Shown here: positions 1-56,640 of the stretch, piece by piece
Position numbering within the stretch: position 1 is the stretch's first letter
Layout: each line of letters begins with the position of its first letter
NCBI GenBank assembly: GCA_000934665.2
Contig: JYFJ02002464.1
Span: 1-56,640, forward strand
Reading direction: 5' to 3'
Length of the DNA: 56,640 nucleotides
From: Catajapyx aquilonaris
Lineage: Eukaryota
Made by a program: the position numbers and the translations under genes
The notes under the pieces: generated by a model
Seen by the model: the letters and a program-made list of their open reading frames with translations, nothing else
The model's database searches: none
Told to the model about the DNA's origin: nothing

Positions 1-937
1 GGTGCAGTGCGGCATTGACAGGCGAGAGGCGCTTCCCTGAGTGGGAATCGATAGGCGACTGCCCCCTTCCGTACACCCCCATGGTAACCCCCCCTCTTCA
101 AAACCGTACTGATACCTCCTTAACTAATTGGCTGACGTCACCCTCATATGCACACACACACACGCTCGCCAAGTCGCCAAAATTCCGCCTCCTGCAAAAT
201 AAATGATCGGAACAAAAGGCGCATGTTAACCACCAGCGAGCCCTTCAAATCCAGCCACACATTTCTGCGGTATGGCCAAATAATTTAATGATATTTACCT
301 AACCGTGGCGTGACTCGATTCCCTAGATACGACCTGGCTGCCATGACTACTACAAAGTACACATGCCTCGGCCTACAACTTCTGATCGATATCACCAATT
401 AACACGCCCCAACCATGTGAGTGCTCATTAACATTAGGGAGTCCTTTTCCTTGGTTCCGAGGAAACATTGTCCAACAGCCTCATCCTCCTTCCAAGAAGC
501 ATGAACTGCCGAGCAAAAGGATGCCATGCAGAGGGGGTGTGTAGAGGGTGGGTGGGGGAGTCTTTGCGGTCCCCCATTGATCGTGCTGCGGACTACTCGG
601 CGGCCACACCATTGCCTCTCCCCTCTAGCACGTTTTCGTGCATTTTTTTTAAAGGGGAGGGTTGGGTGGGGGTGCAGGGAGAGAAACATCCCCCCCATCT
701 ACCCCCAGACTGTGCCCGACGACTGAGATCAATCCGGACGTCACCTCCGGGCACTAAGCCACATGCAACTCCCCCCCTCATCTTCCTTTGTCAGCGCCAC
801 CTCTTGACTGACCCTTCCCACCCCTCCTATTGATCTCTACCTCCTGGGGCAATCACGACCCGCCATGTCACCATGAGACATATCCAGTCAAGTGCCATCC
901 CCACCTCGCAGCAGTGGGTCACTACTGGCCTGCCACA

Positions 938-1215
938 CAAAAAAAACCGTATCTGCACTGGACGTCCTACCATACATGTATAACGTACAAAGTCTGTCCA
1001 TATATGTTTCTTACCATGCAAAAAAGCCGTATCTGCACTAAAGACATCCTATCTTACATGTTGTAAAGCAGAAAGTGAGTCCGTATGTTCATATGTCCGG
1101 TCTACCTAACCCACTTCTGGACTGCTGAGACTGCTGAAATCTTATCTTACATGTATAAAGCAGAAAGTTGTACGTATGTCTGGGGTGCCGAACCCACTTC
1201 TGGACTACTGAGACA
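938..1215. repeat. Degenerate local tandem duplications (units of roughly 80-100 bp)
   Basis: AAAA.CCGTATCTGCACT occurs near 940 and 1021. TATCTTACATGT..TAAAGCAGAAAGT occurs near 1050 and 1143. AACCCACTTCTGGACT.CTGAGAC occurs near 1108 and 1191. Confidence 0.7.
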
Positions 1216-2434
1216 ACTTGGCACATTGATGGCTTACATGCCTCTAGTTCAGGGAAAAGTCCTAAAACCGGTACCATAAATCTATGATTTTTCTAGTGCA
1301 TCGTAACACGATTGATTTCATTCAATTTTTGGATTATTTACATGTAATGTTTGCTAGGACGCTCTGCACTTGACATATCACATTGCACGCATTGCAGGCT
1401 TTTTTTTTTTTTTTCGTGTGGTCAGCTAAGTGGCCGGAAAAATCCATCTCGATGCCCATGCTAGTGTTTGACAGCCTGGTTGACAGACGAGCCCTGGTAA
1501 TGGCCCAGGGCCAGACACTGCAGACCTCCCTTGAGGAGGGGGACACCCTCCCACAGAACCCAACCATCCGTGACATGTGGCTCCTTTCCTCAACCCCCCC
1601 TCATGAACCAAAACTGAGCCATATTTCCGTTCTTGGGCGGCACTCGACCCCTCCCCGACTCTCGGCAGACTCCCCTCTATTTATAGAGGGTCGCATAAAT
1701 CGACCAGACACATGACCATAAACAAATGATACCAGAACAGCCCCCCTACACTGCATACCAGTCTCCATTGCATCATGCTTGGGACATCATTGAATGTTAT
1801 TGGTTATGAAACACTTACGGCATCTGTTCTAATTGCAAAATAAGTAAAGCTATAGGTCTTGAACCTCTTTGTTTACACAAGTTTGCATTAGAATTAAGAC
1901 CTATATTATATACGGGGATATTAAAGTGCACATGATGCATTTCACTGCAGCGAGCTCTAAGAAATAACAAAAAATGCATGCACCATCAGGGCAACTGCAC
2001 ACAGTCCACTTCTGCTTCCTATATACCGCCACGTACTTTAGGATTGCTTTTGCTACAAAATGAAGTGCATCCTGGGAAATGGTCGGTTTGAACACAATCA
2101 GGCATTGTCAGTCTATCAATTCGTGGCACCCAAGGAGGTAACGAAGGTTGCCAGTCGGTTGCCAGGAAGTGCGGAGAGGTGCCTGTCCTACACTCCTAAA
2201 TGAAAAGGCAGCTGACTTGGCAGAAACAGGGTTCGGTTATTAGGACGTCACATGGGAAGCAGCCGTGGACTGTGTCTAGTCTTGTATACAGAAAGCTCGA
2301 GAGACTGAGTGAGAGAGATGCTTGAGGAAGTAGTGTTCAGTGAGTGAATTATAGCCAGTCTCCTCCTATCTACACCTCAGGCACACACTCTGCACCTCCA
2401 TCTCTCGCTTCTCTCTCCAGACTTCTTCATTTAC

Positions 2435-5400
2435 CTGGAGTGGTGATGGGGTTTGCTGGTTGGAAAGGTCCCCTGATCATCGGTGCTTCTGGGCTGCTGG
2501 CTGCAGACTTGACTACTCTCTCTTCAACTTTGGGTGAAACAGTCTTCCGCTGCGGAGCAGGCTCTGACACCCGCCCTGAAGCGCTGCGAGGTGCCTGTTA
2601 ATTAAAACACCTTGTAAGTTCTAATACATGGTGCCAGGTTAACAGTCAAAGTGCATCGTTAATATTAGCCTGGATCCTTGGGACAATTTAGTAAATCTAC
2701 TGCAGAGAGATGAGAGTCTGATGGAAGCGCAATATGAATCTAAATTCAGGTTTTCTGTGCCGGTGCTCATATGTGTGACTCACTGGCAAAGCACCTGCGC
2801 CAGTGACGGAGAAAGCATGTAGCACACCAGGTCATGCAGTCCAACTCCATAAATAACCTATTCTGAAGTTGTCTGTATACAAGAGAAGTCTGGATGACCA
2901 ACACTACTGTATATTCATGACGTAAGGTATTAATATGATTCCTACGCATCTGCCTGCTAGTCGTCCTTTGCTTCCTTCCTTTCTGTAACGTGGTACAGTA
3001 CACCTGCTATGTCACTCACCCTGAATTATTTATATGTTGAATCCCTTTGCAGAGGTATAATTAGGAGGATTTGATAACATTTATGTATTTCGAAGGCGGG
3101 AAAGAGCACTGTACTCACCAATGACTACATCATGAGAGATCACACAAAAGGACACTACTGTCAAAAAAGCATATTATTCATAATGAGAAACTTCAATTAC
3201 ATAAAAAACTATGAGTAGCAAACCAGAACAGACTAAATTGGGCCAATGGCCAGAGAACTGCAGCTAATCTGAGTTGAAATACATTGCTTCAATTACCATG
3301 CAGCTCGAGTGCAATGCCTGGCCCAGCATGTAATTCTACCTAATCCTTGAAACCTGCGAGTAAATACTGACCATTTTCTCAGATCGCTCTCCGGATGGAA
3401 GCCTAGCAACACAGACGTCAGGTCCATCTTCAGGGGGTGGAGGGATAGCCATCCAGTTGTACTGTCTCTTTTCCACAGGTAGGCCCCAACGTTCGTACTC
3501 CAGGGATTGTGTTCGAAGAGTCTCGTAACAGTCAAGGCAAACAACCACAAACTCCCCATTTTCTAATGACAAACTGCCATCTGGTTGTCTGTGATTCTTC
3601 AGAAATGGGAAATCTTTCATGGGGAGAGCTCTCACTCGCTTGCGGTACGTTGCAATACCGCACACATAACAGATGTAATCATGCACGTTATATGCACGGT
3701 GGGTAGGAAGTGATGCTGATCCCGATTCATGAGCACGCCACTGGCCCATGACACAATGGTAACAGAATGTGCACACAAGAGCCGAACCATCTTCTTGCAA
3801 CTGTTCAGCATTTGGGAGTGGGGTGTGACCAGAGAGGAATGGAAAATATGGTGCATTACGGCCTTGCGGCCGTGAATACACAACCCGCGCAAAGGTCAAG
3901 TCAGAGTGCAACCCACAAAGGAAGCAGTAAATTGAGCTGTTACGCCCTGTGGTTGTCCCTTGTTGTGCTGAAGTTGGAACTCTTGTCATGGTGTACTGGC
4001 GTCTCTCAAGTGGTACTCGATCCTTCTCAAAGGATTCCCACTGTATGGACAGTGATGCAATGCATGTTGGACATGCAAGCACACGTCCATGCACATCCGA
4101 CACACTTCCAGGCACACCTCGAGTACCCCCAGGGCCACCCCGCAAGAACGGAAAATGCATTGCATGGCTGTTCATACCCTCTGGAAGTGTTGAAAGCCAT
4201 CTGAGCTGCTCCTGCACAAAAGGCTGGAGACACACATAGCAGAGGTATTTGTCTGGTTCTGTCTGTTGTGGGGCAGGGGGAGGAGGTGCCAAGGGAGTGG
4301 AGGTGGGTGGGATGGGTGCAGGAGTAGTAGATCGGGGCTGAGGAGGTGTGGCACGAGGAGTGAGGTCATACGGGCGATATTTTACAGATGAGTCCAAGTG
4401 TGAGGAAGGCTTTTCTGGAGGTTTCTTCCCAGGGGAAGGCTCACGATCGAACTTTCCAAACACATGCAGCTTGTCCGGGATGGCTTTGTGGCATATGGCA
4501 CATACCTGGAAATTGAAAAAATTGCCAATATAATTATGCAGAGGATAGGGCAGCCAATATATTTTTGCATGGTAATTATTTTCCAATATAAAAGCTATTA
4601 ACTCTTACTTGCAAATTTTGAGCAATTACATGCAGATGTGAAAGAATCTTCTCTTTAGGGTTTCTTCATAAAGCAATGCATTACATTATTATTAGCAGAT
4701 AAATAAATAATATTGTCATTAACCTTGTGAGTCTCTAAGAGCAGAACATGCTTGTTAAGATTTTTTATTAAAGGCAAATGTCAGCACTAATTACTTTATT
4801 GTCATCCTATCTCACTACAATTAACCTTCCTGAAACCATAATAATTATATTGTAATCTTCACTAGACGACATGGATTGCTCTGCTCTCCCCCGACTTCAT
4901 AGCATGTATGCGATAAGAATTGATTGCAGCGAATTAAGAGTTTCTTCCCCTTCGCCCCTGCCCATTGCAGAGAGATCCACATTAATCCATGCATCTAGAC
5001 AAAAGCTGATTCATCCAGATATATCCATATGCTATCAGTACCCAGCCAAGGTTTACTTGGAATTCCTTCTGAACATAATTGAGTTCTACTGACGATAAGA
5101 GAAAAATTTCTTTATGGAGCTTCGCAGAAACATTCACCCACTTTTTGGAATGCAGCCTATTCATAGAACAGTTCCGCTGTGCAATTTGTATGATACACTA
5201 ACAAGTCTTTGTGTTATTCTTGAATCTGGACAACTGATTTTCTTCATTTTTTTTTTTTACAACATGCAGAGTTTTCAATACTCTGAAAAGCATGTCTGTG
5301 TGCAAAGGAACTTCAACTAGTGTTTAAGAAAATTGAATTTCTGCAAATTTCTTCTATTTCTTCTATTTTTCTTCCATTTTTAAAGTACACATCCAATTGA

Positions 5401-8400
5401 TCACATTGCAGAAAGTTATAAAAATGCACCATAATTATTTTCAAAGGGAATGTCTGCACACACTGCAAAGAAAAGCAATATTTCGCAGGCCACTTCCACC
5501 GCATCAACATGTGAAACTAATAAAATGACACAATGCCTCGCACAACTTGTAAGTTAGCTTGAGTTCAAAACCAACAGATTGTGCAGAATGCGACACATGA
5601 AATGTCCACATAAAAATTATGAAATATTCTGAGGTCTTTAATGCAAACATCTGGATGGAATATGACATGCTTCAACTTGTAATAAGCTACTCTCTTTGGA
5701 CTTTTAAGCCTAATTTGCCTGAAAAGTTTGAGGCACAGTTTAGATTGTTGGAAACAAACAGATTTAGATAGTCACCTGGACCAAACCCTGCGGTGAGATG
5801 GGACTTGCTCCAGGTGGTGTCCTGAGTGCCTCAATAAACGGAAAGTAGGGTTCCCCTTCTGCATTAGGCCTGCAATACACCAGCCTCACACTTGAAGATG
5901 GGTACTCCAATGCACAGGTGTAGCACGTGAAAGTGGTGGTGCCATCCATTATCTTGGCCTGTCTCCGCCTCAAAAAGTACACCCTGTCTGCATGTGGTGT
6001 GTGAGCTGCCTGGTAGCTGTCCCATTGGCACAGCAAATGTGCCCGGCAGTCCACACATGCCTGTACTTGGCCTGATGAGTCCATTGGTCGTGATCTGAGT
6101 GAGAAGTTTCCAGTGTTACATTATTACACATTATAATATGTATGTTTATATATGATAGCTGTGGATGAATACATACCTTGAAGGCCTTGCATGAAGCATC
6201 AGTGTTGGGAAGAAGCTGCCCTCATCCGCAGGCTTGGCAGACACTTCACGCAATGAACCTCTTGGAAACTCCTCCCCGCACACATAGCAAACCTCAGTAG
6301 TGGAATTCTTGTCGGGCATTGACAGGTCTAAAATCTCAGGCCCTGATAGTATGCTGATGGCTACGTCACTGGCAATTCCTCCAGGGCTACAACTTACAGG
6401 GAAGCTACAAGCAGAGACTGCAGAGGCAGCAGAACTACGAGATGCCATGTTGTCTCTGGCACTGCGGAGGTCTAAGGCTGCCCCTGCAGGTGCCCCTGAA
6501 AATCAATATAAATTTGTATTAGCCATGACGTATGAAACATTCTCAAAGCAACTGTTAGAATGCAGTAACAAAGGCCACAAATTCTTAGAATGCCGTTTAA
6601 GATAGGGCCTTCCATGAAAATGTTATGGCCCATTGGCACATCTTGATACAAACTGTACGTGCTTGGGAAATAAGCATCCTCACACAACATTGCTAACATC
6701 TGCAAACAAACAATGACACATGAACTGTCCTACCATAAGTGCATGTTGCACTTGAAACTTACATTATAGTTACGTTCCCTTAAATAATGAGTCCTAACAC
6801 AAAATAGCTATATACACACTGAAATAGTGTGACATGAATTGAAATCGCTTCACAGGACACTGCTACCTTGAAGATTAAACCAAAATTTGAACGCTATCCC
6901 ATTCTACACTCTGTGTAATAGTAACAAGCTGCGCAACCTCCCAAAGACCAGAGATGCAATACTCTGTGATGCAGTGCTAGCCAAGCACACAGGATCTATT
7001 TTCAGATTGAAAAAACACAACCAGATGTAGAGAAGAGGAGGCTTGTTTAAGATGCATGTACTCAAATGGCAAAAATACACTTGCTGAATCTCCGCATCTC
7101 CAAAGTAAGTACCGTGCCTTCCAGACCGAACACATGTGACCCTTCACAACGAGGTCGGCAATAAATAGCCATCTAGTTTCAGTTTGTCTTTCAAAACAGA
7201 TCCGTGATGTGGCTACCTCATCAAAACCTGTGTCATTTACACCCAGCTGGTACACCGCACTGCAATCCAACAGCGAGTTACTTGGTTGGTTGCACCAGCA
7301 ATTTCCACATACTTCACTTGCTCAATACCAGTATTTACACTTGACAGATGGCTTGTTCTAAAATAAGCACTTAAAGACCAGGAGAGTGTCACTTGCCGGA
7401 AGTGCAATTATAAAAATAGGCCTCCAAAAAACACCACTGCACTGGCATAATGCACAACAACACAATTTACGCATGAGGCCCAAGGTTCATGGATATTTTT
7501 GAGACATGTAAATATCACTTCTGGCTTACAACACATTTAACCAGTTACATGTAAACAGTGATTTGGAAGCTTCACAGTAAGACATTTTCTGTAAGACATT
7601 GCAGCATCTCGCTAATTTAAACCTCGACTCCATATCATCTGTTTCAAAAGCCATAGGTGTCAATTTGGCATATCCTCACCCCTGTCCTCCGCACGCCTAG
7701 TGTCCCATCTGACAGTTCAGGAAAAGACTAGTGTTTGCAAGCTTTCCTGCCTGAGATCTTACATTTGAAAGGCATGTCAAATACTCTATTGCAGGTCTTT
7801 ATCCTCCAAAATGAAAACTATGACATCAGCATGACCTAATTTACTACCCAATTCATGCCTGAGGGTCAAAAGAATTGCCAAGGAAACAAAGATATGATAC
7901 GCAGGTAACTTGCGGTCTATTCTAGGACATGAATCACTTTTACACTGCAGGCAAATAAGAGTCCATTTCATTCATGTTGAAGGCACTCCTTCAAAGAAAA
8001 CTATGCATTATGCCTATTTTACTTTGCAAATCGGATTTATGGTGCACAATGAGCACAACAGTGTTAATGAGAAATGTGCAAGCTATTATTGCGAAGGTGG
8101 CGGCTGGAACAAAGATACGATAAGAAAATGCTGCAAATTTGAATATTTTGTTAATATCAAACAGGTGCTAGGTGATTTGAATGCACAGGAATTTTACTTT
8201 TTCTACCAGTTACACCTGAGGCACAATTGTACAGGTGTACACTGTTCATTTAATGTGAACTTTAATTAAACTTATGATTACACAATACCAGTTCCTCATT
8301 GTAACACACCATTCGAAGGAACATTACACTGCTGCAGTAATACAGTCTGCGTATATGGTGACTTTTAAGTAGCGACTGGACCCACGAGCAGGGAAGGGAC

Positions 8401-9008
8401 GTTCAGGTTCAAACCATACAAATTCAATTTGCCACCTTACAATGTGCAGTGGTATCTTTTGGTGCAACAGTCACTAATGCATCCTATGCTGAAGGTTACA
8501 AAAGGCTGTTAGCAAATCCTAATTCAAGACATTCAAAGTTTTCACCGTGCACCAACAGCAAAAAAAATGAGGTCATCTCAGAATTATTTAAACCTGACAT
8601 TTTACCTGCTTCGTTGTCTCTGTCCGGCATAGGTAATCCTAGAAGCTGTGCTGCAAACTCTCCTTGTAAGCTGACGTCTGCTCCAGTGTAGGGCCCACCA
8701 TCCACTCTCTTGAGCCAATAGAGCCGTCTTGAGTGCGGGGTCCGTTCCTGTTCATGCAGGTCCCACTGCTGAACCAGCAGGGAGTAGCAGAGAAAGCAGG
8801 CCCCCACAGTCCCATCCCCGGAGGGAAGCTCACTCTCTGTGGGGGCCTTATGCTGCTCCAGAAAGGGAAAATAGGGGCCGTTCTCCCTAGCCTGGGTATG
8901 TAGCACGTACTGAGCACTGCGCTGCCTTCCACACACAAAGCACGCACAGTTGGATCCACCCCCAAGGACTGAGTTCTCGCACACCTCCTTCTTCACATGT
9001 AGGGCCAT
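2435..9008 (-). CDS. px: Plexus/GSE1-like nuclear protein with repeated CxxC...PYFPFL...CxxC Cys modules; probably 3'-partial
   Basis: Phase-consistent GT-AG exons: 9008-8606, 6495-6177, 6094-5776, 4505-3372, 2594-2435. Repeated modules include CFVCG..PYFPFL..CFLC, CYVCG..FFPTL..CVDC, CYTCA..PYFPFI..CAIC and CFLCG..PYFPFL..CTFC. The last visible exon ends at CCAG|gtaaat; read-through would stop at 2427. The orthology call is from recollection of the family, not a search. Confidence 0.7.
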
Positions 9009-10351
9009 CACTCACTTCAGGAGTTCATTCTGAAATGGAAGAGTTTCAGTTTTAAACTTGTCACATGTCTGATCCTCTGAATATTCTCTAGCCGACATTA
9101 TGCGATATACACTCGACCCTGTACTGTACACAGCTTAGTCAAATATATTTGATCATGGCCCAGGTAAATGTTATCTAAAACTGGCTGTATCTCTTGCAGT
9201 GTTATCATTCGTGTAATTAACTGGGTTTAAATGTCATACAAGAGGACAGAGTTTTACCTCCATGCTGAGGACTATCCGGTTCTGAAAAATGCAAGTCAGA
9301 AGGGGGTAATCAGCTTAATCTTATCAGAGGTCAGGTCCAACTCATCATGACCTTTACGTACCCCCAAAAATTTCAGCACGCACTTGTGTGCTTACTAGAT
9401 CACAATTCCCACCCATCACCCCCCCTCCCTACTCCATACCCTGTCAGGGCTGTCATTTGGCAACACCCAAAGCCACACACGAACTTTGACATTAACTGGT
9501 CCAAACCAGTTCAAATGTTTGCTTTTTATGGCACCACTTCTCCTTTACTTTTTTTTTGTGTGTGCCTATCCACAATCACAACATCTGAGAGAGCTACATT
9601 CCAAACAATTTCCGGTACACAACAAGGACAATTGGTATCACCTTGCACTTCGGTGTACAAACAGAAACCATTGCACCATTCACACGTATGACGCCGTGGT
9701 TTAGTGATACTTCAATTGTTTGCTGCGTGGGGGAGGTTAAACAAAGTTAGGTGAGCGTCGGAGATGAGTCGCCTTAGATTTGGTCTCAAAATAAACTGCC
9801 TTGTCAGTCCGCTTCAGATAATGATGCCAAACATAATCCATTATTCTTACAACAGTACTAACTGGGCCAGGGTCCAGTAAAAATTTATTAACTTATCTTT
9901 CTTCAGGTGGCTTGAAAAACTGTCAGTTTTGCAACTTAAACAGAGTAAAGTATTCCTCATCAGAGGCCTTATGATGTGTCAAGAGAAAATTCTTACTGGC
10001 GAGTATTATCCCACCTGATTGTATAGTTCAAGGCCATGCTGCTGCAGCGAGAATTTCTGCCACTGGATAGAGACTTCTCGACACCGTCACCGAGTACCTG
10101 CGCTGGAGATATGTTGCTTGTTTCTGTCGATGTGTACAACTCTAACGCCTTCATGGGCAACTTCCGTCGAGCATTCTCACCACTACTCCAATCTGAGAGA
10201 AGGCTAGCCAGAAATATTGTCCAGTGTGTTTGTTTCGACCAAAACAAAACACCACAGCTCCAGAGCAGGGCAGTGCCTAGACTACATTAGTATAGAGAAG
10301 GGGCTGTACGCATTGCTGTTGGGCTAAATTTTAAAAATTCTTCAATATGTA

Positions 10352-10688
10352 CAGTGCTGGACATATTAGCCGTCGCTGAATGTTTTTTTCCGGCGGCGAC
10401 GGCGGCGGCGTAACCTGGCAACCCCGTCCGGCGGGCCAATTCAAACATCAGCCCATGGAGTGCTCTTCTATTGTTGCCCCTATTTACAAATCGAGTGAGT
10501 GACACGGACGACCCAGCGACGGGTCTCTTCTGCCTGCGCACTCACTCACTCGATTTGTAAACAGTGGCAACAATGGAAGCGCTCTCCATGGGCTGATGTT
10601 GGAATTGGCCCGCCGGACGGGGTTGCCAGGTTACGCCGCCGCCGTCGGAAAAAAAACCATTCAGCGACGGCTAATTTGTCCAGCACTG
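10352..10688. mobile_element. Tc1/mariner-type palindromic MITE, 337 bp
   Basis: Near-perfect inverted arms of about 150 bp, starting CAGTGCTGGACA.ATTAGCCGTCGCTGAATG and ending CATTCAGCGACGGCTAATTTGTCCAGCACTG. TA flanks both ends (10350-51, 10689-90). The CAGTGCTGG terminus is Tc1-like. Confidence 0.9.
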
Positions 10689-11401
10689 TACCAACAATTT
10701 GGTACCCAGTGAAACCAAGTTACCACTCACACTTGCTGATCTGGTACAGTAACTGATTAAGAAATTACAGAAATTGGGCAGTACTGTCTCTCGTCAAATA
10801 CTACAAATATTTTTTTTGTCAATTGCATTTCAGAAATACTTTTCATTAAAATGTATCTACATTTTTGTTCACATGAATTTAAACGTAACCATAATGGTAT
10901 GCCATTTACGCAGCATGGCGGTAACCCAATTTGTAACCAACCCAATATTTTACACGATTGCAAATCTTGATTCTGTCGGTAATGTTTCGTACTGGTCGTC
11001 CAACAAGTAAGTCACTATTAACTCGCTGTTAAATTCTCGGGTACTGTTCTTTCGAGCATGGTGTCAAGCTCGCACCAACATCTGGCAATGCATTCCGCCT
11101 TAGAATAGCGCTGTCGGTACTGTTGTTCGTGGCACTATTCTACGACTCGGCACAGGTCAACCAACAGCGCATCGTTGCTCGTATGCCACCTGTGGCTGTC
11201 ACCGACGGCAGACAACACGATGCAGCCGGTGCACATGCACACGGCTGTAACCAGTGTGCATCCAACTCTATCGCAGTGCACAGAACCCGAGGGTGACCCA
11301 CACGCTTGTCACAGGTGTCCTCAGAACACTAGGCCTAGGCAGTTCTAAAGTTGCTGTCAGAGGGTGACCACCGACCAGGGGGGGGGGGGGTCAGCGTCTA
11401 C

Positions 11402-11700
11402 CTGGTATCCCCTGTTCCATTATCCGTGGGTCTTGGGGGATTCGACCCGTGGGGTTGTCAGCCAGCCAGGCCCGCCCTTGGTTTCCGCCCCTCCGAGCCG
11501 AATCCACTGTTCACTTCTGGGCCTCCTCGGGCCCTCTATCGGCAGACATTTCTCTCATCCGCCGAGCCGAGCTTTTGCCTTTTTCTCTCTGGCCAAACCT
11601 CCTCGCTTCCTGCCCTTCCCCCGCAGCACCCTCACACACCCAACCAAACGCCATCTGTTGCTCGGGAGGGTAGAAAAACGTTCCATCTAGTGGTCGGGTG
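11402..11700 (-). promoter_or_regulatory. Probable promoter and non-coding first exon of the plexus-like gene
   Basis: GC/CpG-rich block with GC-box-like GGGCGG elements and a candidate donor ACCAG|gtagac near 11401. The ATG-containing exon has an acceptor near 9030, so it needs an upstream exon. Confidence 0.5.
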
Positions 11701-11726
11701 GTGTACAGTGTGTGCCATAACAGCTC

Positions 11727-11736
11727 TTTATTTATT
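11727..11736 (-). terminator. Polyadenylation signal (overlapping AATAAA) of the downstream chitin synthase paralog
   Basis: AATAAATAAA on the minus strand about 40 nt after the TGA at 11775. Confidence 0.55.
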
Positions 11737-11774
11737 GATAAACCCATTTATGTACAAAATATTAGCAAGGAAAA

Positions 11775-14700
11775 TCACATTGGGCTGGTTCTGGCTGCAG
11801 TGATGGAGTCTCGGGATCCAGCCCGCATCAGTGCCATGTTCTGCATCCTTATGGAACTGCTGGGCCGCCTTTGCTCATCGTCCCCTTGAAACCCCTGATG
11901 GAAACCATGGATGGAAACAACAACAAATTAGTCATTTCACTTTGTTGGTTTTAATCAATTTTTACCTGATTAGTAATCCCTATGCTGTTCCTGCTTGCGA
12001 CGGACATGCTGCTCCTTGAATCCTGCCTGCCTGGCATGAACTGGGACATCCTTCGCTGCTTTTCCAGGACCGAGCTACGCCTCTGGGCTACTGCGTGGAG
12101 CGTGTCTCTTCGAAGGGACAGGTGCCGCATCACTGATGGGCTGCCTCCTGCGCCCTCTCCTGATACCAATGAGTTGAGCCTCTTCCTGACTGCAGCATCC
12201 AGGTTCCCGATTGGAACCTTCTTGTTGTTTGACTGTTGCCTATCCAGCTGTTGGATGGTCTTTCTACGGTCCAGCCTGTCTCTTCCAATGACTGGCTCGT
12301 CGTCATCTTCTAGTCCTGTCATCTGCTGGAGGTGATGCACGGCCTCCACAGCATTTTCTGGTGTTATGTTGCCATCCTTGTCAACAGCTTGCTTATTCTT
12401 GCAGCAGTCCAGTCTGGTCAAGGACAGAATGTGAGCAAAGGTCTCTTTACGATGGATGAACATTGCCACAAATTGAATGATCATGATCAGGGCAAAGAAG
12501 AAGACGAAGACAAGGCCAATGGGTTCCAGCTGCAAGTACTCCTTGTTCACAGTCACCTGTTGGATGAAAATGAAAAATTAATTTTGTCCTCTAAAAGAAT
12601 TGTATTCTTCATACCTCGTGTCCAAATTTTGCATAAGTCATGTTGACTTTCACTCCAAGGGGCCATTGGACGTGAATCATGTCCTTATTCAATTGCAGAA
12701 GGAATACGATCGTCACAAACAGGGAGTTCATCATGATGAATGCAAACACACAGAAGTCTCGCAATTCCTTCAAATCATTTTCCAGTTTTTTCTAATGGTT
12801 TCAGGTGGAAAGATGGATATGCAGCATCACAGAGCATGCAATGAAGATACAATATTGCATTAGATTAGACGGATAGATTTAAGCAAAATTACGTGATCTA
12901 CGAGCTAATGTCCAGTGCATCGTCTTTGACAAAAACTAATTTCAAGCAACATTTTAAAATAAAAACCTACTCTCTGCTCTTTATTTTCATCAATTGGATG
13001 CAGGTATTTTTTAATAAGCTCGTCCCAAAACTGTATCTCTGGAGTGGAAATGTAGTCCACAGCTCCAATTCTTATGCTCTTGTCTTCTATCCAGTAGGGA
13101 TTCTTCAGGTCATCCCGATATGTCCTCGGTTCTAAATTACATAGAGTTCAGGGAAATCCATTCATTAGGAAGTGAATTGAAAAGTATCACATGTGTCAGA
13201 AATCTTCAGCAATTATGTTACACATATTATATGACACATTATTAGCACCCATATGCTGTGGGAAACATAATACAGTATGTAGATGAAACACCATAATTAT
13301 ATTTCACCTACCAGTAACGGATTCCTTATCTGTCTCGTCATCCTCTTGCGACTCTACTGCAGCCTCCTCCGCCAAAGATGCCAAATGATCTGATGACAAA
13401 AGACCTCTGCCGGACATAGATTTTCTCCTCATCATTTGTGGATCAGAATTTCTCTCCAAGGAATCCATCCTTTTTGTCAATGTTTCCATAGAGTCGGCTA
13501 TCCTTAGCAACTGCTTTTTCTCATCAACAGGCTTCTCATGAGTGCAACACATGACTTTGAACAAGCCAGCCAAGCTGAATTCTATTGACCCTTCTTCATC
13601 CTTTCCATTGCCGGGCAGCTGGTTCAGGAAACCCAGGAGACCTGTCTTCTTGGCTGCCTTCTTGGCTTCCTCAGCTTCACGCTTCTCTTTTTCCACCTCC
13701 TTACAGGGGAGAAATGACATGCATTATACATCAGATTACATCTAATTGTTCCACATGCATTTTTGGCTGTCAAAGCAATACCAAGCTGTATTTTTTTACA
13801 GGGCCTTTCTAATCTCTCTACATCTGCTTAACAAATTGGCACATGCAATCTGTCATCTAACATGAATACATCATACAGTATAATTAAGTTACCTCTTTGC
13901 TCTTCTTTGTGGCTGCCTCCCTGGTACCCCAGGTGACGTTATTGAGGTTGAAGAGTGAATAGATCATGAGGAGCAAATACATCGATGGAACCACGCAGAG
14001 ATAGAGGAATCCATGCATCAAGCATGAAAATTCCTTTGGATGCATAATTGCTGTTATGACAAACACCATTATAATGAAGAACATGGACAGGCTGGAAGGA
14101 GCAAGTATTCCATCTCTTGTTATTTCCAGGATGATGCCAACTAACACAGCTACCATCACCAGTGCATAAAATGTACTAAGCACCTGGGCTACAAACAACT
14201 GGAAAAAATTTAATGGTGTAAAAGATCAACCCAGCACCACTTACACAGATGGAATTCAAACAACTCACCTGAAACTTAGATTCAAAGAAGTAGCATATAA
14301 CCATAAAGAGGAGGATCGGTATGACATTGTATTGGAAGGAGCTCCATTGGTCTATGTTGAATGCAGCCACGAATGCTCCCACCAACATTAGGAAGATTGT
14401 TCCTGGCCCAAGTATAGTGCCAACCATAAGCATGATCTGGTAGGAAACGTATGGCATGGAGATATTGTCATTGATCACAACAGTCCGCTTATAGTCCATT
14501 AATAGGTCCATGATGTTGGCCATGGTGCTGGGAACCCATCGCCTACGCTGATTGTAGAATTCATTGAAACCTTCAGGAGCATGTGTATAAGCATCACTTG
14601 CAGCAGAGTATTCTACACGGTAGCCTCTCTGAAGCAGGAGGGTGCATAGCCAACGGTCCTCACCTGCATAGAAGAGTATTAAAAATTTGTTTAAACAGCA

Positions 14701-17700
14701 ATAGGTACAAAGAAGTGCATGTAATGTTCTGGTCAAGTGCAGCTGCATTATTGCAGCATTTTATTTTCTCTAAAATAGTCATTTGAAATTAGACTCACCC
14801 TGATCATACTGAACGTAATCCCTTGCCTTTTCAGGCTTGATGGTGTACTTTGCCATTACATTTTTGTCCATGAGTGCTACAGCCCTAAAGAGCGAGAAGC
14901 ATCCTGGACTGCAGAGTACACATCCAATAACATGTTCCGTTGCCTTCTGCATCCAGTGACCAATGGCATATTCAAATTTTTGATACCAAACCATTGGCCC
15001 AGCTCCAATCGGGTGAATCCGTCCGCATGCAGCTCCTAGATTGCGATTCTTTTTCATCAGATCAATCAGCATGTGTACTGCATCTGGCTGAAAGTCAATG
15101 TCACCATCCAGGGCCAGAAGAAAAGTATTTTCTGCAACAATCGCCTTTCGTTCAACTGCTAGAGGCAGCTCCATCAGCTTGTGTCCCAGCAGGTAGTACA
15201 TGTACATTACCTGTAAAAAAATAAAATTGTTGTTTCTAGCAGTAAGCACCCAAATTAAGAATTGCAACATTTTGACAATACCTGGCTCCAACGCTTGCGA
15301 TGTCGTATCTTAGCCTTATTCTTAAGATGTACAATCATCTTGGTTTTTCCAGGAAGTGTCCACTCAAGACGTCCTCCATACGGAGTTGGAAATGCTGTTG
15401 GAGGTCGTACCCTCAGATTCAGGCCATGGACATGTGATGCAGCCTCATCTGTGGTCCTCATGAAGTCCTTCACATAGATGTTCACAGAATTCTCAGTCTC
15501 ATCTTCTTCGCTCATCACAAAGGCATCGTCAAAAAATATGTGTGTCTCAAACTCATAGTAATCTGGAACCACAACTTTCAATAGCTCTTGTGCATTTCTC
15601 ATTGCACTATGGTGTGAATCCATCCGCATGATTGACTTGAGCATTTCCATCATTTCTTCCCTGGTTTCGTGCCACATTGTTGCACAAGCGTAAATTCGTG
15701 GGATCTTATCCCTTTTGCGCACCTCACCTCCATCCTCAGCAGCATCAGTGACCATTTCAGCCAACACTGTTTTGCTCTTGGTCGTGTAATAATGGTCCAT
15801 AGGCTTTTCCATGTCATCCTTTTTGATCTCGCCTTCATCATCATCATCCTTCCTCCGGTTCATGGCCAATGACTGATCAACCAAAAATGCAGAATACATC
15901 GGAGCTGCAAATAACTTCTCAGTGGTTGCAAGACGCTCGCATTTGGGAGCCCATATATGCAGTGTAATCCAAGTCTGTGAGAACAGCCAGAAAAGCCAGA
16001 CATATGCATGCTGCTGAGAAATAAAGTTGTCGAGGAAATTTCCTAGAGGACATTCCCAGTACAAGTAGGGTGGCATCTGCCCATACATGAAGCAGGCATC
16101 CTCATTTCGGACTCCACATGCAGCTATTAGGAAGGTAATACCAGCAGGGACAGTCAGGCTGATAGGAAATGCGAAACTGAACCCTTGTATGCAAATTTTG
16201 CAGGCAAACTTTCCTGAAAACAAAAATATAACCAGTCATTCAAATTATCAACGTAGCAGATAGCATGCTGCTAAAAATTAGTCCATAAACTTACCAAATA
16301 CATAACAAAGCCAGGTGGTACCAACTTGAATCAAAAGGGTGTAAATGGCAGCATTGGCCCATGAGTAGTCATATGTAGCTTCATGGACAGGAGAGTTGCT
16401 GCTGGCCAAGTCAGAGAGTCTTCCAGGAAGGTCCGCCTGCACCTCAGTTGCATTAATATGATGCCTGTTGAAACTCTCAGAGAACATTTGAAATAGGTTT
16501 CCAATGTTCTCATTGTTCACATACAACAGTAGGAGCATGGACATGAAGAAAAGCATCATCTTCCATATGGAAATGAAGATGTAGGAGAAGTATCTTGTTT
16601 CCTGCAACCGTTCACTCACTCTTGCCATCTCTCTCACAATACCTGTAAATTCAGTGGCTACTAGTGATATTCTGAAGCATCAAGACACATCATGTAATAA
16701 CCCTGTGTAAGTCGAAAATTCTACTGATTAAAAGTGACATTTTAAAAGCTGACTGAGTCATACATTTTCTGATAAACGCTACATGAGAATATTACAACAA
16801 TCTCAAGTCACACAAGAAATTCACTAGCATTACATGCTATAACATTAATGCAACATCTAAATGTGCGCATGCTACTCATGTGCTCTCAGGCATTGCAATA
16901 TTATTTGAATTATTCCAATAAACCAAAAAAATATTTCGAGCCAGCCACTTTCCAATAAATATTTATGGAAAGATATACACCAACAAGATCCATACAACAA
17001 AACATTAATTTGTGCAATACTCACGAAGGGGAGAGTTCCTGTCCACATAGTTTTCCCACCAGGCAAATGAGATGAGGAATACTGATAGAGGAATGAGCCA
17101 CAGACTTCGGGCATTGTGGGTGTCCACCAGGGGCCATACGAAGAAACTAGTTGCTTGGGCGAGAATTGCCAATACGTCTATCACCACCTTTACTGCATAG
17201 AGCGGTTCAGTTGTGCTTCGTGACATCAAACCTACAAAGTGATTGTTTTTACACTTACCTCATAAATACACTATTGAAATACCGGTAGCATTTTTATGAT
17301 ACATCAATATTAGTCTTAACTAACCCAAGATCCCAGGCACAATGCACACGCAGTTGGTGAGCATGAGCCCTTTGATAATGTCAAGTTCTGGAAGAATCAT
17401 GAACACGAGGATTGCAAGACCCAAGGTGTGGAATGTTTCACAGACGAAGACCAGAAGGAAGTCCACAGGCATTGGTTTTTTCCAGGACTTGAACATGCAT
17501 ATTCTGGAAGACCGAAACAGAGTTTCCAACTCTGGAACCAAGTAGGCAAAGAGCAGGCACCAAATCCACTGGATTCGTTCTAAGTCTGGTATCTCAAATG
17601 TGAAGTCCTTGTCTGCTCCTGCAATAATAATTGCATCAACCACGCGGTCATTTACTGATTTTTCACACTCATTATGTTGCCATAATTATTCAGAAAGAAA

Positions 17701-18738
17701 GATTTGGCCATAAAAATAATATTTCCAGATTTCCCCACAATGTAACAGTAGTGAAAATTCACCAAAATTGTTGATTTTATTCATAACTCTATTTTAACTT
17801 ATTTTCTACTTGATAATTGGATTAAATTCAATGGCAATGTTTCATACATACCATATTTTTCCTTGCAGATGGGGACGGAGCGGTGGGGTCTGAGTTGGGA
17901 AGTCATGAGGAGCATGGTGCCCTTTGAGATCAGGCCACCACCAAGCACTATTGTGAATGTCAGGATGTACATAAACACTTTGAAAATCTTCATTATTGTG
18001 TCTGCAAGGCTTTGGTCTCTCATAGACCCTGAATCTTCCTTCGGAGGAGGATTTTGAAAAACGTCCCATTTTTTAATCGGCGATGATGCACTGCTGTTCC
18101 TGTTACTAATGAGAAAAGGAAGCATGATAGTTTTAGTGTCTAATGTATGCATGGGGAATTCAACAAAGCCTTCAAGAATATTAGTGGCAAATATACTAAC
18201 AGGAGTTGGTTCAAATCAACAAATAACTCTCTGGACAACCCTTATTATAACTCCTCTGACCATTATCACCAAGCATGATGGGCACAAATAATAATTTACG
18301 TGACCTGGTGTGACATACAGACAACTCATACACAAGAAAATCAGATATGATGAATTTTTCGGGAATTTTTCTGGGGATGGAGTCACCAAAAATATTTGTT
18401 GGCTAAAGCTAAAGATCGCCATCACAAAAAAACCTGCATTCACATATCAATCTAGGCTACTTTAACAAGGTGTGGCTTCCATCCCAGAATGGAAAATACA
18501 AAGAAATATGCGAATGGATTGCAAGTGCGTGTTAGCCGCACAAATGTGAAGTTGTCCTTATAGTTTTTCATCAGATTCATGTCACTTCTTAAAAAAATGG
18601 CGTTTTCACTTAATGTGTCAGATATACACTGAGATTTTCCTATCCTTACCTTGTTCCACATACGTTCTCTGCCAAAGGAGTGGTCTCATCTCCTGAAAAG
18701 TCATCTACAACCATGAATTCCCTCTCTAGATTCTCCAT
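11775..18738 (-). CDS. Chitin synthase, divergent tandem paralog with 14 coding exons and an intact frame
   Basis: Exons: 18738-18650, 18099-17852, 17618-17325, 17231-17025, 16642-16295, 16213-15282, 15210-14799, 14663-14269, 14198-13893, 13699-13312, 13131-12971, 12791-12615, 12556-11966, 11894-11775. Motifs [23 protein letters not shown] and TWGTRE are intact. The protein starts [22 protein letters not shown] and ends RTSPM*. Confidence 0.93.
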
Positions 18739-18902
18739 GGTTGAAGTGTTATGTCTGTAACGTCCTTCTAACTTATAGGACCTCCAGTATAGGCATGAGC
18801 CACTGGAATCACAAGCACCACATCATACACACTTTGTCAGAACAAAACTCTATGCAATAAAAGTCCCCAATATTGCAGAGTCTGTCTCAGCAGGAATGAA
18901 AG

Positions 18903-19036
18903 AGATAATCTACTCTGCCTTCCAAGATAAGGTCAGGATCAGCTGATAATAGTGTCCAAAGGTACACACAGGATGAGCATATAATAATATGTCAATGACG
19001 TCAATACCTATCACATTCCAGGTGTTGGATAGATAA
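18903..19036. promoter_or_regulatory. Cluster of five WGATAR sites plus a CRE palindrome upstream of the paralog ATG
   Basis: AGATAA at 18903, AGATAA at 18925, TGATAA at 18944, CTATCA at 19008, AGATAA at 19031. TGACGTCA at 18996. Confidence 0.45.
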
Positions 19037-21524
19037 CAGTTAATCCGTACCAATACGAAATAACGTTTCACAAGTTGATGCACCTGATGGATACCAGTCG
19101 CAACGCAAGACATGCTTACCAGGTACAGCCAATCACAAATGGGCCCCCACCCAAAATGGGCAATGTCACATATACTGCATAATATGCACCAGATGGCTTT
19201 AAAGGCGTCATCATCGTCATTTATCGCAACATTTTCCATATTTATAAGGAGTAGTCAGCTGTGAAGGAGACACTTCTGTTATGACCTAGAAATGGCACAC
19301 ATTCATTGAAGTAGAACAAAAATACGTAATAAACAAACAAAACATGTTAGTGGTAAAAGTAAGATTGGTTAATGTGTATAGAAATTGATAGCTTGAAGGC
19401 TGTAACACATCTTACAAGTGTAAAGCGGGATAAGTTGGGATGAAGTCATGATTTGTTCAAACTTACATCGCTAACTCCAACCAATAATATTCCCTTTATG
19501 AGAAATGGCGTAATTTATTTTCTGTTAATTTATTAGCATAGTGTGTAAAGGACGTGAGCAGGAAAGTTTAGAGAAAAACTCGTCATTTTGTGATTCATTA
19601 GGGGACTCCCCTTTGAAAGTGCACAAGGACAATTATTATTATCATGCAGAGATATTACTAAACAGACTGAGAGTGCTGTACACTATCATAACTTGTATTG
19701 TGTCACTTGCACCCAGCTGACACCATTTGTGTGTAAAATATTATTATTTTGTGAACCACTTTCCCAAGTCCTACCGAATTCTTTAAATCCCTGGAAAACA
19801 TATCCCCAGGCTTGTTTGCCATCATTATTTTATCCCAACATCTTCTGTTTGTGAGAGACACAGTCACAAATTAATTACAATAAGAAGCGGTTTTAACTTT
19901 GACACTGGCAGCTATGTAAAGGTGGTAATGAGGAGTAGTAGTGACGTAACCTCGTCGAGATGAATCAAGACGTTGCGTTGGCATGGCCACAAGATGGACA
20001 GTACTGGTGCAGTCATCCAAAAGTCATACAGATGACACCATCGTCACCTCCATCTCTCTCTACCATAAATTCATTTCTGCCCTTCCTTTCCAAGAAACAG
20101 ACTTTCATTCAGTTTTGCCATTACTTCCTATTATTTTTACCTGTGCTTTTTAAAAAAAATACCAATGCCATTTTAAGTGCACCAGATAATAAGTGGACCT
20201 GTAATCATGACTCGCCTGTCCTGCCCAATAATGTTAGCATTTAAAATAAATCGAGTACCATTGTGTAGAAAGGGGTATAGATAATATTTAAGTGCCACTG
20301 CCCTGAGAACAATAGGGAACATGATAGCAAAATCAAAGAAAGGGGGGGCGTAGCCAATACAGGAACAATTGGGATAACTATAAGAAGGGCCACTACAGGG
20401 GCTACGGCTACCCCACAAAGAAGTGAGCGAGTCTGTAACAAGGACATAGCAGAAAAGAAGTGAAGAGAAAGAAGAGAACGAGACAGAGAGTTGGAGTGAA
20501 CATCAAGCAGAGGGCAGTTAGTAACCAGAAACCAGCCAGCAACAGTTCGAGTAACATCCTGCAGCAACCTTGCTGCCACGACCACCCCACAAAGAAAGGG
20601 TGACTTGACATTAAATCAGCCACACCCTTTCTGCCAAGTAATGGTCAACAATGGGCATGAGTCTGTGTGTTATTATGACATATGATAAAAGACTTGTTAT
20701 AAAATGCTAGTAAATAAAGCTAATTATTGTGCATTGAGAACTGTCCTTGAATTGCTCTGTCTCTTATGGCCTGACGTTTAGCAGGAGGAAATGAACAATT
20801 GCTATTTGTTTCTCTCTTGCCCAGCTTTTCCATTGCTTATCACAAGGAAAGTGGAAGCATGATTATCGTATTCACTGACGTTTCAGTGTGCCAAGCAGTG
20901 TGCACAGGGAACTCACTGTGAAGGAAGTAATCTATCTAGTATTGTGTTGCAGTGATATTCCTGTACATTTCAACACTGATATTTTATCAACATGTCAATC
21001 CCAGATCTTCCTCCATCATTTTCCTTATTATGATATGACATTGCAAAGTCGTAATGTCACCACCACAAAATTTTGAATGTAAAGCTCTTAGGTTTTACAA
21101 GGTATTTTAAAAATTTATAGCAACATTCGATGTCTTGGTATAATTGACATGAACGAAACAAAAGTGCCACCATACCACATGACTACAAAAAATCAATATA
21201 AAAGTAAATTTTAAGAAATGTCAATCAACCAGTAACTTTTCATTTTTTTTTGTTTCATTGCTACGAACTTGGTTTCATAGATTTCTGGCAAATTATGTAA
21301 TTGTAATTAGGTTTATTTAGAAAGACTTCAATTCTAGGCGAATCTGATAACAATCTTAATATAATATCCAGCAGCCTTTATTCTCCACTTGGTAAAAACT
21401 ATACACAAAACTGCAGTCATTTTTTTATCGAAATAATCACCCGAAAAATAATATCATTAAGACACACAATCTCCATCCACTCATTTTAAAACTGAGTCAT
21501 CATCTTGTTGCCACCAAAAAAAAA

Positions 21525-24500
21525 TCACATTTGGCTGCTTCTCCTTGTTGGAATCGGTCCTCCCATGCCTCCTCCGCCCATCTCCAGATCATGGAAGGAA
21601 ACAGACGAGCGTATTCCAGCTTGGGTCAGGTTCTGCATCCTCACTGACCCTCTGTCGTCATCACTTTCATATGCCTGGAAATATGTCAATTAAGGCCTAA
21701 CCAAATGCCACAGCATGACTTGAACAACATACTACACGCTCTCTTGTAAACAGACAACTTAGTTAACTACCTCAAAATTTTACTTTGGGTTCTCTCTCAC
21801 CTGATTGGCAATTCCAACAGGCTGGAAGACGTTGCCATTTGTGACAGAGCTCCTGCTGCGGGAACCCTTCTTGTTGTACTCATTGTTGGCTCCCAGCGTC
21901 TGCATCTGGGATGTCCTCCTCCTCTCGGCCAGAACTGAGTTCCGCCTCACTGCCAGTGCTTTGATAGTTTCCCTTCGAATAGAGAACTGCCTCATGTTAC
22001 CCAACACAGGGGTGCCCTCTGGCCCACCGTCTGCCTGGATGGACATGAATCTCTTCCTAAAGGCCACATCTAGTGTCCCAATGGGACGCTTCTTCTGCTT
22101 CTGTTTCTCCAGCTGGTGGATTGTCCTTCTGCGATCGAGCCTGTTTCGTCCTGAACTTGACTCATTCCCATCTTCATCATCCAATCCAATCAGTCTCTGG
22201 AGGTTACGTGCTATTTCGACAGCATTCTTGTCGATGAAGGCATCTTCAGAAATGTCATCCACTTTGCGGTTGCAGCATCCCAATTCAGTGGAGGCCAAGA
22301 TATGTGAGATGGTGCCAAATCGATGGAAGAACATGGCCACGAACTGGATGATCAGGATCAAGGCGAAGAAGAACACGAATACGAGACCAATGGGCTCCAG
22401 CTGGAGGTACTGCTTAGAGATGATCACCTAATTGGAATAAGGAAGTGCTTTCAAAAGGTATTCTTCACTAGAAATTCTGAGCCCTAACTTGTTGCACCTC
22501 TAACCTTTGCGTTATCAACAGAATGAAGCAAGTAAAAAATTTGTGCAACCGTACCTGATATCAATGAATTACACCTAATAAATAATTTACTTCTGGTGGT
22601 ATGAATAATGAACATTCAAGAATGGGTCTGTTATAACACATTATGTTGAAATCAATTCAATATTATCGGTCACAAAATATAAGCACCACCTTGCATTATA
22701 TGCTCTGAAAAATTGCTCAAAATTTTCATGATTGTAGTACAAATGCAAAGAGTCATAATATTTTTAAAGCATAAAAGTCCATCACATACAATATGCAGGA
22801 ATGGTATAACAAGTGCAAGAGACATGACAAGAATATGAAATTGAGAGTGCACCGTATCTAGGCATAGTAAATCAATCGCATGTGTCTCAGAAGGATAAGT
22901 GCTCTCCTGTATTCTGATAAGAAATGTGCATTGCAGAAGTGCTGCTAAATATAATCAATTTTTCAGAGAAGAAAGATAAATCACCTGCGATTGAAGGGTA
23001 AGAAAATGCATTCACGATAATAATTTTTTACTGGCAAGGAATAATCTAGTGTGTATTATAATTATAGGAAACAAAAAATACCTCTCGATAGTTCTGGAAA
23101 AATTACTTTAAAATGAAGTAGCTGTTATCTTCACACACTGTGTGAATGCCATTACATTAGTCAGTTAAATGTCTCCAAGGCAATCCCCCTGGGAAACTTT
23201 GTTCATGTACAATATTTATATTTACACTGACAGTTAGAAACTTCCATTTTTTTATACACCTGATAACCTGTTGTTACTCAAAACACAACCACAAATTTCA
23301 TGCAAATCCATCCAATTGTTGTAAATTGGACTGTACAATGTTACTCTCTGTGATACCCTTTCTATGTACAATATGCACTGACTCCTCTATACCACACAAG
23401 TCTACTTACTCACTGGTCCCCCTGAAAAAGAAGGCTTTCTGATTTACTGCCAGCAAACAAGATCTTTAAAAAAAAAACAACCAATGTGAAGTGACCAGGA
23501 TTAGCCAAAAGATGAACACAACTCACACAAAAGCAGAAAAGTCAGCCAGACCAGTCACCAGAGAGAAGTGAAAATAACGAGGGGGGTGGAATAAAACGGC
23601 AAGGCAGCAGTGTTGCAGAAAGAGAGAGACAGAGAGTGAATAATATCCCGGGGGAGGTGTGCCCAAAGTTCAGTTTGTACCTGTTCGGTCTCCTCCACAA
23701 CTGTGATATTGGTCTTAACCCCGAGGGGCCAGTTAATGTGAAGTTCATCCTTATTGAGCTGTAGCAGGAACACGATAAGGATAAAGAGTGCATTGAACAT
23801 GAAGAAGGCAAAGACTGACTTGTTCCTCAACTCCTTCAGTTCACTGGCTATTCTGGCCTGGAAATAATAGACACACTGTTTTGAAGCATTGGGATTGCAT
23901 GTCCGGCTTGGGCGTTGGGAGGTTTGGGATGGCGAGAAAAGGTAACCTCTGGCTACAAGTCCGCTGGTCATGATCGCATGAAAACAGAGTCGCAAGCACC
24001 ACGCACGCGAAAACCCAGATCACTCAATAAGGGGGGGACCTTACCTCAGAATCATCTGGTGAGAAAGAAATGTTAAGCTTCACCCCAAGTGGCCATCGGA
24101 TGTGAAGCTGGTCCTTGTTGAGTTGCAGCAGGAACACAATCGTCACAAACAGGCAGTTGATCATAAAGAACGAAAACACACTCCTGTCTCGCAAGTCTTT
24201 CAGACCAAGTGCGATTCGTTTCTGATTGTGTGCAGTGGTGGTGGTGATGTCGCATGCAAATAAAAGGTGGCGGTTTCATGCAGGTCATATATGTACAGAG
24301 TCAAAGAGTGAGACAGAGAGAGACTGAAAAATTGGGACTGCACGGGATTTAACGAAACAGACATGGAAACCTGTAAAAAACCAATCAGTAATACATCCGG
24401 GACCAAATTAATGAATGGTGCACTTCGTAAGTCACAATTATGAGCGGACTTGCCAGAGGAACTGTCTTCTTGTCAGCATGCTAGCAAGGAGACTTTTCAC

Positions 24501-27500
24501 TGCCCTTTGTGTCATACACCTCTCCATAAAAATTACGCTTTTAAAGCAATTTTCATTAAACATAGAGCTGGTTGAAAAATATTTTTCCTTTGGGTGTATG
24601 GTTATTTTAGCAATAGAAGATTTGACAGCTAATCTCACAACATTGTTTCACGCAGTTTTACAGAGGAATGCAAAATAATACACTGCACAAAGGGTAGTGA
24701 AGTGCATTGTTGTCCCCTCATCTGTCAGATGTCTATATCACAGCAGCTACATTATTTTGTACTTGGAACACATGCATTAATAAATTTGGTGTCACCTCAA
24801 AAATTATAGGACAAGTATTTGACACCAATATTCCTCGTCAGACTTGAATAAGCTTCCAGCAGACTAATGCATTGTAATTGCATGGAGAGTCTAGCTTACC
24901 TGCTGCTCAGGATTATCATCAATAGGGTACAGGTACTTCTCCAGCAGGTCTTTCCAGAATTGGATTTCAGGCCCTGACAGGTAATCAACTGCTCCTCTCT
25001 TCAAGCTCTTATCCTCAATCCAGTAAGGGTTGATCAGATCATCTCGTTCTTGTTTCGGTTCTGAATAGACACAACCATTGGCGTTAGGTACGTTGGATCC
25101 TGAACAGCCGTAACGTGTTGGATCAACCTTAACATGTCTCACCTAGTGACTCTGTGTCCTGGTCGTCGTCGTCATCCACCTGGTCCGCTTCTGCAGGATC
25201 CTCAGGTAATGATCCTAAATGATCCCCAGATCCCACTGCACCAGCACCACCAGCCCTGACAGAAGCATGGGAAAGAGACCTCCTTCGCATCCCCAGCTGT
25301 CCGTGTGGGTCCAGAGCCCTCTCTATTGTGTCAAGACGTTTCGTCACAGTCTCCAAAGAGTCAGCTATCCTCATGAGCTGCTGTTTCTCATCCACAGGTT
25401 TGTCATGGGTGCAAAGCATGCACTTGAAGAGGTTGGCAAAACTGAACTCAATTGACCCTTCCTCGTCCTTGCCATTTGGAAGGTTCAAGAAGGCCAAAAG
25501 CCCGTTCATCTTCGCCTTCTTTTTGGCTTCCTCAGCATTACGTCTGTCTTGCTCCAATTCCTAAAGAATGGCCAGATTTGGTTTTAGATGTCCAGGTTAT
25601 AGAAAAAGGTACAAATCAACGCAGTACTGACCACCTTCCTCCTTGAGTACACTTCCCGGGTTCCCCAAGTGACATTATTAAGGTTGAAGAGTGAGTAGAT
25701 CATGAGGAGCAAGTACATGGAGGGCACCACACACAGGTAGAGACACCCATGCATGATGCAGTATAACTCCCATGGATGCAAAACAGCCGTCACCACAAAT
25801 GTCAGGATAATGAAGAATAAGGACATGCTGGACGGAGCAAGCACTCCGTCCCTTTTTACCTCCAGCATGATGCCCACTAACACTGCGACCATCACCAGGG
25901 CATACATCGTGCTTAGAATCTGAGCTAGAAACAACTACAACCCAGTGTTAGTGCACGCATTAACACAATCGTTAACATTCTGTAAATAGTTGCAGACACT
26001 GGTAGTCACTTATTCAATCCACCAAGGGGAAACTTATTTAATGACCATCTACTAAAAAATACGGCTATTCAGATTTTCTTCATTCCGCTAAAACCAAACA
26101 GCAATGCAAAAGCGCAAGCAGGCAAAGCAGCAAGCATTTTTAAAAAACATCCTTACCTTCTTGGTCTTCTTGGTCTGGACCTCTCGAGTACCCCAGGAAA
26201 CAACGTTTAGGTTCGTGAGTGAGTAGATGATCAGGAGCAGGTACATGGAAGGGATGGAGAGGAGGTAGAGGCCTCCAGGTATAATGCACATGAACTCCTG
26301 GGGATGGAGGCATGCAGCAATAAAAAATGATCCGGAGAGGGCTATCAAGAAGATAGCTGATGGAGATCCTATGCCGTCCTCACCCAGCTGCAGCGCGGTA
26401 CCAACTATCACAGCCATCATAATCAGGGCATAGGCCGTTGATAAAATCTGAGCCACCAGGATCTGCATGCCACATTGCAAAACATAAATCGCACACAGAT
26501 AAGCACAAGCCGCACAAAACACTGAAGTTCTTTGGGACAATGCAAATGTTTGCATCGCAGCAACTCACCTGAATGTTAGACTTGCACACAAAGCAGACCA
26601 CCATAAAGAATAGAATTGGAATGATGTTGTAGTAAAACGAGGTCCAGTTGTCTATGTTGAAAGCAGCTACAAAGGCTCCCACCAACATAAGGAAGATGGT
26701 GCCTGGTCCAAGGATCGTACCAGCCATAAGCATCATTTGGTAAGCAATGTATGGCATTGAGATGTTATCGTTGATCTTAATAGTTCGCCTGTAGTCCATC
26801 AGAAGATCCATTATGTTGGCCATGGTGCTGGGAACCCAACGCCTACGTTGGTTATAGAATTCATTAAAGCCTTCAGGACAGTGTGTGTAGGCATCACTTG
26901 CAGCTGAGTATTCCACACGGTAGCCTCGTTGAAGAAGGAGCGTGCATAGCCAACGATCCTCACCTAGGTACAAATACAAATTATTCGACATAACACTCCA
27001 AAATACAACATTGTTATTGACTAGTGAATTGCAACTCACCCTGATCATACTGCACGTAATGTCTGGGTTCATCCGACTTGGTGGTGTATCTCCTCATGAC
27101 ATTATCATCCATAAGGGCCTTTCCTCTAAAAAGGGAGAAGCACCCTGGACTACAAAGGACGCACCCAATCATATGCTCAGTTGCCTTCTGCAGCCAATGA
27201 CCAATGGCGTATTCGAACATTTGGTACCACACCATCGGCCCACTCCCAACTGGATGGATCCGACCACAAGCGGCTCCAAGGTTACGATTCTTCTTCATCA
27301 GATCAATCAGAAGTTGCACCGCATTGGCCTGGAAGTCAATATCTCCGTCCAAAGTCAAAAGGAAGGTGTTCTCTGCCACAACCTCCTTGCGGTCAACTGA
27401 TATCGGCAGTTCCATCAGCTTGTGTCCCAGGAGGTAGTACATGTACATCACCTGAAAAGTGGAATCATAAATATCGCACTGACACACTACTTCACTTTCA

Positions 27501-30500
27501 TGAACAGCCTGTAAAAATCCAAACATTTGTGTTGCTTACCTGGCTCCAACGTTTACGATGTCGTATCTTGGACTTGTCTTTCAGATGGGCAATCATTTTA
27601 GTCTTTCCAGGTAGGATCCATACAAGACGTCCACCGTAAGGTGTTGGGAATTTCTTTGGAGGTCGTACCCTCATGTTGATGCCATGAACATGCGATGCAG
27701 CTTCATCCATAATGGACACAAGAAGCTGCACAAAACGGTTGACTACATTCTCGTCCTCGTTGTCATCACTGATTTCAAAAGCGTCGTCAAAGAATATGTG
27801 GGTCTCAAATTCATAGTAGTCAGGATCCACTATCTTCAGGTACTTCTGTGCATTACGCCTGGCACTTTGGTCTTCATCCATCCGGAGAATTGACTTCAGC
27901 ATCTCCATCATCTCTTCCTTCGTTTCATGCCACATTGTTGCACATGCGTAGATGCGAGTGATGCGGTCAGAGTTACGAATGTTGCTCTTTCCACCAGCTG
28001 GTGAACCACTGGACTCTGTCATCACTGATATGGTTTCATAATATTGAGACATTTCCGCATCCTCTATTGGTTGGTCCAGTAAATCCTCCGTTTTTACATC
28101 GCATTCATCATCTCGGCTCCGGTTCATGGCCAAGGACTGATCAACCAAGAATGCTGAATACATGGGCGACACAAACAGCTTTTCAGTGGAAGCAAGACGC
28201 TCGCATTTTGGGGTCCATATGTGGAGAGTAATCCAGGTTTGTGACAGGAGCCAGAGGAGCCAAACCCACGCATGCTGTTCGGAAATGAAATCATTGAGGA
28301 AGTTTCCACGAGGGCATTCCCAGTAGAGGTAATTTGGAAGCATCCCATAAAAGAAGCAAGAGTCTTCATTGCGGATCCCACAAGCCGCTATCAGCAAAGA
28401 GATTCCCACTGGGATCGTCAAACTGACAGGAAATGCAAAGCTGAACCCTTGGATGCAGATCTTGCATGCAAATTTGCCTGAAAGGAGGAACATAAATAAA
28501 ATAATTACAGTGAATCACTTGATATAAATGCATCAGACTCTCACCGAAAATGTAGCAAATGTAGGCAGCCACTATCTGAACCATGACGGTGTATATAGCC
28601 GCGCTGGACCATGACTTATCCACCAGCACCTCATGGAATGGAGTAGCTCCATTTGGAAAGTCAGATGGACTTCCAGGAAGGTTCCTCTGCAACTCAGTCA
28701 CGTTGAGGTCATGGGTGCTGAAGCTCTTTGTGAACATCACAAATAGATTCCTGACATCCTCTTGGTTCACATACATTATTATCACCATTGAGGCAAAGAA
28801 AGCAATCATCTTCCATACAGAGATGAAAATGTAAGAAAAGTAGCGGGTGTACTTCAAACGTTCCTTCACTTTCGCCAGCTTTTTCACGAAACCTGCAATT
28901 GACAAATGCCGAGCTGATAACGCTTTCAAAATCCATGTGCAATAATTTATTTGAAATTTCATTGCCTTGCAAGATGGCCAGTCATTATTTCTCAAATACT
29001 AAATTGCTCACATGTGAAAAGTAGAAATAGAATTACCTATTGGTGAAGCCTTATCCACGTAGTTTTCCCACCACGCAAAAGAAATGAGAAATACAGAAAC
29101 AGGTATGAGCCACAGGTTGTGGTTCTTGTGGCTGTCAACAAGCGGCCAAAGGAAGAAGCCACTTGCTTGGGCCACGATGGCCACAATGTCTACAATCACT
29201 TTCAAGCCACATCGAGACTCAGACCTGCTGCGAGAGAGAAGACCTGCAGAACAAAATAAAGAATTAGCAAAATATTATAATGTCAAGGATAATGCTGCAA
29301 TTAGTAAGATACTGACCCAAGATTCCAGGCACAATGCACACACAGTTGGTGAGCATGGCCCCCTTGATGACATCAAGCTCAGGAAGGATCATGAACACGA
29401 GAAGTGCAAGACCCACAGTGTGGAACGTCTCACAAATAAATACCAGGAGAAAATCTCCAGAAAGCGGCCTCTTCCAGGACTTGAAGACACATATTCTTGT
29501 GGCTCGAAAGAGAGTCCCCAGCTCTGGAACAAGAAATGCAAAGAGCAGGCACCATATCCACTGGATGCGCTCCAGATCTGGTATGTCGACTGTGAATTCT
29601 TTGTCCTGTCCTGAAATAGTAAGTAACATTAAGTATTTTCCCTTGGTATAGTCAACGAGGATTTAAAAGGTAATGATGCTTACCCCACTTTCGGTTGCAA
29701 TAGGAAATGTTTCGATGGGGTCTTAGTTGAGAAGTCATAAATAGCATCGTTCCTTTCGTAACAACACCTCCAACAAGCACAACCGCAAATGTGAGAAGGT
29801 ACGTGAACACTTTGAGCATCTTCACTGTTATTTCCATGCACCTCTGGTTGACCATAGAACCAGAGTCGGCCTCCGGAGGGAGAATCCGAAACACGTCCCA
29901 TCCTTTTGTTTCAGATTGACTGTGCTGACTGCAATGGAAAGAAAAAAATTAGTTACTTCATACATTTTTTGTCTATATTTTTCACACAATCAGTACAGAA
30001 CTTGCTCAGCATATGAATTATTTTTTTGGAATATAATTACCGGTCTACTATAGACAGTGGTTTAATCACAACAATTGGTATCTGCCATGAATGTTACATG
30101 AATGTTATGAGAGAACGAAAGGTGTGACCTGTCATTTTCCTTAAAAAAAACATGACTTATTGACAATTGTGAGGGAGAAATAGCCCGTTATAATATTACC
30201 TTTGTTAAAGAGGGTCAGAAAAATAAGTGATCCATTAATAAAATCTCATTCACTCATGAGCTCATTATAATGGGCTATTAAATTAGTTAAAAAGGATCAA
30301 GTATGAGTCAGAAAAATTAGTGTTTCATGAATAAAATATATCTTCAATCACGAGCAACTGCGACACCGATAATTTCAGAGCATCAATTTAAATGCCTGAA
30401 ATGGTTCCACTCTCTGACCTAGAAATCTCTTCAACGCACACACATCATCACTCATCAGTGCCTGCAAAATAAGCCCAAACCCCATTAGTAACGAAAATGT

Positions 30501-32755
30501 AATGTTCTGGATGACCTCAATTATTGCATTTCCTTTTCTTCGAGCTGCCACAGAGAGTCAGTGTTCCAGGCAAGCGAGTAAGAAAAAAAAAAAGGTAAAA
30601 GGGAGAGTGGTGATGGTGGCCATGAGACAAAACTTCAGCCTTGGATTCGGGAGCGGACGTCCGGCCCTTTCCGGACATTTTATTTACCACTGTGCTCCAA
30701 GAAGGAAATTCCTTCTGGACATAACAAGCCCTAGACCCAGCTTCGAATGGTGGTCACCCAACTTTCACCAGCTGCCTACGCAGCTATACCAGGAAAAAAA
30801 AATGACATCACTCCCAAACCAGTACCGGTGACTTGAACTCCAGAATGGATCATGATCCCAGTTACGAAACAATCAGTACACAAAAAAACGGACATATGCA
30901 AAAATGGCATGGAAAATGTTTGGTTGTGGTGGTGGGGGACTTATAAAGAAAATAAAGTCACGCAAACTATAGCAAACAGGAAGGCTTCAACTTTCTGGAG
31001 CGTGAGGATTGGCCACTTCCACGGGGACCTCGTTTTGAAAACTTTCGCCTTTTGCTGCCTTCTCTTTTATGGGTCGACCAACCGCCAATTTTTATATGCC
31101 AACCAGGTGGTGTCATCTCCTGAATCAACCAACTGGAGTGAACAATCCATGTATATTTAGGGCATAATTATAGGGTCAATGTTCCGTGACGGAAGTGCTC
31201 TAAATCCAGAGTTGACCTCATGGGAAGAAAAAGAAAAGACCGCAAAGATGTGTTATTATTACAGCATGATCTGAAGTACCGCGAGTGGGCGGGATTTTGC
31301 GCAAAAAATAAAGTCGCAGGTGAAGGTCTCTCAGGTTTTCAATGCCATACAAAATCGTCTTTGAATAGAGGAGGGTTCCAGATGGGCAGATTCAAAGGTC
31401 AAAGAGGCCCTCTTGCATACAAATAGCCTCCTCAGATCTATACTTGTGTATCAATTTATGTACAGTACTTAGACTCAGTTACAAGAGTATGGTTGGCAAG
31501 ATGTGTCCATTAGAAATCTAGGTCCTGTGTGATAATTCAAAGTCCTGCTTCCTTTTCCAGAAGCTAACCACACCCAAATAAGAGGCCGCGCCCATTTTCT
31601 CTGGCCAGTACACCCTGGCAACAATCCCCCGTTAATTCCGTCTGTGCACGAAACGATATGACCAAGGACGACCGGCGGGACACTAATCTCTGGTCGGCCC
31701 AAAGTGGTGCAGTACACACACTCATTTAATTGGACAGGGCGTGTCTCAATAGACAATAAAAGCATCAGGAAGTGGGCATTCATCCATCAGCCTCGAAATA
31801 TTTTCTTGGGTCTGTAACCTTCAATAAGGCAGATATGGAATGTGCTTCAGTCAATAAATATTATCTTGTCAATAGAAGACTATACTAAAAATAGTCGGAC
31901 TTTCATTTCCTGGAGAAGTCTCTGCTTTTCCCAGATAAACAACGTGCCATGACAAGGAATTCGCATCGGTCACTTGCTGCTTGCGTAAACAAGTTGCACT
32001 CCAGAAAAGTTTGCAAACTGGGGCAAATTGCATGCACCAACACGGTATATAATAGCAAACGACAGAAACATTGTTCAGTATACACAGTACATAAAAAGGT
32101 GACATTCTGGCCTTTTAGAAGGTCGAGTCATAAACAACCAGGCGACTTTTAAAATCAAGACTATAGACTTTGAGGATAGAAAAATATCGTGGGCCGTGAA
32201 TTCCCAAGTAGACCAGCTTGTACTGATCGGCCTTTCAAGGACGGAAAGCGACTTGGAAGATGGAGAGAGAGAAAAAAGGCTGAGAAGTACCGTTACCAAC
32301 TGCACATACTCAACTCACGTATGTGTAACTGTACTCGAACTTAACGGTATGCGTATATAAAAACACATCGAGAGTGCAAGTGTTGAGATTTTAATTACCT
32401 TCACGGGTTTCTGGTTCGCTTTTATTACACTAACCGGATTATTTAGTGGAACACTTTCTTTAACATATGTATACACAGTACAAGGTGTTCGGATAATTTT
32501 GAATTTGTTGCAAATTTTTCATGATGGTCGAGTGATTCGCGAAATAAGTGTAGCAATATATGCCCAGCTATTTTCACAATTCGATTTCTAATAACTCAGC
32601 AGAGGTTACACCAATTGAGTTGCATCATTGGCTGTTATGTTCTACTTGTTTTCTTACCTTCCACCATAAATATCCTGGGTCAGAGGTGTTGTTTCGTCCC
32701 CTGAAAAATCGTCAGGGTCCATCAGGTCCCGGTCCAGGTTTTGCATGCTGGGCAT
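21525..32755 (-). CDS. CHS1: Chitin synthase 1 (class A, kkv-like) with two pairs of alternative exons
   Basis: Exons: 32755-32658 ([32 protein letters not shown]), 29928-29684, 29610-29317, 29243-29037, 28892-28545, 28477-27540, 27451-27040, 26963-26569, [26462-26157 or 25934-25632], 25560-25143, 25060-24900, [24221-24045 or 23857-23681], 22427-21801, 21674-21525. Motifs [31 protein letters not shown] and SWGTRE are present, with a charged coiled-coil-like segment after the 5-TM cluster. Confidence 0.95.
23681..23857 (-). CDS. CHS1: CHS1 alternative 177-nt exon, downstream copy (8a/8b-type)
   Basis: cag|[59 protein letters not shown]|gtac; 59 aa, phase 0-0. Confidence 0.92.
24045..24221 (-). 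CDS. CHS1: CHS1 alternative 177-nt exon, upstream copy (8a/8b-type); its frame is absent from the ORF track
   Basis: cag|[59 protein letters not shown]|gtaag; 59 aa, phase 0-0. Confidence 0.92.
25632..25934 (-). CDS. CHS1: CHS1 alternative 303-nt exon (end of 5-TM cluster to WGTRE), non-canonical copy
   Basis: tag|[36 protein letters not shown]...[36 protein letters not shown]|gtcagt; open frame, phase 0-0. An alternative donor 3 nt earlier is possible. Confidence 0.85.
26157..26462 (-). CDS. CHS1: CHS1 alternative 306-nt exon (end of 5-TM cluster to WGTRE), canonical CHS1-like copy
   Basis: cag|[38 protein letters not shown]...[37 protein letters not shown]|gtaagg; 102 aa, phase 0-0. Confidence 0.92.
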
Positions 32756-35700
32756 CTTGATGGCTGCTCAGAGGCCCCCCAGGCCTGCACCCCTGAAATA
32801 ATTAACAAATATATTTTTTAGTGGTGTCATACAATATCGCATTGACCTCAATATTAGCACTGACACAATAAGCATAATATTATCACCACTGCAGATAATG
32901 ATCATGACAAAGCAGCTGATTATTCAGCCCTTATGCAATTTCAGTGCTAATTTTGTCACTTGTAACTCTTAATTCACAAGCTCATCTTTTCATAACCTAC
33001 TTGTTAGTAAAAAGCATCGTGTGGGGGGAAACTTTGAAGACACCTCAATTGGAACAAGTTCGCAAAGAAAAAAATCCGCAACGTCGCAGACCCAACAAAA
33101 GCAATAAAATAACAATAAGCAGTTTTTCTTCGGGGTGTTCAACTCCATTGTTTGGGTTCTTTTCTTGTGTGTGTGTGATATGATGTAAAGTAGGTCTGAC
33201 CAGTGAAGCTCGATGGCTGAGTTTTGAGGCTTTTGCTCTCTTGCGCACAGTTGAAAGTGTGTATTTACGAAGAAGAAGGGAGGTTGGGGAGGAGGAGAGG
33301 AGAAATTCGGCAGGTGAAACAAAAACAACAGGTATGAGCTTGGGGAGGTTGATAAGACACACACACACGTACGTACGATCATGCACACACGTACACGAAA
33401 GGTGGGCACAGGTTGGTGGCGGCCTCCAAAAAGCCCAGGTCCTACCAAGGACGTCCAGAGAAAGCCTTATTCTCTCTCTGCCTTCAAATAAAAGAAGACT
33501 GGATCCGGAAGATGCTCAGCAGAAAATATTTCCAGGAGAAAAAGAAAAAAAAACACATGCTGTACTATGACACATTGCGCAACTTGTCCTTTCTCTGAAT
33601 TTTGGGTGAGAAATGAGCAAGTTCCGTTTGTGAAGAATCAAGGATTTTACTGGTGCCCTAGCCATACGTGCATCAAAAATAAAGCTGCATTCCTCAAGAA
33701 CAAGTTTAGAGCCGGTTTCTCTTCCCACTATTGAACTGCTTTTAAAATAGCTGATAATGTGCTTCTACCAAAACACATTTCCTTATTGGAGACGCCCACT
33801 AAGAACAGGAAACCGCCTATGCCCAGATGTTCATGTCCTCTTAGCTAAGGTGAAACCGGGTTTAACCGGGGAATATTTATCCAACTATGGTGCCAAAATT
33901 TGGCAAAACCTATAATGAGTATGACTGTGACAATCAACCGACATAAATGAGATGGCCTGCCGATTTACCACTTAGTAGTATTATTCACGCATAGATGGCG
34001 CACACTCCCTCTGTACACTCCTGCCACACTCAGGTCGTGCGAGAGATAGTGGTACTATCAGATCGGACAAACATCCGACGGAGAGAATAAGCCTATTAGG
34101 AGACACGCCACTTGATTCGACCTGACAGTATAGCTCATGTAGAAACTTTCGCAGTAAAACTAGTCTGTACCAAACTCGTTAGGTTACGCAAAATTTTTCC
34201 ATACTGACATGAATCCATTAGAAATACGTACAGTACTTTTCAACTTTTCCATCTGGATCAAGCTATAGGTCAGTTATAGGCAGGTTTTACTGCTATGGAA
34301 AGTCATACAATGGATTATTCTTACAAGCAGATGATTCAGGCACAAGGTATTATCGTCATTAAGGCTACAGGTTATGGAAATAAAGTTCGCGAAAATGCCT
34401 GCAATTTTAGCATGAATCGAACCATTGTTCCTTACAAGACAAGCAGGCTCGTTCAGCTGAAAAGCAGTCGTGCCAGTATTGCCATTCGAAGTGTTTATAC
34501 GACCGTTTCGCAAAATAAATACTGGCTGTCACTCGTTGCATTGAAGAAAAAAAAAAACGCATGCAATTCAATGGGAATGGCTGGCAAAATAACATTTCAA
34601 GCGGGTATGATTTGTAAGCTTCAACAATGGGCGTTGGTAACTTTACCGTCACGAAACTGCACTAAAGTTAAGCACTGGCTAAAATTACTCTAGACCGTAA
34701 TATAAATCAAATTAGCATTTGGCACAAAAATGTTGCCGGCTTCTCTTTGTCGCAAAAAGTGCTGAAGTGGACATATTATTTAAAAGGGGGCCACCCTGAA
34801 ATTTCCCCCTGTAAAACCTTCATGAACGGCCCATAAAAATTCCTGGCTCCAACACAAATGGTATACTATTTCCCCTGGGATCTCAGCACCTTTCACCCCT
34901 ACTTTTACCCACTGGAATGCCTTGAAAAATACACACTCCAGTTCCGATTCTGGCCACTAAAGTTGGCTTTTAAAAAGTCTTTCTTCAAGCAAGAGAAGAT
35001 AGATGCAGGTCAGGTTTCGTCGAGCTATCATTCTTTCTAGAGAAAGACGCCCCAGGGGTTTCCGGTACCGGTACGTTGAACCAAGTGGGCAAGGACGGTG
35101 CATGCCATCGACTGCTGACCAAACGAAAGAAAAGAAAAACTTCCAACCCTTTTTGGACGGATAGGGCCAGCTTCGGATTGAGGTTTGGGGGTCACCTGGA
35201 GAAAGAAAATGTACCGTTTCCTTGGGCTTATGGTGGAGTACATGCAATGAGGCCCTGGACATTCACTATACTCCAACTCTNGATCGCCTCTGAACTTGGT
35301 CACGATTGTAGACAAAGATAAAATAAAAGGAGCCTGGGAATTCTTACATGGGGGGTCTCTCTTTCTCTAATATAAAATGTGGCTAAGACCGCACATAAAT
35401 CTGCCTTCACTTTTTTTTTGCGATTGGCCGGCGCCATCGTGTGCAAAAAGTAGGTGCATTGAGGCTATATTTAGGTTCAGGTACACCTGTTGTTTGTGCA
35501 ATTTGTTAGCCAATTAAACAGGCATTTCGTTTTTGAACCAGGTCTGATTACACTGCATGCTGTGAAAATAATGTTAGATTTCTATATACGTACATTAAAT
35601 TTGAGTTCGTAAAACCGGGTCTGAATGACGCCTTTAGTTCATTGCAAAATGCTATTAAATTGTACTATTATTTTACAGTCGGTTTTGCATTATTGATGCG

Positions 35701-38475
35701 TTAATTAGGTTGCAAGGGAGTGGTGTAATCTTGGTGAGAATAAAGATATAATAATTCTGGTCATTTGAAAGTAGTTCCCAGTTTACTGACATGAGAAAAT
35801 TTGAATTGAATGGAATGCTCGATATCGTTATCTCCATTTGGCGATAACCTAGAAAAAAAATTAATCTGAATTTCATTACTCACTTTTGCATGGTACAGTA
35901 TGGTCCAAGTTAAACTTCACACTCTCGAGCAAAATTTTTCGTTTCCTTAATTTTCTTTTTAAATTAATTCAGGCCAGACAAGGTGCCTTCCAGGTGTCTT
36001 GTAATAGAAGGAAGTTTCAGGCATTGCATTGGTGGCAAAAAGAAGCGGAAAAAAAAATCCTCAGGTGTATATAGAAAGGTGGAGTGGTTCCCCTTGATGC
36101 CTCGTTCTGTATATACAACCACCCCCCAACGAAACAAAACACCCCACCCGTTCTCAAGCAGGACCACTCTGGACAAGTGAAAGTGGGTTAACAGACCTCG
36201 AAGGGTCCAGGTACAGGCTACATGTTGTATATAAAAATGTTCGACACAAGTCCAGCCGGAAAAAAATTTATAGTTTTTGTCAGAAGCTTCTTTTTCTTTA
36301 CAAAAAAAAGAAAAAGAAAAGTTCTGTTCAACGACCAAAAGACTCGTCAAGGTGGTTTGGAAAGAAAAGAGATTCATGCTAATGGAAGCCATAATTTCGG
36401 CGCCTAGGACACGACAGACACGACAATTACATTTGAGTGTCTGCAGTCAGGATTGTGAAAGCTAAAATTGGCAAATGTGGACCTGTAGAATTCATGTCAT
36501 CGCAAAATAAGCAGAAGGTCATGTCGATTTTCACAATCAATCGACATTCCTTCGGATTAATTAAATGTTAACAAGTTCAAGACACACTTTTCCTCTTACT
36601 TTCATCTCTCTCTATACAAAAAAGTGACACAGCCATGATTACTGTATTAAGCCTGACATAGAGCTGCCAACTTCCTTACCGGCAGCAATTAACACTTTCT
36701 TTCGCATATCTTGAAAAAGTTCTAACAAGCGCTTTCTGTATTCCACATACTGTATAAACAAACCGTCAAAAGATAAGCCCCCTCAGCATTTTCTCCATTT
36801 CACACAATCCGTGTGAAATCACCACACATCATTCAGCACACAGTTCATCACTACTACGGGGCAACATCCGTCTCGATCATTAAACTTTTGCCCGACAAAA
36901 AATAAACAGGCTGGACTTTTAATCAGTGCTCTTGTAAAATCATCACGTCCCATAAAGTGCCCTGAGGTGCCTGGCAAAGAGGAGGATGACCTGAAGTCGT
37001 GTCTGTATGAAGTGTACGTAGGTCGTGGTGATGCATTTGCATTCTCTTCTTTGCCATATTACCCGTCAGGTTAGGGTCATCGGCCCCGGTGTGCTGACTG
37101 CAAAAAAAAAGTTGGTTCGCCTTTTTCTTTTTTTGCAATGTGCGTGTGTGGTAAGTCAAGCACCAATTCGTCCAATTCGCACCGTTGGACACATCAAAAG
37201 GATCCGACCACATGATCTTCTCTTCAGAGAGAGAGAACACCACCTGAGCTAAGAGGTGATCCGGTCAAATTCCGACCTCAGCTTACTGTATATGGAGGAT
37301 GGAATTCGGCTTTTTTGGACGGTGGGCTTAGACCACAAGGGCCAGAAGATGAATAGAAAAAAAGGTGGTGAAAGCAGCAACAATTTACTGTGCTGGACCA
37401 AAAAAGATGCTGCAAAATTATGTGTCAGTTTTTATCTTAATTACAGATCCGGTGCAGGTGCTGATCAAATATGACTGGCCGCAATTTTTGCGTGTCGCAA
37501 ACTTTTATTTAGTACAGTGAGAGGCGCCAATTAACACTTGGATAGCAACTAATTTATGGACGCCCGAGACAGCATGATTGATACCGCCCCTTTCTGCTTG
37601 TTAATAACATATGGTAGAATTTTCTGATAGACACTGTATAGCAGTGGGACGAAAATTCGACCCATAGTAATTGCGTTGCGATATTTTTACAGTGCGTTCA
37701 ATATATGGCGAATAATATTGCTCACTCTAGCAACCATATTAAAAATGAAGAAATCCGTTGGAAGCATTCACTTTTGGCAACATCACGAGCAATAATCATG
37801 AGACGACCCTTGCAAAATTATTATCCCTTTCCTTTCTCCCTCTCAACCTGTTTAAAAAGGACCCATCCATGCATTCCCGAAAGCCCTACTTCCACTCACT
37901 ATGCCAGCAGGAGAAAGATGGAAGGTGGTGCCTCCTTCACCACCTCAAAAATCCTCGGATCTTCAAGAGCATCACAACATTTTCCGAATCACACAAACAC
38001 CTTTCCAGTCACTCGCGATCACTATTTTTTCCTCTACAGTGACAGCCAGAAAGACTTGGCTTTGCACACCACGAGTTGTTGCCCACTGCTTCTTTGGCAG
38101 CCAACTGAAGAGAAGGAGTCCTCGGAAGAGAAGAAAAAAAAAAAAGCCATCGGCAAGAAAGTTGAGGGCAGCCGGATTGGCTGGAGACGCAAAGTGACGT
38201 AGGCAGGTGTTTCCATAAGAAAAAGGTAAGACATGAAGAAGACGGAGACGGGGGGGGGGGAAAAAATCTTATCCGCAACTCAATTAATGACAGAAGAGGC
38301 GTTCAAGGAACTTCTGATCATTATGCTACTGTATACAAATGTAACTAATTACTACTGTACAAGTGTTAACAGTTTCTTAGAAAATTAATGCAGTACACTA
38401 CAAATACATGGCATAAATGAGCCAAAAATGTCTTTCAATTCTATACGTATATACGAGTACGAACAGTTTTATTGG

Positions 38476-38645
38476 AATACTAGAAAAACCCTCGCTTCGC
38501 TCCCATATTTCTATGCCTGCAGTCTGAGACACTCGCTTCGCTCTAATTTTTCTATGCCTGCGGTTGAAGAAACACTCGCTTCGCTCTCATTTTTCTATGC
38601 CTGCACTGAGATAAACACTCGCTTCGCTCGCGTTTTTCTAGTATT
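38476..38645. mobile_element. Small TIR element containing an internal tandem array of roughly 42-bp units
   Basis: 14-bp inverted ends AATACTAGAAAAAC and GTTTTTCTAGTATT, with ATTGG on both flanks. Four copies of CTCGCTTCGCTC, three of them followed by TTTCTATGCCTGC. Confidence 0.7.
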
Positions 38646-41600
38646 ATTGGGATATCCAAAAACGTGTTGATGTAAATTACACGCCAAAAATTAATTAGAG
38701 CACGATTTTAAGCACCAGAGGTTAATGTGGTTGCTATTTTCACTGCCGCAGTATATCCTGTTGTCCCACTCGTCTTTTAATACCTGAAGTTCAAAAGACA
38801 ATTCAATATTACTCCGAAATGTTCATGACCCGACTCCTTAAAACAGAAATGACTTGATCGGCCGAGTGATCATAAGTTGATGGCCACAATGTGCCAACTC
38901 ATGGTGTGACATAAGTCAGCAAATTTTTTTGGCGAAAAGCGTGTAATACATTCATGAGTCATTACACGACCGTGTCCAACGTAATTTACCGCCTTCGGTA
39001 ACGGTGTACCGAACTATACAACAACACAGGTAGCTTGGTAATTGAAGACTTTTAACGAGACAGTCACTTAGAATTATGTCAATTGTCAGAAAACGCGGAT
39101 TCGCAACCTCCATGAGAACTGGAGCGTTTGTTCCACTAAATTAAATAATAAACTCCAAACAATTTATACTTTGAGGCTACCTGAAATTGCGGCATATAAT
39201 CAGGCATGTTCAAGGCCATTAGTCACGAAAATACCTGCAATTCCTCACATGCCTCATTTCATTCCATTTATGTAACGACTGGTATTTTGGGCGTTCACTT
39301 TCATGACAGCCATGGTCATTATGGGCTTGAAAAATATGCAAATATGGACCTTTTGCTGATTTTTCTGCATCAAATTAGCAATATTCATTCCATCCTCAAA
39401 GGTAGACCTCCAAAGAAAAAGTGGGGCACCATACAAGACTTGCTACGCCCCTCATTTGAGAGGCCACCAAAAAACCAGGGACGACTCACACGCAACTTGA
39501 AAAAGACAAAAGGTCTGATAGGGCTCCTGGCCTTCACTTAGGACAAGTCGTGCAATTGGCACTTGAACAACATGAACGCAGCGGTTTCCGGATGTGCCGT
39601 TAAGCCGCATAAATCATCAGGTGAAATTATTAAAGTGCTGTGTACGTAATCACAGGAAATCTGTTCCAGTTACTGAATATATCCATTGCTGAAGACATGC
39701 ATTGAGAGCGGTTGTGCAATCCAAAGCCGCGTACACTATTGCAAATTGCTCCCATTACCTGCTCAATGCGAGGCATGCGATACGTATTGGGTTAGTTCAC
39801 ACCTGAGAAGGAATTTTGAACTTTCTCTTCGGGATAGAATAAAAAAAATAAAAGGAAGTGTAACAGCTTTGAGTCCTTGAACCATGCACATTGTGATTAC
39901 CACCATAAACATAAAAAGCAAAATTAAAAAATTCAATAAGATGTTATATACCATTTTGGAGCAATACACCGATGACGAAGACAGGACTTGCAGGAAAATT
40001 ACAGACATAAATAAATCTCCCAAATTCAATTGTGTACAAAATATTATTATCCAAAAAAAAAAGTACAATCATCTCAATTTCCATCGGTCCTCTTCAATTA
40101 CATGTGTGATTGAGCAACATACGAGCCCATACTGACCTGATTATCAAAGTCTTCATGTCGAATTATTGCAGAACTCTTCTTCTGATGATCTGTCGGCCAC
40201 GAGGTGTTACACTCCTCCCACAGGCAAAGGGCTGTCAGAAGAGACGGTACCAAGTCGTTAGAAATGATGGATGGACGTGTACATCAATCACATCCACCGT
40301 GATGCCAATGCCTCCATTTAAAGTGCGGACAGATTGCAACTATCGCAACAAGTACAAAAGCTGCAACCAAGCGCCTTGGAATATCTAATTGCCACAAGAT
40401 CGAACTACACGAGATCATATTACACCTGATGGTATTTTGCTTAACTGGTTACTCCCAGTATCGAACTTGATTTCTTACGACTTGGATCCTGGAAACGAGC
40501 TCTCTTTTCGGAAAGGTAAAGGTTCTAAGCCGGAGTGATTGGGATGCAGGAAGGAAAAATTCGAGACTGAAACAACTGCGGACTCAACCACTAAGCCACT
40601 TTATTCTGGCTGTTGGGTTACACATGGTTGAATATTCCAGACTGCTGCTCATCCTAAGGGAAAATCATCCTCAAAGAACAATTAGGAGGATCAATCCCCA
40701 CATTAGGGTGGGAGAAAAATAGTTGACGAAATAATAATAACCACAGGAAAAAGGTAAATGACGACGATAATAATAAAGACCAAGGCTTCAAACCCCCAAA
40801 TAATGGCCAAAAAAGAAACACAAAAAAAAAAAACATTCTGTATATCTCACTATGTCTGAATTGATGTAATTACATGATCAAAGCACAAACAAGAATGACC
40901 TAGTAGCGAGGTATACAGTAATGTCCAAAGGTAGGGTGGGGCGGAGGGGCTTGCCAGGGTCGTAAAGGAGGTTAGGAGAGAAAGGTTACATGATTTACTC
41001 TTCTTTTTTTTAAATAACTTCAGGATTTTTGCTTCACCTCTAAAGTTGGTCAAGCACACGGCTAGGATGGGGAGGGAAGAGGAAAGGATAAAAGGTGGGT
41101 TGGCACACGTAATTCAACATACATACATTCATTCATTTTTCATTCGTCTGGAATGCCCACATTTTCATGCATACACATACATACAATTAGATCACAATCA
41201 TATCAACGAGCCCATGCAACATGGGTTTGATGGTTTGGTTTGAGTCGGGTTTGGGGTAATGTTTTGATTTAGGAACATTTACACCAGATGGGAGGGGGCA
41301 AGTTACACATACTGGAATGGACATATGGAAAAATTGGTAGTTTAATAAAAAAAATTTGACAAATGCACTCCCTTACTGGTGCTGGGCGGCTTTTTAAAGT
41401 TTTTCCAACATTCCGCTACACTCTGGCAGCAATGAAAAAAAAAAGGTCAAAAAACCTGCCCCCGTAACTACCCCCTCCCTCTCCCACACATCTCTCCCGT
41501 CACACAAAAATACATGCTTTGTAACAAAAAAAAGAGGTGGGGGAGTGTGAAAAATGGGGGGAGGTGGCCCAAAAACCAGCAACAAAAAAAACAAAATAGA

Positions 41601-43271
41601 CTTGCAAAATTGCCCCACCTCCCACCCATTGTTGCACACACTCCCCATTTATTGATTAGCAGAATTGGGCTTAATAACAAGTTCGTTTAAAAAAAAAAAA
41701 AAAGTCAGTCGCCCTTTGCCAGCAAGTTATTTTGGTTCACACCCTTTTCTCACTAGGAAATTTCGGTAGTTACTCACAAATAATGCTACGGGTTCAAGGT
41801 TTGGTTGGCGGAAAGGACGGGGGAGGGAAAAAGTCGGGTGGATGTACAATTTTCAGTAAAACAAGGCACTTCATAAAATGCGATCATCATTTTCAACACT
41901 GATGCGGATAATCACATTTTTTTCTTCTTCTTCAAAACGCCAGGAGGGGACCACTTGCGTTTTTTAAGGGGGGGAGTTGGGGGGGTGGGGTTATTCTATA
42001 AATTATTCTCCAATATTTAACTCGAAGGAGCATTGGGAGGAGCAGGGCCTGTCATGAAGTGCCTGTTTTCACCTTTTTTTTTTATTATTTTTAAAAATAT
42101 ACACATGTGCACTGCTTTGGCTTATGAACCTCACCAGAGAAGTCACTTCCACCTAGCACTTAAGAACTGGTGATATATTAACAATTTCACACCACTTGTT
42201 CTGCACTGGTTCAGGAACTGAGGGGAACATGGTTAAAGGGTGGGGTTAAAGGGAGGTGAATTAACTATTGTCAATGTCCAGAGAGAGAGAGAGAACCAAA
42301 AAAAAAAGAAAAAAAAAGTGTTTTTGTCCACATGTTCCTCTCGTCCGCTCCAACAGTCTTGCACTCTGATAATTCCACTCACATCCCTCTCGCACAGCAT
42401 CGCTCGTTCGTTCGCTCACTCGCTCTTGTCTTCGCTCGGTCATCCATCTTTTTTATCCCCAGGCACCAATCTTCCGTCACATCACGCACCGCACACACCA
42501 AAGAATTTGCCTTTTCCCCTCCTCTCCACACCACAAAAAAAAAAAAACAATACTGAGGTATCACACCTCATGTCTCCAAAAAAAAATGTCAAAGAAATTA
42601 TCCTTTCTTTCCTCACACACCAATCTCTCTAAGTTGAGAGATATTTTAAAGAGTCACAAGTGTGCCAAAACAAAAAGACTTGCCCAGTCTTTCTTTGAGA
42701 AGAGGAGGAGGCTTGGGGGGTGAGGGCAACGGCCAGAGAAGAGGGAGGAGTCTGGAAAACCAGGGTCCTCCGCAACTGACACTACTGACAGATTGCAATC
42801 TGCAAAGAGGAGGAAGAAAAAAACCCCAAAAAAATATAATGTGCGGAGGGAGGGAAATATTTTTTTTTCTTCTTCAAATAATATCATTTTCTAATCAGTT
42901 TGGGTCTTGTGGACAAAAACGGGATCAGAGGATGTCGGGCGGAGGAGGAGGTGGAGGATCAGGAGGAGGGGATGGGGACTCACACATCACAGCCTTGTTT
43001 CTCACTGGAGAGAGGAAGGATTTTCGCATTGAGGACCGGGCAAGAACATGATCTCTGAAGGTGCAGAAAGGTGGTGAAGATGCGGACAGAGCAGGAGAAG
43101 GGTATCACAAACCATCCCTCCCTCCACCCTCCCTGCACGATAAAATAAAGTTATCGTACAGGTTGTTTTAAATTAAAATGGAAATTAAAAAATTAAACCC
43201 CCAAAAAATAATTTCTCCTGTAAAGAACACCTCAATTCTAAAAATATGTAATTAACAAAATGTATACTCAC

Positions 43272-46200
43272 CAGCTGGTGGCCGCATTCTTCAGCTTCTT
43301 GATCTCCTTGGTGGCCCAGTTGGCCAGAGTCTTGGTCTTGATAGTGCGGGAACGCCTGCCTTGCGTCAGTAACTCTGAGATTGGCTCCGTGTCCAGGAGG
43401 AGGAGCATCTTCATCCCGAAGGTTTTACACAGGTCCCTAAATGAAGAAACTTGGATGAGCAAGTTTGGCCGCAATGCGTGTAACAATTACCGACTTCCTA
43501 ACGTACCCAATGAGACCCGCACAAGAGGCCACGTTGTTGTCCGATCTCTCAGCATCCTTCCCAACCTCCGTGATAAACTGGACAATGAAGGGCACCTGCG
43601 GTTCCAAAAGGTTGACGTCTGCGTTGGGAATAGGCCCATCCCCTTTCAGTCCCTGGATGATGCCTGCGTATGCCTCCAGACAGCCCTCCCGCAGGTCCTT
43701 CAGGTACTCCATCATGTCAAAGTTGGTCTTGTCCACCTGGGCCTGGGAGGCCTGCGCCAGGGTGGACAGAACCACATCCAGGTACTTTTTGAAGTCTGGG
43801 CCTATCGCTAGGGCTATGTCGCCAAACACCGTCAGAATCTGGGGCTTCACTGATCGGTGGACGTTGTTGTTCTGTATAAGACATAGACGTAATGAATAAC
43901 AACATCATCCCTTTAAATATACAAGTACAAATGCAGACAATGATGCAACTTACCCCTAAGTTCTCCAGCAGAAGCGTCATAATCTCATCACAGTACGGCA
44001 GGATCTTATTGCCCAGCGCTCGACAGATATCACCAATGAGACCCACTGATGCTCCACACACCTTCAACACACAATTTCAAGTCATTGCTAACATCCGATT
44101 TATTCGGAATGAGCTACCATACCTGATACTCCGCATGGTTCTTCAAGCCGAGGGCCAGGAAAGGCTTGAAGGCATCCATGTACTTGAGGAATTTGTCACC
44201 AAGAACCTCGGCCAGAGTGGCCACGGCCATCAAGGCATCCTCCTGGACTCCTCCAGATTTGCATGAGCTGGAATTGAACATCTGGAGCAGGGCTGTCATA
44301 ATGGTGTCGGATATCTGGGGAACATCTGCAGTGGCCACCTTCCTCAAGACAGACTGCAGGACAGCACACAGGGATGACTGAAGGTCATTGTATTGCGCTC
44401 GGTCCGAGTTGGTCTGGATGTGAGACTCCATTTGAAGGACCTGCTGGAGCCGCTCGAGAATGATCATAGTGGTGCGCTGGACGGTCACGTAGCAATCAGT
44501 GGGAGAGTTCTTCACCAGCTCCATAAGGGCCTCATAGGCTGCGTTGCGCATGTTGGCTTGGGCACCATCTGGCCTGTCAGTTGTTTCTAATAAGCGCTGA
44601 ACAATGGGTTCGAAGAACTCAGAGAGACAATAAGTGGCTGGTTCTGGGCCATCCTCGCTGCCCTTGGCCGACTCGTAAGCGGCTTCTGCCAGACTGCTGA
44701 ATGCCCAGCAAACGTTTGTTGCGACTCGTGGTTCCGCTTTAAGTCCAGCCACCAGAGCTTCAAGTAAGGGCTGGAAAAATGAGCAATATTAGAATAAGTT
44801 GGGCTGCGCAACAAGTAGCAAATCACCTTGAAATATGCAGCATTGACGGCAGCATCAGGTATGATCTCGCACACCCTCCCAATGGTCCATGCGGTGGTAT
44901 CCTTAACAACTACGCTCTCATCGTGCATGAGCTGGATCAGGGTGGGCATGGCTTGTTCTACGAGTGGCTTGAGCTGGGTTGGATCAGGTCCCTCCAAGAT
45001 AGACCCAAAAGCCATAACTGCAGCGTCCCTATAGTGCCAGTTCTGACTCTTGATGTTCTCCTTGACAAATGGCAGCACATGGTCGACAATGTCATCCTCG
45101 CAACAACTGGCCAGCAGCGTGAGGCAAACCCCTGCAGCCTTGCAGGGATTCCAGTCATCATCGTCGTCATGCCCTTCAACCTGTTTGGTAAGGGTCTCCA
45201 TCAAGATAGGGACTAGGTACTGAAGGGCTCCCTTGGCATAAAATCGGGAGGAATGCTGTGGGGGACGGCCTAACTCCGCAGCCTCCGATGCTTCGATGGA
45301 CAAGTCGACCTCTTCATCACACACATTCGACCAGAATTCTATCCCCTGAAGGGCAACCTCATCCACGTCTGACTTCATAGCATCCAAGGTGATCTGGGGT
45401 CGGAACAAAATATTAATTTTACACTGTTTTCAAGCACCAAGTCGCATATTATCAACACTTACGGCAAATAGTGCAGGTCCCATGTAGTGCTCCATATACT
45501 TGTAGTATAGGGACATAATCTTGACGAGGCACTGGAGGGCAGCCACTCTGACCTGCGTGTCGGAGGATTGTGTGGCCTCACACACCACCTGCATGATAAA
45601 GTGCCGCTCGCTGTCCTTCTCAAAATTAGCCCGGGTGAATTCAAGCGAGTTGAATAGAGCATTGGTGGCGGCCAATCGCACATGGTTTGAAGGCTCATCA
45701 CGCTTCATCCCGTGAATGATGGCAGTCAGGATCTGGTTTGATTGCGAGACCAGCACTTCCGCTTCGATATCCTGTGAGGGAGACAAATATGACGATAATG
45801 GCCTACATTTTTAAGAGTAACATTCATCCCTGACTTGACATACCTGACAGATGTATCCAATAGCTTCTAAGGACGCCTCTTTGACCATCTCAGTGCTCCC
45901 GGCCTCCGTGACATTGTTGACTAAGATGGTAATAAGCTCAGGCCACTGTGACATCGGCAGTTCGGCAACAGCTACGTATGCTACACACTGGGCTGAGGAA
46001 CTGGGCCGATTCATCTCGGTTCCCAAGGCTCCTAGGATGTTCTTCTTTACGTACATTCGCACCTCCTCTGGGAAGGCCAGCCATCGTTGCTGGTACTGGG
46101 TCTTCAAAGTGGAGTCCTTTGATGTCAATGTATTCTTCAGCTGTAGGCCTGCAGCCATCCGGGCCACAGGACTGTTGCCACCGTGTGCCAAGACGTCCGA

Positions 46201-48380
46201 AAGCATCTTGACAAACTCGGGCTGGTGAAAGAGAAACGCCACATTTACAGAGTGAGTTAATGCTTTGTGTGCACAATGACATCAGGTCATTACGATAATT
46301 ACGAAGGACATGAACTTACCAGGTTGGTCTGTGCCGCATGCTCCAAGAATGCTTGCGCTGATTCAAGCTCATTTTTGTCTGTTGAGATAAAAATGGAACA
46401 TGTCAATCAGCATATCACATGTTTATAGGAGCCTCTGACTTTATATCAGATGTATACAAGGTTATGCAGCATATATTTCATTCACAGAGTACTATCAGAC
46501 ATAATGGACTACACATGAATTTATTGCACACACATCCACTTTTTCCCTATTCCTGGTGACCCTCACAAACTAACCAGTTCCTTTCTATTCATTAACTCAG
46601 GGGGGGAAAAAAAATTCACTGTCAGCTCCTCCTCATGTTACATAACACTGATTACAATCCAGGGTCAAACCTAAACCACTTCCTGCGAAACTCTTTGGGA
46701 TACACACGCCTGTTGTCACGAATCTATGCTGTACAAAACCATCCACAAAAATCCAAATCCACTAAAGTGTTTAGTTGTGGTATTGTTTAAAAATACAAAT
46801 ACAAATGTTGCACTTATTTTTAACTTGGGCATCCTCACATCGTCCAATGTAATTCTGTTTTGTTAACTTGCAATGTATTTCATTCATTTGATCGAGATCA
46901 TAAAATCAGGCGAGAACTGACACAGAAGAGCGGGTCTCATCATAGTAAACATACCACTTCGTATAAATGACCTTGCATCAGGGCCCAAATGGCTCTCTAG
47001 CTGCTGCCACATAAATCTGAATAGAAATAGGTTGTCCTGTATATTGATTCAGCATTATACGCACACAGGTCCACTACACTGAAGCTAATAGGAATTGGTC
47101 TGCGTTCACGTCACAGCTTCCGCTCAATTTCCTCCCAAAATTATATCCATTCCTATGTTACCAGAGCAACGTCTGATGCATCTGTCGGCACCTTGGCAAC
47201 AGTTCAAAGTTCATTAGCAAATGATGCACTTGGGCTGAAACACAAAGTCACGTCATTGGTCCTTCTATGGTTATTGATTGAAAAATACTCTTGCCCTTGA
47301 AACTATTACCACTGCGACTTGATTCAACAAGTACTTTGCCTCAACTTGGTAGCAACGTGGTGAAATGGACTTGACAGCATCCATCCTTACGTACCTAAGG
47401 CATACCATGCTTAGTACTTCTAAAGGTAATCTTGTACAGATTGATCAAGCTTTAATTTTCTTTGAGTATGCATGTTTTGACATGCACGTGGCACAAAAAT
47501 GCACCGAGTTGAAACCTTGCAATATTCTTGAAAGGGTATTCACAGAGACAAATTGCTGTAATTTTTATTCACATACATTCCTACCGCCACCACAAAAATT
47601 AATTGTAACAGCCTCGGTGCAGCTCTGTATCTATTAAATTCTTTACAGTGGCAGAACCACGTAACGTAAAACCCCCACCCCTCACACCTTGACCTCAGAC
47701 AAGTAGAAAAGCAAACAGCCAGTAAAAGCCTCGCTATCCAGTTACTTCTTGTATTTCCGAAAGTGTCGATCAAATACAGTCGACTCCTGATCTGACAGCC
47801 TCGGTTTGACCCACATTGAAAGGCTGGTCCTGCCATTTACGACCTGCATACTTGGGTGTATGAAACCTCTGTTATAATACGCTGTTTTTCACAGTCGCTT
47901 GAAGCCTCGCATTTCACCGTCATATTTTGTAAAAACCCTGCGGAACATTGCATTAGCACATATCCCTTACACATTTGTACAGAGATTGCCATTTTTTTTA
48001 AAACTACCTGTTAGTGTAATTAGTTTCGCTTGTAAATATTCTATCCAGTTTCCACGAGTGTGCAGGGTCATTTGCTATGATATTCATGCGGTACCGATCA
48101 TTGTTTCCACTCCTAAGTAGCACATTTTCTATTACGGAGACACCATGGCTACAGGCCTGTTCCATTGCAGTGTTCTATTGGCAATCACCCCCCATTATTT
48201 TTCCCTATCCTTCGTCCTCCTGCACTTTATTTATCTTTCCAGATTCCCTTTGCTGGCCCCCCGCTGGTGAAGCCGGCATGGAACGCGACCTAGGCCTAGC
48301 TACCCCTGCCCTTCCCCATTACCTGGCGAGACGGTCTTTTGCAGCACGGCGATGAGCTGCATGGTCTGCTCCGGGTTCAT
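43272..48380 (-). CDS. KPNB1: Importin subunit beta-1 (karyopherin beta-1, Ketel orthologue); the last codon is split by an intron
   Basis: Exons: 48380-48323, 46378-46320, 46221-45844, 45771-45463, 45393-44827, 44770-44123, 44061-43954, 43871-43507, 43436-43272. Diagnostic segments [49 protein letters not shown] and [11 protein letters not shown] are present. Confidence 0.96.
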
Positions 48381-48629
48381 GGCTGCGCTCCTCTCTCTCT
48401 CTCTCCTTCGGGCTCTCCTCTGGAAGGCTGCGGGCCGCAAGGGTAAGGGGGGCAACAAGCCGGGGCTACTGGTGTGCAAGGCTCGTCTCTCAGGCGGCGG
48501 CAGGACCCACTCGCCTCTTCCACATGGAGGGGACCGGGCCGAAAAAGGGGTGGCGAAGGATCCGAAGGAGGGGAGGCGGGGGTGCAGCGCGGAGGGATAC
48601 GATCCCGGGATTGAACGTGCACATGTACA

Positions 48630-48835
48630 CACTAGTACGCATGCGTTGACGATGCTGGCTAGGTCATGGCCATACAGCGCATGCGTGCTGCACTATCCTG
48701 TGCCAGTTGAGGTTGTAACATGCTGTTTACACGATCAAGTCAATGACGTCATGCTTCCTAACGCGCATGCGGGGAGTGCAGGGTCGCGCGCCGATTGGGT
48801 TGGAGCTGCTATCCAGCCGTCTCATTGGCGCGACG
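48630..48835 (-). promoter_or_regulatory. CpG-rich housekeeping-type promoter of importin beta
   Basis: Three NRF-1/Ewg-like CGCATGCG palindromes (near 48638, 48678, 48764). CRE TGACGTCA near 48744. Two CCAAT boxes on the minus strand (near 48794, 48824). E2F-like TTGGCGCG near 48825. Confidence 0.6.
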
Positions 48836-49982
48836 GGGCCTCCCTTTCTCCTGCACAAGGGGAGGGCGCCAGAAGCCCGAGCGCAATAGCTGTTCACGCA
48901 GTAGCTGCGTCGGAAGAGGGATAGCCGCTTGCCTTATTAGCCACGGCTCTGGATGGCTCTCCGTGGCTTCACGATGTTCATAATAAGGAATTTAAAAAAG
49001 CTTTCCATTGTTGCATAATTATATCCTTTTCGGCCTTTTGGTAGTGTTTCACTTGATGACCCGCGACATCATTCTGCAGACCATCTGGCAATGGAGCTAT
49101 TAGCAGCTATTCACAACCGCGATCGCCGCGATCGCCGCGATTTGGCTAATAGCTACCCCGCATTGTCTGAACCGGCATTTCGTCCCTGCGTACCTCACAA
49201 CAATCCGGTCATACGGCAACCCACATTGCTTTAAACTTATTGTCGCGTCGTTGTGATCGTACATGACCCCCCGAAAGACTCAATAATTTTGGTGCAATCG
49301 GGTGTTACATGACGGAACTACTTTTCGAGGGCGGAGCAAATGGCGCGTTTTGGTTTTTCGAACCCGCCAAACAGGAAAAATGGATCGTTCCACGGTCGAA
49401 TTAAATAAATGGCGCGATATTAGATGAAAAAATCTGGCACGATCATTGCATCAGGGGGCTGTTGAAGTTGCGGAAAAATAATGATAAAATTGCATTCACT
49501 GCTTTCAAAGTATTCAAACCTAATGAGTCACTTTAATGACGTAACATATAGGCTGCAACTTGGAAAACGCTCACTTATTTTAATGGCAAACAATATTGCT
49601 CCGAAATACTTTGATGCATTATGACAATTATTGCAGTTGCACAGTAGGTACTGTAGTCATTGATTTTACTGAAGAAATATTGTAATAAAGAACTGGCACC
49701 AATTTGTCTCTTAATGGTTCAAAGGCTTTTCCATAGTGTCATACAGTCAATAAAATATTGATAATTTTTTTGGCGCTTTCCCAATCCACTCTCTCTGAAG
49801 GGTGTGGGCTAAAATCACATCGTAGTCCAAATATATTTCTTGCTCCATTAAAATTTAGTGCAAAATATGAATTACATGAGAACATCGTTTCCACAAAATA
49901 CATTGATTCCAAAATCACACATGCCGTATTCCAATAAATTAAATAGTGTCAATTCCACAAAAATAATTTCCATACTTTTAAC

Positions 49983-50037
49983 CAGGGATGGAAAAAGAAC
50001 CGCTTCTTGGAAGGAAGCGGTTCTTTTTCCATCCCTG
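49983..50037. mobile_element. 55-bp minimal hAT-type MITE (perfect hairpin)
   Basis: 24-bp perfect TIR CAGGGATGGAAAAAGAACCGCTTC with a 7-nt spacer. 8-bp TSD CTTTTAAC at 49975-49982 and 50038-50045. Confidence 0.88.
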
Positions 50038-51289
50038 CTTTTAACATGGTTCTGCAAGATACGCTGACCAAACGAAAGCGTTGTAATGGACATGTCTCAA
50101 TTGATTTCACTAATTATTTCACACAACTGTAATGCTGAAAATGAATGCGGGAAGAGTAAAACGACAAAATCAGTAAATACAAAACTTACATTTGTGTTAA
50201 AATACATGTACAACAATGAAAAAAGTCACAAGTCCAAGCCCACTACCTGGCAGTAGCAACAGAAAAAAATTAGCAGTGGCAAGGTGTATTTACCAGTTTA
50301 TGATATTTTTAAAAGTCCATAAGTTATTGTCTGTTCAAAGTAAATACATACAAAAGTTACAGAACTGCAAGTACATGAAGGATGTGGCCCAGGCCACCAA
50401 AAGAGAGGCTGGGCCTTTGTATATGGCGAAAGAATCCTGTCTGATCATTCTTACATGCAACAATGTAAGCGTCTAATGCAACTGTATGATGGATCAGGTC
50501 CAAAAAACTTTCCTGCCACAAAAACAATTAGAAATTGGACGACACATTTTCGTACAATACACAGTTCGCATCACCATTTCACTATGGAGCACAGGGACAC
50601 ACACAAAAATTATTTAACGCGGCCTCTTATGCTTGCTGCCATGTGTTTATCAGTCCAGATCTCGCAATTGTGACCTACGACAACCTATCGGTTGGCTTTG
50701 GCATAAGGCATGAGTAGATACAGACAAAAAAAGACTTGCGCATGACACAATATTCATATAAACAAATGCTGAGGTAACAAGTGACTCTACATTCTTACAT
50801 GCAATGAGGTTAATTTTTTTAAAAGAAAATTTCTACTTGGCTTGCCACTACACACACAAATGGTTACTGATTTTTTTTTTCCATAAAAGGGAGAATAACT
50901 TAAATGCATAAAAAACAGAGCATGCGATTTCTGCATAGTCTCATATCAGACTTTGTTCGGTAAAAATCTCGGACATAATTATTATTGCTGGTGAAGCAAT
51001 TTCGTTCAATCATTGTGCGACTAGAATCGCTCGGGAGTCCAACTAAAAGCTTCTGGCAAAATTTTCATTCCTACGAACCCGCACTTTCTAACACTAAACG
51101 TTAATTCTCATGTGTTTGCATACTGAAATGAACACCAGAATTACACGCGTTTTTCTTCTGTAAAATGACAGACACCGGAGGCACTTTAGGATGAAGTACA
51201 AACAACTCCACCCCCTGGAGACCAAACAGTCTCAAGCAAAATCTCAATTAAAAATTTCATCCCAACTCTTCTTCGAGTTGTACATCGGG

Positions 51290-54200
51290 CTAGACATGCA
51301 CTTCGGGCCTGATCCCCACAATGCGGCAGTAGAAGTTCTTCCAGCTGACAATGGTCTTCCCCGACCAGATCCAGACACTGGAAGTTATGCCCACGATGAG
51401 AGCGCTGAGGTACTTGATCATAAAGATGGCAAAGTCGGGCTTTGAGTATTTCGAGATGTAGTTGGTTAGCGGACAGGGGATGGCCATCTTTTTCCACTGG
51501 GGGTCGCGGCACTTCTCATCTTGCCACAGGTGCATCCATATCTCCATGTAGGCCTGAAATTATAATTATCTGTTTGCTTGCACTTCATATGAACACAAAT
51601 CAGAGCATGTTGCATTACAGCAGCAAACTTACCTGCTCCCAAATCAGGCAGGCAATGACCACAACTGCAGGAAGCACATAGAGAAGTGAGAAGATCCCAA
51701 TCCGAACCATCAGCTTCTCCAGCTTGTCCGTCTTGGACCCATCGTGCTTCATGATGGTCCGTATGCGGAAGAGCGAGACGAACCCTGCCAGCAAGAAAAT
51801 GGTTCCCAGGACCAGGTATACGACGAGTGGGACCAGCACGAAGGTCTTTAGTGCAGTCATGTCCCACATTCCGACAAAGCAGACGCCACTGAGGACATCT
51901 CCTTCGACTTTCCCAAGTGCCAAGATGGTAATGGTCTTGATGGCTGGGACGGCCCAAGCTGCCAAATGGAAGTACTGAGAGTTGGCCTCGATTGCTTCGT
52001 GACCCCACTTCAGACCAGCTGCCAGGAACCATGTCAAGGTCAGCACCACCCACCAGATTGAAGAGGCCATGCTGCATGTGGACGCAATATTTTAAATCAA
52101 TGACAGGTCATACAGCAATGAGAAGGGCAGATGCACTTGAGAGCTGTAAAAAAAAATGCCTGTCAGTCTTCATCATACCTGAAGAAGTAGAGCATCATGA
52201 AGAGGATAGTGCACCCTTCTTTTTTGGTGCCCTGTACGACGGTAGAGAGCATCTCTGACTTGGGCATGTTATGCGGTGGATCAAAGGGTTCGTTGCAGGA
52301 GATGCTGTCGCCCATGCCAAATCCAACAACATACGCGATTGATATCATGAGATAGCAGAGGGACAGAAAGATGATGGGTCGTTCCGGATATCGGAAGCGG
52401 GAGGTGTCCACCAGAAACGTGAGGACGGTGAAGAGGCAGGAGGCCAGGCACAGGCAGGACCAAACGCCAACCCAGATGCGGGAAAAATTACGCTCCTCAT
52501 CACTGAAGAACATTCCATGGCACAGGACACCGCAATCAGACACCTCGTCATTCCCAACCTAAAAGACAGAACAGAAAAGTGTCACAGTTTCAGTGGTACG
52601 TACACATTGTTTACAATGGAGATTCAGTCACAGTTCAAAAACAGAAAATGCCTTTTGAAAGACATGCCAAAAGATTTTAAGAAGTTTCTTATTCGCAAAA
52701 AGCAACAATACATAAATTCCTGCAAGTATTCCTCACTCCAATTATGTCACGTGGAATCTAATTAAAGCACAAAGATCCTATCACTTCTGCAAAGCAGGCA
52801 AGAGCTGATGTGAATGGAAACCGCAAAATGGGCTGACCTTATCATGAAGATAACCCCCCTGATAATGTAATTATCACGTTATATGTTACTTCTGGTAAAC
52901 ATGCCTACTTGGTCATTAAATATTCTGTACTTATACAGCTCTGAATTTTCTTATTCCAACAAAAAAATGCTTATAAATAAATTGTACATAAACATTTCTT
53001 AATCTGAGCTGTGGCACTAGTGTTTATTTGTATGGTGAATCATGCTCTGCACAAAAAGAGCAGCCCCCCAAGGGAATCCCATTGACTTCATTCACACACA
53101 ATTTATTGTTTTTATTTTAGGAAAGGTCCCCCCACCCCTGCTGCCACATTCACAGCATTCCAAATCCTCTTTTCCTACCAATGTGGCTTCTTAAAAAACC
53201 TTGGCGCAGGGCTTTAAATTCTGCCTTTTGAATGGACGCAGTGAATAAGTCAAGAGTCTGCCTCTATTCACGATAAGATCTTGACGTAATTGATCTATCA
53301 GTTCTCGATCAGTTCCCAAACTTATTATTCACAGCAGGGGCAGCCTATGAGTTAATTAAATATTAATGTGATGTTATGAATGCCCACTGTTCTCAAAAAT
53401 AAAAATAGCAGTGCATGTCACTTAGCAGGAGACAAAGTACATTAACATTAAGCAACTGTACTTTACACAATGAAATGTCAAGAAAGCATTGCTGCCCGTG
53501 TCATTCACCCAGATTTTGTGAGCATTCTAATGTAAGTAGGACGCACAATCCCACCCCCATTCTTCCACAATGTAGCTCAATTGACCCGCCAGATGTGGTC
53601 AATTGACATGAATTTCTCTAACTGCCCATACTCCACTTAAGACTCATTCACAAACTTCCTCAAAAAAAAACAACGAAACCCAACACACTTCCTTTTCGGT
53701 GCTGGACAACTTAAAATATATTCCAGTCGTATTATAAAAATTTGTTGGTAATTGCCTGAACATGCCTTGTGCGAATTACTGTAATTATAACAATTTTACT
53801 AAGAAGAAAACAGCCAGGCTTACTTTCACAGAATTAGAGCAATTTGCATCAGACATCGCAGCAATTACAATTTGTTGCAATTGTCAAATTATAATATGGA
53901 AACATAATTTTTTTGGGGTTAATGTTTTCTTCGCAATAGTCAAACTGAATTGTAATTTAAAGGTCGGCATGCAGCTCACCCTGAGAACATAATCCAACCC
54001 GGCGGGTACTTTGAAGTAGACAGGGCAATGCGTGAACCCATGCTCTTTAGCTCCTGGCGGGAACTCGGACATTCCTGGAGCAAATCCTCCAAAGTCACGA
54101 GTGATTCCAAACCCTCCTCCGCTGCTTGGCCCTGGATTAAAAGCCCCTGGAAAGGCAACGTCGCTTCCACCGTGTGGGGGACTGGCCGATCCCGAGGTGT

Positions 54201-54678
54201 TATTCTCGCCCACACACAGATCGTTGGCAGTTGGTTCAGGAAACTTTGCACAATCCAAGCTCTCGGGCCACTGGAACCCAAACTTGTTCATGAGGCTCTC
54301 GCACCCATGCCTTGCAGACAGACACAACGAGCGGCAGGGCGGTATGGCCCGCTCTATAATAGTGCACACCGGAGCGTACATGCTGCACAGGAAAAACTGC
54401 AGGTCCGGACTGCACTTGACCTTAACCAGCGGGAAAAACTGATGCACCTCAAGCCCCGCATCTTCTTGCTTCTGGTGGTTCAGCAAATTGGGCATGATAG
54501 TCTCATTGTACTGTATGTCCTTACACAGCGGGATTGTGATGGGTTCGCACCGCCCGTGGTGCGGAAGGTTGTCCCGTTCCGACACCCGGCTTGACGTCTG
54601 CGTCTGGCCCGATCCAGCCACGCACATGACCACCGCAATGAGCCCCCACATAATCAGGCACGTACTCACACAGGCCAT
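51290..54678 (-). CDS. fz: Frizzled receptor, Fz1/2/7 class
   Basis: Exons: 54678-53980, 52558-52179, 52071-51633, 51553-51290. Signal peptide, then [46 protein letters not shown]. 7-TM motifs [27 protein letters not shown] and [10 protein letters not shown]. KTxxxW motif (KTIVSW) and a C-terminal EVHV*. Confidence 0.95.
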
Positions 54679-56090
54679 CTCACTGCAAATTACCCGCAGT
54701 TTTGTTCTAACAAAAGGTCATGTCACTTCAATTCCATTCTTTTATGGTCATTGCCCCCCCTCCCCCATTCCCTTCTTTTCAGTCACCCTCCTGACACCCC
54801 CATGTTCCGCACTTGGCTGGTCCTCCGATCCGTCCTGTGTTCGCCCCTGGGTCCGGGCTAGCACCAGGGGCGGCCCCGGGGCAGGAGACGCGAGGAAAGG
54901 CCTGGCTGTCAGTGACCCCAAAACAATTCCAATATGGCTCCCACTCTGTGGTTAAGTGGGGCCGGACGTAGCGCAGCTGCTAGGTGGCCTAATAGCCAAA
55001 TCGTGGGGAAAGTGGAGGGGATGTAGCTAATGTGGATCACGGCTAATGGAATAAGCTGCTTAGAACACCAGGTGGGAGGGGGTGTGGGGTGGAGAGGGGG
55101 GGGATTGGAAGGGAAGGGTCCGGTGTTTCCACATTTCAGGTATATGAAACTGTGGCAACGTTGTTCGAGGCTGGATAAAAAATCGTGTGTATACACATAA
55201 TTATGTTTAAATTGTCAGCGCATTTGTATAATTACCATAATTACGCTAATTGCAATAGTTGGGGGCGGAGTCAAATCTGGCACCGTCTTTTGTTCATGTA
55301 ATGTGGCGCCAAGTTTGAATGAGCAGCCACACAAATTAATATGGTAATTTCTAATGTGCATGAGAATAAAGCAATGAGACAAAAAGTGTCTGGACTTCCT
55401 CCTCATTAACTAGTTGATTAATAAGTTTCCTTAACATTTCCAGAAGTTGAATCACCACATAGCATGAGGTTTCATCCAGACACAACCAGAGGAACAGGTT
55501 CCATCCTTCAGCGAGGCATTCCGATCTAGGCGCATTACAAAAATTAATGACTTCCAATGCATAAATTAAGCTTCATCTATTTGGGTCTTTACTTCACAGA
55601 GGCCTCCAGGCCAGATCTGCTATAAGTGCTACATGATCTGATGGAAATACAATACTAGGCAGAGCTGTATGTTGCTTCAGTTCTTCTGTGCTGGGGAATG
55701 GTACAACCTATGCAAAGAAAATTGGGTCAGTAGGTAAACAATACAATCCCCATATATATAAAGCTGAATATTTGTACGTATTAATAAATGTATGTATGTC
55801 ACGCCAAATTAAGCCACTTCCCGGGCACGGAGAGCGCTCAAATTTCTCAGAGTCATGTCTTACATATCACTGACCCCGAGAAAAGTCCCAAACCTGAAAT
55901 TTTTTGAGTCTAAGGGGGGTTTTCAGCAGATTAAGCAATTGCCTAGCAACCCTGGCTGTCAACAAGCCCAAAAGAAGGATCTGCCTCTCTCACTCACGTT
56001 CTAAAATGACATCAACATTGCATATTCAACAATAAAAACAATAGAACAACGGGCAGGTTGGCAAGAATATTATAATTGCAGTACACGTAG

Positions 56091-56239
56091 CAAGGGGGTA
56101 ATCACTTCGGTACTCCGGTGTACACCTGGGAGTGGTACTCCCTGGTACTCCTCAGGCACCTCACTCTTTATTACTCCGTGGTACTCCTTGAATTTGGTAC
56201 TCCAGTGTACACTTTTCTGTCGAGTGATTACCCCCCTTG
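56091..56239. mobile_element. 149-bp MITE with 8-bp TSD (hAT- or P-type)
   Basis: TIRs CAAGGGGGTAATCACT and AGTGATTACCCCCCTTG (one-base indel). TSD ACACGTAG at 56083-56090 and 56240-56247. Five internal copies of GGTACTCC. Confidence 0.85.
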
Positions 56240-56640
56240 ACACGTAGGGTATCGTAACAATTAACGGTTGGAGTACTTCGGGGAGTGCCGAGATCAACAA
56301 TACCGAACAATACAGTAGGCCTACTGTACAGTTCATATCGATAGAACCAGCCACAAGGCATTGGGAAACACAGAGGAAAGAAGAGCAGGTATAAATACGT
56401 TCGTGTGTTTGGTCTCAGAAGTGTTGGAGTGATGCCTTCATGTTCAGATTGTGTCATAAAATATTATTTTAAAAATTCGGATACAAAATTTTCGAATGTA
56501 ATTTTAAAACCGGGGTTAATGCGAAACGGCGTAAAATGGAGCAGCGTAAAACGGGTACTTCCCGTATGGGAAATATTTCTTGGCCGCTTCACAACCAGCA
56601 GGCTATCATAATTTCCACGTTATCACAATTCTTCAATTTA

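Follow-up and report, generated by a model that had tools for sequence, protein, structure and literature searches.

Separation of splice isoforms after gene duplication has been described by Abascal, Tress and Valencia (2015, PMC4494069), who report 11 clear events among vertebrate whole-genome duplicates, with a different exon kept by each paralog. According to a second source (PMC3619095), insect CHS1 has alternative exons a and b of 177 nt (59 aa), as in CHS1a/b of Bactrocera dorsalis, and CHS2 is the gut enzyme and lacks alternative exons. We analyzed the 56,640-nt contig JYFJ02002464.1 of the Catajapyx aquilonaris assembly GCA_000934665.2 (the window), whose minus strand carries two intact chitin synthase genes in tandem, CHS1 at 32755-21525 and its paralog, here called PAR, at 18738-11775. 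CHS1 has two tandem pairs of homologous alternative exons, 9a/9b and 12a/12b, and PAR has one exon at each of these sites. An earlier note on this DNA had proposed that PAR is one splice isoform of CHS1 fixed as its own gene, the copy having lost one alternative per site; the single exons in PAR and the paired exons in CHS1 at both positions agree with this, as judged from two rebuilt gene models and from scans for extra copies.

The models were rebuilt exon by exon using tblastn with three guide proteins, enumeration of junctions, and manual junction checks. Both genes are in the same orientation with 14 exon positions each (16 exons in CHS1, counting alternatives), internal stops are absent from both, and all introns begin with GT and end with AG. 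The two have their 13 intron positions in common, as had been noted before, and also the intron phases, and six exons are equal in length. An 11-residue N-terminal stretch in exon 1 and the stop context CAGCC.AATGTGATTTT (at 21537 and 11787, minus strand) are also present in both, as previously read from the letters. The products, 1601 aa for CHS1 with exon 9a, 1600 aa with exon 9b, and 1557 aa for PAR, are 66% identical. The open frames match PF03142 (Chitin_synth_2) above the cut-off of 27 bits, with the exon-7 and exon-8 frames scoring 51.9 and 47.9 bits in PAR and 48.4 and 46.4 bits in CHS1. Both translations contain EDR, QRRRW, and WGTRE, the catalytic signature motifs of chitin synthase; WGTRE is found in exon 9a, exon 9b, and PAR exon 9. 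With its catalytic motifs intact, PAR is probably an active enzyme.

CHS1 comprises exons 1 (32755-32658), 2 (29928-29684), 3 (29610-29317; 294 nt, as in PAR), 4 (29243-29037; 207 nt, as in PAR), 5 (28922-28545), 6 (28477-27540), 7 (27451-27040; 412 nt, as in PAR, the acceptor placed by homology to PAR at VMYMYY), and 8 (26963-26569; 395 nt, as in PAR), followed by the canonical exon 9a (26462-26157; donor GTAAGG), its alternative 9b (25934-25632; AG acceptor, CTAAC upstream, donor GTCAGT), exons 10 (25560-25143) and 11 (25060-24900; 161 nt, as in PAR, the acceptor placed by homology), the alternatives 12a (24221-24045) and 12b (23857-23681), and exons 13 (22427-21801) and 14 (21674-21525), the last ending in SSQM and the stop codon. 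Exon 9a is 306 nt, a correction from 303 nt, exon 9b is 303 nt, and 12a and 12b are 177 nt each; all four are phase 0-0 with their own AG/GT sites, the structure expected of clusters of mutually exclusive homologous exons. In PAR, exons 1 (18738-18650), 2 (18105-17852), 3 (17618-17325), and 4 (17231-17025) come from the gene model, and spliced contigs add to the model for exons 5 (16642-16295), 6 (16213-15282), 7 (15210-14799), 8 (14663-14269), 9 (14198-13893; 306 nt), 10 (13699-13312), 11 (13131-12971), 12 (12791-12615; 177 nt), 13 (12556-11966), and 14 (11894-11775, ending in TSPM and the stop codon); exons 9 and 12 were also placed by comparisons. The introns flanking PAR exon 9 are 70 and 193 nt, leaving no space for a second copy, and those flanking exon 12 are 179 and 58 nt. 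A six-frame profile scan of the whole window found no exon-9-like segment beyond exons 9a and 9b and PAR exon 9 (next best, E=0.46), and tblastn found three exon-12-like segments only, namely exons 12a and 12b and PAR exon 12.

PAR is transcribed and spliced: contigs from one public run (X1, kind unrecorded) match 8 of its 13 introns exactly, and one contig spans exon 14 to exon 9. The same run includes the junction of CHS1 exons 13 and 14; its cover of CHS1 is thin, the bin 25142-25752 is at zero, and no 9a/9b or 12a/12b junction is among the contigs listed. When both clusters were scanned for inverted repeats that could form competing RNA structures, just short pairs emerged (12-24 nt, 76-94% complementary), without control or comparative support.

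The product of exon 9a consists of membrane helices past the catalytic domain, ends in WGTRE, and is 91% identical to Anabrus CHS1. PAR exon 9 is nearer to exon 9b, with 76 of 101 residues identical versus 56 of 102 for exon 9a, in line with an earlier hand count of 75/94 and 52/94. At 27 amino acid sites PAR agrees with exon 9b but not 9a, and at 8 sites with exon 9a but not 9b (sign test, p=0.002); the corresponding nucleotide counts are 75 and 17. In a tree of exon 9 (71 rows), exon 9b and PAR exon 9 are sisters (100/99), and both lie among the 28 rows outside an a-type clade of 43 rows (100/100) that includes exon 9a. The constitutive exons group with the neighboring CHS1 (support 100), the other part of the pattern that the earlier note had predicted for exon-wise phylogenies. 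Restricted to the 102 columns of exon 9, however, the AU test leaves a tree that unites PAR exon 9 with the a-type clade unrejected (lnL -25.9, p=0.143). Only six exon 9 columns separate a and b types in other species, and at these exon 9b has three a-states and two b-states and PAR exon 9 two and three; because these columns are few and their states mixed, orthology between exon 9b and the second copies found in other taxa rests on the tree, the position, and the order.

At exon 12 the affinity of PAR is seen in the DNA. Of the known 177-nt alternative exon, 12a represents the first-copy type and 12b the second-copy type, which is carried by chelicerate and myriapod genes; the earlier note had placed PAR exon 12 marginally closer to 12a than to 12b. 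The counts stand (34/59 versus 32/59 residues), but the preference is significant at the DNA level only: discriminating amino acid sites are split 5 to 3 between 12a and 12b, which is not significant, whereas nucleotide sites are split 40 to 18 (p=0.005), and third positions 24 to 7. Exon 12a and PAR exon 12 have K1 and the FVT motif in common, features missing from the other rows shown, and the 15-nt identical run reported between them is real. Both fall within the first-copy clade (48 rows, SH-aLRT 96); columns separating first- and second-copy types in other species number only two.

Neither exon pair is peculiar to this locus. Exon 9 is matched in 231 database proteins, eight of which have two tandem copies, a-type first, and exon 12 in 185, 15 of which have two. 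The annotated Eriocheir isoforms X1 and X3 differ at the exon 9 and exon 12 sites only, one exon substituting for the other. Several database gene models wrongly merge both exon copies into one protein. The literature searched, largely outside subscription journals, yielded no account of paired alternative exons for the five-helix region. Because both pairs occur in the CHS1 of many other pancrustaceans, the exon duplications predate the duplication that gave CHS1 and PAR. This is the order that the earlier note had proposed, and the sister relationship of CHS1 and PAR is in keeping with it, with the reservation that the AU result for exon 9 by itself lends no support.

We regard it as likely that old exon pairs were followed by a tandem duplication, and that PAR then became fixed on the 9b+12a combination. 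An ancestral, epidermal gene of the CHS1/kkv type would already have carried two sets of alternative exons, the members of each set tandem, homologous, and frame-neutral, with 9a/9b encoding membrane helices right after the catalytic domain and 12a/12b the 59-aa helix known from insects. The whole gene would then have been duplicated in tandem in the lineage of the C. aquilonaris genome, the upstream copy, CHS1, keeping both clusters and evolving slowly, and the downstream copy, PAR, undergoing clean deletion of exons 9a and 12b, such that each PAR transcript would encode the 9b+12a form. The exons missing from PAR were thus probably lost rather than absent from the start.

It is very unlikely that the exons traveled the other way, with the gene duplicated first, PAR exons 9 and 12 diverging fast, and unequal recombination later copying them into CHS1 introns as exons 9b and 12a. 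Tandem genes in the same orientation do favor ectopic exchange, and PAR is fast-evolving overall: in the constitutive exons it has 172-222 private changes versus 51-69 for CHS1, approximately four times the rate. Synonymous divergence was measured by NG86 and by plain site counts; dS between exon 9b and PAR exon 9 is 1.0, the lowest among long exons, and exon 12a and PAR exon 12, besides their 15-nt run, have slightly more identical codons than expected (22/32; P=0.04 before any correction for the six tests), a possible hint of conversion. However, identical runs of 14-26 nt are present in constitutive exons too, and exon 9b and PAR exon 9 are as diverged as those exons at identical four-fold sites (19/38 versus 175/369) and in identical codons among conserved residues (38/71 versus 0.52; P=0.48), giving no indication of subsequent copying or conversion, albeit in a test of low power because synonymous sites are near saturation (NG86 dS 1.0-2.4). 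The much lower dS in exon 9 that the earlier note had set against its own proposal is therefore not what we find. Donation from PAR would also require two independent insertions exactly at ancestral sites, and in insects and decapods in which no such paralog is seen, CHS1 has its second copies arranged alike (the a-type leads at exon 9, the first-copy type at exon 12).

An old origin for PAR, as the local ortholog of a CHS2-like second chitin synthase made to look young by past concerted evolution with CHS1, is highly improbable. Insect CHS1 and CHS2 are often linked, and the divergent second genes found in other taxa (Ischnura-like, Ephemera, Tigriopus, and Orchesella) also combine a non-a exon 9 with a first-copy-type exon 12; the review PMC8002005 places CHS1 and CHS2 of insects on one chromosome. 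Yet with exons 9 and 12 removed, CHS1 and PAR are sisters with support of 100 in two trees (FastTree, 67 rows; IQ-TREE LG+C20, 31 rows), and the pair sits among hexapod and crustacean CHS1/kkv proteins, adjoining Collembola (SH-aLRT 89). Forcing PAR to group with divergent second genes (Ischnura-like, Ephemera, Tigriopus, and one further relative, a group defined after the tree was known) is 53 lnL worse (AU p=7.8e-5), which speaks against the ancient clade that the earlier note had offered as the contrary outcome; the sample has no protein named insect CHS2, and the placement was thus tested solely against the divergent second genes retrieved. Of the 12 constitutive exons of PAR, 9 have the neighboring CHS1 as their nearest match and the pattern is not mosaic, and the 13 common introns point the same way. 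A third alternative, which we consider unlikely, concerns CHS1: its exon 9b, and perhaps 12a, may be a silent, unspliced relic, with CHS1 making the 9a form only and partitioning there complete. The acceptor of exon 9b has a weak pyrimidine tract, and in exon 9 CHS1 is not the slow copy as it is elsewhere, the CHS1/PAR balance of private changes being reversed or even (6-10 versus 2-6; Fisher p 0.003 to 4e-5); exon 12a has a long branch (0.69), and just 7 of its 18 private nucleotide changes are at third positions. Against this, exon 9b has an open frame of 101 codons, AG/GT sites, and CTAAC upstream of its acceptor, 12 of its 17 private nucleotide changes are at third positions, and its dN/dS with PAR exon 9 is approximately 0.15.

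Returning to the reading of old exon pairs followed by gene duplication, PAR may have taken over, or specialized in, some of what the 9b/12a splice form does. The earlier note had termed this subfunctionalization by isoform partitioning, and the reduction of PAR to one form bears out half of that description; the other half does not follow, because CHS1 still has intact, open, and splice-competent exons 9b and 12a, and the isoforms are not divided between the genes. From the sequences, partitioning is at most under way. A non-a exon 9 with a first-copy-type exon 12 is common to second genes of Anabrus, sawflies, damselflies, mayflies, springtails, and copepods, and it is conceivable, though doubtful, that 9b+12a is a coherent, co-adapted enzyme form with two cooperating membrane segments, and that this form became an independent gene more than once in Pancrustacea (in this lineage, in Anabrus, and perhaps, as second genes, in those other groups). 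If so, the gut CHS2 of insects could be the oldest isoform-turned-gene. The exon 9 pair adds a second widely conserved alternative exon pair to arthropod CHS1, in membrane helices beside the catalytic domain. This cluster spans the helix with the target-site/resistance residue for benzoylurea insecticides, and the choice of isoform or paralog could therefore matter for resistance genotyping and annotation.

Among known systems, exons 12a and 12b match the a/b exons of insect CHS1 in size (177 nt) and position and cluster with insect and decapod first and second copies; the accessible portion of the B. dorsalis account (PMC3619095) does not mention an exon 9 pair such as that seen here and in eight database models. 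PAR resembles insect CHS2, as described there, in being an additional chitin synthase gene that has just one exon where CHS1 has alternatives, but it is sister to its neighboring CHS1 and apart from the divergent second genes, in a sample without named CHS2. The second chitin synthase of Anabrus simplex (P0239) is likewise a gene of its own, on the chromosome-size contig that also carries its CHS1 (P0029). Its exon 9 is b-type and clusters with the second copy of Gryllus (SH-aLRT 90), and its exon 12 is of the first-copy type; the gene is 87% identical to its CHS1 over the full length (1333/1526), versus 66% for PAR and CHS1, and is much younger. As in the cases of PMC4494069, an old mutually exclusive pair of homologous exons was followed by gene duplication and a paralog with one exon, the exon duplication being the older event here too, subject to the exon 9 AU result (p=0.143). 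Unlike their 11 events, in which each paralog keeps a different exon, PAR alone is reduced and CHS1 retains both exons at both sites, corresponding to their 'in between' class, and the reduction affects two clusters together, in tandem genes of an arthropod. PAR is locked into one of the combinations that the two old exon choices allow, while CHS1 still offers all four, and the locus would neatly illustrate, in an arthropod and at an intermediate stage, how alternative splicing and gene duplication exchange roles.

With three full-length chitin synthases as tblastn queries, the window shows two collinear runs of minus-strand matches, from which gene models were built by enumerating GT/GC..AG junctions and scoring them against five guide proteins; four junctions were set by eye from the homologous site in both genes and from conserved motifs. 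The chitin synthase gene CHS1 (32755-21525, minus strand) is complete, its protein having 1601 aa if exon 9a is used and 1600 aa if exon 9b is used, and its tandem paralog, PAR (18738-11775, minus strand), is complete at 1557 aa. All introns of both genes are GT..AG, their positions and phases coincide at 13 of 13 sites, and exons 3, 4, 7, 8, 11, and 12 have the same length in the two. Both proteins match Pfam PF03142 above cut-off in a profile search, and both translations keep the chitin synthase motifs EDR, QRRRW, and WGTRE.

CHS1 carries two homologous tandem exons at each of positions 9 and 12, all on the minus strand and of phase 0-0: the canonical E9a (26462-26157, 306 nt) with its partner E9b (25934-25632, 303 nt), and E12a (24221-24045) with its partner E12b (23857-23681), each of 177 nt. 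PAR has one exon at each position (PAR9 and PAR12), and the introns beside them are so short (70 and 193 nt around exon 9, 179 and 58 nt around exon 12) that there is no room for a hidden exon relic. Only three exon-9-like segments occur in the whole window by six-frame profile scan, and only three exon-12-like segments by tblastn. The tandem paralog with a single exon per alternative site, as described in an earlier note on this DNA, is real, and the shared N-terminus, stop context, and 15-nt identical run listed there were all found; the length of the canonical exon was corrected from 303 to 306 nt.

PAR exon 9 is nearer to E9b (76/101 aa identical) than to E9a (56/102), and PAR exon 12 is marginally nearer to E12a (34/59 aa) than to E12b (32/59); the two exon 12 counts are precisely those of the earlier note. 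Significance was assessed from three-way site patterns, in which PAR agrees with one alternative exon only. At exon 9, PAR agrees with E9b alone at 27 amino acid sites and with E9a alone at 8 (p 0.002), with a stronger bias at the nucleotide level (75 versus 17, p ~0). At exon 12, the amino acid sites do not discriminate (5 for E12a, 3 for E12b, not significant), and the signal lies in the nucleotides (40 versus 18, p 0.005), including third positions (24 versus 7, p 0.003). The two exon 9 types of other species are told apart by only a few columns, and these assign neither E9b nor PAR9 clearly.

A less likely explanation for this resemblance is that an exon was copied or converted between the genes after they had separated, in which case synonymous divergence at exon 9 should be much lower than elsewhere. 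The NG86 dS of E9b and PAR9 is 1.0 and that of most other exons 1.35-2.44, all values near saturation, so that the test has low power to reveal a younger copy. Identical codons at conserved residues (38/71, compared with 0.52 in the constitutive exons, i.e., those other than 9 and 12; resampling P=0.48) and identical four-fold sites (19/38, compared with 175/369) give, like dS, no sign within the limits of saturation of a conversion-type drop. In the pair E12a-PAR12, identical codons are slightly more frequent than expected (22/32, P=0.04), in one of six tests. Alternatively, PAR could belong to an ancient chitin synthase clade. Three protein searches returned chitin synthases only; PAR exon 6 is 71% identical to that of the neighboring CHS1 and at most 63% identical to any protein found, and for CHS1 exon 6 itself the highest identity to any database protein is about 77%. 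When the columns of exons 9 and 12 are excluded, CHS1 and PAR form a sister pair at support 100, both in FastTree (67 rows, after omission of 18 proteins, namely fused two-copy models, redundant isoforms, short sequences, and Batillaria) and in IQ-TREE under LG+C20 (31 rows), where the pair adjoins Collembola (SH-aLRT 89). The DNA is probably that of a hexapod or a near relative absent from the protein sets that were searched. Exon by exon, the neighboring CHS1 is the nearest sequence to PAR in 9 of 12 constitutive exons, and ranks third to fifth in the remaining three, each of them either highly conserved or very short. Placing PAR with the divergent second genes (Ischnura-like, Ephemera, Tigriopus, and one further relative, on the mollusc side of the tree) is 53 log-likelihood units worse and rejected (AU p=7.8e-5), with the group defined post hoc from the finished tree; the sample contains no named insect CHS2, so the comparison with an old clade covers only these second genes.

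The order of exon and gene duplication was examined in other taxa. Among 231 fetched proteins that match exon 9, two tandem copies of this exon occur in 8, from insects and decapods (Gryllus, Homarus, Frankliniella, Chionoecetes, Diachasmimorpha, Acromyrmex, Trachymyrmex, and Dryococelus; database handles P0037, P0122, P0066, P0123, P0121, P0080, P0124, and P0109), adding about 100 residues; these models are probably annotation errors that fuse both alternatives. Two copies of exon 12 occur in 15 of 185 proteins with an exon 12 match, and Eriocheir isoforms X1 and X3 differ at the exon 9 and 12 sites and are identical elsewhere. The exon 9 tree has 71 rows, 23 having been dropped (the very long Dryococelus second copy, partial Trachymyrmex copies, redundant isoforms, and near-duplicates). 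Its canonical clade of 43 rows, with chelicerates, myriapods, and E9a, is split from the other 28 at 100/100, and among these 28 E9b and PAR9 are sisters (100/99), although grouping PAR9 with the canonical clade is not rejected by an AU test restricted to exon 9 (102 columns; lnL -25.9, p=0.143). A quick-search tree of exon 12 with 114 rows places E12a and PAR12 in a clade of 48 rows (SH-aLRT 96) together with 14 of 15 first copies, and E12b with second copies, chelicerates, and myriapods. Copy order in this CHS1 matches that in the fused database models. The presence of both pairs in other taxa, in the same order and with these placements, argues that the exon duplications are older than the gene duplication in this lineage, which is the best-supported reading; from these comparisons we infer that PAR has lost E9a and E12b. 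The order of events proposed in the earlier note thus holds, but isoform partitioning is not demonstrated, as only PAR is reduced.

PAR is expressed. In the public sequencing run X1, whose kind is not recorded, 29% of sampled words are present, and its contigs skip modeled introns exactly, with CT..AC ends, at 8 of 13 PAR junctions and at the last CHS1 junction; a single contig spans PAR exon 14 to exon 9. PAR is thus transcribed, and its spliced RNA has one exon at each of the two sites. An unspliced X1 contig (24241-24636, depth 3.8) lies in a CHS1 intron, ending 20 nt upstream of E12a; it may represent part of a retained intron, a fragment of precursor RNA, or a different transcript. Private amino acid changes in the constitutive exons number 172-222 for PAR and 51-69 for CHS1 (six outgroups), whereas at exon 9 CHS1 has as many or more (6-10, versus 2-6 in PAR; nine outgroups), a balance unlike that elsewhere in the gene (Fisher p 0.003 to 4e-5). 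The pattern agrees with constitutive use of this exon in PAR and optional use in CHS1, and would also agree with PAR beginning to take over the 9b role. E9b looks to be under constraint still, with 12 of its 17 private nucleotide changes at third positions.

Exon 9 (26157-26462, 25632-25934, and 13893-14198) covers the helix, with motif [12 protein letters not shown], that holds isoleucine I1043 of Culex, whose changes to M, L, or F are reported in PMC7219787 to give diflubenzuron resistance. Numbering by a protein of another mosquito, Sabethes (I1043), probably puts the site at the I of SIPSMY; this putative site is I in E9a and V in both E9b and PAR9. In the variable column that follows SMYLLL, 42 of 43 a-type exons carry I, and M is found in E9b and PAR9. 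The window, which is arthropod DNA, also contains, all on the minus strand, an importin beta-1-like gene upstream of CHS1 (44117-46281; three long open frames matching importin-beta families PF25574 at 204 bits, HEAT repeats, and IBN_N), an open frame with a Frizzled cysteine-rich domain (53887-54717; PF01392, 124.5 bits), and a 422-aa open frame without a Pfam match (3336-4604), which may represent the remains of a transposon or a gene specific to the lineage. An N base at about 35200-35280 is read as X in two overlapping frame translations.

The E12a/E12b pair is the counterpart of the 177-nt pair described in PMC3619095, the classical CHS1a/b site of insects. The exon 9 pair is a second alternative exon cluster, widespread in CHS1, of which no description was found in the literature searched. 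With the mixture model, additional genes of Orchesella and Neodiprion also join CHS1 sequences at 100, the long-branch gene of Orchesella (P0145/P0143) with CHS1 of the springtail Allacma (P0167) and the 'chs-2-like' gene of Neodiprion (P0182) with ant CHS1 (P0069, Monomorium), so that several 'second' chitin synthases may be lineage-specific duplicates and not one old clade. In Anabrus simplex, a second gene (P0239) is 87% identical to its CHS1 (P0029) over the whole length, lies on the same chromosome-size contig, and has a b-type exon 9 and a first-copy type exon 12, an apparent independent repeat of the situation seen here; a bolder possibility would be a recurrent origin of second chitin synthase genes from the 9b+12a form. 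Splice isoform separation, in which a paralog drops one of two old, mutually exclusive exons, is described by Abascal et al. 2015 (PMC4494069), who found in vertebrates 11 clear events besides many in-between cases. CHS1 and PAR belong with the in-between class, because only one paralog, PAR, is reduced.

Follow-up and report, generated by a model that had tools for sequence, protein, structure and literature searches.

The CHS1-type chitin synthase gene of Catajapyx aquilonaris carries two homologous exons, A and B, arranged in tandem directly after the exon coding the QRRRW motif (Table 1). We consider it highly probable that they are ancient tandem-duplicated alternative exons of an arthropod CHS1-type gene, most likely spliced in one at a time. 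Either product would keep the same catalytic domain, and the two would differ, by homology to the yeast enzyme, in TMH3, in the exit-gate helix TMH4, in IF3 (lining the channel top) and in the WGTRE motif. Exon A is the version that is strongly conserved in arthropod CHS1, exon B retains an older, CHS2-like sequence, and the choice between them would be tissue-specific. The gene (gene 1) and its tandem duplicate (gene 2) are found on contig JYFJ02002464.1, of which positions 1 to 56,640, the whole stretch of DNA analysed, are called the window here.

Table 1. Coordinates of the CHS1 features in the window (slashes in splice sites mark exon borders).
Feature	Position	Strand	Description
Constitutive upstream exon (gene 1)	26569..26964	-	GEDRW...QRRRW and two hydrophobic helices; donor 26569/gt; 5' boundary approximate (tblastn)
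Intron before exon A	26463..26568	-	106 nt; gt 26568-26567, ag 26464-26463
Exon A	26462..26157	-	306 nt, 102 codons; acceptor ...gcatgcag/, donor AAG/gtaagg
Intron separating A and B	25935..26156	-	222 nt; contains 11-nt element 26088-26098
Exon B	25934..25632	-	303 nt, 101 codons; acceptor ...gggttgtag/, donor GTG/gtcagt
Intron after exon B	25561..25631	-	71 nt; contains partner 11-nt element 25577-25587
Constitutive downstream exon	25261..25560	-	coiled-coil region, begins ELEQDRR; 3' boundary approximate
First 177-nt alternative exon	24221..24045	-	AG/GT-flanked, phase 0, 59 codons
Second 177-nt alternative exon	23857..23681	-	AG/GT-flanked, phase 0, 59 codons
Gene 2, tandem CHS1 duplicate	about 18074..11987	-	8 kb downstream in the window
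Single B-type exon of gene 2	13893..14198	-	joints 14198/14269 and 13698/13892 in run X1

Exons A and B are both open, of phase 0-0 and flanked by AG/GT. Verification of their coordinates and splice sites upheld the first-pass annotation of this DNA, which had described two such homologous exons of 306 and 303 nt spaced by a 222-nt intron. The upstream exon closes at 26569 (...ATT CAG/gt) and, with exon ends at 26569, 26462, 26157, 25934, 25632 and 25560, the four junctions predicted earlier fit the splice sites. The two exons code 53 identical residues out of 99 (54%; BLASTP E 2e-38), a similarity far beyond chance. Each features three hydrophobic stretches and a carboxyl terminal SWGTRE (A) or TWGTRE (B); of the about three helices previously ascribed to each exon, the third corresponds by yeast homology to the interface helix IF3, which is not membrane-spanning. 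The signature of exon A, an A-type exon specific to arthropods, is YLLSIPSMY. Exon B, of the ancestral or CHS2-like B-type, has DGVLAPSS and YLCVVPSMY, and keeps all motif residues (HPxE, PSMYLLL, NLNxVxWGTRE). Compared with A it has a weaker donor and a weaker polypyrimidine tract, and the donor is ambiguous (25632 or 25635), a second in-frame site AAG/gtggtc at 25635 giving an exon of 300 nt. Similar length, equal phase, intact splice sites and significant homology, all found for the A/B pair, are criteria for tandem-duplicated, mutually exclusive exons in the accessible text of PMC3228551. As the length of each exon is divisible by three, inclusion of both or of neither keeps the frame and exclusivity is not frame-enforced.

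The same gene codes the 177-nt pair known from insect CHS1 (Tribolium 8a/8b, Drosophila kkv, Bactrocera, planthoppers), present as two phase-0 AG/GT exons (Table 1), as the earlier reading had noted. This is likewise a tandem-duplicated, equal-length, equal-phase, membrane-associated segment, as described in the accessible parts of PMC3619095 and PMC6355952. It differs in that it lies after the coiled coil and codes one helix, whereas the A/B pair directly follows the QRRRW exon and codes the inhibitor-resistance site in addition to the gate helices, IF3 and the WGTRE motif.

The host gene is an arthropod chitin synthase of family GT2 that belongs to the CHS1 (kkv) clade. GEDRW and NQRRRW are found in ORF 26380..27093, and the QRRRW exon matches Pfam Chitin_synth_2 with 42.1 bits (cut-off 27). 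Exon A in isolation scores 15.4 bits, under the cut-off, and isolated exon B has no match, which is attributed to exons too short for the family model. A catalytic-region tree of 50 rows places gene 1 and gene 2 within the CHS1 clade (29 rows, SH-aLRT 97), together with Tribolium CHS1; Manduca CHS2 and other CHS2-like rows fall outside it.

The A-then-B pair is ancient and present in distant pancrustaceans. Two WGTRE segments were found in 6 of 120 proteins of one sample and in 1 of 99 of another, always with the A-type preceding the B-type. These two-copy models come from a cricket (Gryllus), a stick insect (Dryococelus), a thrips (Frankliniella fusca), a wasp (Diachasmimorpha, RefSeq isoform X2), an ant (Acromyrmex), a lobster (Homarus) and a crab (Chionoecetes). 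Other pancrustacean records carry one type each, with exon position, order and A- or B-type signatures that match those of the window. B-only forms are known from lobster, mitten crab, shrimps, thrips, ants and bees; they include the 'chitin synthase isoform B' of Frankliniella occidentalis, Thrips palmi X3, Penaeus chinensis X2, Palaemon X2, Temnothorax, Augochlora X3, Diachasma and Fopius, the RefSeq X-isoforms being computed models. In the mitten crab Eriocheir sinensis, isoforms X1 (with B) and X3 (with A) are distinguished by 75 of 1574 aligned columns, which fall exclusively within four blocks that correspond to the A/B exon and to the 59-residue (177-nt) exon. Homarus americanus X2 is what the two-copy model becomes when A and one 59-residue exon are removed. 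The proposal that the exons are alternatives used one at a time is borne out in relatives by such A-only and B-only isoforms, in the mitten crab from the same gene. Exon B is found joined with either 59-residue exon in records of other species, which makes up to four products possible, as the earlier reading had expected.

The CHS1 of many lineages (beetles, flies and moths in the two protein samples) is A-only, and the A/B pair was not found in the sampled beetles, flies and moths, Tribolium included. Five ant models are about 100 residues shorter and have no WGTRE motif; they may include neither A nor B. A metagenome scan with exon B retrieved 6 loci of 46-59% identity; each has a single exon copy, so none shows the tandem arrangement, and none comes from a close relative.

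The region that would be exchanged was delimited with an HMMER alignment between Tribolium CHS1 and yeast Chs1 (7xs6), in which the exon corresponds to yeast residues about 864-973, the first half of the alignment having low posterior probability. By this homology the exon would span TMH3, the mobile gate helix TMH4, the interface helix IF3 and the WGT motif. According to the accessible text of PMC10409773, the span includes the yeast gate residues M886, F911, I914 and L918 (4 of the 6 exit-gate residues by homology), the channel-lining Y925, Y945 and S949, and IF3 (934-963), and in the yeast WGTKG motif the substitutions W969A and G970A give inactive enzyme. The first-pass annotation had supposed that the polymer-exit region is swapped, and this placement of the channel gate helices and of the WGT motif agrees with it. 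The benzoylurea/etoxazole resistance site is also inside the exon, occupied by Ile in A and by Val in B. By residue count, the Ile within S-I-PSMY has number 1043 in the mosquito protein P0070; the tick protein P0157 has Val at this position, as is also stated in the accessible text of PMC13219254. As the swapped module holds this site, the A and B isoforms might differ in inhibitor sensitivity; more generally, they would be expected to differ in their gating, in their handling of the product or in their response to inhibitors.

The B-type sequence resembles that of CHS2 (CHS-B), the insect midgut paralogue. CHS2 of Manduca, beetle and moth has a single exon-equivalent with DGxLAPSS, YYIT[IV]PSMY and NLNNVSWGTRE, like B, and in the exon tree these exon-equivalents, like the B exons, are placed outside the A clade. 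They are coded by separate genes that fall outside the CHS1 clade in the catalytic tree, whereas exon B of the window, like gene 2, belongs inside it. The A clade, with support 100/98 and 38 of 108 rows, includes exon A.

Gene 2 has a B-type exon only, and it is to this exon that exon B is most closely related. The two genes are sisters in the catalytic tree (support 97; 99 in a second tree) and the two exons are sisters in the exon trees (99; 100/96), implying that the ancestor of gene 1 and gene 2 already had B. Their identity is 80% over 94 columns; in the exon-by-exon comparison of the two genes it is 76%, inside the 50-85% range of the other gene 1/gene 2 exon pairs. They have in common the unusual YLCVVPSMY. 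Purifying selection is evident on both copies of the pair: exon A is 93% identical to the exon of the orthopteran Anabrus, and exon B compared with the gene-2 exon gives dN 0.17, dS 0.99 and dN/dS 0.17, a ratio that spans both branches jointly, so that part of the constraint could be on the gene 2 side. The dN/dS that had been suggested as a check on the 303-nt exon is thus well under 1. Such a low ratio at near-saturated silent sites implies that B has been constrained since an old duplication and, judged from its sequence, exon B is not a relic.

RNA cover was sought in the only run found, X1, whose kind is unrecorded and whose word share is 0.20; its contigs were compared over 11900-31899. 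They are spliced and identical to the window. Gene 2 is well covered with deeper contigs and CHS1 thinly, with the bin 25240-25906 empty and, among the pieces listed, no joint near the A/B pair, which is uninformative either way on exon B. We infer mutually exclusive use of A and B in this organism.

Decay of exon B into an unused pseudo-exon, with only A spliced here and the function of B moved to gene 2, is improbable. It would account for the absence of RNA cover on B (within the thin cover of CHS1), for the weaker donor and polypyrimidine tract, and for the many sampled lineages that show A alone in CHS1; the B-type exon of gene 2, spliced and with deeper contigs, could be the substitute. 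It does not account for 101 codons that stay open, for the conservation of the motif residues, for intact acceptor, donor and both phases, nor for a dN far under the expectation for a neutral branch as old as the dS indicates. The similarity to gene 2 could also mean that in this lineage exon B is not an old partner of A, and that gene conversion either copied it from gene 2 to CHS1 or homogenised the two copies. The 80% identity, compared with at most 61% to B exons of other species, and the common YLCVVPSMY point in that direction. Nevertheless, this origin is very unlikely: with dS about 1 any conversion would be old, the identity is not exceptional among the exon pairs of the two genes, the likeness is explained without conversion by the whole genes being sisters, and the A-then-B order and exon borders equal those of distant species.

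Inclusion of A and B together, yielding an enzyme with a duplicated gate module, deserves equally little credence. It would be in frame, and seven public models, one of them a RefSeq isoform, contain both exons. Of these seven, five (all but Chionoecetes and Diachasmimorpha) also contain in tandem both 59-residue exons, whose mutually exclusive use is accepted, and this points to annotation read-through. In addition, A-only and B-only forms exist in the same or sister species, and joint inclusion would place twice in one protein the gate helices and the WGT motif that is essential in yeast. The original argument, that inclusion of both would duplicate helices and WGTRE and that the exons are hence exclusive, is nonetheless weakened, since the frame is kept with both exons or with neither, public two-copy models exist, and the shorter ant models may have neither exon.

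A candidate element for the choice between the two exons is found in the flanking introns. The A-B intron and the post-B intron carry a perfect 11-nt complement (26088-26098 with 25577-25587), whose downstream element overlaps a branch-point-like site, ctaaaac. Shuffling gave a complement that long 8 times in 2000, and both the MFE and the centroid fold retain the stem. As a lead, this pairing would loop out exon B and favour splicing of A to the downstream exon. Complements of the upstream intron with the middle or the downstream one do not exceed chance (1509 of 2000 shuffles each; longest upstream-middle complement 7 nt), and the fold of the whole region is not unusually stable (z -1.25). 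Control of exon choice by RNA pairing is marked by competing complementary elements in introns, conserved in evolution and one for each alternative exon. In Dscam, 14-3-3 zeta and Mhc, competing intron RNA pairings choose exclusive exons (accessible text of PMC4691838). In contrast to these systems a single pairing was found here, and no matching selector that loops out A was found in these introns.

The pair had been taken as apparently undescribed. As worded this is not supported: the pair is already visible in RefSeq and GenBank records, including isoform B of F. occidentalis. Searches of openly accessible paper texts turned up no description of a second pair of alternative exons in this place. 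The F. occidentalis isoform entries presumably stem from Suzuki et al. 2017 (J Pestic Sci 42:93). The A/B records of other species are mostly computed models, and no paper discussing them was found in the searchable literature. Exon B of the window is 50-61% identical to those of pancrustacean records, and is distinguished by its sister copy in the adjacent duplicate gene. The pair is missing from the sampled classical models (Tribolium, moths, flies), which may explain why chitin synthase papers, in their searchable text, give only the 177-nt pair.

A broader reading, tentative and to which we assign a minor probability, is that the A/B choice was the original arthropod route to a cuticle-type and a CHS2-like (gut or soft-matrix) enzyme from one gene. 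Exon B would be the ancestral, metazoan-like gate module and exon A an arthropod innovation that predates the chelicerate/mandibulate split. CHS2-like paralogues would have arisen repeatedly from CHS1 duplicates keeping only B, and the window, where gene 1 has A and B and its tandem duplicate has B only, would show this process in cis. The intron pairing would help to set A as the default, and the isoforms might differ in inhibitor sensitivity. The swapped segment is not peripheral, as by homology it includes four of the six gate residues, the channel-lining IF3, the essential WGT motif and the one position to which resistance against benzoylureas, etoxazole and related inhibitors maps. If gating or inhibitor binding differ between the isoforms, this bears on the origin of CHS2-like genes and on how decapods, most of which have a single CHS gene according to the accessible text of the review PMC8002005, produce both cuticle and gut chitin. 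Resistance genotyping would then also be affected in species with the pair, such as thrips, Hymenoptera, Orthoptera and decapods.

The window's two chitin synthase genes lie in tandem on the minus strand, as located by tblastn, the queries being Tribolium CHS1 and a protein of Ischnura. The CHS1-type gene (gene 1) features the homologous exons A and B, whose positions, splice sites and open reading frames (phase 0-0 in both) agree with the first-pass annotation; their peptides are identical at 53 of 99 residues (E 2e-38). An alternative in-frame donor of exon B is possible at 25635. They are preceded by an exon coding GEDRW and QRRRW, whose 3' end is at 26569, and followed by one that starts at 25560 with residues ELEQDRR. 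The 177-nt mutually exclusive pair known from CHS1 (8a/8b; a 59-residue protein segment) is likewise present in gene 1, as had been annotated.

Positions and boundaries of the chitin synthase genes and exons in the window
Feature	Position	Strand	Remarks
CHS1-type gene (gene 1)	about 32737..21800	minus	tblastn
Exon A	26462..26157	minus	306 nt; acceptor gcatgcag|, donor AAG|gtaagg
Exon B	25934..25632	minus	303 nt; acceptor gggttgtag|, donor GTG|gtcagt
177-nt pair, first exon	24221..24045	minus	gene 1
177-nt pair, second exon	23857..23681	minus	gene 1
Second chitin synthase (gene 2)	about 18074..11987	minus	tblastn
B-type exon of gene 2	13893..14198	minus	single homologous exon
177-nt-type exon of gene 2	12612-12791	minus	single

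The A/B pair is plainly present in the public protein records of many species and this kind of feature is not new. With exon B as query against longer proteins, 148 of 223 candidates matched; 120 of the matches were listed, and the six best score about double the remainder. These six, of the 120 proteins examined, have two tandem WGTRE segments, the A-type first and the B-type second (Gryllus bimaculatus, Frankliniella fusca, Diachasmimorpha longicaudata isoform X2, Homarus americanus, Chionoecetes opilio and Dryococelus australis); a seventh two-copy protein, from Acromyrmex echinatior, is found among 99 further proteins. B stands in place of A in Thrips palmi X3, Penaeus chinensis X2, Homarus X2, Eriocheir sinensis X1, Palaemon X2, Temnothorax, Augochlora X3, Diachasma X1 and X2, Fopius, Halocaridina, Oratosquilla, and the F. 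occidentalis "chitin synthase isoform B, partial", whose segment recurs in an unnamed full-length protein. Note that the last ~38 residues of the partial F. occidentalis record (P0024) belong upstream of its own start; the sequence looks circularly permuted or concatenated and the record needs caution. Searches of the open literature found only the 177-nt pair and no description of the A/B pair; the protein records do not bear out its annotation as apparently undescribed. The window contributes a new and divergent case of the pair, from an arthropod without close relative in the protein collection (nearest identity 74-77% over a 326-residue exon), and an informative arrangement, the tandem duplicate having kept the B module only and the parent gene both.

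Mutually exclusive use of A and B had been proposed. Between the computed Eriocheir isoforms X1 (B) and X3 (A), 75 of 1574 aligned columns differ, and these fall without exception into four blocks that correspond to the A/B exon and the 59-residue exon; Homarus X2, also computed, corresponds to the lobster's two-copy model minus A and minus one 59-residue exon. Some gene models that contain both A and B speak against strict exclusivity. Five ant CHS1 isoform models (P0177, P0182, P0183, P0184, P0194), about 100 residues shorter and devoid of WGTRE, may result from skipping of both. Because B occurs with either 59-residue exon in public proteins, the four combinations of the two pairs are plausible. 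Steric exclusion between A and B is unlikely because their intron has 222 nt, and surveillance by reading frame cannot act on the choice. An 11-nt stretch of the A-B intron (26088-26098) is perfectly complementary to 25577-25587 in the intron after B, which overlies a branch-point-like site, ctaaaac. Among 2000 dinucleotide shuffles of these two introns, 8 gave a complement of at least that length, compared to 1509 of 2000 for the longest complement of each of the other two intron pairs. The stem is present in the minimum-energy and centroid folds of the 611-nt stretch, whose overall stability is not unusual (z -1.25). Its formation would loop exon B out and place the A donor beside the downstream acceptor. 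A second perfect 11-nt complement links 25943-25953, in the branch-point region of the B acceptor, with 25875-25885 inside exon B. As parts of the A/B choice, both complements are leads only.

Solved structures include none of an arthropod enzyme; yeast Chs1 (7xs6) matches best in sequence (E 1.6e-10), and the A/B exon aligns to its residues ~864-973, with posterior probabilities that are low over the first half of the alignment and become good at about 925. According to the yeast structure paper (PMC10409773), the channel is formed mainly by TMH1, TMH3-4 and TMH6, the closed exoplasmic gate consists of L819, M886, F911, I914, L918 and F1098, and TMH4 is the mobile element in gate opening. The same paper assigns Y925, Y945 and S949 to the lining of the cavity's polar top, IF3 to residues 934-963, and the start of the swapping loop to the WGTKG motif, where W969A and G970A are inactive. 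By this alignment and these assignments, the A/B pair exchanges the counterparts of TMH3, TMH4, IF3 and the WGT motif, including four of the six gate residues. Two of the "three hydrophobic helices" first attributed to each exon are membrane helices by homology to yeast Chs1, while the third is an interface helix.

The swapped segment also holds an inhibitor site. The Ile of S-I-PSMY in the mosquito protein P0070 is residue 1043 by residue count, the number of the Culex I1043F substitution (PMC13219254), and aligns to the channel-lining yeast S949. This site, which that paper assigns to helix 5, following the catalytic domain, is Ile in exon A and Val in exon B, in gene 2 and in most B exons of other species. 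Ticks carry Val at the equivalent position, in agreement with SVPSMY in the tick protein P0157, and are still impaired by etoxazole (PMC13219254), which argues that Val alone is not a resistance state.

In the exon tree of 108 rows, from which the second Dryococelus copy, a very long row, was left out, A-type sequences of spiders, scorpion, tick, millipede, crustaceans and insects form one clade (38 rows, support 100/98). The other rows make up an unresolved grade, for which 94 columns are too few: B exons, canonical CHS2 of moths and beetles, CHS2-like sequences of damselflies and mayflies, and copepod, springtail, mollusc, tunicate and fish sequences. B-type and CHS2 sequences have DGxLAPSS, YY[IV]T[IV]PSMY and NLNNV[ST]WGTRE in common. 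We infer that B is probably the older form, retained, and A an innovation of arthropod CHS1; if A arose by the exon duplication that made the pair, the pair would be as old as the arthropods. The chelicerate and myriapod proteins listed, from searches not designed to detect a B isoform, include none.

The nearest relative of exon B is the B-type exon of gene 2 (80% identity over 94 columns; 76% over 99 residues by tblastn). They are sisters in exon trees of 82 rows (support 99) and 108 rows (100/96). Trees of the catalytic region (~600 residues) also group genes 1 and 2 as sisters, with SH-aLRT 97 in 59 rows and support 99 in 50 rows, among them Manduca CHS2 and further CHS2-like proteins; in this second tree both genes are within the CHS1 clade (29 rows, support 97). 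The gene 2 branch is five to seven times longer than that of gene 1. Because both kinds of tree give sisters, gene 2 is a lineage-specific duplicate, derived from a CHS1 gene in which the B exon was already present, and has retained B only. The Neodiprion "chs-2-like" protein (P0074) is inside the hymenopteran CHS1 clade of the catalytic trees and has a B-like exon; it may be a second CHS1 duplicate that kept the B module alone.

The sister exon of gene 2 allows the selection test suggested for the 303-nt exon to be carried out within the window. Its outcome for exon B against the gene 2 exon (dN 0.17, dS 0.99, ratio 0.17) combines both branches and is not a figure for B alone. Four other exon pairs of genes 1 and 2 have ratios of 0.05-0.08 (dS 1.3-3.6); a fifth (24900-25061) gave no usable dS. 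Silent sites are near saturation and exon B is still stop-free with every conserved motif, which would not be expected of a neutral relic of that age.

Run X1, the only sequencing run found for the window, has spliced contigs identical to it. Joints 14198/14269 and 13698/13892 show that the B-type exon of gene 2 is spliced into RNA, and word depth is greatest (about 30) in the spliced gene 2 contigs. Coverage of gene 1 is thin and not informative for exon B either way. A 396-nt unspliced X1 contig (24241-24636) lies inside the intron that precedes the first 177-nt exon and could represent pre-mRNA, carried-over genomic DNA or a transcript that is not annotated.

Follow-up and report, generated by a model that had tools for sequence, protein, structure and literature searches.

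Growth regulators of the benzoylurea, etoxazole and buprofezin types have chitin synthase 1 (CHS1) as their target. Insect CHS1 carries a and b as alternative exons, and the part of PMC3619095 available to us names two alternative sites for CHS1, namely this 177-nt site and a site at the second exon, the latter in Lepidoptera. Resistance is known to involve one residue of the enzyme, numbered I1042 in Plutella, I1017 in Tetranychus and I1043 in Culex (according to excerpts of PMC9604260 and PMC5601912), and the duplication that gave rise to kkv and Chs2 is placed at the pancrustacean ancestor in the accessible part of a 2026 reconciliation study (PMC13449613).

The window analyzed here, a stretch of 56,640 nucleotides from contig JYFJ02002464.1 of Catajapyx aquilonaris, contains two adjacent chitin synthase genes in the same orientation (Table 1). 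Gene 1 is homologous to CHS1 proteins along its full length (tblastn), shares 84% of its residues with Ischnura CHS1 over 581 columns and is located inside the CHS1-class clade in the catalytic trees. Its assignment to class A (CHS1/kkv) is based on the GT2 catalytic core with QRRRW, which lies in the open reading frame 26380-27093, on the SWGTRE motif, on its grouping with named CHS1/kkv proteins and on a pair of 177-nt exons. Both of these exons have AG/GT borders, and their size and position are those of the a/b exons of insect CHS1 as described in the part of PMC3619095 available to us, so that they are predicted to be used as a and b. Two constitutive exons upstream of this classical pair, gene 1 harbors a second one, exons A and B. 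Both pairs are tandem duplications of equal or near-equal length within the same gene and encode membrane helices. However, A and B each comprise three helices and the WGTRE motif, whereas the classical exons comprise one helix, and the A/B copies are more diverged from each other (50% amino acid identity) than the classical copies of gene 1 (62%). In a literature search that did not extend to subscription journals, alternative exons at the five-helix cluster were not described in any paper, and the 306/303-nt pair is therefore undescribed in the literature searched.

Table 1 Features of the two chitin synthase genes in the Catajapyx aquilonaris window.
Feature	Positions	Strand	Remarks
Gene 2, CHS1-class tandem paralog	11960..18074	minus	each of the two exon types present once
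Sole block equivalent of gene 2	13893..14198	minus	306 nt; B-type
Gene 1, CHS1/kkv-class chitin synthase	21801..29912	minus	coding exons mapped by homology, tblastn with Ischnura CHS1 (P0143) and Schistocerca CHS1 (P0203)
Classical CHS1 alternative exon, downstream copy	23681..23857	minus	177 nt; 62% identical to upstream copy
Classical CHS1 alternative exon, upstream copy	24045..24221	minus	177 nt, 59 aa, one transmembrane helix
Constitutive exon 3' of the A/B pair	25150..25560	minus	starts ELEQD, phase 0, at 25560; charged segment; 3' border approximate
Exon B, divergent alternative block	25632..25934	minus	303 nt, 101 aa
Intron segment with the CTAAC branch-point-like sequence of exon B	25943..25953	minus	perfectly complementary over 11 nt to 25875-25885 within exon B
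Segment of the A-B intron	26088..26098	minus	perfectly complementary over 11 nt to 25577-25587, which lies in the intron following exon B
Exon A, conserved A-type block	26157..26462	minus	306 nt, 102 aa
Constitutive exon 5' of the A/B pair	26569..26964	minus	ends ...SNIQ, phase 0, at 26569; 5' border approximate
Possible additional 5' exon of gene 1	32660-32719		

We consider it probable, albeit with considerable room for doubt, that gene 1 is a CHS1/kkv-class gene with two tandem clusters of alternative exons, that the A/B duplication is old and that gene 2 is a duplicate, which retained B only. Exons A and B are adjacent, homologous and of near-equal size, both are in phase 0-0 with AG/GT borders, and the intron between them comprises 222 nt. 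Exon A is preceded by ...gcatgcag and followed by gtaagg, and exon B is preceded by ...cactaacactgggttgtag and followed by gtcagt. Since the neighboring exons are in phase 0 on both sides, inclusion of A alone or B alone would preserve the reading frame, and since both exons are multiples of three, their joint inclusion would also be in frame. A tblastn search of the window against itself revealed exactly three copies of the block, i.e. A, B and one in gene 2. The identity between A and B amounts to 50% over 113 aa (E 2e-32), and the block of gene 2 shares 72% of its residues with B over 108 aa (E 7e-51) and 56% with A; this likeness is far beyond chance. Indeed, the peptides that the original prediction had given for the two exons are present on the minus strand, and its assignment of exon A to the CHS1 type agrees with an identity of 82-93% to insect and decapod CHS1/kkv proteins (120 matches listed of 611) and with the position of this exon inside the A-type clade of the block tree (89/87). 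Outside the window, exon B reached at most 61% identity (148 matches among 223 candidates), and the 150 matches listed of 956 in a set of 1.84 billion representatives did not exceed 60%; its nearest relative among the matches compared is the exon of gene 2, with 72-74% amino acid and 77% nucleotide identity. Exon A is very strongly constrained, and exon B is fast-evolving.

In principle, exon B could be a decaying relic, which is no longer spliced into functional mRNA. Its weak polypyrimidine tract and its terminal branch, which is threefold longer than that of the gene 2 exon in the block tree (0.29 vs 0.10), would be in line with such a fate, as would the fact that its peptide was not recognized in Pfam, though exon A also stayed below the cut-off with an E of just 0.0074. 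However, exon B has an open frame of 101 codons with in-phase AG/GT borders and a CTAAC 13 nt upstream of its acceptor, it retains the family-wide residues HP.E, PSMY and WGTRE, its dN/dS ratio relative to the gene 2 exon is 0.14, and B-only products are found in other species. Exon B is under purifying selection, and we regard it as highly improbable that it is a relic; its longer branch could be due to relaxed constraint.

In the block tree, exon B pairs with the exon of gene 2 (100/94) and not with A, and a constraint that unites A, B and the paralog exon lowers the lnL by 29.9 (AU p=0.046; the AU tests on the block use 102 columns). Gene 2 also keeps the segment after the block, a putative coiled coil, which is 58% identical to that of gene 1 over 120 aa. 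On these points, and in that the paralog looks like a gene copy with a B-type exon only, the original prediction is borne out, whereas the link it proposed between the paralog and CHS2 is not supported by the catalytic region, which is of the CHS1 class. Here, gene 1 and gene 2 are sisters, with a support of 99* (66 rows x 581 columns) and 99/95 (34 rows x 578 columns). Forcing gene 2 together with nine CHS2-like rows, all of them weakly labelled (two RefSeq/GenBank insect proteins outside the CHS1 clade and seven unnamed proteins), was rejected (dlnL 44.0, AU p=0.001), whereas the control constraint with these nine rows alone as a clade was not rejected (dlnL 15.5, AU p=0.105). We therefore dismissed gene 2 as a whole-gene orthologue of the insect CHS2-like proteins; a catalytic region that is sister to gene 1 and that cannot be joined to the CHS2-like rows points to a CHS1-class tandem duplicate, which retained the B exon only, so that one splice form would have moved into a gene of its own. 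The sisterhood of the two genes could also be based on gene conversion between tandem genes instead of a young duplication. The C-terminal tree (LG+G4, 320 columns) places both window genes inside the CHS1-class clade without resolving them further. In this tree, unlike in the catalytic tree, the second genes of springtails are separated from the springtail A-type gene, and because of this conflict we do not claim independent springtail duplications.

The proximity of the two genes also bears on the age of exon B, which might be young and local, either as a fast-diverged lineage-specific copy of A or as a gene 2 exon that was copied into the intron of gene 1 by unequal exchange or gene conversion. 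The shared orientation of the adjacent genes, the gene 2 exon as nearest relative of B and the marginal rejection of the clade of A, B and the paralog exon would all be compatible with such an origin. However, the nucleotide identity between exon B and the gene 2 exon, with a dS of about 1, equals that of a 144-codon catalytic exon of the two genes (0.77 in both cases), so that no recent transfer took place. Besides, a fast copy of A would need to regain states of molluscs and other non-A blocks, and 11 other models of CHS1, which come from distant taxa, have second blocks at the same position and in the same order. From this we conclude that a young and local origin is very unlikely, bearing in mind that the case for an old A/B pair relies on 102 columns with asymmetric rates, for which a lineage-specific origin is rejected marginally (p=0.046).

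The A/B pair is not confined to the Catajapyx genome. Two adjacent blocks were found in 12 of 231 database proteins, which belong to Hymenoptera, Orthoptera, Phasmatodea, Thysanoptera, Decapoda and one ostracod, and hmmsearch identified two domains in 15 proteins. In 11 of the 12 two-block proteins, the identity to A amounts to 82-88% for the first block and to 38-55% for the second. Two RefSeq models from Hymenoptera, Megachile X3 and Diachasmimorpha X2, include both blocks. A-only as well as B-only proteins occur in other species; inside CHS1 clades, the latter are represented by Penaeus chinensis isoform X2 (P0081), Frankliniella occidentalis "isoform B" (P0024), as well as P0017 and P0071. 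With 1617 and 1626 aa on contigs of ~6.4 kb, these two proteins must derive from templates free of introns, most likely mRNA. CHS1 genes from several orders of insects and from decapods have the blocks in the same order, an A-like block followed by a divergent one, which suggests that the A/B duplication is old.

Judging from the block comparisons, exon B is a member of a broad "non-A" class, which takes in insect CHS2-like proteins as well. A more specific reading, which was at the core of the original prediction, is that an ancestral pancrustacean or arthropod synthase produced A- and B-type enzymes by splicing, that insect CHS2 represents an externalized B copy, like gene 2, and that exon B is specifically of the CHS2 type. 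This would be supported by a clade (96/91) that unites the second blocks of insect CHS1 from Gryllus, Diachasmimorpha, Megachile and Acromyrmex and the Neodiprion protein P0074 with the nine CHS2-like blocks. Moreover, a clade of B, the paralog exon and the CHS2-like blocks was not rejected (dlnL 14.7, AU p=0.17), and the occurrence of the pair in decapods and insects is compatible with the same age as the kkv/Chs2 duplication, as dated in the accessible part of PMC13449613. However, the best block tree places B and the paralog exon with one unnamed protein and second genes of copepods (88/78), apart from the insect CHS2-like blocks, and the opposite constraint, which unites every one of the 16 CHS1-class B blocks to the exclusion of the CHS2-like blocks, was equally not rejected (dlnL 16.1, p=0.18). 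Of the proposed clustering, the grouping of the 306-nt exon with CHS1 was thus recovered, while B and the paralog exon fall outside the CHS2-like blocks in the best tree, and neither their joining nor their separation was rejected. In addition, fast-evolving blocks may attract each other in the tree, and none of the proteins compared here is labelled as the CHS2 of Tribolium, Manduca, Aedes or Drosophila or as an experimentally studied CHS2.

The signature motifs were counted in 164 non-A and 113 A-type blocks, a sample that was gathered by similarity to exon B and in which proportions are therefore biased. DG..AP[ST][ST], which had been put forward as a CHS2 signature of exon B, is indeed restricted to non-A blocks (50 of 164, compared to 0 of 113 A-type blocks), but its carriers include a mollusc, second genes of copepods and springtails and the second block of a cricket CHS1, so that it is probably an ancestral state. 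NLNNV, likewise taken as typical of CHS2, is present in 17 of the 113 A-type blocks (and in 31 of the 164 others) and fails as a CHS2 marker. The motif that prompted the CHS2 reading hence appears to be mostly ancestral. An F in the context ..S.F-N-L-N..WGTR, i.e. before NLN, speaks for this reading: it was found in 79 of the 164 non-A blocks and in none of the 113 A-type blocks, and since it is absent from both mollusc blocks, it is a candidate for a shared derived state. Altogether, we consider it doubtful that exon B is specifically of the CHS2 type.

Under the reading that we prefer, an old A/B pair in a CHS1-class gene, A or B would provide the last three helices of a five-helix membrane cluster, up to (S/T)WGTRE, and the choice between them would exchange a membrane module while leaving the catalytic domain unchanged. 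Each block shows three hydropathy peaks. Solved chitin synthases align to residues 759-1082 of Ischnura CHS1, in which the block corresponds to residues 986-1087; the module thus aligns with the C-terminal membrane part of the solved fungal and oomycete enzymes. The benzoylurea/etoxazole resistance residue falls within the A/B block. Exon A has the SWGTRE motif and an I at the resistance position (YLLS-I-PSMY), and exon B has a TWGTRE motif and a V at this position. At LLL[I/M]IYS, exon A has an I where exon B has an M, but this was discarded as the resistance site, since residue 1040 of Helicoverpa CHS1, by which the Spodoptera numbering was approximated, proved to be the I preceding PSMY. 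The A and B isoforms would be expected to differ in function: if the second version of the module is expressed, they may differ in inhibitor sensitivity and chitin translocation. If many arthropods, such as thrips, Hymenoptera, Orthoptera and farmed decapods, express the V version, diagnostics focusing only on exon A would see half the picture.

Exon B is presumably used in Catajapyx and spliced in a mutually exclusive manner with A. The A-only and B-only proteins of other species are indirect evidence for exclusive use, whereas the in-frame joint inclusion and the two hymenopteran models with both blocks speak against it. Inclusion of both exons in one transcript would add three hydrophobic segments, so that what follows would probably be inverted in the membrane. 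Of the mechanisms that could enforce exclusivity, steric exclusion is disfavored by the intron between A and B, which is too long for it, incompatible splice sites by the GT-AG borders at all sites, and decay following a frame shift by the frame being kept with both exons. RNA pairing is retained as a lead only. Two perfect 11-mer complements were seen compared to 0.16 expected, and two or more were present in 3% of 500 shuffles. The segment in the A-B intron pairs with its complement downstream of exon B in the minimum-energy and the centroid fold of 25561-26156, which would loop out exon B, but this fold is no better than shuffles (z -1.34). The same applies to the hairpin between the CTAAC-containing segment and exon B, which is part of a minimum-energy fold with a z of -0.24.

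Going one step further, arthropod CHS1 might possess an ancient, so far overlooked second cluster of exclusive exons, dating back to the pancrustacean ancestor or earlier, which swaps helices 3-5 of the five-helix cluster, WGTRE and the resistance residue, and from which B-only copies repeatedly became second synthases (gene 2, the second genes of springtails, a sawfly paralog, perhaps insect CHS2); we put this forward as a tentative possibility, which we hold to be rather less probable than not. With a gene for two splice forms next to a duplicate fixed for one form, the window would make the separation of cuticle- and gut-type chitin synthases, a question of long standing, directly testable.

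Compared to insect CHS2, the midgut peritrophic matrix enzyme, gene 2 is similar in that it has no alternative exon copies, as far as CHS2 is described in the available part of PMC3619095. Insect CHS2-like proteins also share non-A states with exon B and the gene 2 exon, namely ..DG.LAPSS.., the F before NLN and V/I-PSMY after a non-LLS context. However, gene 2 has a catalytic region of the CHS1 class and retains the post-block segment homologous to that of gene 1, and B and the paralog exon are separated from the CHS2-like blocks in the best block tree. A further parallel is the muscle myosin heavy chain of arthropods, for which variants are encoded as exclusive exons in one lineage and as separate genes in another, according to the part of PMC2257972 accessible to us. 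While the direction of change in chitin synthase is inferred from trees and not from a reconstruction, the present locus differs from the myosin case described there in that both states are found side by side, with gene 1 carrying A and B and gene 2 carrying B only.

Gene 1, the CHS1/kkv-class chitin synthase of the window, contains two homologous exons, A and B (50% identical, E 2e-32), and the peptides quoted for both in the original prediction are present as stated. One more copy of the block of about 102 residues that they encode lies in the window, in gene 2, the tandem paralog. Each block shows three hydropathy peaks, and its C-terminal end reads (S/T)WGTRE. Gene 1 also carries a pair of 177-nt exons, which fits the insect CHS1 a/b exons as described in excerpts of PMC3619095, and thus has two separate clusters of duplicated exons; gene 2 has a single exon of the 177-nt type (~12612-12791). 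The only N of the window is at 35281.

Features of the chitin synthase locus and neighbouring genes.
Feature	Position	Strand	Remarks
Gene 1, chitin synthase	~21801-29912	minus	tandem with gene 2
Gene 2, chitin synthase	~11960-18074	minus	tandem with gene 1
Gene 1 exon upstream of A/B	ends ...SNIQ at 26569	minus	phase 0, AG/GT
Exon A	26157-26462	minus	306 nt, phase 0, AG/GT
Exon B	25632-25934	minus	303 nt, phase 0, AG/GT
Gene 1 exon downstream of A/B	starts ELEQD at 25560	minus	phase 0, AG/GT
Classical CHS1 a/b-type alternative exons, gene 1	24045-24221 and 23681-23857	minus	177 nt each
Paralog exon (gene 2, single block copy)	13893-14198	minus	72-74% identical to B, 56% to A
Importin-beta-like exons, neighbouring gene	~44117-46281	minus	IBN_N, HEAT, TPR_IMB1; best E 4.6e-60
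Frizzled-domain exon, neighbouring gene	53887-54717	minus	Fz, E 3.7e-36

Exon A matches CHS1/kkv proteins of insects and decapods at 82-93% identity (120 matches listed of 611, among 880 candidates). The highest identity found for exon B outside the window was 61% (148 matches among 223 candidates), with Ischnura elegans 'chs-2-like' (P0007) as the top single-block match, and an exhaustive HMMER scan (E ≤ 0.001) returned none above 60% among 150 matches listed of 956. The paralog exon showed the same pattern, P0007 again being the top match (65%; 22 matches among 193 candidates).

Two blocks were present in 12 of the 231 database proteins examined, which look like gene models running through both exons. 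In eleven of them (three ants, Megachile, Diachasmimorpha, Gryllus, Dryococelus, Timema, Frankliniella fusca, Homarus and Chionoecetes) the first block is 82-88% and the second 38-55% identical to exon A, and the blocks are adjacent, except for a 32-residue spacer in Frankliniella fusca; the twelfth is an ostracod model with both blocks non-A, i.e. not of the exon A type. B-only products are also on record in other species, as a B-type block stands alone inside CHS1 clades in Penaeus chinensis isoform X2, which groups with Homarus and Procambarus, in Frankliniella occidentalis 'isoform B' and in two unnamed proteins of the thrips clade. The latter are 1617 and 1626 residues long and come from ~6.4-kb contigs, so their templates must be intron-free. 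From the two-block and B-only proteins we conclude that decapods and several insect orders have the pair too, arranged in the same order. No description of it was found in the literature searched, and the excerpts of PMC3619095 name no CHS1 alternative sites other than the 177-nt one and one at the second exon. Judged from sequence, the alternative exon pair is real and apparently undescribed. The RefSeq proteins P0124 (Megachile rotundata kkv isoform X3, 1662 aa) and P0003 (Diachasmimorpha longicaudata isoform X2, 1660 aa), with tandem blocks, extend about 100 residues beyond the usual CHS1 length, reflecting either occasional inclusion of both exons or prediction artefacts.

The two genes of the window were sisters in the tree of the catalytic region (581 columns upstream of the block, 66 rows; SH-aLRT 99) and again in a more thorough tree (34 rows, 578 columns; 99/95), in which they were sister to springtail genes (73/92); the gene 2 branch is longer (0.28-0.30 vs 0.04 for gene 1). 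Forcing gene 2 together with nine insect CHS2-like rows cost 44.0 lnL (AU p = 0.001), and forcing these nine alone into a clade cost 15.5 lnL (p = 0.105). The C-terminal tree (320 columns, simpler model) placed both genes within the CHS1-class clade without settling their mutual position. Nucleotide identity is 0.77 between exon B and the paralog exon (dN/dS 0.14) and likewise 0.77 between the 144-codon catalytic exons of the two genes. Concerted evolution between the tandem genes could also produce their sisterhood, but it leaves the B type of the paralog exon unaffected. The simplest reading of these comparisons is that tandem duplication affected a CHS1-class gene already equipped with A and B, with only B retained in the copy, and the view of the neighbouring paralog as an externalised B form has good support. 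P0074 (Neodiprion lecontei 'chs-2-like', 1547 aa) may be another CHS1 duplicate in which the B form became fixed: both the catalytic and the C-terminal tree place it inside the clade of hymenopteran CHS1 (100), but its block is non-A and has a long branch. The springtails Allacma fusca (P0051, P0235) and Orchesella (P0026, P0028) have both an A-type and a non-A gene, united in the catalytic tree (99) and apart in the C-terminal tree, which could be due to independent duplication or gene conversion.

Under the original prediction, exon B and the paralog exon would group with insect CHS2. A careful block tree (62 rows, 102 columns) recovered A-type blocks (89/87), exon B with the paralog exon (100/94), malacostracan B (99/91), thrips B (97/92) and a 14-row insect clade (96/91) comprising the second CHS1 blocks of Gryllus and three Hymenoptera, P0074 and the nine CHS2-like blocks. 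Exon B and the paralog exon were placed weakly (88/78) beside an unnamed protein and copepod second genes, and not with the CHS2-like blocks. However, AU tests did not reject their union with the nine CHS2-like rows (dlnL 14.7, p = 0.17), nor a clade of all 16 CHS1-class B blocks without these rows (dlnL 16.1, p = 0.18), with p = 0.046 (dlnL 29.9) for A, B and the paralog exon as one clade. The best tree and the AU tests therefore neither confirm nor exclude the predicted grouping; with 102 columns and very unequal rates of A and B, deep branches of the block tree are unsafe. The CHS2-like list was settled after sight of a first quick tree; it includes no named holometabolan CHS2, and only two of its rows have names (Ischnura, Ephemera), classed as B solely as insect proteins outside the CHS1 clade.

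The predicted CHS2 signature of exon B stood in part. Among 277 distinct blocks (113 A-type, 164 non-A), collected by similarity to exon B and hence biased in their proportions, DG..AP[ST][ST] was confined to non-A blocks (50/164 vs 0/113), but its carriers include a mollusc block, second genes of copepods and springtails, and the second block of cricket CHS1. [ED]DG.GSP[ST] occurred in 109 A-type and 5 non-A blocks, and NLNNV (17 and 31, respectively) did not discriminate the classes. By these counts and taxa, GEDGIGSPS is a derived mark of exon A, and DG.LAPSS looks ancestral. F before NLN (79/164 non-A, 0/113 A-type) is missing from both mollusc blocks, which makes it the strongest candidate for a derived state common to non-A blocks.

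Residues 759-1082 of Ischnura CHS1 align with solved chitin synthases of fungi and oomycetes, and the block spans residues 986-1087 of the same protein, so the exon codes for a portion of the conserved membrane core and not for an appendage. According to excerpts of PMC9604260 and PMC5601912, the residue of benzoylurea/etoxazole target-site resistance lies in helix 5 of the five-helix cluster, whose last three helices the block encodes. This position, the I of YLLS-I-PSMY (Helicoverpa CHS1 residue 1040, standing in for Spodoptera I1040 numbering), is I in exon A and V in exon B and the paralog exon. Because the block holds it within the membrane core, the choice of A or B would exchange the channel-side membrane module together with the inhibitor site, leaving the catalytic domain unchanged. 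The public Tuta absoluta protein P0147 (1563 aa) has M here; by the same Helicoverpa proxy, the I-to-M change reported for benzoylurea resistance falls at this position.

We infer that A and B are used in a mutually exclusive manner; joint inclusion would not shift the frame, but three helices would be added. The A-B intron, at 222 nt, is too long for steric exclusion. The pyrimidine tract before exon B is weak, and the CTAAC 13 nt upstream of its acceptor lies in an 11-nt segment perfectly complementary to a stretch within exon B, while another 11-nt complement flanks exon B on both sides. Two such pairs arose in 3% of shuffles, and folding energies of the regions bearing them were not unusual. 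A 10-nt, 90% complement, insignificant alone, connects the A-B intron with the intron upstream of A (26101-26110 vs 26549-26558), one arm being 2 nt from an arm of the pair bracketing exon B. Together with this pair, its layout recalls docking and selector sites.
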